A stretch of 41,299 nt of DNA. It comes from Elusimicrobiota bacterium. Its GTDB lineage: Bacteria > CG03. Positions 1-41,299 of this stretch are shown one piece after another (position 1 is the first letter of the stretch; each line of letters begins with the position of its first letter). Under the pieces are notes generated by a model. That model saw only the letters and a list, made by a program, of their open reading frames with translations, did not search any database and was not told the DNA's origin. The translations under genes were made by a program, and so were the position numbers. The stretch is taken from assembly GCA_034660675.1 (NCBI GenBank), contig JAYEJT010000125.1:1-41299 (forward strand), written 5' to 3'.

Positions 1-32
1 TTCTTAAATAATTCAGTTCGGGCTATTTTCAT
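1..32 (-). CDS. N-terminal fragment of a probable RelE/YafQ-like toxin (runs off the window edge)
   Basis: ATG at 32 overlaps the antitoxin stop (ATGA) and reads MKIARTELFK, resembling RelE/YafQ-type N-termini. Only 10 codons are visible. Confidence 0.5.
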   Translation of the reverse strand, partial: MKIARTELFK

Positions 33-451
33 GAACGAAGATCTTTTATGAGATCATTAACACCGGAGAAGTTTTTGAATTTTCCCTCTCTTATTTCCTG
101 CGCAGATTTTCGTTCTCCCTTCTGCCATTTCTCAGCCCACCACCAGGACTGTTCAGGATCAATTAAACCAACCTTACAGGATATTTTTATCTCGTTTGCT
201 GTAAGACCCTTGGATTTAAGTATATCTTTGTTAATCTTCTCAATTTTTCGTTTAGCTCGGAAAAGAATATTTTGTTCTTTTCCTGTAAGCGGTGGAGCGG
301 AGATTCTATTTGTGAGTTGTTTGGGAATTAAAATTATTCTTCCCTTTTCAAAAATTGCCTCCATAAATTCCCCTGGTTTTAAATAAAGCTGCGCAAAAAC
401 ATCCCGGGGAATGGTTACCTGGTGTTTAGGGCCTATTTTAACTGTGGACAT
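29..451 (-). CDS. AbrB/MazE/SpoVT-family DNA-binding protein, probable antitoxin
   Basis: MSTVKIGPKHQVTIP...LKPGE AbrB motif and C-terminal DPEQSWWWAEKWQKGER...DLIKDL motif. Start moved to ATG 451, which has GGAGG 7-8 nt upstream. Confidence 0.85.
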   Translation of the reverse strand: MSTVKIGPKHQVTIPRDVFAQLYLKPGEFMEAIFEKGRIILIPKQLTNRISAPPLTGKEQNILFRAKRKIEKINKDILKSKGLTANEIKISCKVGLIDPEQSWWWAEKWQKGERKSAQEIREGKFKNFSGVNDLIKDLRS

Positions 452-502
452 TTTTTTGCCTCCTGTCTCTGGGTTTTCCACATTGCTTACTTTCTTACTT
501 TA

Positions 503-531
503 AGTATAATTTAATTTTGTGAGCATGTCAA
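503..531 (-). promoter_or_regulatory. Sigma70-type promoter of the AbrB TA operon
   Basis: TTGACA (531-526), 17-nt spacer, TATACT (508-503). Followed by AAGTAAG direct repeats that may be an operator. Confidence 0.75.
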
Positions 532-549
532 GAGAGAGGGAAACCTCCT

Positions 550-1452
550 TTATTTTGCTCTGGGATGGGTTTTGTCATATACGTCCTTTAACCTTTTCGT
601 CGAAATGTGCGTGTATATCTGCGTTGTTGAAATATCCTTATGGCCTAAAAATTCCTGTATGGAGCGGAGATCGCATCCCCGGGAAAGCATTATCGTGGCA
701 AAACTGTGCCTGATGCTGTGGGGGCTGACATGCTTTGAAATAGCCGCCTTGTTCATGTGCTTGTTGAGGATGGCTCTCACCGACACCGCCGATAACCTCG
801 TGCCGTTTTTGTTGAGAAAAAGAGCTTCCGGTTTTTTAGGCCTTCTTTCCAGATACCTCTCTATAGCCTCAACGGCCGTGTCCGTTATGTAGCAGAATCT
901 CTGACGGCTGCCCTTTCCCGTCACCTTCACCGTGGAACTCCACACATCCACGTCAGAATGCCTGAGAGAGACAAGCTCGCCGACCCTCATCCCCGTAGAA
1001 TAAAGAAGCTCCAGAATCGCTTTATCGCGCAAGCCCCTGACCGAACCCGTATCCGGCGCTGCCAGAAGAACACTCATCTCTTTTTCTTCAAGAACCGTGG
1101 GTATTTTCTTTATTCTTCCCGGCACCGACACCCCGTAAAAAGGATTTTCTTCCATGACACCCTCTATTATTAAAAAGCGGAAAAATGATCTTATTGAGGA
1201 AAGCATCCTTCCTATGGACACGGCCGAAATGTGACGTCCGCCGGGGCGGAGCCCTTCTCTCACACGGCTTATGAAACGCCTTATCTGTCTTCTTTCAAGA
1301 ACGGCAATATCAATTTTTTTGTCGCGGGCATAATTTAAAAAACCGCTTATATCTTTTCTGTAAGCCCTTATGGTGTTGGGGGAGTAATTTCTCTCGGCAG
1401 CGAGATAAATCTCAAAATCTTTTAAAAAGATTAATGCCTCAGACGCTTTCAT
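550..1452 (-). CDS. xerC: Tyrosine recombinase XerC
   Basis: RDKAILELLYSTGMRVGEL, GKGSRQR, HSIRHSFAT and LGHKDISTTQIYTH catalytic motifs. Canonical dprA-topA-xerC order. Confidence 0.9.
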   Translation of the reverse strand: MKASEALIFLKDFEIYLAAERNYSPNTIRAYRKDISGFLNYARDKKIDIAVLERRQIRRFISRVREGLRPGGRHISAVSIGRMLSSIRSFFRFLIIEGVMEENPFYGVSVPGRIKKIPTVLEEKEMSVLLAAPDTGSVRGLRDKAILELLYSTGMRVGELVSLRHSDVDVWSSTVKVTGKGSRQRFCYITDTAVEAIERYLERRPKKPEALFLNKNGTRLSAVSVRAILNKHMNKAAISKHVSPHSIRHSFATIMLSRGCDLRSIQEFLGHKDISTTQIYTHISTKRLKDVYDKTHPRAK

Positions 1453-3490
1453 CCGGCTTTTTTTCTTCGGATTTTGTTTCTTCTCTGTAAGGTATTATGC
1501 TTCTGCATGAGGGAAAACCGCTGCAGGCGTAAAAGGGACCCCGCCGGGCAACACGCAGAACCATGGGTTTGCCGCATTTGGGGCAAAACTTTTTCTCCGG
1601 CAGCAATTCGCCTTCATCGGAAAAATACACCCTGTACACACAGGCCTTGTAACCCGCCCCGCAATAAAGGAATTTGCCGTTCGCCGAATATTTTTCCACA
1701 AGATTCGTGCCGCACCATGGACATTTTCTGTCCGTTACCCTTTTCATCGTCTCTATATTCGTTTTGGCTTTTTCAAGAAGCACTTCAAATTCTTTATAGA
1801 AATTTTCAAGGATTTCCTTTTCCCCCACTTTCGCATCGGCGACATCGTCCAGTTTTGATTCAAGTTTGGACGTGAATTCATAATCCGTGATAAGCGGGAA
1901 GTTCTTTTCCAGCACGTCAGACACCACCCCGCCTATTTCCTGAAGCAGCAGCTGCCTCTTATTCCGCACGACATACTTTCTTCTCAAAAGAGTTTCAATT
2001 ATGGAAACATAAGTGGAAGGCCTTCCTATTCCCTTGGCCTCCAGCGTCTTAACAAGAGAGGCCTCGTTGTAATGAGGCGGGGGCAGGGTTTGATGCTCGC
2101 TGGTCTCGATTGCGAGAAGCCGGGCCGAACTGCCGACGGTCAGTTTTTCCATGAACTCAAAAAGACCGCGGCCCGCTCTGTCGGCCTCTATCCTGTCAGC
2201 GTAAAGCACAAGAAAACCGTCTTCTTTCAAAATGCTTGACACAGCTTTAAAAGCGCAGTCTTCCCCTTCCAGACGGACACTGTGCGTGAGGGAAAGCGCC
2301 TGCTTCATCTGAGACGCCATAAAACGCTGCCAGATAAGATGATAGAGTTTAAACTGCTCCGGGGTAAGATTATCCTCTATGTTTTCCGGCACAACATCCA
2401 CCTTCACCGGACGGATCGCCTCATGGGCTTCCTGGGAATGGGCTGTTTTTGTTTTGTAAACCGGTATTTTGGCCGGGAGAAAAGATTTTCCGTAACGCTC
2501 CTCCGCCAGCTTTCTCGCCTCAGCCTGAGCCTCCTTAGACACCGTGACCGAATCCGTACGCATATAGGTGATAAGGCCCGTCCGGCCTTCGGGAAGATCT
2601 ATTCCCTCATAAAGCTGCTGAGCGACTATCATCGTGCGGCGGGAAGAAAATCCCAAAACCGTGTTGGCTTGCTGCTGCAGCGTTGAGGTGGTGAAAGGCC
2701 GGGGCGGCGAAATCTTCTTTTCTGTGATATTATTTTTTTTCACCGCGAAATCGCTGCCCTTCAGATTCTCTATGCCTTTCAGCACAGCCTCGTCACTGAC
2801 CCGCCCGTCTTTGAGTGTCTCGCCTTTGGCTTTTACCAGATCCGCTCTGAGTTTGCCGTCCGCATTTTCAAAATCAGCGGCAGCCTTCCAGTAAGTGACG
2901 GGATTAAAAGCGCGTATTTCTTTTTCTCTCTCGGCTATCAGCTTGAGCGCAGGTGACTGCACCCTTCCGGCAGAGAGCCCCGATGCGATTTTTCTCCACA
3001 AAATAGGGCTTATCTTGTAACCGACAATTCTGTCCAGAGCGCGGCGCACCCTGTAAGCTTTAACGAGATTCATGTTCAGCTTGAGCGGTTTTTTAAAAGC
3101 TTTTTTTATGGCTGATGCGGTTATCTCGTGAAACACCGTGCGGCGGGTCCTCTCCTCCGGGATTTTGAGAAGTTCTTTCACATGCCAGGCTATCCCCTCG
3201 CCTTCCCTGTCTCCGTCAGTCGCCAGATACACAAGATCGCTGTTTTTATAAGCCTCTTTAAGTTTGGCAACCAGTTTTTTCTTTGCGGGTATCACGCCAT
3301 AAGCACTTTTGAAACCTTTTTTGATATCCACGCCCAGTTTCTTTTTCGGCAGGTCCCTGATGTGTCCCATAGATGACATTATTGTATATTCATCCGTGAG
3401 AAAATTTTTTATTGTCTTCGCCTTCGTCGGAGACTCCACTATTACCAGATGTTTTTTTCCGCCGCAGGCGGATTTCGCTTTACTCAACAT
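1439..3490 (-). CDS. topA: DNA topoisomerase I (type IA) with C-terminal zinc ribbons
   Basis: LVIVESPTKAK, ATDGDREGE, SAGRVQS, GLITYMRTD (catalytic Tyr) and CxxC zinc ribbons. Confidence 0.97.
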   Translation of the reverse strand: MLSKAKSACGGKKHLVIVESPTKAKTIKNFLTDEYTIMSSMGHIRDLPKKKLGVDIKKGFKSAYGVIPAKKKLVAKLKEAYKNSDLVYLATDGDREGEGIAWHVKELLKIPEERTRRTVFHEITASAIKKAFKKPLKLNMNLVKAYRVRRALDRIVGYKISPILWRKIASGLSAGRVQSPALKLIAEREKEIRAFNPVTYWKAAADFENADGKLRADLVKAKGETLKDGRVSDEAVLKGIENLKGSDFAVKKNNITEKKISPPRPFTTSTLQQQANTVLGFSSRRTMIVAQQLYEGIDLPEGRTGLITYMRTDSVTVSKEAQAEARKLAEERYGKSFLPAKIPVYKTKTAHSQEAHEAIRPVKVDVVPENIEDNLTPEQFKLYHLIWQRFMASQMKQALSLTHSVRLEGEDCAFKAVSSILKEDGFLVLYADRIEADRAGRGLFEFMEKLTVGSSARLLAIETSEHQTLPPPHYNEASLVKTLEAKGIGRPSTYVSIIETLLRRKYVVRNKRQLLLQEIGGVVSDVLEKNFPLITDYEFTSKLESKLDDVADAKVGEKEILENFYKEFEVLLEKAKTNIETMKRVTDRKCPWCGTNLVEKYSANGKFLYCGAGYKACVYRVYFSDEGELLPEKKFCPKCGKPMVLRVARRGPFYACSGFPSCRSIIPYREETKSEEKKPDESV
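3453..3487 (-). repeat. 35-bp hairpin-containing dispersed repeat, copy 1 (in-frame at the topA 5' end)
   Basis: TTGAGTAAAGCGAAATCCGCC-TGC-GGCGGAAAAAA, 31/35 identical to 30290-30324. Confidence 0.85.
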
Positions 3491-3509
3491 TGCTTACCTC
3501 TTTATTTAT

Positions 3510-4601
3510 TTATTTTTTTCTGACGAATTTTCCTCCGGCAGAATTATCAATAAATCCATTTATTTGAAGATTTGTCAAGACTTTAAAAATTTCCGCCACC
3601 CCCATTCCGCTATCCTTCTTTATCCGGTCAAGACTCACGGGCTGCCACCTTATTATGTCGTACAGCTTCTTTTCCCCGTCGGAAAAAGGCTTTTTTACCA
3701 CAGCGGCGGGAATCTTCTGTTCCGTATTTTCAAACCCCGCGAATGAAAGTTCCCCCGTAATATCATCCGCGCTCTCCACAAGTTTCGCCCCGTCTTTTAT
3801 AAGCGCGTGACACCCCCTGTAATTATTGTCAAAAATGCTGCCCGGCGCGGCCCACACGTCACGGCCCTGTTCCGCGGCATAGGAAGCCGTGATCAGCGTA
3901 CCCGATCTTTTTGGGGCCTCAGCGACAAACACGGCACAGGACATGCCGCTGATAATTCTGTTTCTCCACGGGAAATGCATTTTAGCGGGCTGTGTGCCCA
4001 TAGGATATTCGCTAACCACAGCTCCGTTACGGGTTATTGATTCCACAAGCCGCGCGTTTTCGCGAGGATAGACCACATCAATCCCCGAACCTATAACCGC
4101 CACCGTTTTTCCGCCTTTCTTCAGCGCCGTTTCGTGCGCCCTCGTGTCTATGCCCCTGGCCAGACCGCTGACAACAGCAAAGCCCGTTTCGCAGAAAATG
4201 CCGCTGAAATATTCGCAAACCCTCTTTCCGTATGCTGAAGCTTTTCTCGTACCCACAACGGCTATCATCCTTTCGGAAGGCTCCGGAATTTTCCCCCTCA
4301 CCCTCAAAAATAAAGGCGGCGCGTTTATTTCTTTCAAAAGAGACGGATATTCCCCGTCATCAAGAAAAACAAGACGCGTGCCTGTTTTTTCCATAATCTT
4401 AAATTCTTTTGCCGGGTCAAACACCGTTTTTCCCAGAGAAAAAGCCCGTTTGCCTATCACGTTGGCAAGCTCTTCTTTGTCCGACGACAAAATGTCGAAA
4501 GGGTCGGACCTGAATCTGTAGAGTGCCGTCAGATCAGACTGCGTGATGGATTCGGAAAGCGACAATTCCAGCCATTTGTTTCTGTCTTTCTCTTTCATCA
4601 T
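3510..4601 (-). CDS. dprA: DNA-processing protein DprA
   Basis: IAVVGTRKAS, VVSGLARGIDT.AH, HFPWRNRIISG, SGTLITA and a C-terminal winged helix. Confidence 0.95.
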   Translation of the reverse strand: MMKEKDRNKWLELSLSESITQSDLTALYRFRSDPFDILSSDKEELANVIGKRAFSLGKTVFDPAKEFKIMEKTGTRLVFLDDGEYPSLLKEINAPPLFLRVRGKIPEPSERMIAVVGTRKASAYGKRVCEYFSGIFCETGFAVVSGLARGIDTRAHETALKKGGKTVAVIGSGIDVVYPRENARLVESITRNGAVVSEYPMGTQPAKMHFPWRNRIISGMSCAVFVAEAPKRSGTLITASYAAEQGRDVWAAPGSIFDNNYRGCHALIKDGAKLVESADDITGELSFAGFENTEQKIPAAVVKKPFSDGEKKLYDIIRWQPVSLDRIKKDSGMGVAEIFKVLTNLQINGFIDNSAGGKFVRKK

Positions 4602-4602
4602 T

Positions 4603-5718
4603 TTATCCCTCCCCTTTTTTCAGTTCTTTCGCGGCGGCAAGCGCCACTCCGGCGTCACCGTCCGCGGCAAGAACGGCCAGCAGATTCAAAGCATCGCGCG
4701 TTTTGATCTGCCCGCACACCCACACAGCCGAAATTTTCTGCCACCTGTCATCGGATGAAGCCATGTCTTTGAGCACCTTCAACGCAAGAGAACTTTTGTG
4801 TTTGAACATAATACTGACCGCATTCCCCCGAACCCGGTTGTCTTTATGGTAAAGATAGGGTTTTATAAACTCAACGACATCTTTCGGCTTTTCCAGAAAC
4901 ACTTCGGCCAGCTCTATAACATCCGCCGTGAGCCGCGGGATAGGATTGATGTCGGTGAATGCACGTCCGCTCTCAACCAGTTTGATGCTTAAGTTTTCCG
5001 GCATATTTTCCGGCGAGATCAGTTTGAAAAGTTCTGCCGCGCGGTCCGCGCCAAGCTGATTTTTTACAACTTCAGGGTCACATTTCAGAACATTGGCCAG
5101 CATCATTTTTGCCCTGACATAATTAGCGTACACTTCCTTTCCCGATGCTTTTTTATAACGCGACACAAGATACACGCCGAAAATTAAAACCGCGTTAAAA
5201 GCTATGCTCAGCCAGATCCACTCCGGTATTTCCGCGACCTGACGGACAATCTCTTTCGTTTTATATTCTGTGCGGGTTTTGTATTTAATTTTTGTCACCG
5301 TTCGCGTTTCCGGCTTAGGGAAAGACTTGAAAACGGGTTTCTTCATGGGAAGTCTCTGTTTTTTTATTTTCTGCGGAGCAACGCTCACTTTTTTTATTTT
5401 CCGCGTGGCCCTGTAAAGAGCCGCGGTTTTTGCATCGTCCGGATTCAGTTCGTAAGCTCTTTCGGCGTATTTTCCGGCTGTTTCATCGTCACCCTCGTCA
5501 AGAGCCTCCTTTGCCAGTTTCAGAGTAACCCTCTGATAAAGAGTTTTCGCCTTGCTGTCGCCGGGATTTTTCTTCAGGTATTCCGCAAGCAGGCTTTCGG
5601 CTCCGGTGAAATTCCCGCGGGCAAAACTGATTCCCGCTTTTGTAAAATCATTCGCGAATACAGCGGAAGGGAACACCGAAAAACAGATAAGAACAAGACC
5701 AAAAAAAAATCCGCTCAT
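4603..5718 (-). CDS. Exported/membrane protein: signal peptide, TPR, one TM helix, C-terminal HEAT repeats
   Basis: Start moved to ATG 5718 (ATGA overlap with the kinase stop). Signal peptide ending AVFA, TPR-like AERAYELNPDD, TM WIWLSIAFNAVLIFGVYLV, HEAT-like DNRVRGNAV and DDRWQKISAVW. Confidence 0.7.
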   Translation of the reverse strand: MSGFFFGLVLICFSVFPSAVFANDFTKAGISFARGNFTGAESLLAEYLKKNPGDSKAKTLYQRVTLKLAKEALDEGDDETAGKYAERAYELNPDDAKTAALYRATRKIKKVSVAPQKIKKQRLPMKKPVFKSFPKPETRTVTKIKYKTRTEYKTKEIVRQVAEIPEWIWLSIAFNAVLIFGVYLVSRYKKASGKEVYANYVRAKMMLANVLKCDPEVVKNQLGADRAAELFKLISPENMPENLSIKLVESGRAFTDINPIPRLTADVIELAEVFLEKPKDVVEFIKPYLYHKDNRVRGNAVSIMFKHKSSLALKVLKDMASSDDRWQKISAVWVCGQIKTRDALNLLAVLAADGDAGVALAAAKELKKGEG

Positions 5719-6650
5719 CGGTAAAACAGTATGTAGAACTGAAAACCGATAAAGGCCGCGGCAGCAAACGAAATGAGAAACACAACAAGAAGCCAATCCA
5801 CCTTTCTTTTTTTATAATTCAGGCTTTTTTTCGCGGCCGTGGCCACGGCGTAGCCAAAGGCCGTTGCCGACACAAACCTGTCTTTCTTTTCCAGAGAAAT
5901 GGCGCGCATGATCACGTTTTCCAGTTTCGGGTGTATGGAAGAATTCCGGCGCGAAGGGGAAACAACCTTCAGGGACGTTAATTTTCCCCGGGCAAAAGAC
6001 ACGATGTTCTCCCCTTTATACGGAAGAGAACCCGTCAGCATTTCGTAAAGAATAACACCGGAGGCGAAAATATCCGTATCGGATGAAATATCCCCTTCCA
6101 GCCTCTGAGGGCTCGTGTAAGAGGGAGTCCCTCCTATTGAAAGCGCATTCTTCCATGCGGCCGAAGTTGCGCGGGAATAATATGAAAGTCCGAAATCCAG
6201 TATTTTGATACCGCCCGAAGAGAGCATAATTATGTTTTCCGGTTTCAAATCCTGATGTATCACGCCCATGCTGTGTATGTATTCAAGCGCGTCTATCATC
6301 TGCATTATTATTTTCAGGGCGCTGGAAACAACGAGCCACCTGTGCTTCTCTATAAATTCAGCGAGGGTGGGCCCTTCCACATATTCCATGACGATATAAG
6401 GAAAAGATTTTTCTCCGTCATGGGGATAAATATTAGTTATGTTCTTGTGATTCAGCAACAGGCCTATCTCTTCCTCATGGTTGAGCCGGCCAAGCGCGTC
6501 GGGCGCACGGCGCAATTCCTCTTTCAGTATTTTGAGCGCCACCACCTTGTTGTCCTTAATCCTGACAGCGCGGTAAATCTTGGCCATCCCGCCTTCGCGC
6601 GCGGCGCTCACAATCCTGTAAGCGGAATCTATTACGGTCGCGTGCTTCAT
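5715..6650 (-). CDS. Hanks-type Ser/Thr protein kinase with a C-terminal TM helix and no PASTA repeats
   Basis: VALKIL, HQDLKPEN, DFG, GTPSYTSP, DIFASGVILYEMLTG, hydrophobic C-terminus. Confidence 0.9.
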   Translation of the reverse strand: MKHATVIDSAYRIVSAAREGGMAKIYRAVRIKDNKVVALKILKEELRRAPDALGRLNHEEEIGLLLNHKNITNIYPHDGEKSFPYIVMEYVEGPTLAEFIEKHRWLVVSSALKIIMQMIDALEYIHSMGVIHQDLKPENIIMLSSGGIKILDFGLSYYSRATSAAWKNALSIGGTPSYTSPQRLEGDISSDTDIFASGVILYEMLTGSLPYKGENIVSFARGKLTSLKVVSPSRRNSSIHPKLENVIMRAISLEKKDRFVSATAFGYAVATAAKKSLNYKKRKVDWLLVVFLISFAAAAFIGFQFYILFYR

Positions 6651-7381
6651 TACGCTCCTTTCCCCAGTCTCTCGGCGAGCGCCGCGGGTAAACCCGCATC
6701 GAGAATGGCCTTCTGAACAGAGCTTACGTCATATTCGATTCTGTGAAGAACAGCTTCGCCTTTCTCATCATCATAAATCACGCAACAGGCTCTGGGATTA
6801 CCGTCCCGCGGCTGTCCCACGGAACCGACATTTATCAGATACTTGGAGTTGGGGCTGATCTCCACCGGTTTTAGAGGTATGAAAGCTCCGAAATCCACAT
6901 TACCTCCGGTTCCCCTGAAATAAAGAGGCTGATGCGAATGCCCCACAAAAAGAATGCTCCTGTCCTGTTTCCGCATTGACGGAAGATAATCCTCCGCCGT
7001 TTTTATATACTGATCCAGCGGATCGATAAGAGAACCGTGAACAGCTATAAAACCCGGCCCGGCAAGCTTGTAATCCAGGCCCATAAGAAAAGAAGATGCT
7101 TCCGCCGTGAGCTGATTTTTTGTCCACTTGATTGCGTCTCTCGCTTCATCGTTGAATTTGGTGAGATCCTCCAGCCCCAGCACCGCCCAGTCGTGATTAC
7201 CTGCAACGCAGATAACATTCTCAAGCGAACTGATTATTTTTACGCATTCGTTGGGATAGGGTCCGTAACCGACGATATCGCCGCAGCAGACATATTTCTC
7301 GACACTGTCTTTTAGAAACCCGAGCACCGCTTCAAGAGCCGGAAGATTCGCATGAATATCCGAAAAAATTCCTATTTTCAT
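6650..7381 (-). CDS. Metallophosphoesterase (calcineurin-like)
   Basis: SDIHAN, GDIVGYGP, GNHD, HGS, GHSH and NVGSVGQPRDG motifs. Confidence 0.92.
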   Translation of the reverse strand: MKIGIFSDIHANLPALEAVLGFLKDSVEKYVCCGDIVGYGPYPNECVKIISSLENVICVAGNHDWAVLGLEDLTKFNDEARDAIKWTKNQLTAEASSFLMGLDYKLAGPGFIAVHGSLIDPLDQYIKTAEDYLPSMRKQDRSILFVGHSHQPLYFRGTGGNVDFGAFIPLKPVEISPNSKYLINVGSVGQPRDGNPRACCVIYDDEKGEAVLHRIEYDVSSVQKAILDAGLPAALAERLGKGA

Positions 7382-8652
7382 TTATCGCTCCCTTTTCTGT
7401 ATTCCCTGTATTCTTTCACCGATGCGTAAAGTTTTTCAGCAATGAGCTGTCTATTGGAACTTCTTTTCAGTATTTTCCTGTCCTTTTTATTTGTCAGAAA
7501 ACCTATCTCGACGAGTGCGGCCGGCATGTGAGCGCCTTTCAGCACATAAAAGCCCGCCTGCTTAACTCCCCTGTTATAAGCAAACATCTTGCCGAATCTG
7601 TTTTTTAAAAAGGAGCAGCACTCCGAAGATTCGTTCATGAATTCATTCATCGCCATGGACCATAAAATCGTATTCACCGGCGTCTTAGACACATTCTCCT
7701 CCAGCTCCACGACGGCATTTTCAGTGTTCGCCACATTCTGGGCTTCATCATCGGAGGCCCGGTTGCTCATAAAATACACCTCAAAACCCCGCGTTTTTTT
7801 CTTGTACGAGGCGTTGGTGTGTATTGAGAGGAAAAGATCCGCATGGGCCTTGTTGGCTATCATGGCCCTGGAAGATAGAGGAAGAAAATTATCCGATTTC
7901 CTGGTTAAAATAGCGTTAAAATTCCTGTCTTTTTTAAGGAGCTTATAAAGTCTCAAAGCTATATCCAGCACAATGTCTTTTTCTCTTGTCCCGTCACTGG
8001 CCACAGCCCCCGGGTCCTTGCCGCCGTGGCCGGGATCTATAACAACGGTCTTTATGGCTCTTTTTGTTTTTCTGAAAGTCTGTTTCGCCGCGGAAAGCCC
8101 GCCGCGGCGGGAGTCCTGTTTGCCGTTAGAAACCCTTTGGCCCGCGCGGCGCGCGGAAGACACGGCTGTCTTTCTTCTGCCAGCGGGTCTTTTCCGCGCA
8201 AAACCCTCCTTCGTCACATCCAGCACCTTCGCGGAATAATCCCACCCCACTCTTACAGCCGCAAAATGCTGAAAGGATTTTGTGAGCACAAGTTCCAGCG
8301 GAAGCCATGATTGGCCGTCAACGAGAAAAGGTTCCTTATTCAGAGAGCAGAGACGGCCGTCTATATACACTTTTTTGGAATGCATAAAAAGTTTCAGATG
8401 CCTTTCTTTTGAGTTAACAAGGTTTATGCACTTGTCCTTTTTCAGCCATTCCGCGCGAAGTGAAAATATGTTTGCTATATCCTTTGTCCCGATATAGCCC
8501 ATACCGGATTTCAGCATTATGTTAAAAGAACCCGCGGGAGAAGAATTTTTCAATAAGTGCACCCTGACAATTTTTACTCCGGCGTGCGCGAGGGCGCAAA
8601 AACCGAAAAACAGCGCCGACGCTGCAAACACGTTTAAACCTCTCTCTCTCAC
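7378..8652 (-). CDS. N-acetylmuramoyl-L-alanine amidase (Amidase_3, AmiC-like)
   Basis: Signal peptide, then IDPGHGGKDPGA, EKDIVL, FLSIHTNA and PAALVEIGFLTN. Confidence 0.92.
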   Translation of the reverse strand: MRERGLNVFAASALFFGFCALAHAGVKIVRVHLLKNSSPAGSFNIMLKSGMGYIGTKDIANIFSLRAEWLKKDKCINLVNSKERHLKLFMHSKKVYIDGRLCSLNKEPFLVDGQSWLPLELVLTKSFQHFAAVRVGWDYSAKVLDVTKEGFARKRPAGRRKTAVSSARRAGQRVSNGKQDSRRGGLSAAKQTFRKTKRAIKTVVIDPGHGGKDPGAVASDGTREKDIVLDIALRLYKLLKKDRNFNAILTRKSDNFLPLSSRAMIANKAHADLFLSIHTNASYKKKTRGFEVYFMSNRASDDEAQNVANTENAVVELEENVSKTPVNTILWSMAMNEFMNESSECCSFLKNRFGKMFAYNRGVKQAGFYVLKGAHMPAALVEIGFLTNKKDRKILKRSSNRQLIAEKLYASVKEYREYRKGSDK

Positions 8653-8659
8653 TGTTTTG

Positions 8660-11209
8660 TTAACCCCTTTTCAAGCCTTTCATCTCGGCAAAATTAAGCC
8701 CTTTCTTCATATTAACTTTAAGCGGCACCGTCAGCTTGACGGCATTCTCCATAAGACCGCACGAAATTTTAGCAAATTTTTCGGCGTTTGACTCGTCAAT
8801 CTCAAAAAGCAGCTCGTCATGAACCTGAAGTATCATTACGGCTCCATATTCGTCAAGATGATGATATATATCAATCATCGCTTTTTTGATTATATCCGAG
8901 GACGTCCCCTGTATGGGCGTGTTTATCGCCGCGCGCCGGTCAAAAGGCGTTTTGCCGTACAAAATCCTCCGGCGGCCGAAAAGCGTTTCGGTGTAACCCC
9001 TGCCGAAAGCCGCTTCTGCGCTGTTTTTAACGTATTCTTTCACTCCGGGGAATATCTTCCAGTATTCCTCTATGATCCCGGCGGCCTCCTTACGCGAAAT
9101 CTCAAGATCCGCCGCAAGGCCGAAAGACGACATTCCGTAAACAATTCCGAAATTCACGGTCTTGGCAATACGGCGCTGTTCCCTGCTCACATCGTCTATG
9201 GGCGTGCCGAAAACGAGCGAAGCCGTAAAATTGTGGATATCCTCGTCTTCCGTAAAAGCTTCTATCAACCGGTCGTCGCCGCTAAAATGAGCCAGAACGC
9301 GAAGATCGATCTGGGAATAATCGCCCGAGAGAAAAGCTTTCCCCTCGTCGCAGACAAAAGCCCTCCTTATCTCTCCCGCCATTTCGCCGCGGGCCGGTAT
9401 GTTCTGCATGTTGGGCCGCGCCGAAGAAAGCCTTCCCGTTAAGGTTCCCGTGGAATTAAAAGTCGTGTGAATCCTGCCGTCCGGGCCCGCGAGCGCCGGC
9501 AGAGCGTCTGCATAAGTTGATTTCATCTTCGCGAGATGCCTGTATTTCAGAAGTTTACCGCAAATTGGATTTTCGGATGCAAGGTCCCGCAGCACCTCGG
9601 CATCGACCGATGCGCCGGTTTTCACCTTTTTCTTTGAAGTAAGCCCCAGCTTCTCAAAAAGTATGCGCCTCAGCTCCACATTTGAATTCACATTAAATTC
9701 CTCTCCCGCCAGCTCAAGAATCTCCCTGCGGATTCTCTCAATATCTTTTTCAAGAAAAACGGAGAAAGTTTCCAGCGTCGCACTGTCAAGCTTCACACCG
9801 TGAAATTCCATGTGGGCCAGCACCTTCGCCAGCGGTTTTTCCATGTCCCTGTAAATGGGCATCAAACCCATTTTGTCCGTTTTTTCAGACAAGGTCTTTT
9901 CAAGTTTAAACATAAGACCGGCCCCCACGGCAAAATCCTCTTTCTTCCCGGTTTCGGGAATATCCACGCCGAGAAATTTTGAAGCGAGCCTGACAACATC
10001 CTGCCGGGGCATAGAATCAATCACATAACCCATGAGAGAAAGATCGCATATTTCGTTTTTTACGGCTATATTCTCCCTGAGACAATAGCCCAAAATCCGC
10101 TTTGAATCATCAGTGACAATTTTAATTCCGGGATTGGAGAATATCGCCTCAATCTCCTTTTTATAGGACTGGCCGGCTCCGAAATCAAGCTCCGTCTGCA
10201 TGGTGTCGGCAAAACCCGTCTTGCCGCCTCCGGCAAAAGCTATTCCGTTCAGTTTTTTACCTTCCGCAAAACTGATTGCCACGGTGCCGCATTTTTTGAA
10301 GAACGAAAGATCTTCCGTGAAAACAAAACGTGAAATTTCCCGGGGCACCGATTCAGTGTCCGCTCCGCCGTATTCTTTTTTGAGGGAGGCGAAACCCCAT
10401 TTTTCGGAGAGTTTCACCACGTCCCCGGGCCTGATCTCCGTTTTCATGTCTTCGTCGTCAAGCGGCACGGGCAGATCCTTAAGCAGCGTCACGAGTTTTT
10501 TGGAAAGAAAAACATTCTCTCTTGACGCGACCAGTTTTTTCCGCAGAGACTCTTTCACCGAATCTATTTTTTCGTAAACGCTCTCTATGTTTCCGTATTC
10601 GCTTATGAGAGCTGTCGCGCCTTTCGGACCTATCCCCGCGGCTCCGGGTATGTTGTCCGATTTATCGCCTACCAGCGCCTGCCAGTCGCAAAACTGCCCG
10701 GGAGTAACTCCGTATTTCTCCGCAACCCCGGCAGCGTCCGTAATTATTTTTTTCTGCTCGTTTAAAATTCTAACATTGTCTCCCACAAGCTGGCAGAGAT
10801 CCTTATCCGCCGACACGATGTATATGTCATAATCGTCTTTGAATTTCCCGGCCATTGAGGCCGTCAGGTCATCCGCCTCGTATCCCGGGGCGGAGATTGA
10901 GGCTATCCCCAGTCCTTCCGTCACTCCTCTCATGTTTTTCATCTGAAAGACAAGAGTTTCGTCAGGAGGCGGCCTGTTTGCTTTGTACTCGGAGTATTCG
11001 CTGTGCCTGAAATTTTTCCCGGGAGAATCAAAAACGACGGCCATCCGTTCGGGCTTGTGCTTTTTCAGGATACCGAGAAGCATTCGCGAAAAACCAAACA
11101 GCGCACCCACAGGTTCGCCGCGGGGCGAAGAAAAAGGGGGAAGCGCGTGAAAAGCCCTGTGTATGTAATTGTTGCCGTCCACTATAAACAGTTTTTTTCT
11201 ATCGGTCAT
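8660..11209 (-). CDS. polA: DNA polymerase I
   Basis: N-terminal 5'-3' exonuclease (DGNNYIHRAFHA, YKANR, EADD), TGRLSS, motif A DYSQIDLR, motif B AKTVNFGIVYG, motif C LQVHDEL. The 3'-5' exonuclease region looks degenerate. Confidence 0.97.
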   Translation of the reverse strand: MTDRKKLFIVDGNNYIHRAFHALPPFSSPRGEPVGALFGFSRMLLGILKKHKPERMAVVFDSPGKNFRHSEYSEYKANRPPPDETLVFQMKNMRGVTEGLGIASISAPGYEADDLTASMAGKFKDDYDIYIVSADKDLCQLVGDNVRILNEQKKIITDAAGVAEKYGVTPGQFCDWQALVGDKSDNIPGAAGIGPKGATALISEYGNIESVYEKIDSVKESLRKKLVASRENVFLSKKLVTLLKDLPVPLDDEDMKTEIRPGDVVKLSEKWGFASLKKEYGGADTESVPREISRFVFTEDLSFFKKCGTVAISFAEGKKLNGIAFAGGGKTGFADTMQTELDFGAGQSYKKEIEAIFSNPGIKIVTDDSKRILGYCLRENIAVKNEICDLSLMGYVIDSMPRQDVVRLASKFLGVDIPETGKKEDFAVGAGLMFKLEKTLSEKTDKMGLMPIYRDMEKPLAKVLAHMEFHGVKLDSATLETFSVFLEKDIERIRREILELAGEEFNVNSNVELRRILFEKLGLTSKKKVKTGASVDAEVLRDLASENPICGKLLKYRHLAKMKSTYADALPALAGPDGRIHTTFNSTGTLTGRLSSARPNMQNIPARGEMAGEIRRAFVCDEGKAFLSGDYSQIDLRVLAHFSGDDRLIEAFTEDEDIHNFTASLVFGTPIDDVSREQRRIAKTVNFGIVYGMSSFGLAADLEISRKEAAGIIEEYWKIFPGVKEYVKNSAEAAFGRGYTETLFGRRRILYGKTPFDRRAAINTPIQGTSSDIIKKAMIDIYHHLDEYGAVMILQVHDELLFEIDESNAEKFAKISCGLMENAVKLTVPLKVNMKKGLNFAEMKGLKRG

Positions 11210-11987
11210 TTGTCTGCTCCTCCGCGCGCAGCGGGGTTTTCAATTCGTAACCGGTCAAAGCGGGTTTTTTGAACAGTTTCCTTATGCTGCTTCTGTACAC
11301 ATAAACCTCATAACCCATGAGCGCCAGAAACAGCGCCGTAAAAATATAGGAAAGGGCTCTGGCGAAAAATCTGGCTTTTATTTTTATATTAAAAACAAAT
11401 CTGCACAACAGGTAAGCGGCGCCCGCGATTAAGACAGATAGAATAATCGTATTCTTAGAATGATAAAAAAACACCGTCAGCACCGCGATTTTTGACGCGA
11501 AGAGCCGGCCAACCGACAGCCAGAACAAAACACCCGCGGCCATACCTGTCAGCTGATAGGGCAGAAAGGTTTTTATTTCTATTCCGCTTATACCGGCAAA
11601 AAGCATGATAAAAGGCCTTATGCCCAGGAAAAAAGGCCTCATTATAAAAACTTTTTTGTAGCCGTATATTTTGAAAAAAAGCGATATCTTCCTCATTCTT
11701 CTCCGGTTCACCACGATTTCGGCGTATTTTGAGGACAGTATCCGGGGGCCGTAGAAATATCCCGCGAAATAAGGCACCATATCGCTGATAAACGCTCCTA
11801 TAAAACAGAAAAAAAACATCGGGGCGATGTGCGCAATCGCCTGACTCGTCAGAAAACCCGCCGCAAGAAGCGTTATCTCCTCAGGAAGAGGAAAACCGCA
11901 GCCCGAAAGAATAAGGAGAATGAACACCCCTATATATGCAAACGATGAAAACAGCAGAATGAATTTTATCAGCAGACCGCCGCTCAT
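11199..11987 (-). CDS. DedA-family membrane protein
   Basis: GFPLPEEITLLAAG and GAFISD motifs with multiple TM segments. Start could be ATG 11987 or GTG 12005. Confidence 0.85.
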   Translation of the reverse strand: MSGGLLIKFILLFSSFAYIGVFILLILSGCGFPLPEEITLLAAGFLTSQAIAHIAPMFFFCFIGAFISDMVPYFAGYFYGPRILSSKYAEIVVNRRRMRKISLFFKIYGYKKVFIMRPFFLGIRPFIMLFAGISGIEIKTFLPYQLTGMAAGVLFWLSVGRLFASKIAVLTVFFYHSKNTIILSVLIAGAAYLLCRFVFNIKIKARFFARALSYIFTALFLALMGYEVYVYRSSIRKLFKKPALTGYELKTPLRAEEQTNDR

Positions 11988-12130
11988 AAAAAAGGGGACG
12001 TCCACAATTCTTTTATAAAGGAAGGCGCCATTTTATATCTCACCGCTTCTGCGTAAAATCGCAGGCCACGGCAAACAGCTTTTTCCGCTGAACACACCCC
12101 GCACCCCTCTTCTCTGATTAGCTCTATCAT
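11984..12130 (-). CDS. Possible 48-aa CxxC peptide upstream of dedA
   Basis: MIELIREEGCGVCSAEKAVCRGLRFYAEAVRYKMAPSFIKELWTSPFL*. Its stop overlaps the dedA ATG (ATGA). Not in the ORF track. Confidence 0.25.
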   Translation of the reverse strand: MIELIREEGCGVCSAEKAVCRGLRFYAEAVRYKMAPSFIKELWTSPFL

Positions 12131-12139
12131 AGTAAACAG

Positions 12140-12148
12140 AGTTTAACA
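12140..12148 (-). promoter_or_regulatory. Possible extended -10 promoter for the dedA-polA run
   Basis: TGtTAAACT, 9 nt upstream of ATG 12130. Confidence 0.3.
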
Positions 12149-12258
12149 TAAAATTTCCCGTTCAGGAATACCGAAGCGCAACGAAAAAAGAAATACACGG
12201 TATCGGTTGACAGTTGATTGCGCTTTTAGGAAAATCAATACTGAAAAGGAGAACAACC

Positions 12259-15200
12259 GTGCTGAAATTAGTTAAATATTTTATTGAAAGCAAAATTGCG
12301 GTAAACGTGTTTGTAACAGGCATGTTTTTACTGGGTATCGCCGCCATCAAAAACATACCGCGGGAAGGAATGCCCTCTATGGAAATGAACCAGATACAGA
12401 TCACAAGCGTGTATCCGGGCGCCGCCCCGGAAGATGTCGAACTCAATGTCACCTTACCTATTGAAGAAGCCCTGAGCGAAATCGCCGGTATAGATTATAT
12501 TGAATCGGCATCAGCGGATAACATGTCCTCCGTTTTCATCCAGCTTGATGAAACTTACTCAAAAAAAGAAATAGAGAACACGGTGCTGGATATAAGAAAA
12601 GCCGTGGACGCTATCAATGACCTGCCTGTTGAGATGAAGGATGATCCGCTGGTAAAAGAAATAAAAACAAGCGATGTCCCTGTTATAGAAATAGCCCTGT
12701 CACACGCCAATCACAAAATTCTGAGAAAAAAATCAAGGCAGCTCGAACTGGCTATTGAGAAAATACCCAACGTGTCAGGCGTTGATAAAATCGGTTATTT
12801 TGACAGGGAAATCCACATCGAGGCCGATCCCTCCGCTTTAAACGCAGCCTATTTTTCTCTGCAGGAAGTGGCCGAATCCATACGCAGGAGAAATATCAGA
12901 TCAACAGCAGGTACGCTGGAATCCTACAGAGGCCTGAAAAACATAATGATTCTGAACAAATTCAAAGACCCCATGGAAGTAAAAAATGTGATTCTGCGAA
13001 GCAATTTCGAGCAAAAAAGAGTCCGGTTGGGCAGTGTCGCAACCGTAAAATTGACAGAGGAAGATCACAAAATAAAAATAAGGAATAATGGCAAAAAAGG
13101 CATGTCCCTCATGATAAAGAAAAAATCCAATGCGGACATAATCAACACAATTAAAAACGTGAAAGCCGTAACAGCCGAAATCCTCGGAGACGAATTCTCT
13201 TATTCATATGTGAATGACCAGTCTAAAACAACAAGAATGAGGCTCCGCCTTCTGCTCAATAACGCTTTCGCCGGTTTTGTCATCGTTGGAATACTACTTT
13301 TCATCTTCCTTGACAAAAAAGCGGCCTTTTGGACCGCTTTCGGAATACCTTTTTGTTTTATCGCGGCCTTCTCCGTATTCCCGGCGCTTGATTTGACTTT
13401 CAGTTCAATTGCTCTGGCCGGCCTGATAGTCGTCCTCGGAATAGTTGTTGACGACGCAATAGTGATATCGGATAAAATCATCTCCAACCGCGAGCGCGGT
13501 CTCCAGCCGAAAGAAGCCGCCCTGACTGCGGTGAAAAATCTTCTCATACCGGTGACACTGTCCACTCTCACGACGGTCATGGCCTACCTCACGCTGATGT
13601 CTCTTGGAGGCCGGCCCGGTAAATTCATAACAGCCATACCCGTGATAGTGATAACAATACTAACCGTGTCGCTCATTGAATCTTTCTTTTTTCTTCCGCA
13701 TCACATTTCCGCGGGGAAAAACGCAGCCGCGAAAACAAAACCCGGATGGATGGTAAAAATGGAGAACTCCTACCGCAGATCGCTCAGCTTTGTCCTGAAA
13801 AACAAAACTCTTTTCCTTTTTTTTTCAGTCGCCATCCTGACGGCATCCGTGTTATCCGCCAAATTTTTCCTGAAATTCAAAATGTTTCCGCAGTCGGCAA
13901 TAGAAACATTCTATATCAAAGTGGAATGCCCTAATAATTACAACCTTGACGACACCGAAAGGGTTGTAAAAACCATTGAAAAAATAATAAGCAAACTGCC
14001 GGAAAAGGAACTGGAATCTTTCACATCCAGAATAGGCCATCATTCAACATCAAAAACAAAAAATTACGGGGATCACGAAAACTGGGCCATTGTAAATGTT
14101 TTCCTCACCCCCGACATAACCAGAAAAAGGACAGCCTCGCAAATAATAAAAAGTGTCAGGAAAAAATGTGCGGCACCCGACGGTACCCGCATATTTTACG
14201 AAACAAAAAAAGTGGGGCCCATACACGACAAAGCCGTTATGATACACCTCAGCTCCAACAATAAGAAAAGTTTAAATCAAGCTGTCAAAACCACAGGTAA
14301 AATTTTAAAAGATATGAAAAAACTCGGCATCGCCGACATAGACAATTCCAGAAAATCCGGTAAAGACGAGCTTGTTGTTAATATCAATCATAACAAACTG
14401 GCATCGCTGGGTATATCCACGGAAGAGGTGGCCCAGACATTAAGGATAGCCTACGAGGGGTATGTGGTTACCGACATGCAGACACTTGATGAAAAAATAG
14501 ATTACCGCCTTTTGCTCGACCCTGCCAGCAGAAAAAATGAAAAGGTGCTGAAAAATATCAGCATCAAAAATAAAGCCGGATATCTCGTGGCACTGGATAA
14601 TTTTATTCATTTTAACACAAGAACATCTGAACTTGAGATACTTCACCGCAACGGCATAAGAAGCGTCACCCTTTCCGCATCGCTGAGAAAAGCAAAAATA
14701 TCCGCCATTGAAGCGGCCCGCATAATCAAAAACCGTATAGACAGTTCAAAGACGATGCCCGGCGATGTAACCGTGGAAATAGCCGGTGAAGCGCTGAAAA
14801 CCAGAGTTATTTTAAAAGACATGAAAACGGCGGCCATGATTGCCGTGACCGGAATATTTCTGATACTCGCTTTGTTTCTGAATTCATGGAAAAACGCTTT
14901 GATAATAATAGCGGTCGTTCCTTTCAGTATCATCGGCATAATTGCCGCTCTTTTTATACACAGCCAGCCCATATCAATGTTCGTGATGCTCGCGGCTGTT
15001 GGGCTGAGCGGGGTGGTCGTAAATGATTCCATCGTTATGGCCGACACACTCGCCACCACCGGCGAAACCGGAATAGATCACACAACAGGCCTTGCCTCAC
15101 AAAGGTTAAGGCCTATACTGCTGACAACTTTGACAACTCTGGGCGGTCTTTTGCCCATGGCTTACGGGCTGGGCGGTTACGAGAAAATGATCTCCCCCAT

Positions 15201-15297
15201 GTCGCTGGCCTTCAGCTGGGGCCTCTTATTTTCAACGGCAATCACCTTATATCTCATCCCGCTTTTGTTTACCCTGTTTGCGGATAAGAAAAACTAA
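12259..15297 (+). CDS. RND-family efflux permease (AcrB-like)
   Basis: About 1012 aa with YPGAAPEDVE, GIVVDDAIV, GVVVNDSIV and RLRPILLTTLTT. Start set at GTG 12259 after AAGGAG. Confidence 0.92.
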   Translation: MLKLVKYFIESKIAVNVFVTGMFLLGIAAIKNIPREGMPSMEMNQIQITSVYPGAAPEDVELNVTLPIEEALSEIAGIDYIESASADNMSSVFIQLDETYSKKEIENTVLDIRKAVDAINDLPVEMKDDPLVKEIKTSDVPVIEIALSHANHKILRKKSRQLELAIEKIPNVSGVDKIGYFDREIHIEADPSALNAAYFSLQEVAESIRRRNIRSTAGTLESYRGLKNIMILNKFKDPMEVKNVILRSNFEQKRVRLGSVATVKLTEEDHKIKIRNNGKKGMSLMIKKKSNADIINTIKNVKAVTAEILGDEFSYSYVNDQSKTTRMRLRLLLNNAFAGFVIVGILLFIFLDKKAAFWTAFGIPFCFIAAFSVFPALDLTFSSIALAGLIVVLGIVVDDAIVISDKIISNRERGLQPKEAALTAVKNLLIPVTLSTLTTVMAYLTLMSLGGRPGKFITAIPVIVITILTVSLIESFFFLPHHISAGKNAAAKTKPGWMVKMENSYRRSLSFVLKNKTLFLFFSVAILTASVLSAKFFLKFKMFPQSAIETFYIKVECPNNYNLDDTERVVKTIEKIISKLPEKELESFTSRIGHHSTSKTKNYGDHENWAIVNVFLTPDITRKRTASQIIKSVRKKCAAPDGTRIFYETKKVGPIHDKAVMIHLSSNNKKSLNQAVKTTGKILKDMKKLGIADIDNSRKSGKDELVVNINHNKLASLGISTEEVAQTLRIAYEGYVVTDMQTLDEKIDYRLLLDPASRKNEKVLKNISIKNKAGYLVALDNFIHFNTRTSELEILHRNGIRSVTLSASLRKAKISAIEAARIIKNRIDSSKTMPGDVTVEIAGEALKTRVILKDMKTAAMIAVTGIFLILALFLNSWKNALIIIAVVPFSIIGIIAALFIHSQPISMFVMLAAVGLSGVVVNDSIVMADTLATTGETGIDHTTGLASQRLRPILLTTLTTLGGLLPMAYGLGGYEKMISPMSLAFSWGLLFSTAITLYLIPLLFTLFADKKN

Positions 15298-15324
15298 CAC
15301 CCTTCCCCCGATATTAGCTTTTAG

Positions 15325-15413
15325 TGGTATGACTTTCTCGCTTTTTGGTCGCTCTACGAGCTGAGATTATACGAATAATAGAATCATCTTCACGATAACA
15401 TGGTTACAATGAC
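15325..15413 (-). pseudogene. 3' remnant of a second brnT toxin gene
   Basis: About 90% identical by eye to 16477-16558. Translates CYREDDSIIRIISARRATKK and carries a 1-nt deletion and an 8-nt insertion. Confidence 0.85.
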
Positions 15414-15940
15414 TACCATAGATCTGGATTATTAAGAGAATCGACACATGCTATTGCGCCACCCCCGGGGAAAACAGCAGAATTCAGTTTCAGGGCCTGC
15501 CAGCCCTCAGGAAACTGTAGAGTATATTGGGGGATAAAATTTTTGGCCGGGTCTGTTTTAAAACCAAACCGGGAATAATATTGAGGATCGCCATAAACGA
15601 AAACAATAAATGAACCTGTGTTTGAAATGATATCTAAACCATACTTGACCAACGAGGAGCCAATTTTGTTTTTTTGAAATTCCGGAGATACAGCTAACGG
15701 GGCGAGAATATAACCAAAATGTTCATTAGTGCTTTCAAAAAAAACCGGGCTGAAGGCAATGTGGCCTACTATTTCATTATTCTCTATGGCAACAAGAGAA
15801 ATTATTTTAACAGGATGATCCTCGTTTAACAGATCAACTGCAACATCAGATACCAGCCGGGCCTCTGATTTGCCAAAAGCCCGGAGATACACATTCTTAA
15901 TGTTTTCTGCATCATCTATGGTTGCTTCTCTTATTTGCAT
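15413..15940 (-). CDS. GNAT N-acetyltransferase (YhbS-like)
   Basis: IVGHIAFSP, LAPLAVSPEFQKNKIGSSL and VYGDPQYYSRFGF. Confidence 0.9.
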   Translation of the reverse strand: MQIREATIDDAENIKNVYLRAFGKSEARLVSDVAVDLLNEDHPVKIISLVAIENNEIVGHIAFSPVFFESTNEHFGYILAPLAVSPEFQKNKIGSSLVKYGLDIISNTGSFIVFVYGDPQYYSRFGFKTDPAKNFIPQYTLQFPEGWQALKLNSAVFPGGGAIACVDSLNNPDLW

Positions 15941-16246
15941 AGGTTGCTATCAATATTATTAACACGCATGCTATATTTTTACCATTTTTGGCTTAAACAG
16001 CCAATATGTAGAATTATGATAAAGCGTAACCATATCGCAAATATCATATTTTCTGCCAAATTACGCATATTAACCGTGTGTTTGTTAATTGGCCAGACGC
16101 TGTTATTTTCGGTCGCTGGGCTCGAGATATTTGCCATTAAAGGATTTCGCGAAAGCGGCAATATCAGACGGACGTCCGGCGTGTTCTCATATCTTTCCCT
16201 CTTAAATACATAAAGTTTGCAAAAAGCAAACCTTTTTATACCGTCC

Positions 16247-16465
16247 CTATGACGCCCAGCGGAGAGTAATCTTGCGGTGAGATTGCACACAATCTCTCAA
16301 ATACAAATTGATCAGGTTCTGGTAGGGAATCCCCGTTTCACTGGCCAAAGATTTGAAGTAAGAAAGAATATCCACGCCCATCCTGATAGTAATTTGCTTT
16401 TTCAATCTCCGGGCATAGGGATTTTTGTGCCCTTTCATTTTGGAAAAATCATATTCTTTTTTCAT
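16247..16465 (-). CDS. brnA: BrnA-family antitoxin
   Basis: MKKEYDFSK...KKQITIR...YFK...GIPYQNLINLYLR. GGAGG RBS precedes ATG 16465. Confidence 0.88.
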   Translation of the reverse strand: MKKEYDFSKMKGHKNPYARRLKKQITIRMGVDILSYFKSLASETGIPYQNLINLYLRDCVQSHRKITLRWAS

Positions 16466-16466
16466 C

Positions 16467-16754
16467 TTAACCTCCATGGTATACCTTTCTCTCTTTTTTG
16501 GTCGCTTTACGCGCTGAGATTATACGAATAATCGAATCACCTTCACGATAACAATGACACACAACCAGAACACGAAGGCGAACACTCAATCCCACAAGGA
16601 TAAATCTTTTTTCATCTGCGGAATGCTCCGGATCAAAATATTCTATGGCGATATCATCGAAAAAAACTGTTTGCGCTTCCTCGAATGATATCCCGTGCCT
16701 TTTGCGGTTTATCCGGGTTTTACCCTCATCCCAAACAAACTTAAGTAATCCCAT
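16467..16754 (-). CDS. brnT: BrnT-family ribonuclease toxin
   Basis: FVWDEGK...NRKRHGISFEEA.TVF...IRIISARKAT. Confidence 0.92.
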   Translation of the reverse strand: MGLLKFVWDEGKTRINRKRHGISFEEAQTVFFDDIAIEYFDPEHSADEKRFILVGLSVRLRVLVVCHCYREGDSIIRIISARKATKKERKVYHGG

Positions 16755-16760
16755 ATTTAC

Positions 16761-16789
16761 AGTATAACTACATTGTAGTTATTTGTCAA
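16761..16789 (-). promoter_or_regulatory. Sigma70 promoter of brnTA with an overlapping palindromic operator
   Basis: TTGACA (16789-16784), 17 nt, TATACT (16766-16761). The inverted repeat ATAACTACA-A-TGTAGTTAT at 16764-16782 covers the spacer. ATG is 6 nt after the -10 box. Confidence 0.85.
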
Positions 16790-16805
16790 GGGCCCCCGAA
16801 CACTG

Positions 16806-19607
16806 TTATTTTCGGGAGCTGTTTTTGAGATACCGACCGGTAAAGGATTCGGGGCAGGAAATGATGTCTTCGGGGGGACCCTGAAAGACAAGACGGCCTC
16901 CGGCCTCGCCGCCGCCGGGGCCGAGGTCTATTATCCAGTCCGCCGTTTTTATGACATCCATGTTGTGCTCGATGACAACGACGGTGTTCCCCTTGTCAGT
17001 AAGACCGTTAAGGACGCCGAGAAGTTTTTCAATATCGGCAAAATGAAGGCCCGTCGTGGGCTCATCCAGAAAATAAAGAGTCCTGCCCGTGGAGGTCTTG
17101 CCCAGCTCCCGCGAGAGCTTCACCCTCTGCGCCTCGCCGCCCGAAAGAGTCGTTGCACTCTGCCCCAGTTTGAGATAACCCAGACCCACGTCCTGAAGCA
17201 TTTTCAGCTTGCTCATTATTCCTTTGTGTGCTGAAAAAAAATCAATCGCCTGATTAATGCTCATTTCCAGAACATCGTAGATATTCTTACCCTTGAATGT
17301 CACTTCAAGAGTCTCACTGCTGTAACGGCTGCCGCCGCAAACATCGCATTTCACATAAACATCGGGTAGAAAATTCATTTCCACTTTTATAAGACCATCT
17401 CCGCCGCAGGCCGCGCAGCGCCCGGCCTTCACATTAAAACTGAACTGCCCTGCTTTATAGCCGCGGGACCGGGCAAGAGGCATGGCCGCGAAAAGAGCCC
17501 TGATTTCACCCCATGCTTTTGTGTAGGTGGCGGGATTGGAACGGGGCGTTCTTCCTATGGGCGACTGATCTATGACAAGGGCCTTGTCTATTTTTTCAAA
17601 ACCCTCTATCGAACAGTGAACCCCCGGCTCTTCCCTGCTGTCATAAAGTTTTTTTCGCAGTGAACGCATTAAAATATCGTCAATCAATGTGGATTTTCCC
17701 GAGCCCGACACCCCGGTCACGCAGGTGAAAACACCAACCGGGATATCAACGTCTATGTTCTTTAAATTGAACTGTTTCGCGCCTTTTATCCTGAGGAAAC
17801 CCCTATTCCGCCTTTTTGTTTTTTTGACGGCAACGGGATTCCTGAGATATTTTCCGGTGAGGGATTTTTCACTTTTGAGCATGGCCTTCGGGGTTCCTTC
17901 GAATACGACCTCGCCCCCCAGAACTCCGGCGCCGGGTCCGAGCTCTATGATCCAGTCGGCCTCGCGCATCACAGCTTCTTCATGCTCCACAACGCAGACG
18001 CTGTTTCCGGTGTCCCTCAGTTTCATGAGATTTTCCATGAGAGCGTGAATGTCCTTCTGGTGCAGACCTATGGTTGGCTCGTCCAGAACATAAAGAACGC
18101 CTGACAGCCCCGAACCTATCTGCGTGGCGAGCCTTATTCTTTGAGCCTCACCGCGGGAAAGCGTACGCGTCGCTCTGGAAAGCGTGATATAATCAAGCCC
18201 CACGCCTGAAATAAAACCGAGACGGGAATTTATCTCTTTAAGCAGAGGCTGCGCTATTTTCGCGGCTGCGCCTTTAAAAGAAAGAGACAGAAAAAATTTT
18301 CTGATGTCTGAAACGGGCATATCACAAACATCCGCTATTGATTTTCCTCCCACTTTCACGGCAAGGATTTCATCTTTTAGCCTCTTTCCCGAACAGGCGG
18401 GACAAATCTGTTTTCTCATATACAGACGCGAAAGTTCGTCCCTGACAAAATCCGATTCCGTGGAAGCAAATCTTTCTTTGAGAGATGTGACAAGCCCCTT
18501 GTAGGGCGAAGCAAAATTTAAAAGCGGCACGGTGCCGTGAAGCACAAAATCCCTCTGTTTTTTGGTCAGCTTTTTCCATTTCACATCCATAGGGATATTC
18601 CTAATACCGCAGGCTTCCTCAAGTTTTCCATAATAGTATCCACGGGCGGAATGCACCCATCTGTGCGTGCGGGTGGTAACAGGAGAAAACCACGGAATAA
18701 GCGCGCCTCCGGCCAGCGTCAACTCAGCGTTAACAGCAAGATTCTCGTCCACGCTCATCACCTCGCCCAGACCCGTACATTCAGGACACGCTCCGTAAGG
18801 ACTGTTAAAAGAAAAAGCCCGCGGTGACAAATCCTTTATGCTCAAACCGCAGTGAACGCAGGTGTGATGCACGCTGTAAAGCTTAACCTTTTTTCCGGAA
18901 ACAAGTTCGCACACACCGTCCGAAAGAGCCAGCGCAGCGTTGAGAGAATCAGCCAGCCTTTCCTTTCCCGCGCGAAACCTGTCTATTATCACACTGATAT
19001 CGTGTTTCTTTTTTTTATCCAGTTTGATTTCGCCGTCGAGGTCACGGACACTCCCGTCAACCGTCACGGAAGCAAAACCCTCTTTCCTCAGCTTAAGAAA
19101 AAGTTCTGAGAAAGCCCCCTTCTTTCCGCTGACGACATTTGAGCGCAGCTCTATCTCTTTACCCTCGTATGACGAGAGGATATCGCTGATAATCTCGTCG
19201 GGAGACAACCCTTTTATCACTCTTCCGCATTTCGGACAGTGGGGGATTCCCACACGCGCGAAAAGCACTCTCATAAAATCATGTATTTCGGTTGATGTCG
19301 CCACCGTCGAGCGGGGATTGGCGGAACCGCCTTTTTCCTCAATGGCTATGGCGGGAGAAAGATTGCTTATGCTCTCCACATCCGGTTTCTGAAGCTGTTG
19401 GAGAAATTGCCGCGCGTAAGCCGAAAGAGATTCCACATAGCGCCTCTGTCCCTCTGCGTAGAGCGTGTCAAAGGCCAGAGAGGACTTCCCCGAACCTGAC
19501 AAACCGCAAATGACGACAAAACTGTTTTTCGGAATACTGAGATTTATACCCTTGAGGTTGTGGGTACGGGCGCGGACAATGACAATATCGTCTGAACTTT
19601 TTTTCAT
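16806..19607 (-). CDS. uvrA: Excinuclease ABC subunit A
   Basis: Two ABC ATPase modules (GLSGSGKSS, GVSGSGKST), EGQRRYVESLS, FSFNSPYGAC and zinc fingers. Confidence 0.97.
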   Translation of the reverse strand: MKKSSDDIVIVRARTHNLKGINLSIPKNSFVVICGLSGSGKSSLAFDTLYAEGQRRYVESLSAYARQFLQQLQKPDVESISNLSPAIAIEEKGGSANPRSTVATSTEIHDFMRVLFARVGIPHCPKCGRVIKGLSPDEIISDILSSYEGKEIELRSNVVSGKKGAFSELFLKLRKEGFASVTVDGSVRDLDGEIKLDKKKKHDISVIIDRFRAGKERLADSLNAALALSDGVCELVSGKKVKLYSVHHTCVHCGLSIKDLSPRAFSFNSPYGACPECTGLGEVMSVDENLAVNAELTLAGGALIPWFSPVTTRTHRWVHSARGYYYGKLEEACGIRNIPMDVKWKKLTKKQRDFVLHGTVPLLNFASPYKGLVTSLKERFASTESDFVRDELSRLYMRKQICPACSGKRLKDEILAVKVGGKSIADVCDMPVSDIRKFFLSLSFKGAAAKIAQPLLKEINSRLGFISGVGLDYITLSRATRTLSRGEAQRIRLATQIGSGLSGVLYVLDEPTIGLHQKDIHALMENLMKLRDTGNSVCVVEHEEAVMREADWIIELGPGAGVLGGEVVFEGTPKAMLKSEKSLTGKYLRNPVAVKKTKRRNRGFLRIKGAKQFNLKNIDVDIPVGVFTCVTGVSGSGKSTLIDDILMRSLRKKLYDSREEPGVHCSIEGFEKIDKALVIDQSPIGRTPRSNPATYTKAWGEIRALFAAMPLARSRGYKAGQFSFNVKAGRCAACGGDGLIKVEMNFLPDVYVKCDVCGGSRYSSETLEVTFKGKNIYDVLEMSINQAIDFFSAHKGIMSKLKMLQDVGLGYLKLGQSATTLSGGEAQRVKLSRELGKTSTGRTLYFLDEPTTGLHFADIEKLLGVLNGLTDKGNTVVVIEHNMDVIKTADWIIDLGPGGGEAGGRLVFQGPPEDIISCPESFTGRYLKNSSRK

Positions 19608-21265
19608 AAAACCGAGGCTTTGCCCCGTTTCTTTTTTACGACGGTGTCTTTTTTGAATTTCGCTTTCGGCGCTCCCTGATAATCAATCATAAAATGTGTG
19701 CCGCGGGATTCTTTTCTGGACAGAGCAGATTCAATGGTTAGCTCCGCCACCTGCGCAATGTTGCGTAATTCTATCAAATCGCGCGTGACAAGAAAATTCC
19801 AGTAATAATCATCTATTTCCTCCAAAATATTTTTTATCCTGTTCCGGGCACGGACAAGACGCTTCATGCTCCTGACTATACCCACATAATTCCACATAAA
19901 ACGGCGGATCTCGTCCCAGTTATGGGAGATGACAACGGCCTCATCGGAGGGACGGGCACCATAGGTTTTCCATACGGCGATCTTCGGAATCTTCTTTTCC
20001 TCATATGCGCATTGCGAAAGAGATTCTGCGGCGCGGGAGGAAAAAACCATGGCTTCAGCAAGTGAGTTTGAAGCCAGCCTGTTCGCGCCGTGGAGCCCGG
20101 TACAGGTCGTTTCGCCGGCGGCAAAAAGATTCTTGATATCTGTCTTTGCGTTCTCATCCACAGCAATGCCGCCGCACATATAATGCGCCGCAGGCACGAC
20201 AGGAAGCGGATTCTGCGCCATGTTAAAACCGTATTTTTTCACATTGGCCAAAAGATACGGGAATTTTTTTCTTACGAAAGCGGCCCCTTTGTATGATATA
20301 TCCAGATAAACAAAGTCATCGCCCGTTTTTTTCAGAACGTCATCTATTGCCCGCGCTACAATGTCGCGCGGAGCGAGTTCCTTCATGGGATGATAGTCCT
20401 TCATAAACCTTCTGCCGGATCTGGTGAAAAGCCTGCCTCCCTCTCCGCGAACAGCTTCTGATATAAGAAAACTTTTGGCTTCCGGATGAAACAGGCATGT
20501 GGGATGGAACTGCACGAATTCCATATTGAGTATGCGGCAGCCCGCTCTGTAAGCCATGGCAATGCCGTCGCCGGTGGAGACATCCGGATTTGATGTGTAT
20601 AAATAGCTCTTCCCTGCGCCGCCCGACGCCAGAAGGGTCGCGCGGGCCTTAAAAGCCTTTATGCGCAAACTTGCCTCGTCCAGAACATAAGCGCCCCAGC
20701 AGGAAGCATTCTTTATTATCAGATTAACGGCAATGTGATTCTCAAATATTTTTATGTTTTTCCGCCGCCTCACACGCCTGACAAGAGCGTCCTCAACCGT
20801 TTTTCCCGTGTGATCATCGGCATGCACAATGCGGCGGCGGGAATGGCCTCCCTCAAGATGAAGATCGTAACCTTCCGGGCTTTTATTGAATTTCACACCG
20901 TACTCTTCCAGTTCTCTGAGACGCCCGGGCGCCTCCCTCACGACGATATCCACAATTCTCTTTTTTGACAGACCACCGCCTGTTTTCAGAGTATCCTTTT
21001 TATGGTATTCAAAAGAGTCTTTTTCGGACGTGACGCATGAAATACCGCCCTGCGCGAAAACAGTCTCCGAATCGGACAGCTTCCTCTTCGTTATAAGAGC
21101 AATTTTAAGATCACGGGGCTGTTTCAGCGCCGCTAACAGCCCCGCCAGCCCCGAACCTATTATCAGAATATCTGGGGTCAGGTCTTGACATTGGACATGT
21201 TGGCAATGGGGACGGTTCCTATTGTGGCAATAGGAACCGTCCCCATTGCTCTTTAACACTGTCAA
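19604..21265 (-). CDS. nadB: L-aspartate oxidase, with a repeat-derived N-terminal extension
   Basis: DILIIGSGLAGL, AQGGI, EGGHSRRRIVH, FVQFHPT, LAPRDIVAR, GLHGANRLASNSL. Start is uncertain (TTG 21265 or GTG 21259). Confidence 0.93.
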   Translation of the reverse strand: MTVLKSNGDGSYCHNRNRPHCQHVQCQDLTPDILIIGSGLAGLLAALKQPRDLKIALITKRKLSDSETVFAQGGISCVTSEKDSFEYHKKDTLKTGGGLSKKRIVDIVVREAPGRLRELEEYGVKFNKSPEGYDLHLEGGHSRRRIVHADDHTGKTVEDALVRRVRRRKNIKIFENHIAVNLIIKNASCWGAYVLDEASLRIKAFKARATLLASGGAGKSYLYTSNPDVSTGDGIAMAYRAGCRILNMEFVQFHPTCLFHPEAKSFLISEAVRGEGGRLFTRSGRRFMKDYHPMKELAPRDIVARAIDDVLKKTGDDFVYLDISYKGAAFVRKKFPYLLANVKKYGFNMAQNPLPVVPAAHYMCGGIAVDENAKTDIKNLFAAGETTCTGLHGANRLASNSLAEAMVFSSRAAESLSQCAYEEKKIPKIAVWKTYGARPSDEAVVISHNWDEIRRFMWNYVGIVRSMKRLVRARNRIKNILEEIDDYYWNFLVTRDLIELRNIAQVAELTIESALSRKESRGTHFMIDYQGAPKAKFKKDTVVKKKRGKASVL

Positions 21266-21276
21266 GACCTGACCCC
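21174..21276. repeat. 103-bp nested inverted repeat (REP/REPIN-like)
   Basis: Outer perfect 17-bp arms GGGGTCAGGTCTTGACA (21174-21190) and TGTCAAGACCTGACCCC (21260-21276). Inner perfect 22-bp arms at 21203-21224 and 21228-21249 with a 3-nt loop. Confidence 0.92.
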
Positions 21277-21283
21277 CCTTTTA

Positions 21284-21763
21284 TTATTTGCGGCCGCGGC
21301 TCATGGCGACAACGCCGGCCCTCACCATTTCTTTTATACCGTAGGGTCTGAGGAGTTTGAGAACCCCCTCAAGTTTGGTCTCTTTTCCGGTAAGTTCAAG
21401 CGTTATTGTGTCGGTGGACATATCCAGAATGTTCGCGCGAAAAATGTTGGCTATTTCTATTATTTCGCTCCGCGCGCTTTTGGAAGCATTCACCTTGATA
21501 AGCATCAGATCCCTGTCTATGAATTCCTCATTTTTAAAATCAATCACCTTTATCACATCCGGGAGCTTGTTGAGCTGCTTCACAACCTGCTCAAGAGTTT
21601 TGTCATCGCCTTTGACGACAATTGTCATTCTGGACACATCGTGGATTTCCGTTTCCCCCACTGTCAGCGACATTATGTTAAATGCCCGCGCCGAAAAAAG
21701 CCCCGAAATTTTAGCCAGCACCCCCGGCCTGTTCTCAACCATAGCCGCTATAGTGTGTTTCAT
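21284..21763 (-). CDS. ilvN: Acetolactate synthase small (regulatory) subunit
   Basis: VENRPGVLAKISGLFSARAFNI.SL ACT domain and EQVVKQLNKL. Confidence 0.95.
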   Translation of the reverse strand: MKHTIAAMVENRPGVLAKISGLFSARAFNIMSLTVGETEIHDVSRMTIVVKGDDKTLEQVVKQLNKLPDVIKVIDFKNEEFIDRDLMLIKVNASKSARSEIIEIANIFRANILDMSTDTITLELTGKETKLEGVLKLLRPYGIKEMVRAGVVAMSRGRK

Positions 21764-21784
21764 TTTATTTCCTCCAAATCCTTT

Positions 21785-23485
21785 TTACGCCAGCTCCAGA
21801 ATGTGGTCTATGGGGGCGCCTCCCGGCACCATTGGAGAAACGTTCTCCTCTTTCGCCACCTGAAAATCCATGACAACCGTTCCTTTTGCGGCAAGGGCTT
21901 TTTTTATCGCCCCCTCAACTCCGGATTTTTTTTCTATTCTCATGCCTGTGAGGCCGTAAGCTTCCGCCACTTTCTTGAAATCCGGCCAGTATGATTTGTT
22001 ATCGGCCATACCCAGGAGCACGCCGCTGTAACGGCGTCCGTAAAAAAGCTGCTGCCACTGCCGCACCATTCCCAGGCAGGAATTGTTCAGTATCACAACA
22101 ATAACTTTTATCCCGTAAACTTTCGCCGTGGCGAGCTCCTGTATGTTCATCTGAGTAGAACCGTCACCGGCAATATCCAGCACTTCTTTTCCGGGACAGG
22201 CCCGCTTTACGCCTATGGCGGCCGGAAGACCATAACCCATTGTGCCAAGGCCGCCGGAGGTGATAAACTGCCGCGGCTTATCGTATTTGAAAAACTGTTC
22301 CGCCCACATCTGGTGCTGCCCCACTTCCGTGGCCACTATAGCTTTTCCTTTTGTCAGTTCGTAAAATTTCTCAATGACAAACTGCGGCCTCAAAACAGAA
22401 TCTTTTTTGTACATGAGGGCTTTCTTCGACGACACTTCCAAAACCCGTTTCGTCCACACAGCGGGTTTCTTTGTAATTTTTCTTTTAGATAAAATTTCCA
22501 GCATCTGGCGGAGAACAACTTTGCAGTCACCCACAACCGGAATCTCGGTCGGCACGTTTTTGGAAATTGACGTCGGATCTATGTCTATCTGCACAACTTT
22601 CGCATGGGGGGCAAAAGCCGAAACCTTCCCCGTCACCCTGTCATCGAAACGCGCTCCCACTGCAAAAATCAGATCACAGTTCTGCAAAGCGAAATTGGCG
22701 GCCTGTGTGCCGTGCATTCCGGGCATACCTATAAAAAGTTTATCAGTGCCCGGAAAGGCGCCTATACCCATAAGAGTCAGTGTCACGGGGATCCCCAGAG
22801 ACCTTGCCAGCTGGGTCAGTTCCTTATCGGCTCCGGAGCTTATAACACCTCCGCCGGCGTATATGACCGGTTTTTCAGCCCTCATAATCGCCTCAAGCGC
22901 CGACTTTATCTGACGGGGATGTCCTTTAAAATTCGGTTTGTAACCTCTTATCACACAGTCCGGTTTTTTATCATATTCGCAAACGGCATTCTGTATATCA
23001 ACCGGTACATCAATCAGCACTGGCCCCGGACGGCCGGTGCGGGCAAGATAAAAAGCCTGCGCTATGGTTCTTGAAAGCTCTTTCACGTCGGTAATAAGAA
23101 AGTTCTGTTTGGTCACGGGCCTCGTTATCCCTGTTGTATCAGCTTCCTGAAAAGCGTCGTTCCCCACAAGGTGGGATGCAACCTGTCCGGTTATGGCAAC
23201 CATGGGTATGGAATCAAGCAGCGCCGTGGCAAGACCCGTCACAAGATTTGTGGCCCCCGGCCCGGATGTGGCAACGCACACCCCCACTTTTCCGGAAGCC
23301 CTCGCATAACCGTCGGCCATGTGGGCAGCGCCCTGCTCGTGACGGGTAAGAAAAAGTTTTATCTTTTTGTTTGAATAGAGTTTGTCAAACAAAGGTATTA
23401 CGCTGCCGCCTGGAATACCGAAAATTGTATCCACGGCTTCTCTTTCCAAACTTTTCAATATGATTTCCGCGCCACTGAGTTTCAT
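21785..23485 (-). CDS. ilvB: Acetolactate synthase large subunit
   Basis: RHEQGAAHMADGYAR, TSGPGATN, SGGLGTMGYGLP and the GDGS...NN TPP motif. Confidence 0.97.
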   Translation of the reverse strand: MKLSGAEIILKSLEREAVDTIFGIPGGSVIPLFDKLYSNKKIKLFLTRHEQGAAHMADGYARASGKVGVCVATSGPGATNLVTGLATALLDSIPMVAITGQVASHLVGNDAFQEADTTGITRPVTKQNFLITDVKELSRTIAQAFYLARTGRPGPVLIDVPVDIQNAVCEYDKKPDCVIRGYKPNFKGHPRQIKSALEAIMRAEKPVIYAGGGVISSGADKELTQLARSLGIPVTLTLMGIGAFPGTDKLFIGMPGMHGTQAANFALQNCDLIFAVGARFDDRVTGKVSAFAPHAKVVQIDIDPTSISKNVPTEIPVVGDCKVVLRQMLEILSKRKITKKPAVWTKRVLEVSSKKALMYKKDSVLRPQFVIEKFYELTKGKAIVATEVGQHQMWAEQFFKYDKPRQFITSGGLGTMGYGLPAAIGVKRACPGKEVLDIAGDGSTQMNIQELATAKVYGIKVIVVILNNSCLGMVRQWQQLFYGRRYSGVLLGMADNKSYWPDFKKVAEAYGLTGMRIEKKSGVEGAIKKALAAKGTVVMDFQVAKEENVSPMVPGGAPIDHILELA

Positions 23486-23523
23486 AAAACCTCCTATACA
23501 CCCTCGATATCTATTAACTCGGA

Positions 23524-23552
23524 ATTATAGCAATTAAAAAACTGCCGCGCAA
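23524..23552 (-). promoter_or_regulatory. Sigma70 promoter of ilvB
   Basis: TTGCGC (23552-23547), 17 nt, extended TGcTATAAT (TATAAT at 23529-23524). AGGAGG RBS downstream. Confidence 0.7.
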
Positions 23553-23640
23553 AGGACACTATTTTTTCGCGAATAAAGCCATCGGCAGATTAACCGTTTC
23601 CTGCCTCAGTTTGTTTTCGGACAATAAAAGCCCCCCGTTT

Positions 23641-23680
23641 TTATTCAGGTACAGCCCCCGTGGAAACCGTAACTGAATAA
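23641..23680 (-). other. Long stem-loop downstream of ilvD
   Basis: TTATTCAGTTACGGTTTCC-AC-GGGGGCTGTACCTGAATAA. It pairs well only as minus-strand RNA (G-U pairs) and has no clear U-tract. Confidence 0.5.
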
Positions 23681-23701
23681 CTGAAAGCCAGGCACCATAT
23701 C

Positions 23702-25351
23702 TTATTCAAGGACAGCGCCGGTGGACGCGGAAGTGACAAGGCGGCTGTATCTGGAGAGCCAACCTGTTGTTTTTTTCTTTTTCAGTTTCACTTTTTTCAA
23801 ACGCTCTTTTATTTTCTTATCGCTCAACGCGACGCTGATCTTTCTGTTTTTTATATCTATGGTGATCTTATCCCCGTTTTGGAGAATCGCTATCGGCCCG
23901 CCCTCGGCGGCTTCGGGTGAAATGTGACCTATGCAGGGCCCGCGCGTACCGCCGGAAAATCTGCCGTCCGTTATAAGAGCCACAGAAGAACTGAGACCCA
24001 TGCCCGTTATGGCCGCGGTGGGAGAGAGCATCTCGCGCATACCAGGACCGCCTTTCGGCCCTTCATATCTTATGACGACAACATCGCCTTTCTTAAGTTT
24101 TTTCCCGAGAATAGCGGACATGGCGGATTCCTCTGATTCAAAAATCCTGGCGCGGCCGGTGAATTTCATCACGGATTTGTCAACAGCGCTCTGTTTGACA
24201 ACAGCTCCGTCGGGAGCAATGTTCCCTCTGAGAATGGCTATGCCGCCTTCCTTGTGATACGCCTTTTTGAGCGGCCTTATCACATCTTCATCAATAATAT
24301 CAGCCGCGCGGGCGAGGGCTTTTACCTTTTTTCCGGACACCGTGGTGTTGTCCTTCAAAAAAGGAAGAAGCCTTTTCAGAACGCAGGGTATGCCGCCGGC
24401 AAATTCAAGGTCCTCCATAAAATACTCACCGCCCGGCCTTATATTGGTTATGTGCGGCACTTTTCTGCTGAGCTTGTCAAAAAGCTCTATACCGGCATCC
24501 ACTTTTGCCTCGTGGGCTATGGCAGGAAGATGAAGAACGGTGTTCGTAGAACCGCCCAGGGCAAGATCAGTCACAACGGCATTGTTAAACGCATTTGCGT
24601 TCATTATATCACGCGCTTTTATGTTTTTACGGACAAGCTCAACAACGCGCTCGCCTGATTCATAAGCAATCCTTTTTTTCTTTGCCATTCCCGCAATGCC
24701 CGTAGCGCATCCCGGCAGACTCATACCCATGGCCTCTATGACACAGGCCGTCGTGTTGGCCGTGTACATCCCCTGGCACGAACCCTGCCCGGGGCAGGCT
24801 TCAATTTCAAGATTGTCCAGTTCACAGCGTTTGATCTTTCCGGCCTGATAAAGCCCCACAGCCTCAAAGGTGTCTCTGACAAGAGAACGCCTCTTCCCTT
24901 TATAATTTCCGCTCATCATGGGCCCCGCCGTCACAACGATGGAAGGAATATTCAAACGGGCCGCGGCCATTAGCATACCGGGATTTATTTTATCACAGTC
25001 CGTCAGAAGAACAAGACCGTCAAGCTGATGCGCAAGCGTCACGGTCTCCACGGTATCGGCGACAAGCTCCCTGAGCGGCAGAGAATAACGCATTCCCTCA
25101 TGACCCATGGCTATACCGTCACAGACAGCAGGCACACCGAAAACAAATGAAGCCCCGCCGCCGGCGTATATGCCCTTTTCTATATGCCTTTCCAGATCCC
25201 TCATGCCGACATGGCCGGGAACAAGATCCGAAAAACTTGACGCTATTCCTATGGCGGGTTTTTTCATTTCCGATTTTGAAATCCCCGTTCCATACAAAAG
25301 AGCTCTGTTGGGCGTTCTCTCAAAACCTTTTCTCGCTTTATCGCTTCTCAT
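23702..25351 (-). CDS. ilvD: Dihydroxy-acid dehydratase
   Basis: [31 protein letters not shown] and DGRFSG. Start moved to ATG 25351 (GGAGG upstream, ATGA overlap). Confidence 0.97.
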
Positions 25352-26952
25352 TTTTTCATCCTCCCTGCTTTTCCGCTTATTTCCCAATGCCCGCTTTTCG
25401 CCGAGCCCACGCGTTTTAATCTGCCCTGCGCTTTCAATTTTGCGATATGCCTCTCGACAGCGCGGGGAGTAACTTCTAATATTTTCGCTAAACCCGCCGC
25501 GCTTATTCGCCTATCATCACTTATAGCCCTCAAAATCTTCTCCGAACTCTTCTCCGAACCTTTCTCCGAACCTTCCTCCGAACCTTTCTCCGAACTTCTC
25601 CTTTCTTTAATGCCGGATTTAATATCTGTTTTCCAATGCCCGCTTTTCGCCGAGCCCACGCGTTTTAATCTGCCCTGCGCTTTCAATTTTGCGATATGCC
25701 TCTCGACAGCGCGGGGAGTAACTTCTAATATTTTCGCTAAACCCGCCGCGCTTATTCGCCTATCATCACTTATAGCCCTCAAAATCTTCTCCGAACTCTT
25801 CTCCGAACCTTTCTCCGAACTTCTCCTTTCTTTAATGCCTGATACCGGCCTTTGAAAAGTTATTGTAAAAAACAGATCGCTTTCTATTTTAAAAGCGGGA
25901 AGCCCTGCCTCTTTAACCGCTTTTCTCATACGATCTATCCCCGTGCCTATACGCTCCGCTTTATCCATACGGTCAAACATATCAGCAACAATTTCATTCC
26001 TTCTCACGGATATATTCATTAACACTTCAGGATTTAGCCCGTCGGGAAGATGCCCCGGATTACGTATCACAACCTTGTCTTCATGGACTTCAACCATTAT
26101 ACTTGTTCCCCGCATATTGTAATCCCGATGAATAATTGAGTTTACAACTGCCTCCCTCAAAGCTTCAATTGGAATTTCATAAATATCCCGTCTGTTTACT
26201 CCCTTTATTTCACTTCGCATATTCAAATGTTTTTGTAAAAAAATTATCGCCTCATTAAATTGTGTCAGCAAATCGTCTTTAACATCTTTACGGTCATATA
26301 TGTTAACCCTGCCTTCTCCTTTGAAAGCAACAAGAGTCATTTGGCAATGGGGTATTATATCTCTCGGCTTTTCCGCAAAGAGCAAAACCCCCGCATTTTT
26401 AATAGATCTTTTTGTTACAAGATTAAGACTTGATAAAACATCCTGCTTCACAATTTTTTTTACGGCTATTCCCGCTTCTTTAAAAAATGCTTTTATCTTT
26501 TCGGTTGAAATATCGCGCCAGGAAACATCATTATTACTTCGTTCTTCAAACGGAATATTTGCCGTGTTTTTATACACCATCCTGATTTCTTTCTGCGTCA
26601 TCTTTTGTGTTACCGCATCAAGTCTCCGGTAATAACCTGATGAACAGCTGTACGGTTTTTCGCACCCGCTTTCAACAGACACGATAACAATTTTTCCAAA
26701 ATGCTGTATTTTCTTAATTTGTATTGACGGCTCACATTTACGCGCAAGATCAATTATTTCCGCCTTCATTTTATTCGTTAACTTCTGCCCCATTATCTCG
26801 CCATTGTCCTTAACGCCTATAAATATATTACCGCCTTTTGTATTCGCAAAAGCAACAATATCCCTGACAATTTTTGAAGAATATTTCTCCTTAAACTCAA
26901 CCGAAAGACCTTCTCCTTCATTGATTATAAGATTTAGTTGACTCTCTTTCAC
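25348..26952 (-). CDS. Schlafen/AlbA_2 + HATPase_c_4 protein with a tandemly duplicated C-terminal winged HTH
   Basis: [50 protein letters not shown] and two identical HTH segments. Confidence 0.88.
25384..25839. repeat. Intragenic direct duplication (231 bp and 207 bp), each copy containing a 12-bp tandem array
   Basis: 25384-25614 matches 25633-25839 except for array length: 5 units (25538-25597) versus 3 units (25787-25822) of TTCTCCGAACYY. Confidence 0.92.
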
Positions 26953-27001
26953 GTTAAAACAATCCTGATGCCCGCCCTTTTGTTCGAATTATATATTATT
27001 T

Positions 27002-27484
27002 TCACTCAAGAACAGCTTGGCGGCGCATCCTGTTTATAAGAGTATCATCTATTCCGGGAAGCCCGCTGATTTCACTGAGCTCCCATATCTCGCCCATTTT
27101 TTCTCTGTACTCAATAATACTTTTCGCAGCCCGGCGCGTTATGTCGGGAAGCCCCATCAGTTCATCTTCTCCGGCTGTATTCAGATTGATCTTGCCCGCG
27201 GGGGTCGCCTTCACAGACTCTTCATCCGCCGGATCAAAAGATATAACTTCTTCTCCGGCGCCGCCGGAATCGGATGAAGCGGCTTTTTGTATCAGTTCGT
27301 CAAGAGAAAAATTTTTCGTTATTTCTATTTTAGGAGGGGCCAGAACCGCTGTTATTTTACCGGACTCCCTGACGGGTATCCTTTTTATTTTCAAATGAAT
27401 GATCACGGAAAGAAAAGAAAACGCTATGCCCATGAGTATAAACGCGCCCTGGCGGGGACTTATCTGTGTGTCACCTATTCTCAT
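27002..27484 (-). CDS. ComEA-like helix-hairpin-helix protein with an N-terminal TM anchor
   Basis: TM segment, then KINLNTAGEDELMGLPDI...A.SIIEYREKMG...LPGI. Confidence 0.8.
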   Translation of the reverse strand: MRIGDTQISPRQGAFILMGIAFSFLSVIIHLKIKRIPVRESGKITAVLAPPKIEITKNFSLDELIQKAASSDSGGAGEEVISFDPADEESVKATPAGKINLNTAGEDELMGLPDITRRAAKSIIEYREKMGEIWELSEISGLPGIDDTLINRMRRQAVLE

Positions 27485-27499
27485 TTTACCTCCCCATTT

Positions 27500-29068
27500 C
27501 TATTTCTTAAGCAGCTTGTAAACAATACTTTCAACAAGCGCACTCCATGATGCCTCTATGACATCCTCCGAAACGCCTGTCGTCGTCCACCTGTCGCTGC
27601 TGTCCGCGGATTCAATAAAAACCCTCACCGCCGCGGCCGTGGCATCCGCGGGATTGAGCACCCTTACTTTAAAATCAGTGAGCGAAATTTCCCCGACCTT
27701 CGGAAAAAAAGGCAGCAGCGCTTTGCGCAGACAGTTATCCAGAGCATTGACGGGACCGTCTCCCTCGGCGACTTCATAAACGGTTTTTCCTTTCACCGCG
27801 AGTTTTACCGACGCCTCGCTTTTTTTCCGGCCGCCGGCGTATTCAAGGATGACCCTGCAGCTCTTCACGTCAAAGAACAGGGGCACCTTCCCCTCTATCC
27901 TTTTCACAAGCAGTTTGAGCGACGCGTTTGCCGCTTCATACTGATAACCTGCCGCTTCGCGGTTTTTTATTTCTTTGAGCACCTCGCTCAGATTTTCTTT
28001 GTCTTCAAGCTTGATATCAAGCTGCTTGCTCCTGGCTTTTAAATTCGCCTGCCCCGAAAGATCGGATATCAGAACGCGTCTTTCGTTACCCACAGCCGCC
28101 GGAGACAAATGCTCATAAGTTGAAGCGTTTTTCAAAACGGCCGACACGTGTACACCGCCCTTGTGGGCAAAAGCCGAACTCCCCACAAAAGGCTGCTCCT
28201 TTTTGGGTATAAGATTTGCCACCTCGTCGATATAACGGGACACTTTCGTGAGTTTCTTTATATCCTTCACGGAGATATTTTTAACGCCGGCCCCTCTTTT
28301 TAAAACGAGGTTGGCCATCAGCGAAGAAAGATTCGCGTTACCGCACCTTTCTCCCCAGCCGTTGATTGTGCCCTGCACCATTTCGGCGCCGGCGGAAACG
28401 GCCGCAAGAGAATTTGCCACAGCAAGATCACAGTCGTTGTGCGCATGAATACCGAATTTCAGATCAGGCAGCCGCGTCATCGCGTCTTTTGTTATGTCGG
28501 AAATTTCCTCAGGCATACTGCCCCCGTTTGTGTCGCACAAACATATCCAGTCGGCCCCGCCCTCCGCTGCCGCGTCCAGCGTTGAAAGAGCGTAATCTCT
28601 GTTTTCTTTGTAGCCGTCAAAAAAATGTTCGGCATCATAAATAACCTCTTTTCCCGTTTTTTTCAGATATCTGACAGAATCTTTTATCATCTTGAGATTC
28701 TCGGAAGGGGTTGTCCGTAAAGCGTCTTTCACATGCATCAGAGATGTTTTTCCGAATATACAGAAAGCATCGGGTTTCGCTTTTATAAGCTGAATGAGGT
28801 TTTGATCATCGGCCGCTTTTATATTTTTTCTGCGGGTGGAACCGAAAGCAGTGAGCAGGGAAGGCTTCAAAGATATCTTTTTCATCCTGCTGAAGAATTC
28901 GGCATCTTTGGGATTTGAGCCGGGCCAGCCGCCTTCTATATAATGCACGCCGAGTTTTTTGAGAGCTCCGGCTATGTTTATCTTGTCTTCAACACCGATA
29001 GACACCCCTTCGGACTGCGTGCCGTCTCTGAGCGTCGTATCAAATAGAACTATTTTTCTGTTTTTCAT
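27500..29068 (-). CDS. cimA: Citramalate synthase
   Basis: DTTLRDGTQ, YIEGGWPGSNPKD, YDAEHFFDG, HAHND and a C-terminal GPVNALD regulatory domain. Confidence 0.93.
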   Translation of the reverse strand: MKNRKIVLFDTTLRDGTQSEGVSIGVEDKINIAGALKKLGVHYIEGGWPGSNPKDAEFFSRMKKISLKPSLLTAFGSTRRKNIKAADDQNLIQLIKAKPDAFCIFGKTSLMHVKDALRTTPSENLKMIKDSVRYLKKTGKEVIYDAEHFFDGYKENRDYALSTLDAAAEGGADWICLCDTNGGSMPEEISDITKDAMTRLPDLKFGIHAHNDCDLAVANSLAAVSAGAEMVQGTINGWGERCGNANLSSLMANLVLKRGAGVKNISVKDIKKLTKVSRYIDEVANLIPKKEQPFVGSSAFAHKGGVHVSAVLKNASTYEHLSPAAVGNERRVLISDLSGQANLKARSKQLDIKLEDKENLSEVLKEIKNREAAGYQYEAANASLKLLVKRIEGKVPLFFDVKSCRVILEYAGGRKKSEASVKLAVKGKTVYEVAEGDGPVNALDNCLRKALLPFFPKVGEISLTDFKVRVLNPADATAAAVRVFIESADSSDRWTTTGVSEDVIEASWSALVESIVYKLLKK

Positions 29069-30339
29069 AATTTAAATTCCTTAGCTATCACTTTTACGGC
29101 CCGGGCAGTGTTTTTTTCCTCTATAACACAGGATATTTTTATTTCCGAGGTAGAAATCATTTCTATGTTTATTTTGTTTTTCGCAAGCACCCCGAAAAGC
29201 CTCGCCGCCACGCCGCTGTGCGTCTGCATTCCGCTGCCGACGATGGAAACCTTGGAAATATTTTCCTTAATCAGAAGTTCCCTGATGTTCATTTTTTTTC
29301 TCACGGACTCAAGGATTTTACGGGCTTTTTTTATGTCACCGCGCTTGATGGTGAATGAAATATCATTAACGGCCATTTTTGATTCGGGAGAACTTTTTGC
29401 GGATGACTGAATTATCATATCAACGCATATGTTTTTCCGGCTGAGAGCCGCAAATATATCCGCGGCGACACCGGGTCTGTCAGGCACGCCCGACACATTT
29501 ATCTTTGCCTGATCCTTATCTTCCGTAACACTCCTGACAACCAGTTTCTCCAGCAATTTATCCTCCCCGCAAATAATGGTGCCTCTCTTCCTGCTGAAAG
29601 TGCAGGCCACCTCAAAAGGCACTTTTCTGTTTTTTGCCAACTCCACGGCGCGCGCCTGCATAACGCCGGCTCCGGCGGATGCCATTTCAAACATCTCGTC
29701 ATAACTTATTCTATCAATTTTTTTCGCTTTGGCGTAAACTTTCGGATTGGCCGTAAAGATACCCTCCACATCTGTGAAAATTTTGCACCGGGCTTTTAAA
29801 ACGGAAGCGATGGCAATGGCCGTCAGATCACTGCCTCCCCGGCCGAGAGTTGTTATTTCCCCGGAAAGGCTCATCCCCTGAAAACCCGCCGCCACTGCGA
29901 CATACCCTTTTTTGAGCGCTTTAATCAGTCTCTCTGACGACACGGATTTGATCCTCGCGTTGCTGAAATTTCCGTCTGTGATAATTTCAAGCTGATGTCC
30001 CGTAAAGGAAACGACTTTCTGCCCGATGTTCCACAGAGCCATCGCCAGCAGCGCTATGGTTTTCTGCTCGCCCGTGGCCAGTAGCATATCCATTTCCCTT
30101 ATGTGGGGGGTACGCGAAATACCGGCCGCCTCTTTGATAAGATCATCCGTTGTGTCTCCGGGCGCTGACACAACAACCACCGGCTTGTAGCCGAGGTCGG
30201 CAAAATCCTTCACCCTTTTTGCGACATATTTTATTTTTTTCGGATTCGCAACAGACGAACCGCCGAATTTCAGAACAATCACTTCATTCTTTTTTCCGCC
30301 AACGGCGGATTTCGCTTTGCTCAATTTGCTGTTTCTCAC
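29065..30339 (-). CDS. lysC: Aspartate kinase
   Basis: KFGGSS, TTLGRGGSD and two ACT domains. Start moved to GTG 30339 (GTGA overlap with the thrB stop). Confidence 0.95.
   Translation of the reverse strand: MRNSKLSKAKSAVGGKKNEVIVLKFGGSSVANPKKIKYVAKRVKDFADLGYKPVVVVSAPGDTTDDLIKEAAGISRTPHIREMDMLLATGEQKTIALLAMALWNIGQKVVSFTGHQLEIITDGNFSNARIKSVSSERLIKALKKGYVAVAAGFQGMSLSGEITTLGRGGSDLTAIAIASVLKARCKIFTDVEGIFTANPKVYAKAKKIDRISYDEMFEMASAGAGVMQARAVELAKNRKVPFEVACTFSRKRGTIICGEDKLLEKLVVRSVTEDKDQAKINVSGVPDRPGVAADIFAALSRKNICVDMIIQSSAKSSPESKMAVNDISFTIKRGDIKKARKILESVRKKMNIRELLIKENISKVSIVGSGMQTHSGVAARLFGVLAKNKINIEMISTSEIKISCVIEEKNTARAVKVIAKEFKL
30290..30324 (-). repeat. 35-bp hairpin-containing dispersed repeat, copy 2 (in-frame at the lysC 5' end)
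   Basis: TTGAGCAAAGCGAAATCCGCC-GTT-GGCGGAAAAAA, matching 3453-3487. Confidence 0.85.
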
Positions 30340-31277
30340 TTTGTGATTTTTACTCCCGTCTTTTTTATTTCCGCGCCTCTCCGCGCCACACGGGTTATAA
30401 AAACCCCGCTTTTTACTCCCTCTCCCGCAAAAGCTCTTTTCATGGCGCGGGCGGTTTTTCCGGCGCATTTAGCGTCTTTGGCTATAGCCCCGACAGAAGA
30501 CCCCGAACCGGATATAAAAACGCCGGCTGCGCCGTTCCTGACAGCGGCGGCCTTAACGCTGTCATAAGCTTTTATAAACTTCTTTCTGTAGGGCGTGTGA
30601 ATTTTATCTTCAAACATAAAGGGCTCCACACAGCCGTTATAAATTCCGTCTATCAGCGCCGATATTCGCGAAAGATTAAAAACAACATCTTTCGCCGTGT
30701 AATTCTTCGGCAGGATTTTTCTGGCCTTATCCGTGCTGACGTCAATATCAGGTACGGCTATGCACACCGGATTTTTTATAATGGCCCGCAGCCTCCGGGC
30801 GCATCCGCGGTCCGGCGCGCAGATAACTATCCCCCCGAGCAGAGAAGCGGCGGCATTGTCATAATGACCTTCCATTTTCGCGGCAATTCTAAGGAGATCC
30901 GGTTTATCCATTCCCGCGCCGGAAATTTCATTCGCAAAAAGAGCTCCCGCCACTCTCGCCGTTGCCGACGAACCCATGCCTTTCATGAGAGGAATCCTGT
31001 TGACAGCTTTTATGCTCACTCTGCCAATTTCTTTGTGGTCAAAGCCCTTTTTCCGCCACACGGCAAGAGCCGCGCGCCAAAGAGCATTTGATGAATTTTC
31101 AGCCAATTGTCCGGCACCGTAACCGCGCACCTTTATATCAAGGGAGAAAACGCCGGGAACAACCGTAAACTCAAAACGGTTACGCACGTCCAGCGCGGCG
31201 GCTAGCACATCATAACCGCAGCCGAAATTACCAGACGAAGCCGGCACATCAACAATGTATTTAACAGCTTTTTTCAT
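30336..31277 (-). CDS. thrB: Homoserine kinase
   Basis: VPASSGNFGCGYDVL, GHMP motif IPLMKGMGSSA, EGHYDNAA and ISGSGSS. Confidence 0.92.
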   Translation of the reverse strand: MKKAVKYIVDVPASSGNFGCGYDVLAAALDVRNRFEFTVVPGVFSLDIKVRGYGAGQLAENSSNALWRAALAVWRKKGFDHKEIGRVSIKAVNRIPLMKGMGSSATARVAGALFANEISGAGMDKPDLLRIAAKMEGHYDNAAASLLGGIVICAPDRGCARRLRAIIKNPVCIAVPDIDVSTDKARKILPKNYTAKDVVFNLSRISALIDGIYNGCVEPFMFEDKIHTPYRKKFIKAYDSVKAAAVRNGAAGVFISGSGSSVGAIAKDAKCAGKTARAMKRAFAGEGVKSGVFITRVARRGAEIKKTGVKITK

Positions 31278-31284
31278 AATTGGA

Positions 31285-31293
31285 ATTATAGCA
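31285..31293 (-). promoter_or_regulatory. Extended -10 promoter directly upstream of thrB (probably leaderless)
   Basis: TGcTATAAT, then 7 nt, then ATG, with no Shine-Dalgarno sequence. Confidence 0.65.
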
Positions 31294-31363
31294 AAATAAC
31301 GTTAAACTAAAAAACGGGAAACATCAGAGAAATCGCGTAAAAATTGTGATTGTCTGACGGCAT

Positions 31364-32221
31364 CTAAAATCTGAAGCCGGCGGTCGTTATATAGGCGTAG
31401 TCAAGAGCTCCGTGCGGGAGAAAAGCAAAATCAACAAAATAGCTCCCTTCCTGCCAGCCGAAACCGAAACTCAAATTAAAATCATCCTGATAAGATGAGC
31501 CCATCCTGAGAGTAAGATGTTTCTGTTTTTTGAATTCAAGCCCCAGAAGATACTGTATTTTTTCGTATCCTGTCATCTTCACTTCGCTGACAAGATAGAA
31601 TCTGCCCATCTTCTGAAGAGCCCCTACGGTCAGAGCCGTAGGCAGTTCCTCTTTTTCGTTGATCATTTTTTTCTTGCCGCCAAAATCTGACACCACCGCT
31701 CCAAAGGCGGCCGTCCGTGAGACCTGTGTCAAAAAACCTAAATCCCAAGCCGCGTGATTATAATCTTCACCGTAAATTTTTTGATTCAATTTTTTATATG
31801 TTGCTCCCGCGACGGTGTAACGTTTCAGCCGGAATCCGTATGACATGCTCAAAACACCGTATCTGTCTGTAAAATCACCGAGCTTTTCGCCGGCGGCATC
31901 CCTTGCCGTATCATCAAAATTATAATTCTGCCAGCTCAAACCGAAGTGCCCCGCGTTAAAAGAGGCGGCATTCTGTTTCGTGGACATATACCATGTGTTC
32001 TGCGAAAAAGACGCGCGGGTTTTCGGCTTCAAACCCAGCATCGCGGGATTGGACCTCCAGCAGTCCTGTCCTTCCCACACGACAGAACCGCCGTTCATCG
32101 CGGCAAACCTTGCCGACACCGGAATTTTAAGAAACGCGAAACTTCTCGTTCCGGGGTTTTCTGCAAAAGCAAAAACCGAGACAAGCAGAAGAACAGGCGC
32201 AAAAAATCTTATTTTTTTCAT
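31364..32221 (-). CDS. PorV/PorQ-like outer-membrane beta-barrel
   Basis: Signal peptide, FLKIPVSARFAAMNG...NPA plug motif, amphipathic strands and a C-terminal Phe (AGFRF). Confidence 0.8.
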   Translation of the reverse strand: MKKIRFFAPVLLLVSVFAFAENPGTRSFAFLKIPVSARFAAMNGGSVVWEGQDCWRSNPAMLGLKPKTRASFSQNTWYMSTKQNAASFNAGHFGLSWQNYNFDDTARDAAGEKLGDFTDRYGVLSMSYGFRLKRYTVAGATYKKLNQKIYGEDYNHAAWDLGFLTQVSRTAAFGAVVSDFGGKKKMINEKEELPTALTVGALQKMGRFYLVSEVKMTGYEKIQYLLGLEFKKQKHLTLRMGSSYQDDFNLSFGFGWQEGSYFVDFAFLPHGALDYAYITTAGFRF

Positions 32222-33081
32222 CTTATGATTGTCATCTTCCCTTTCGCGTTGCCCTTGAGGGCCTTATAAACAATAAAGTAATTCCCCGTAGAGACAATTC
32301 CGCCATGACTGTTCCTCCCGTCCCACTCGTTGGTACCTGTGAGTTTAACGACAAGCATTCCTCCCAGATCGTAAATTTCCACCACCGCGTTCAGCGAACC
32401 TTTGTTCTCGGGAGATATGATTTTACAGCTGTTTGAACCCGTGGGCATAAACGGGTTCGGCGCGCTATAGCAAACGCTCTCCGTTCTGAAACTGCCGTAT
32501 TTTGACGATTTCGGTGTGGGAAAAGAATTTACGTAAAAATCAACAGCGTTATTGTCAGAATCGGCTCCCGCCGGATCCCTTGTGAGAGATTCGCCGCCTC
32601 CCGCGTCAAGAGCGCTTGTGCCACCCTCGCCGTAAACATCGGACGCGGCCACATCGTCATAGGCCACCCTGTCCTTTTCCAGATCCGTGCCGTCTGTCAG
32701 ACATATCCCCTGCAGAGAACTGTTGCTCATCTGCAACTCATCGGAATAGATAAAATCCGGATAGCCGGCGTCCCAGCCGCAGATCGTGTGCACCTTAGAC
32801 TGAGTCATAAGAAAAAAAGATTTCGGCCCTATGGCAAAACTCTTCGTCGGCGAAGAGATAGTTATAAAATCTTCAAACCCCGTCACGCTGTCAGATTTTC
32901 TTATCTTCCAGCCCGTTATGGCAATGGTGGACGATGTGTTATTATAAAGTTCTATCCACTCATACCCTTCATCCGAACCGTCGGGGTCATAAACGAATTC
33001 GTTTATCACAACGCTGCCCGCAAACAATCTGCCGCAAAGGGCAAATATCAAAAGGCCGGTAAAAATTATCAGTTTTTTCAT
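32218..33081 (-). CDS. Exported lamin-tail-domain protein with a FlgD-Ig/T9SS-CTD-like tail
   Basis: Signal peptide, LTD motif VVINEFVYDP...EWIELYN, DSDNNAVDF, and a tail PNPF...IYDLGG.LV...WDGRN..G..V..G.Y. Confidence 0.82.
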   Translation of the reverse strand: MKKLIIFTGLLIFALCGRLFAGSVVINEFVYDPDGSDEGYEWIELYNNTSSTIAITGWKIRKSDSVTGFEDFITISSPTKSFAIGPKSFFLMTQSKVHTICGWDAGYPDFIYSDELQMSNSSLQGICLTDGTDLEKDRVAYDDVAASDVYGEGGTSALDAGGGESLTRDPAGADSDNNAVDFYVNSFPTPKSSKYGSFRTESVCYSAPNPFMPTGSNSCKIISPENKGSLNAVVEIYDLGGMLVVKLTGTNEWDGRNSHGGIVSTGNYFIVYKALKGNAKGKMTIIR

Positions 33082-34283
33082 AATCTCCAGTCCAGCGACA
33101 CATTAAACATGTGCATGGATTCCTGTATCCTCGAATCATAAGTTGTTGTAAAGCGCTGCCAGCTCTCCAGATAATTACGTCTGCCGTAAGCGTACCCTAA
33201 ATCCACATGCATGCTGGATGTGACATAATATCCGAAACCGGCCGTGAGATAGCCTCTCTCCACGGAAGACCTCTCGTAAGAAGGAACAAAGGCCATGCCG
33301 TAACGGATCTGCAGGGTGCTGCTCAAATCGTTTTCTATACCCAGATGATAAGACACCCTGTCTTTGTAATTTTGTTTTGCCAGCGTCACCGGATCCGTAA
33401 AACTCATGTCCGACCAAAAAGTTTTAACAATATCAAAATAGATTGACGCCGACACGGCACCGGCCCAGATGTGATTGAAACTGAGCGTGATCTTGCGGGG
33501 AATATCCAACTCTCCTTTATCCTTAATGCTGGTTGTGCCGCTTGTGCGTTTAAGATCATAATCAAGCCCCGCAGGAGCGGCATAAGCTATCCCGTAATTC
33601 CACAGGCCCCTGTCCCTGAAAAGAGACACGTTTGTGCGGCTGCCGGAAAAATCATATTCTCTTTTCACCCTGGAGGTGGTCGCCGGCGTTGTGCCGATGA
33701 TATTTGTCTCAATAGAAGGATTCCCCGCTATTATTTCGTGAGCTATTCCCCATGACCAGCTCCCGGAAAGTTTTAAAGCCAACGCCAAATTATAATTTGT
33801 TATATTGCCCGAACCTTTGTAATCAAATTTTCCCGCATAGCTGCCGCCCGAATAAAAATCGTTCTCATGTTCATAGGAAAAATTCATCAGCCTGCCCATT
33901 CCCAGGCCCAGCCTCACCTTTTCGCTGAAAGCGTAGACAAAAGCCGTTTCAGGAATCCCGAAATAAGAGTTACCGTTATAATAAGCGGCGCCTTCGTCCG
34001 CCGACCAGTCGTTATCGGGAATGATCCTTTCCGACACAAAAACAAGAGGAACGGAAAAATAAAACCTGCTCCCCTCAAAAGCCGACATCGCCGCGGCGTT
34101 GCTGAAAACGCAGGAAGCGTTCTTTGCCGACGAAGCCGATGTCAGTCCCAGAGAAAGAGATTTTGCCCCTCCCGAATAAACGGGGTCTCCCATATTAAGA
34201 ACTCCCAGGTCCGTAAAAGCCCATAACGGAACCGCCAATGTCAGCGCCAGCGCCGGAATTAAAATTTTTATTGTTTTTTTCAT
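33078..34283 (-). CDS. FadL/OmpP1-like outer-membrane beta-barrel
   Basis: Signal peptide, GAKSLSLG...NAA plug motif, aromatic-rich strands and C-terminus SLDWRL. Confidence 0.72.
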   Translation of the reverse strand: MKKTIKILIPALALTLAVPLWAFTDLGVLNMGDPVYSGGAKSLSLGLTSASSAKNASCVFSNAAAMSAFEGSRFYFSVPLVFVSERIIPDNDWSADEGAAYYNGNSYFGIPETAFVYAFSEKVRLGLGMGRLMNFSYEHENDFYSGGSYAGKFDYKGSGNITNYNLALALKLSGSWSWGIAHEIIAGNPSIETNIIGTTPATTSRVKREYDFSGSRTNVSLFRDRGLWNYGIAYAAPAGLDYDLKRTSGTTSIKDKGELDIPRKITLSFNHIWAGAVSASIYFDIVKTFWSDMSFTDPVTLAKQNYKDRVSYHLGIENDLSSTLQIRYGMAFVPSYERSSVERGYLTAGFGYYVTSSMHVDLGYAYGRRNYLESWQRFTTTYDSRIQESMHMFNVSLDWRL

Positions 34284-35740
34284 AATTCACCTCTTTTCAA
34301 TTCTTCTAAAACCCGAGTGCCTTTTTTCGTTATAACATACTTTTGCTTCGGACTATTCGGTCTTTCCTGAATTGTCATTTTAATTAAGCCATTTTCTATA
34401 ATTGGTTTCAATATATTTGCCCTGAAATGCCCTCTGTGTTTGAAACCCGTATATTGTTGAATTTCATCTCTGTGTTTCGGTTTTTTGCAGAAAACAATAA
34501 TTTTAACCTGGACGGTACTTGGACGGTACTTGGACGCTACTTGGACAGTACTTGACCGGCGCTTGCCGGATGACACCTGTGTTTTTTTTCGCCGGCTCTT
34601 TCTTTGAAAAATTACAACAAAATTCCCCGCTATTTCTTTATATTCAGGGGAAAAAAGCCCGTAATCCCTCATCATTTTATTCATCTTATCTATGCCTGTG
34701 CCCCAGCGTTCTATGTATCCCGCTAAAAACAGCAACTCTGCAACAGCGGGGTTTCTCAACACTGATAAATGCCCTTTAGACAATTCTTTGATTTCTATGC
34801 CAAACGGTAGCGCCCCTGGCGACCAAATCTCAATTCTATTGTCAAAAATTGCTATATCAATATGACTGGGAATCCTATAATCCCTGTGCGCGACAGCATT
34901 TGCCACAGCTTCCCTGATGGCAAGATAAGGAAGCTCATATCGCTCTTCCCTGCGTCCGGTTTGCGGATTTATCCACGCAGCCTTGCGAATATTTCTAAGG
35001 ATAAAGTTTTCGGCATAATCTATCTGCCTGAAAGCATTAGCGTTTATTTCTATATGGTCAAGAATCCGGCCTGTCTTATCCGCGCCTTCAAACACCGCGC
35101 ATTTAAGAATAATATCAGGGAAGTGTTTCTGAATTTTTTTACCAAAAGCCAACAAGCCGGCAAAATTCAATTTATCCTGCGTCATTAATCCGAGTTTGTT
35201 TAAAATTGTATTTTTATCTTCGCTAAGATCAATGGGCAAATTCCTTGTTTCCTTCGCGTTTTTGAGAAACCATTTTAAGGTTTTCGCGGACACACCGTCC
35301 CGATAATCTTCTGCTATCATTCTGTCAAATCTGTAAGCTGGATTTGCCCGCTCATACAAAAATTTTTCAAGCTCATATCTTGACAGATACGCATCACTCG
35401 TACCGATTCTCTTATACGCTTTCCCTTTATAAAAATACGGCTTTTCCGGACTGTTTTTAATTTCAACAAGCAAAACATCTTTGTTGTTTATTTTTTTCAC
35501 ATAGATATTCGGATACAATCTCGGTTCTATTAAAGACAGCACGCTTGCCGAGATTCTTTTTATTGTATTATCGCTGACTTCCTGACCGGTTATTTTACCT
35601 TTATCGTCTATACCGAAATAAACTGTCCCTTCGCCGTTGTTAGCAAAGGCGCAAAGAGTTTTTAACGCCTGCTTCAATTCAGCGGTGGATTTTTTAAATT
35701 CCACCCTTTCTGATTCGTTTGTTTTCATACTTTTTTTCAT
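34280..35740 (-). CDS. Schlafen/AlbA_2 + HATPase_c_4 protein with a C-terminal Fic-associated-type HTH
   Basis: ESERVEFK, CAFANNGEG.VYFGIDD, AIREAVANAVAHRDY, ERWGTGI and a PNSPKQKYVITKKG tail. Confidence 0.88.
   Translation of the reverse strand: MKKSMKTNESERVEFKKSTAELKQALKTLCAFANNGEGTVYFGIDDKGKITGQEVSDNTIKRISASVLSLIEPRLYPNIYVKKINNKDVLLVEIKNSPEKPYFYKGKAYKRIGTSDAYLSRYELEKFLYERANPAYRFDRMIAEDYRDGVSAKTLKWFLKNAKETRNLPIDLSEDKNTILNKLGLMTQDKLNFAGLLAFGKKIQKHFPDIILKCAVFEGADKTGRILDHIEINANAFRQIDYAENFILRNIRKAAWINPQTGRREERYELPYLAIREAVANAVAHRDYRIPSHIDIAIFDNRIEIWSPGALPFGIEIKELSKGHLSVLRNPAVAELLFLAGYIERWGTGIDKMNKMMRDYGLFSPEYKEIAGNFVVIFQRKSRRKKTQVSSGKRRSSTVQVASKYRPSTVQVKIIVFCKKPKHRDEIQQYTGFKHRGHFRANILKPIIENGLIKMTIQERPNSPKQKYVITKKGTRVLEELKRGEL
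34510..34564. repeat. 11-bp tandem repeat inside coding sequence
   Basis: GGACGGTACTT GGACGGTACTT GGACGCTACTT GGACAGTACTT, plus a degenerate GACCGGCGCTT. Confidence 0.88.
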
Positions 35741-35744
35741 ATCA

Positions 35745-37826
35745 TCAAAATTTAAAAATATATTTTATCTCAAACTTCTCGGAAACATCGTTCATAACAT
35801 CCTCACTGTCATATTCATATGTGCCGTCACCGTAATCATAAGTGCCGTATTCCGGCATATAAAATTCCGGCGGATAATGGTACATTTTTCTCTCGTATTT
35901 CAAAGACACGCTTGAGCGTTTGGAAAATTTCATCTTCGGCTTCACTGATATAAGCGTGTATTTCTTCTTCCCGTCGCCGGGGTCCTTGTCATAAACAATC
36001 TTGGAAAGCACCTGAAAACTTTTTGTAAACCTGTATTTCAGCTCCGCTTTTGACGAGCTGTAAAACCATATCCACTGATTATCCTCTATCACTTTTTTCA
36101 TGTCGTACTGCCACTTTATTCTCACATCGCCGGTCGGGCTCCATTTCAGCTGCAGCCTGAGCTTGTCCATTTGTTTTGGTATCTGAAAATAATCGCTCGT
36201 GTCATACATTTTTATTTTATCATCCTCGTTCTGGATGGTGTAACGGCACATCACTTTGAATTTTTTCGTCACCGGATACTGTCCCTGAAGATAGGTCTTG
36301 TAAAAATTTTTCAGCGTTATTTCCTTGAGGGGACTGAGCTCCCGCCACATCTCCCCTGCCCATTTCAATTTCAGTTTTTTCGTCTTCGTTTTCAATTCAG
36401 AAAACAGCTTTTCCCTGGGATTATCGCCTGACACATGGTAATTGTAATAATCGGAATCAAACCGGTGAAAACCCGCAAGCAGCGTCGTATAAGAAAAGCT
36501 GTAAACACTCGCGAACTGAAAAGCCTTGCCCTCTTCTCTGGTTTTTGACTGGTCTATGTTGCTTTCGTATGCGTCATGGATCGAAAGAGCGTAATCAAGA
36601 AAAAATTTGCCGTTGCCCTGAGACGTTTTAACGCCGGCGGAAAAAATGTCGTTTCGGCCCCCTGAAAACTTGTAGCGTATGTATTTGATATCGGTTTCGT
36701 CCCAGTCCTCTATGTCCTCCTCATCCATCCAGTCATCTTCTCTTTCCACCGGCATAACCTCAGGGCCGAATTTTTCATGATAACCCAAAAAATGCACTTC
36801 ATAATTCGGCAGCGGCAGGGACACATAAAAACCGCAGGTTTTGTCTTCCATGTTGTTGATGAGATTGAATTTGTCCTGGTTGTTATAGGCGAAACTCACG
36901 CTTGAGGGCACGGATTTAGCGGTACCGTCCGGATTGAGTTTGGCTGTGAGCCATTTGTCCGAATAAAAAGCGGCCCAGGTCAGATAAGGCATTGTTCTTT
37001 GAACAGCAATCCCGTAGAAACCGGCATTTTTGTTTGAGGACCTGTAGGGTTCCACCCCTTTCTTTTCGCGGCTCACGGCTGATATCGTCTTTGCCAGCGA
37101 ACCCAGTCCGAGACCGCGTTCAAACCTGAGCTTAAAGGCCCCGAGAACAACGGTATCAAAACCCATATACCCCTTCGCGTAAAGATAATTGCTCACGAGA
37201 TAGTATCTCCGCAGATTCTCCCAGTTATAAGCCTGTCCCCAGTGATTCCTTTTCATCGCGAAAGATATCTCCATGTTGGTGCCGTAAAAAAATCTCAACC
37301 GGGAAAACTGGTACTCCGGATTATGAAAATTTTCGGGCGAATCAATCTGCTTATCGGAAAAAGGCATGGCCAGCTTCTGTTTGATTCTGAGATCGCCTCT
37401 CATCACCTCTTTTTCTTCTGCTGTATAAACTGTCAAAAACGGCCTTATTACTCTGTATATGGCGTCAGTAACCCCCGGAACGTCTTTGAGTTCTTCCACA
37501 TCCCTGAATCCTCCGCGCCTGACCCGGTAACGTACTATCTCAACCACCACCCTTGGCGGCAGCATGGGAAGTTTCATGAGATCCGGCCTGTTTGCGCTGT
37601 TAAGATCAAGAGGATTCATCCTGAAATCCTCAAGTTCCCCGGTGTCAACTTCCTCATACCCCATTTGTTCGTCTTCAACATCCTCAACTATTTCGTCATA
37701 TATATTCTCAAGATCCTTATCGGAAATGTCCGCGGAAACAGAACCGGATAAAAAGATAATAAAAAAACTAAACGCTGTTAAAGCAAGAATGCAGGAACGG
37801 CGCCCGACAGTGTGACAGTAATTCAT
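35745..37826 (-). CDS. Large exported protein: N-terminal ComEA-type HhH domain plus a predicted outer-membrane beta-barrel
   Basis: Signal peptide, PLDLNSANRPDLMKLP...IVRYRVRRGGFRDVEELKDVPGV, then about 550 aa of alternating aromatic/Lys strands ending IKYIFKF. Confidence 0.78.
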   Translation of the reverse strand: MNYCHTVGRRSCILALTAFSFFIIFLSGSVSADISDKDLENIYDEIVEDVEDEQMGYEEVDTGELEDFRMNPLDLNSANRPDLMKLPMLPPRVVVEIVRYRVRRGGFRDVEELKDVPGVTDAIYRVIRPFLTVYTAEEKEVMRGDLRIKQKLAMPFSDKQIDSPENFHNPEYQFSRLRFFYGTNMEISFAMKRNHWGQAYNWENLRRYYLVSNYLYAKGYMGFDTVVLGAFKLRFERGLGLGSLAKTISAVSREKKGVEPYRSSNKNAGFYGIAVQRTMPYLTWAAFYSDKWLTAKLNPDGTAKSVPSSVSFAYNNQDKFNLINNMEDKTCGFYVSLPLPNYEVHFLGYHEKFGPEVMPVEREDDWMDEEDIEDWDETDIKYIRYKFSGGRNDIFSAGVKTSQGNGKFFLDYALSIHDAYESNIDQSKTREEGKAFQFASVYSFSYTTLLAGFHRFDSDYYNYHVSGDNPREKLFSELKTKTKKLKLKWAGEMWRELSPLKEITLKNFYKTYLQGQYPVTKKFKVMCRYTIQNEDDKIKMYDTSDYFQIPKQMDKLRLQLKWSPTGDVRIKWQYDMKKVIEDNQWIWFYSSSKAELKYRFTKSFQVLSKIVYDKDPGDGKKKYTLISVKPKMKFSKRSSVSLKYERKMYHYPPEFYMPEYGTYDYGDGTYEYDSEDVMNDVSEKFEIKYIFKF

Positions 37827-37905
37827 TAATTCAACTTTTTCCCCGCCCGAAATTCAACCGTTCCGGCAGGCGGATTCTCTCATCCCGCATCTTGTGTCTG
37901 ATATG

Positions 37906-39321
37906 TCACCGCCTGAGTTTCTGCTTGCATCTCTCAATAATACGCAAAGACTGAGGATGGGCGGGATCTATTTTGAGTATTTTCTCAAATTCCGTTATCG
38001 CCTGCGAATATTTTTTAGCCTGATAAAGTTTCAACCCTTTAAAATACAATTTTTTCTTCAGTTTTTCTTTTTCATCCGGAGAAAGTGTCTTTTCTGCAGC
38101 GGCTTTCTCCTCCTGAACAGGCTGAACATATTCAAGGCCTTCCGGTTTTTCCGAAGGCGCTTCAACCTTGATGTAGTCTTTCATCTTGTTAAACTGTCTC
38201 TTGGTAAAACGGGGCACCTTCAGCAGATCCTCTTTCGCGGTAAAAGGCCCGTTGTTATTCCTGTAATCAACAATTCTCACAGCCGTCACTTTTCCTATTC
38301 CGGGAAGCGCGTCAAAATCAGCGATTTCAGCAATATTGATATCGGTGAGCTCAACGGGTTTTTCGCCTTTTACCGCCGGCACTGTTCTGCGTCTCCGTTT
38401 CTTTGCTTTTTTATAGTAATCCGTCGGGGCAGCGGACTCTCTCTTCTCTCCCCACCTGAGGGACGCCGAAAAAAGATGCTGGTTATCAAGCACCTCGTGG
38501 GTCCGGAAAGCGTAATCAAAATCTATGCGGTTGAACATGAGGCCGAAACCGAAAGAAGCGCTCTGCGGTTCCGGCTGCACTCCGAACCTCACGCAAAATT
38601 CAGGTATAACATTTATCTCCGCACCGAGTTTTATGATGTCTTCTTCCCTGTCAACCGGCATGTTCCAGTCAATAACCGTTATCATGCCCCTGAAAGGACG
38701 GTAACAAACGCTTCCCGTCAGATCCCTGTACAGATTTTCCGACGCGATCTGGGGCCTGTTGAGCCCTCTTGAAAAAATCCCCAGGGAAAGTTTCGTTGAC
38801 ACCACACCTAGCGCCCCCGCATCAAAAGAAACGGCAGAAGCGCTGCCGCCTCCCTCTATTTTAAGAGAGAGATTCCGGATATTGTATCCGAAATAAGCGC
38901 CGGGAACAAGCATGAGACTGTGCGTAAATACCAGTTCACTCTCCTTATAGAAAGCCGCCCCGAATGATGTGTAATTAAAGGCAAATGAACCGGCGGATCT
39001 GGTGGGAATCATAAAACCGGCGTTATCATGCTTCAAATCGGACTCACCGTAAAGAGAGGTCTGCGAAAAAGACAGAGCCGCGGCGCTTAAAAGATTGAGT
39101 CCGGCGGGATTAAAAAACGGAGCGCTGTAATCATTGGCCAGTGCCGTGTAAGCCCCGCTCATGGCCGCCGGACGCGCCGCAAGCGGCTTGTCCTCAAATG
39201 CGGCGTATGCATTGCGCGGCATTAAAAATGAAAAACTAAAGAGGCTAAATAACACAGCAGCAGCAACGCTATGTGACGCACTTCTTGCGCAAATATTAAG
39301 GACATCCCTATACTTTTTCAT
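37906..39321 (-). CDS. PorV-like beta-barrel fused to a ComEA-type HhH domain and a C-terminal TPR
   Basis: Signal peptide, ARPAAMSGAYTALAND...NPAGL, barrel ending FSASLRWG, DINIA...LPGIGKVTAVRIVDYRNNNGPF...LLKVP, and TPR YFKGLKLYQ...LKIDP. Confidence 0.82.
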   Translation of the reverse strand: MKKYRDVLNICARSASHSVAAAVLFSLFSFSFLMPRNAYAAFEDKPLAARPAAMSGAYTALANDYSAPFFNPAGLNLLSAAALSFSQTSLYGESDLKHDNAGFMIPTRSAGSFAFNYTSFGAAFYKESELVFTHSLMLVPGAYFGYNIRNLSLKIEGGGSASAVSFDAGALGVVSTKLSLGIFSRGLNRPQIASENLYRDLTGSVCYRPFRGMITVIDWNMPVDREEDIIKLGAEINVIPEFCVRFGVQPEPQSASFGFGLMFNRIDFDYAFRTHEVLDNQHLFSASLRWGEKRESAAPTDYYKKAKKRRRRTVPAVKGEKPVELTDINIAEIADFDALPGIGKVTAVRIVDYRNNNGPFTAKEDLLKVPRFTKRQFNKMKDYIKVEAPSEKPEGLEYVQPVQEEKAAAEKTLSPDEKEKLKKKLYFKGLKLYQAKKYSQAITEFEKILKIDPAHPQSLRIIERCKQKLRR

Positions 39322-40280
39322 AGTTTTCGCCCTATCGCCACCACCGTCTGTTCTTTTACCACGCCGCCGGTGTCCTGATCGGCAAGCTCCACCGAAATTA
39401 TATACATGCCGCAGGGAAGGAACTGCTGATTAACATCCCTGCCGTCCCATATGTAATCATAATGCTGTGACTGGAACTCCTCTCCTTTCACAATCGCCCT
39501 GACAAGACGGCCTTTGACATCATAAACAAGCACATTAACCCTCTGCTCCGTGACCGGCGTGGCCGGAAGATTGAAAACAATTCTGCACGAGGAAGGTTTT
39601 CCCGCCGGAGTGGAGTAGGGGAAAAACACTTTCAGCGGCACATCCGAAGACGGGCCGAAAGTTTTCAGGCCTATAGCTTTTAAATAAGTGGGGAGGGGAT
39701 CGTACGAAAACCGGACTGTGTCCACATAAACATCATTATTGTTATTCACGCTTTCTTTCACCGTCAGATAAATCACAGCACTCACAGCGTTGGCCGGAGC
39801 AGCCATGGAATCTGACGTTATCTGCTGCCAGCTGTCAAAAGAACTTAGTGTTTCTCCGGCAATCAGCCCCGTATCCTTCCCCAGGTCATTCCCGCCGGAA
39901 TCAAACCATTTGACATAAAGCTGCATATCCGTGTCATCTATGTCGCCGGCTTCTTCAGACACATAAAACCAGGCGCTCAAGGTGAAAGCGTAATCATCCG
40001 AGGGGCTGGCACTCCCGGTGGCCGTGACAAGATTTATCAGATCGCCGGTCAATATCCTTCCGCTGAAAGCGCTGGTGGGATCCTTGAACTTACAGGAAAA
40101 AGCCCCGTCATTGCTCCTGTCGCTTGAAGCACTGATGCTTGTGGAATTAGCGCTCCAGCCGTTGAGGGTGCCGTCATTGAAATTCTGCTTGGTCAGAGCT
40201 ATATCAACCGCATACGCTGAAGTCACAAGCACCGCCATCGCCACTGGCACAGCCACAAATTTAATTTTTTTATTGTTCAT
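39318..40280 (-). CDS. Exported protein: CBM-like beta-sandwich plus a FlgD-Ig/T9SS-CTD-like tail
   Basis: Signal peptide, NFNDGTLNGW...WQQI...APANAVSA...VYVDTV jelly-roll pattern, and tail VYDVKGRLVR...WDGRD....LPCGMYI. Confidence 0.72.
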   Translation of the reverse strand: MNNKKIKFVAVPVAMAVLVTSAYAVDIALTKQNFNDGTLNGWSANSTSISASSDRSNDGAFSCKFKDPTSAFSGRILTGDLINLVTATGSASPSDDYAFTLSAWFYVSEEAGDIDDTDMQLYVKWFDSGGNDLGKDTGLIAGETLSSFDSWQQITSDSMAAPANAVSAVIYLTVKESVNNNNDVYVDTVRFSYDPLPTYLKAIGLKTFGPSSDVPLKVFFPYSTPAGKPSSCRIVFNLPATPVTEQRVNVLVYDVKGRLVRAIVKGEEFQSQHYDYIWDGRDVNQQFLPCGMYIISVELADQDTGGVVKEQTVVAIGRKL

Positions 40281-41053
40281 TTTTCAATCCTTGGCGGCAG
40301 CTTTATGCCTTTCATATCAAAAAAACCGGCCACAATAGCGCCTGCGAAATAAATAACCCACAAATACGTGCCGTAACCCGTAAGCAGCGCCGCAATCCCG
40401 GCCGCCAGCATTGAGCAGGCGAATATTATCAGCGACACCTCCAGAAAATACCATTTTTTCGTCATCATGTTGTAAATTGAATCCGCCGGATAATTGTGCC
40501 TTTTGTGCCTGACTATTCCCGCCGCAAAAAAACAGAAACCCACCGGGGATATGCCCTGAACAAGCAGATGTATGAGCACAAGTTCAATTCTCGGTGAAAC
40601 GTTAACAAACCACTTCGCGTCATAAAGAGTAATAAACGAATTCTGAGCGATTATTTTAGAACCGTCCACCGCCGCTATGTTGATGAGGATAAACATCAAG
40701 CCCATAAAAGCGGCCACTATAAAAATGGCGGCCTGCACGGTCTTCGGCACCTTTTTTTCTTCCGATGTCCAGTTGAAAATTGCCACAAGCAGCGACGGCG
40801 CGAACACGGCTATCATGAGAAACTGCCTCACGCAATTAACGATGAGCGGCGCGGGATACGGCCCTATAATGTTCTGAAGGGGCCTGCTCATAAGCCACAA
40901 CCCCAGCGCGACATAGGCGTAGAAAGTGCCTTTTATGGTGAGTTCCCCGAGAATGAGCGTTCTCCCGCGATTGCTTTTTTTTATCTCATAAGCCATGGCG
41001 AAATAAACGAGCCCCGCTATCACAGGGAGCGCTATGTTCAAAACTATCAGCAT
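40277..41053 (-). CDS. Polytopic membrane protein of unknown function (about 7 TM)
   Basis: About seven hydrophobic segments. ATGA overlap with the next gene. Confidence 0.75.
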   Translation of the reverse strand: MLIVLNIALPVIAGLVYFAMAYEIKKSNRGRTLILGELTIKGTFYAYVALGLWLMSRPLQNIIGPYPAPLIVNCVRQFLMIAVFAPSLLVAIFNWTSEEKKVPKTVQAAIFIVAAFMGLMFILINIAAVDGSKIIAQNSFITLYDAKWFVNVSPRIELVLIHLLVQGISPVGFCFFAAGIVRHKRHNYPADSIYNMMTKKWYFLEVSLIIFACSMLAAGIAALLTGYGTYLWVIYFAGAIVAGFFDMKGIKLPPRIEK

Positions 41054-41091
41054 ATTATTTTTTCTTTGTCCTCTTTATCACTTAATTATTT

Positions 41092-41299
41092 TCAATACTC
41101 ATCATCCACGCCGGACTCTGAATCGTATCTGTCCGTTAGGGTCTTCTCTACAACACTCTTGAGCTTTTTGTCTTTTATCTCCACCTGATTTATCCAGGAA
41201 CCGCCGCCGGAGGGCGCGCGCGCCGGCCATGAAACCCAGCCGCCCCATTTTCCTTCCATAATTTTACACTCTATTTCAAGCTTGTTGTTAAAAGTCATA
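41092..41299 (-). CDS. C-terminal part of a SpoVG-like nucleic-acid-binding protein (5' end outside the window)
   Basis: TFNNKLEIECKIMEGKWGGWVSWPAR...WINQVEI...KSVVEKTL aligns by eye with the SpoVG pattern TFD..F.I..IKVIEG..GLFIAMPSR. Confidence 0.55.
   Translation of the reverse strand, partial: MTFNNKLEIECKIMEGKWGGWVSWPARAPSGGGSWINQVEIKDKKLKSVVEKTLTDRYDSESGVDDEY

Follow-up and report, generated by a model that had tools for sequence, protein, structure and literature searches.

Might a gene cluster that encodes outer-membrane barrels, secreted cargo proteins and HhH domains allow a bacterium to handle DNA at its surface without a pilus, in a manner not yet studied? The nine open reading frames concerned (31364-41298, all on the minus strand, as are the cluster coordinates given below) lie in a window of 41,299 nucleotides, which is the whole stretch of DNA that was analysed, from an Elusimicrobiota metagenome bin of 171 contigs. 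The original prediction saw in them a machine that binds or imports extracellular DNA. We find that the locus is a real outer-membrane module, conserved, widespread and unstudied, and that it is best read as serving the capture or uptake of DNA, although this reading is unproven and we place it a little short of an even chance: the outer-membrane cluster, its HhH domains and the nuclease-type and comEC context in relatives all speak for such a machine, but the missing ComEA lysine, the occurrence of CTD/PorV pairs throughout the genome and the unlinked comEC of the window's own family (f1) speak against it.

Cargo-and-barrel gene pairs

The gene order and five ATGA overlaps (at 40277, 39318, 34280, 33078 and 32218) can be read in the sequence just as originally described, and the remaining intergenic gaps in the cluster are 38, 79, 4 and 86 nt. 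Pfam and NCBIfam profile searches of the cluster ORFs, together with a CTD profile that we built ourselves, identified two pairs in which a cargo gene is followed by a barrel gene. The first cargo gene, g2 (39318-40280), has ATGA overlaps at both ends and encodes a predicted secreted protein with a signal-peptide-like N-terminus, a CBM_4_9/NTTRR-F1-like head and a C-terminal FlgD_ig/T9SS-type sorting domain (CTD-profile match at residues 223-315); of the two domains expected here, the CBM was recovered (CBM_4_9, 28.9 bits), but FlgD_ig scored slightly under its cut-off (26.6 versus 27 bits). The adjoining g3 (37906-39321) combines a PorV-like barrel with HhH and TPR segments (PorV_fam, 56.7 bits; HHH_3, 58.2 bits; one TPR match), the HHH_3 domain lying at 38170-38343 (PF12836, 62.1 bits in the genome scan). 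In the AF2 model of g3 (pLDDT 79.8), a 14-strand barrel (residues ~42-291) is followed by a basic linker, the HhH domain (~325-385), an acidic linker and three TPR-like helices (415-470), and the best Foldseek matches are PorV chains of T9SS translocon structures (6h3i_F, E 2.6e-9; and 8gl6_F).

The second cargo gene, g7 (32218-33081), encodes a predicted secreted lamin-tail protein with a C-terminal T9SS-type sorting domain (CTD-profile match at residues 199-287). Its LTD was correctly called (53.7 bits), but the tail, formerly read as FlgD-Ig, is instead a weak match to CHU_C and Por_Secre_tail (E ~1e-3). An ATGA overlap joins g7 to g8 (31364-32221), a predicted small barrel of the PorV/PorQ family (NF033709, 72.5 bits; PorQ, 61 bits; both below cut-offs) with a signal-peptide-like N-terminus and a C-terminal phenylalanine, which is likely the anchor for g7. 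That g3 and g8 each come after a gene with a T9SS-type CTD fits the binding of CTD cargo by PorV, as given in PMC8754138 and in the title of entry 8gl6. Gene order and the 14-strand barrel of g3 thus resemble PorV/PorQ of the type IX secretion system (NF033709; 6h3i, 8gl6); however, both g3 and g8 score below the family cut-off of 90 bits, and the HhH-plus-TPR tail of g3 is one that we have seen in no described PorV.

Between the two pairs stands g6 (33078-34283), a predicted outer-membrane barrel of the FadL/Toluene_X family (PF03349, 55.7 bits; cut-off 29.7) with a signal-peptide-like N-terminus. Of the four barrels originally claimed, g3 and g4 take that form in AF2 models, the structure prediction having been one of the proposed checks, and g6 and g8 are assigned by family match and by their N-termini, with the C-terminal aromatic residue of g8 as a further sign. 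A FadL/PorV-type 14-strand barrel beside a larger one recalls SprA-PorV and BamA-BamG, as do weak BamG matches of g6 and its homologues; but the g4 barrel has no SprA-like or BamA-like family match, and g6 reaches only 43.9 bits in the NCBIfam search against a BamG cut-off of 250.

Cargo-and-barrel pairs occur beyond this cluster: a CTD-profile gene lies directly upstream of 11/19 PorV-like ORFs genome-wide, and such pairs are therefore not special to a DNA machine. A possible explanation, to which we give a minority but appreciable probability, is that the locus is a general T9SS-like module for surface display or envelope work with no DNA-specific role, in which the CTD proteins would be common surface enzymes or binders that PorV-like barrels anchor, the PorV-like and large barrels would act like SprA-PorV or BamA-BamG in secretion or in building the outer membrane, and the HhH domains would have a structural part in the periplasm, like those of GspK or PsbU. 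The genome-wide pairs, the weak BamG matches and a sub-threshold SprA-like ORF of 1715 codons elsewhere in the genome favor this explanation, although the BamG and PorV cut-offs are far from reached. The genome has no PorU above cut-off and no GldM match.

HhH domains and the large barrel of g4

In natural transformation, DNA is received by ComEA, which is either periplasmic or anchored in a membrane, and we compared the HhH domains with its profiles (Pfam HHH_3, TIGR01259/TIGR00426) and structures (8dss, 8dfk, 2duy). The largest barrel gene, g4 (35745-37826), encodes a signal peptide, an acidic stretch, an HhH domain (residues ~70-134) and a large barrel (142-692) that ends in phenylalanine (AF2 model, pLDDT 81.2, pTM 0.77). 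Its HHH_3 match (48 bits; domain at 37431-37610, PF12836, 52.7 bits) precedes some 550 residues without any family match. As predicted, then, two barrel proteins carry ComEA-type HhH domains, both scoring well above the Pfam cut-off of 27, and in phmmer searches ComEA structures were matched by both of them and by a small HHH_3 protein with a membrane anchor, encoded at 27002-27484 in the same window. The likeness consists of the two-hairpin HhH fold, the fit of the g4 domain to Geobacillus stearothermophilus ComEA and an expected periplasmic location, which for both g3 and g4 would follow from the usual topology of outer-membrane barrels. In VIA-align, the g4 domain superposes on 8dss_B with Z 11.8 and an rmsd of 1.3 A over 65 residues at 32% identity, and so close a fit to the DNA-binding domain of ComEA runs counter to a general envelope module.

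Other features of these domains are at odds with a canonical ComEA. The NCBIfam ComEA cut-offs were missed (40 and 26 bits versus 152; 35.9 and 18.7 bits versus 53.1), and the column of the lysine described as essential in two ComEA studies (K63 in V. cholerae, K164 in B. subtilis) holds threonine in g3 and valine in g4 in alignments to 8dss and 8dfk. Only the first hairpin of g3 is canonical, both hairpins of g4 are non-canonical, and neither protein has an oligomerisation or SLBB domain; moreover, ComEA is a free protein or has an inner-membrane anchor, whereas the HhH domains of g3 and g4 are fused to outer-membrane barrels. Both domains also match the T2SSK and PsbU models, which, like the absent lysine, is what structural HhH domains in a general module would lead one to expect.

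The claim that no pilus or secretin gene is present holds for the locus itself, but elsewhere the genome has one secretin gene and no fewer than seven ORFs for T2SSE-type ATPases. Together with ComEC and with DprA, whose gene was correctly placed in the window (3510-4601) along with that of the third HhH carrier, these genes would allow a classical secretin/type IV pilus route, to which g3 and g4 might contribute an outer-membrane-tethered ComEA, the barrels being anchors and none of them conducting DNA. A secretin occurs in 26/26 genomes of the phylum, and since the HhH domain of the small HHH_3 protein is acidic (net charge -3), other HhH carriers might hold the DNA. We nevertheless consider such a tethered receptor improbable, in that the cluster is unlinked to secretin or pilus genes in every locus read, a barrel of this size would be a costly anchor, and the essential lysine is missing under this explanation too.

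The barrel part of g4 matches no Pfam model in any of 68/68 members of its family, and its best whole-barrel structural matches by VIA-align are the usher pores FimD (Z 16.9) and PapC (Z 16.6), over ~365 residues. Ushers are 24-stranded pores that pass folded pilus subunits; however, identity to them is only 8-10%, the locus contains no usher Pfam domain, chaperone gene or pilin gene, and a common barrel size does not imply a common function. By a crude alternation rule, the strand positions assigned to the lumen include 44 K+R against 22 D+E, such that the putative lumen of the modelled barrel would carry a net positive charge.

Conservation and comEC linkage within the phylum

Lack of synteny in relatives had been named as a finding that would count against the original prediction. 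In 14 relatives' loci, chosen by a g3 match, the core order of CTD cargo, PorV-HhH (g3), HhH-barrel (g4), FadL-like gene, CTD cargo and PorV-like gene is kept: a g4-family gene lies 3' of g3 in 14/14 loci, a CTD-bearing gene lies 5' of g3 in 12/14, and, among the 12 in which the contig extends further, 11 have a FadL-like gene (the g6 orthologue) after g4. The AlbA_2 gene g5 (34280-35740; AlbA_2/HATPase_c_4/Fic-like_C), once counted as a member of the system, is absent between g4 and g6 in all 14 and is a recent insertion specific to this genome, outside the conserved system; G+C in the profile is at its lowest (0.406) in the 2-kb interval 34001-36000, where most of the gene lies.

At the 5' end of the cluster, g1 (40277-41053) encodes a 258-aa multi-pass membrane protein, for which seven helices had been proposed and a hydropathy scan gives about six hydrophobic stretches. 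It belongs to no Pfam or NCBIfam family, its Atlas matches are unnamed clusters only, and its orthologues (69-90% identity) are confined to four loci of f1. Upstream, at 41092-41298, the contig end leaves only the final 68 codons of a further gene. This piece had been called SpoVG-like, and although by itself it matches no Pfam or NCBIfam family, tblastn found it 91% identical over 58 aa to a same-genus locus (L013), where the 387-aa counterpart has a signal-peptide-like start and matches Pfam SpoVG at 83.5 bits. The counterpart in relatives is an exported protein of ~370-414 aa with two or three SpoVG domains.

Clusters from other families (genomes G016, G024, G011 and G025) contain these multi-SpoVG proteins (signal-peptide-like N-termini in 7/7 read) as well as giant LTD/fn3 proteins. 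Other-family clusters also include a CTD-bearing PLDc_2 protein, weakly NucT-like, and an MBL protein with a signal peptide, which matches the C-terminal portion of ComEC (TIGR00361 positions 441-663, E ~1e-40). In 4/4 genomes outside f1 with contig sequence beyond the cluster (G016, G011, G024 and G020), comEC itself (967-992 codons) begins 165-267 nt past the final PorV-like gene and on the same strand; next come genes for a PD-(D/E)XK nuclease and a further ComEC-type MBL protein, and in G011 also an SLBB-protein gene and another comEC. Within f1, the cluster has no nuclease-type gene, CBM-type cargo and the g1-type membrane protein being found in their place, and comEC is unlinked, on another contig or locus. 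In the co-occurrence check that had been proposed, mere presence of comEC is uninformative: the gene occurs in 19/20 genomes of the phylum that encode a full-length g4 and in 5/6 of those that lack one.

In relatives, the cluster is accompanied by enzymes of nuclease and protease type, the latter being C10 and S8 protease cargo that is consistent with general scavenging and adds to the case for a general module. These enzymes argue against a further explanation, in which the locus imports some other polyanion or surface polymer (e.g., a polysaccharide, a teichoic-acid-like polymer or polyphosphate) bound by the CBM and LTD heads, with the nearness of comEC incidental. The CBM_4_9-like domain of g2 and the net positive charge of the putative g4 lumen are compatible with such a substrate, as is the role of the LTD domain, which is unsettled in the literature according to PMC6085458. 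Nevertheless, the clusters read contain no glycoside hydrolase or sugar-handling gene, and we regard polymer import as very improbable.

A candidate DNA route, and the barrel pair in other phyla

The genes, the folds, the synteny and, in relatives, the link to comEC and nuclease-type genes are observed; to these, DNA capture or uptake would add surface anchoring, a topology and every DNA step. The CTD cargo proteins, with the CBM-like head of g2 and the lamin-tail head of g7, would be held on the surface by the neighbouring PorV-like barrels g3 and g8, and would catch extracellular nucleic acid there. The usher-sized g4 barrel would have its N-terminal, ComEA-shaped HhH domain in the periplasm beside the HhH-plus-TPR tail of g3, with the FadL-like g6 as a third kind of part. 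Nucleic acid, or pieces of it, might then pass through the outer membrane, probably via g4, and the two barrel-tethered HhH domains could retain it on the periplasmic side for ComEC; the DNA so imported might serve as food or for transformation.

In the wider Bacteroidota group, pilus-independent, barrel-based DNA handling at the outer membrane is described, in PMC8459023 and PMC12478041, for the transformation genes of Riemerella anatipestifer and for the DNA-utilisation locus ddbABCDEF of Bacteroidales, and these likewise bring together ComEC, nucleases, an HhH protein of the periplasm and a partner that binds DNA at the surface. As described there, however, their barrel is of the TonB-dependent transporter type and is partnered by a DUF5689 protein, whereas g4 has no Plug, TonB-receptor or CarboxypepD_reg domain, the present locus encodes no DUF5689, and its HhH domains are fused to barrels.

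Outside the phylum, the PorV-like and large-barrel pair is present in 68 of ~375 sampled genomes, mostly without DNA-related neighbours, as would be expected of a general module. Among 20 loci with strong g4 homologues, the neighbours are mostly unrelated housekeeping genes, no comEC lies within the fetched flanks of 19, porD adjoins the pair in 3/20, and a PorV-HhH fusion adjoins the g4 homologue in 3/20. What a general module leaves unexplained is the company of SpoVG repeats, PLD/NucT-like, MBL and LTD proteins and comEC that surrounds the pair across the phylum, and again in G317, a genome of another phylum, in which SpoVG-like, PorV-like, HhH-barrel and BamG/FadL-like genes are followed ~2.4 kb on by comEC.

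Gene order and conservation of the cluster

The window is contig C125 in its entirety and belongs to a 1.5-Mb bin of 171 contigs that is 96% complete; its cluster consists of nine minus-strand open reading frames running from 41298 down to 31364. All five ATGA overlaps named in the original prediction were recovered, the remaining junctions having gaps of 38, 79, 4 and 86 nt, and Pfam and NCBIfam bore out nearly all of its domain assignments. A SpoVG-like piece (41092-41298) and a membrane protein, g1 (40277-41053), for which a look-up in Atlas returned unnamed clusters only, are followed by g2 (39318-40280; CBM_4_9/NTTRR-F1-like with a FlgD_ig tail), g3 (37906-39321; PorV_fam, HHH_3 and TPR), g4 (35745-37826; HHH_3 plus about 550 residues without a family), g5 (34280-35740; AlbA_2/HATPase_c_4/Fic-like_C), g6 (33078-34283; Toluene_X, i.e., FadL), g7 (32218-33081; LTD and a weak T9SS-type tail) and g8 (31364-32221; PorV/PorQ family). 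Signal-peptide-like N-termini are present on g2, g3, g4, g6, g7 and g8, and both g4 and g8 end in phenylalanine, a terminal residue that is common in outer-membrane barrels.

The proposed operon keeps its core order across the 14 relatives' loci examined, which were chosen by their match to g3 and come from the same genus, family and class, from other families of the phylum and from one other phylum. A g4-family gene comes after g3 in all 14, a gene bearing a T9SS-type C-terminal sorting domain (CTD) precedes g3 in 12, and of the 12 loci where the contig runs further, 11 have a FadL-like gene after g4. One or two more pairs of CTD cargo and PorV-like genes come further along the clusters, and an upstream position of SpoVG and g1 is confined to the window's own family. 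Full-length g4 homologues occur in 20 of the 26 species genomes sampled from the phylum. Among 401 sampled genomes, a g4 match at E <= 1e-25 is present in 88, of which 68 belong to other phyla; there the barrel family is found in about one-fifth of the sampled genomes. Complete genomes from other phyla, G089, G103 and G303 for example, carry the pair of PorV-like gene and HhH-barrel. The locus is a real, conserved and unstudied outer-membrane module: what was originally observed is confirmed, and its interpretation as an outer-membrane operon for DNA capture or uptake is partly supported.

Outside the phylum, the comparison covered the 20 loci that match g4 best. A PorV_fam gene occurs within three open reading frames on either side in 11, lying directly upstream in nine, and three of these nine are PorV-HhH fusions; porD sits beside the pair in three of the 20, and most of the remaining neighbours are unrelated. 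In one such genome (locus L042), the pair is placed between an open reading frame with weak matches to antiphage-NTPase models (L042:129-1661) and a PLD/NucT-like (DrmC-like) protein (L042:5336-6502).

The exception to this conserved order is g5, a gene recently inserted between g4 and g6; none of the 14 relatives' loci has it, and G+C along the contig is at its lowest (0.406) in the 2-kb profile window containing most of g5. A second AlbA_2/HATPase_c_4 gene (25348-26952), 28% identical to g5, also occurs in the window, and each of the two directly follows a gene encoding an HHH_3 domain: g5 splits the barrel cluster; the second gene lies between a small comEA-like gene and ilvD. This comEA-like gene, the third in the window as had been noted, encodes a small membrane-anchored protein (27002-27484) whose position after leuA is kept in a genome of the same family; its hairpins are non-canonical and its HhH domain is acidic (net charge -3), which is odd for a DNA receptor. 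The dprA gene is likewise present, together with a XerC/D-type tyrosine recombinase and topoisomerase I (550-1452 and 1439-4601), and this group, at the contig's opposite end, is separated from the cluster by about 27 kb and lies outside its operon.

Paired barrels with ComEA-type domains

Both g3 and g4 fold as barrels in AlphaFold models, as had been expected of them. In the g3 model (pLDDT 79.8), a disordered, basic linker joins a 14-strand barrel to the HhH domain, after which an acidic linker leads to three TPR-like helices. The best Foldseek matches of g3 are PorV chains of T9SS translocon structures, 6h3i_F (TM on the target 0.62) and 8gl6_F, followed by FadL. Like solved PorV, g3 is modelled as a 14-strand barrel of the FadL type; g3 (56.7 bits), g8 (72.5) and g6 (27.9) all miss the 90-bit cut-off of the PorV/PorQ model NF033709. 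For g6, the match to PF03349 covers profile positions 31-381 of 421 and passes the FadL/Toluene_X family cut-off (55.7 vs. 29.7 bits), whereas its score against BamG of the Bacteroidota BAM complex (43.9 bits) is far below the NF053685 cut-off of 250.

The g4 model (68-row alignment; pLDDT 81.2, pTM 0.77) has N-terminal helices and then a barrel at residues 142-692, for which Foldseek returned generic large barrels only (TM 0.33-0.42) and VIA-align ranked the usher pores FimD and PapC at the top (Z 16.9 and 16.6, about 365 residues). This likeness to chaperone-usher systems is limited to the barrel: g4 has no usher match in Pfam, and Pfam detected no chaperone or pilin genes in the locus. The barrel portion is without a Pfam model. 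Except for three isolated and weak porin-type matches, HhH models are the only ones matched by any of the 68 family members. The Plug, TonB-receptor and CarboxypepD_reg domains of TonB-dependent transporters are absent, by Pfam, from g4 and from all 68 members. PorF of P. gingivalis was considered as a counterpart of g4 and rejected, since its paper describes it as a TonB-dependent-receptor plug-domain protein.

In an even-stranded outer-membrane barrel both ends are usually periplasmic, and by this rule the HhH domains of g3 and g4 would lie in the periplasm. Both exceed the Pfam cut-off for HHH_3 (58.2 and 48 bits, respectively, vs. 27), and residues 70-134 of g4 match ComEA of G. stearothermophilus (8dss_B) with Z 11.8 and an rmsd of 1.3 A over 65 residues in VIA-align. 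Neither domain reaches the NCBIfam cut-offs for ComEA: g3 and g4 score 40 and 26 bits against TIGR01259 (cut-off 152.35), and 35.9 and 18.7 bits against TIGR00426 (cut-off 53.1). The first hairpin of g3 is canonical and its second is not, and both hairpins of g4 are non-canonical. Two studies found a conserved DNA-contact lysine after the first hairpin to be essential in ComEA (K63 in V. cholerae, K164 in B. subtilis; PMC3879209, PMC9747964). In alignments to 8dss and 8dfk, where this lysine was assigned by its place after the hairpin, its column is occupied by threonine in g3 and by valine in g4; a basic residue stands one or two positions before it. The tail of g3 is strongly basic, and the stretch of g4 that precedes its HhH domain is strongly acidic.

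Two ComEA-shaped domains beneath the outer membrane, and an usher-sized barrel whose putative lumen positions (under a crude assignment rule) contain basic and acidic residues in a ratio of two to one, favour a role in DNA handling; the replaced lysine, the single canonical hairpin and the missed ComEA cut-offs disfavour it. One conceivable explanation is that the pair supplies an outer-membrane-tethered ComEA to the classical route. The locus lacks a pilus or secretin gene, as originally noted, but the genome encodes a secretin and pilus-type ATPases (a secretin occurs in 26 of 26 genomes of the phylum), which counts against a DNA role for the cluster; the replaced lysine bears on this explanation as well, and we regard it as quite improbable.

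Probably exported nucleic-acid-type proteins and the link to comEC

SpoVG is a cytoplasmic nucleic-acid-binding regulator, and its domain recurs upstream of the pair in proteins that are probably exported, judging from their signal-peptide-like N-termini (seven of seven read). The 68-codon piece in the window is the tail of a gene cut at the contig end and alone matches no family; a 387-aa counterpart from the same genus matches SpoVG and starts with a signal-peptide-like segment. Full-length proteins of the relatives score 74.7-102.7 bits against PF04026 (cut-off 29.6). With one to three domains each, these proteins (window 41092-41298; L013:13154-14317; L015:13289-14533; L020:15515-16678; L022:3148-4293; L025:3580-4692; L036:6414-7088; L051:7655-8242) occur within this phylum and, outside it, in two genomes.

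In four genomes from other families of the phylum (G016, G024, G011 and G025), the cluster is longer than in the window. In operon order it encodes a giant LTD/fn3 protein, a PorV-like barrel and an exported protein with two or three SpoVG domains; a CTD-bearing PLDc_2 protein whose NucT-like match is weak, and again a PorV-like barrel; a signal-peptide-bearing MBL protein matching the C-terminal part of ComEC (E ~1e-40); an LTD-CTD protein, a PorV with two HhH domains, a barrel with two HhH domains and a FadL-like barrel; and C10 and S8 proteases that carry CTDs, with a PorV-like barrel after each of them. Stand-alone MBL proteins (L020:11987-12958, L022:7030-7920, L025:7170-8123, L018:366-2702 and L031:5324-6331) match only the C-terminal part of ComEC, and signal peptides are present on some of them; one carries fused Big_5 and fn3 domains and a T9SS tail, from which we conclude that it is probably surface-displayed.

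Beyond the window's family, the cluster leads directly into comEC. In all four such genomes with a continuing contig (G016, G011, G024 and G020), a comEC gene of 967-992 codons begins 165-267 nt past the cluster on the same strand, and is followed by a two-domain PD-(D/E)XK nuclease and then by a further ComEC-type MBL protein; G011 additionally has an SLBB protein and a second comEC downstream. The nuclease, a protein of 616-618 aa with two Cas4/AddB-like domains (L031:3511-5361, L032:3449-5299, L030:2218-4074), always comes after the long comEC. Within the window's family, the comEC block is elsewhere (on another contig in G007, and on the short contig C45 in the window's genome), and the gene at the nuclease position gives only a weak UvrD-helicase match. 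Among the 20 loci of other phyla, one (in G317) has comEC within its flanks, and this locus also repeats the order SpoVG-like, PorV-like, barrel, BamG/FadL-like. Co-occurrence with comEC across the phylum, proposed at the outset as a check, proved uninformative: comEC is nearly universal there, being present in 19 of the 20 genomes with the barrel and in five of the six without it.

The gathering of exported nucleic-acid-type proteins around the pair and the direct junction with comEC across the phylum, and the LTD heads, predicted to sit at the surface, argue for a DNA role; the unsettled published role of LTD domains (PMC6085458) counts against it. Taking both sides together, we consider it somewhat short of an even chance that the cluster captures or imports nucleic acid. 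A stronger version, which we consider unlikely, makes the HhH-barrel family an outer-membrane channel for nucleic acid that depends neither on TonB nor on a pilus and secretin, with g4 itself as that channel. Under this version, surface proteins on PorV-like anchors would catch DNA, exported nucleases would trim it, the usher-sized barrel would pass it through the outer membrane, and barrel-tethered ComEA-type domains would ratchet it towards ComEC.

One route by which DNA crosses the outer membrane, that of pilus and secretin, is known. A second, recently described in Bacteroidota, uses a TonB-dependent transporter of the DdbC / RA0C_RS04915 type (PMC8459023, PMC12478041). The Riemerella route and the Bacteroidales ddb locus described in these papers combine nucleases and ComEC with a barrel of the TonB-dependent type, a surface partner with DUF5689 and an HhH protein that is separate and periplasmic. 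By analogy, this pilus-independent route is the nearest experimentally supported counterpart of the locus. The logic is shared and the parts differ: in Pfam searches none of the defining domains, as set out in those papers, was found here, the locus having no DUF5689 match, and on that description we rejected its identity with the ddbABCDEF system.

If the channel reading were true, it would constitute a third and widespread DNA route over the Gram-negative outer membrane, given that about one in five of the genomes sampled from other phyla carry the barrel family. With its ComEA-type domain built in, its conservation across a phylum ahead of comEC and its presence in many other phyla, such a barrel would make a further route directly testable, and the route would bear on how genes flow and how environmental DNA is turned over in lineages that are uncultured. 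Should the DNA reading fail, the widespread pair of a PorV-like barrel and an HhH-barrel, the exported SpoVG-repeat proteins and the stand-alone exported ComEC-type MBL domains would still be undescribed in the literature searched, in which exported SpoVG proteins, HhH-barrels and PorV-HhH fusions were all without an account (supplementary gene tables, including those for ddb and Riemerella, lying outside its scope).

A possible T9SS-like display system

The same parts could serve a T9SS-like or envelope function that is independent of DNA. Putative cargo genes with CTD-type tails lie directly upstream of g3 and g8, and across the genome 11 of the 19 PorV-like open reading frames (C10:11632-12582, C30:12463-13956 and C100:10630-12087 being examples of the 19) have, directly upstream, a gene matching a CTD profile built in this analysis, with gaps of -27 to +35 nt. 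The search for core T9SS components covered SprA, PorU and GldM. One 1715-codon open reading frame (C114:251-3364), which may encode a distant T9SS translocon, matches the SprA model in four collinear pieces, none of which reaches the curated cut-off. The SprA_N model of Pfam found nothing in this genome, a blank that is uninformative because control genomes gave none either. For PorU no match exceeded the cut-off, seven of eight lying at the CTD end of the model and one 41.6-bit piece at positions 487-735; GldM_1st had no match in this 96%-complete genome.

The CTD and PorV-like pairs, together with the sub-threshold SprA-like frame, point to a T9SS-like display system in this genome, of which the locus is one island. 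That such pairs occur genome-wide, and that relatives' clusters include proteases, disfavours a DNA role; the nucleic-acid-type neighbours and the junction with comEC favour one. We consider a DNA-independent function of this kind a tentative alternative, rather doubtful on present evidence, and leave to other substrates whatever probability remains. Several of the genome's PorV-like frames are long, at 420-554 aa, and may carry extra domains.
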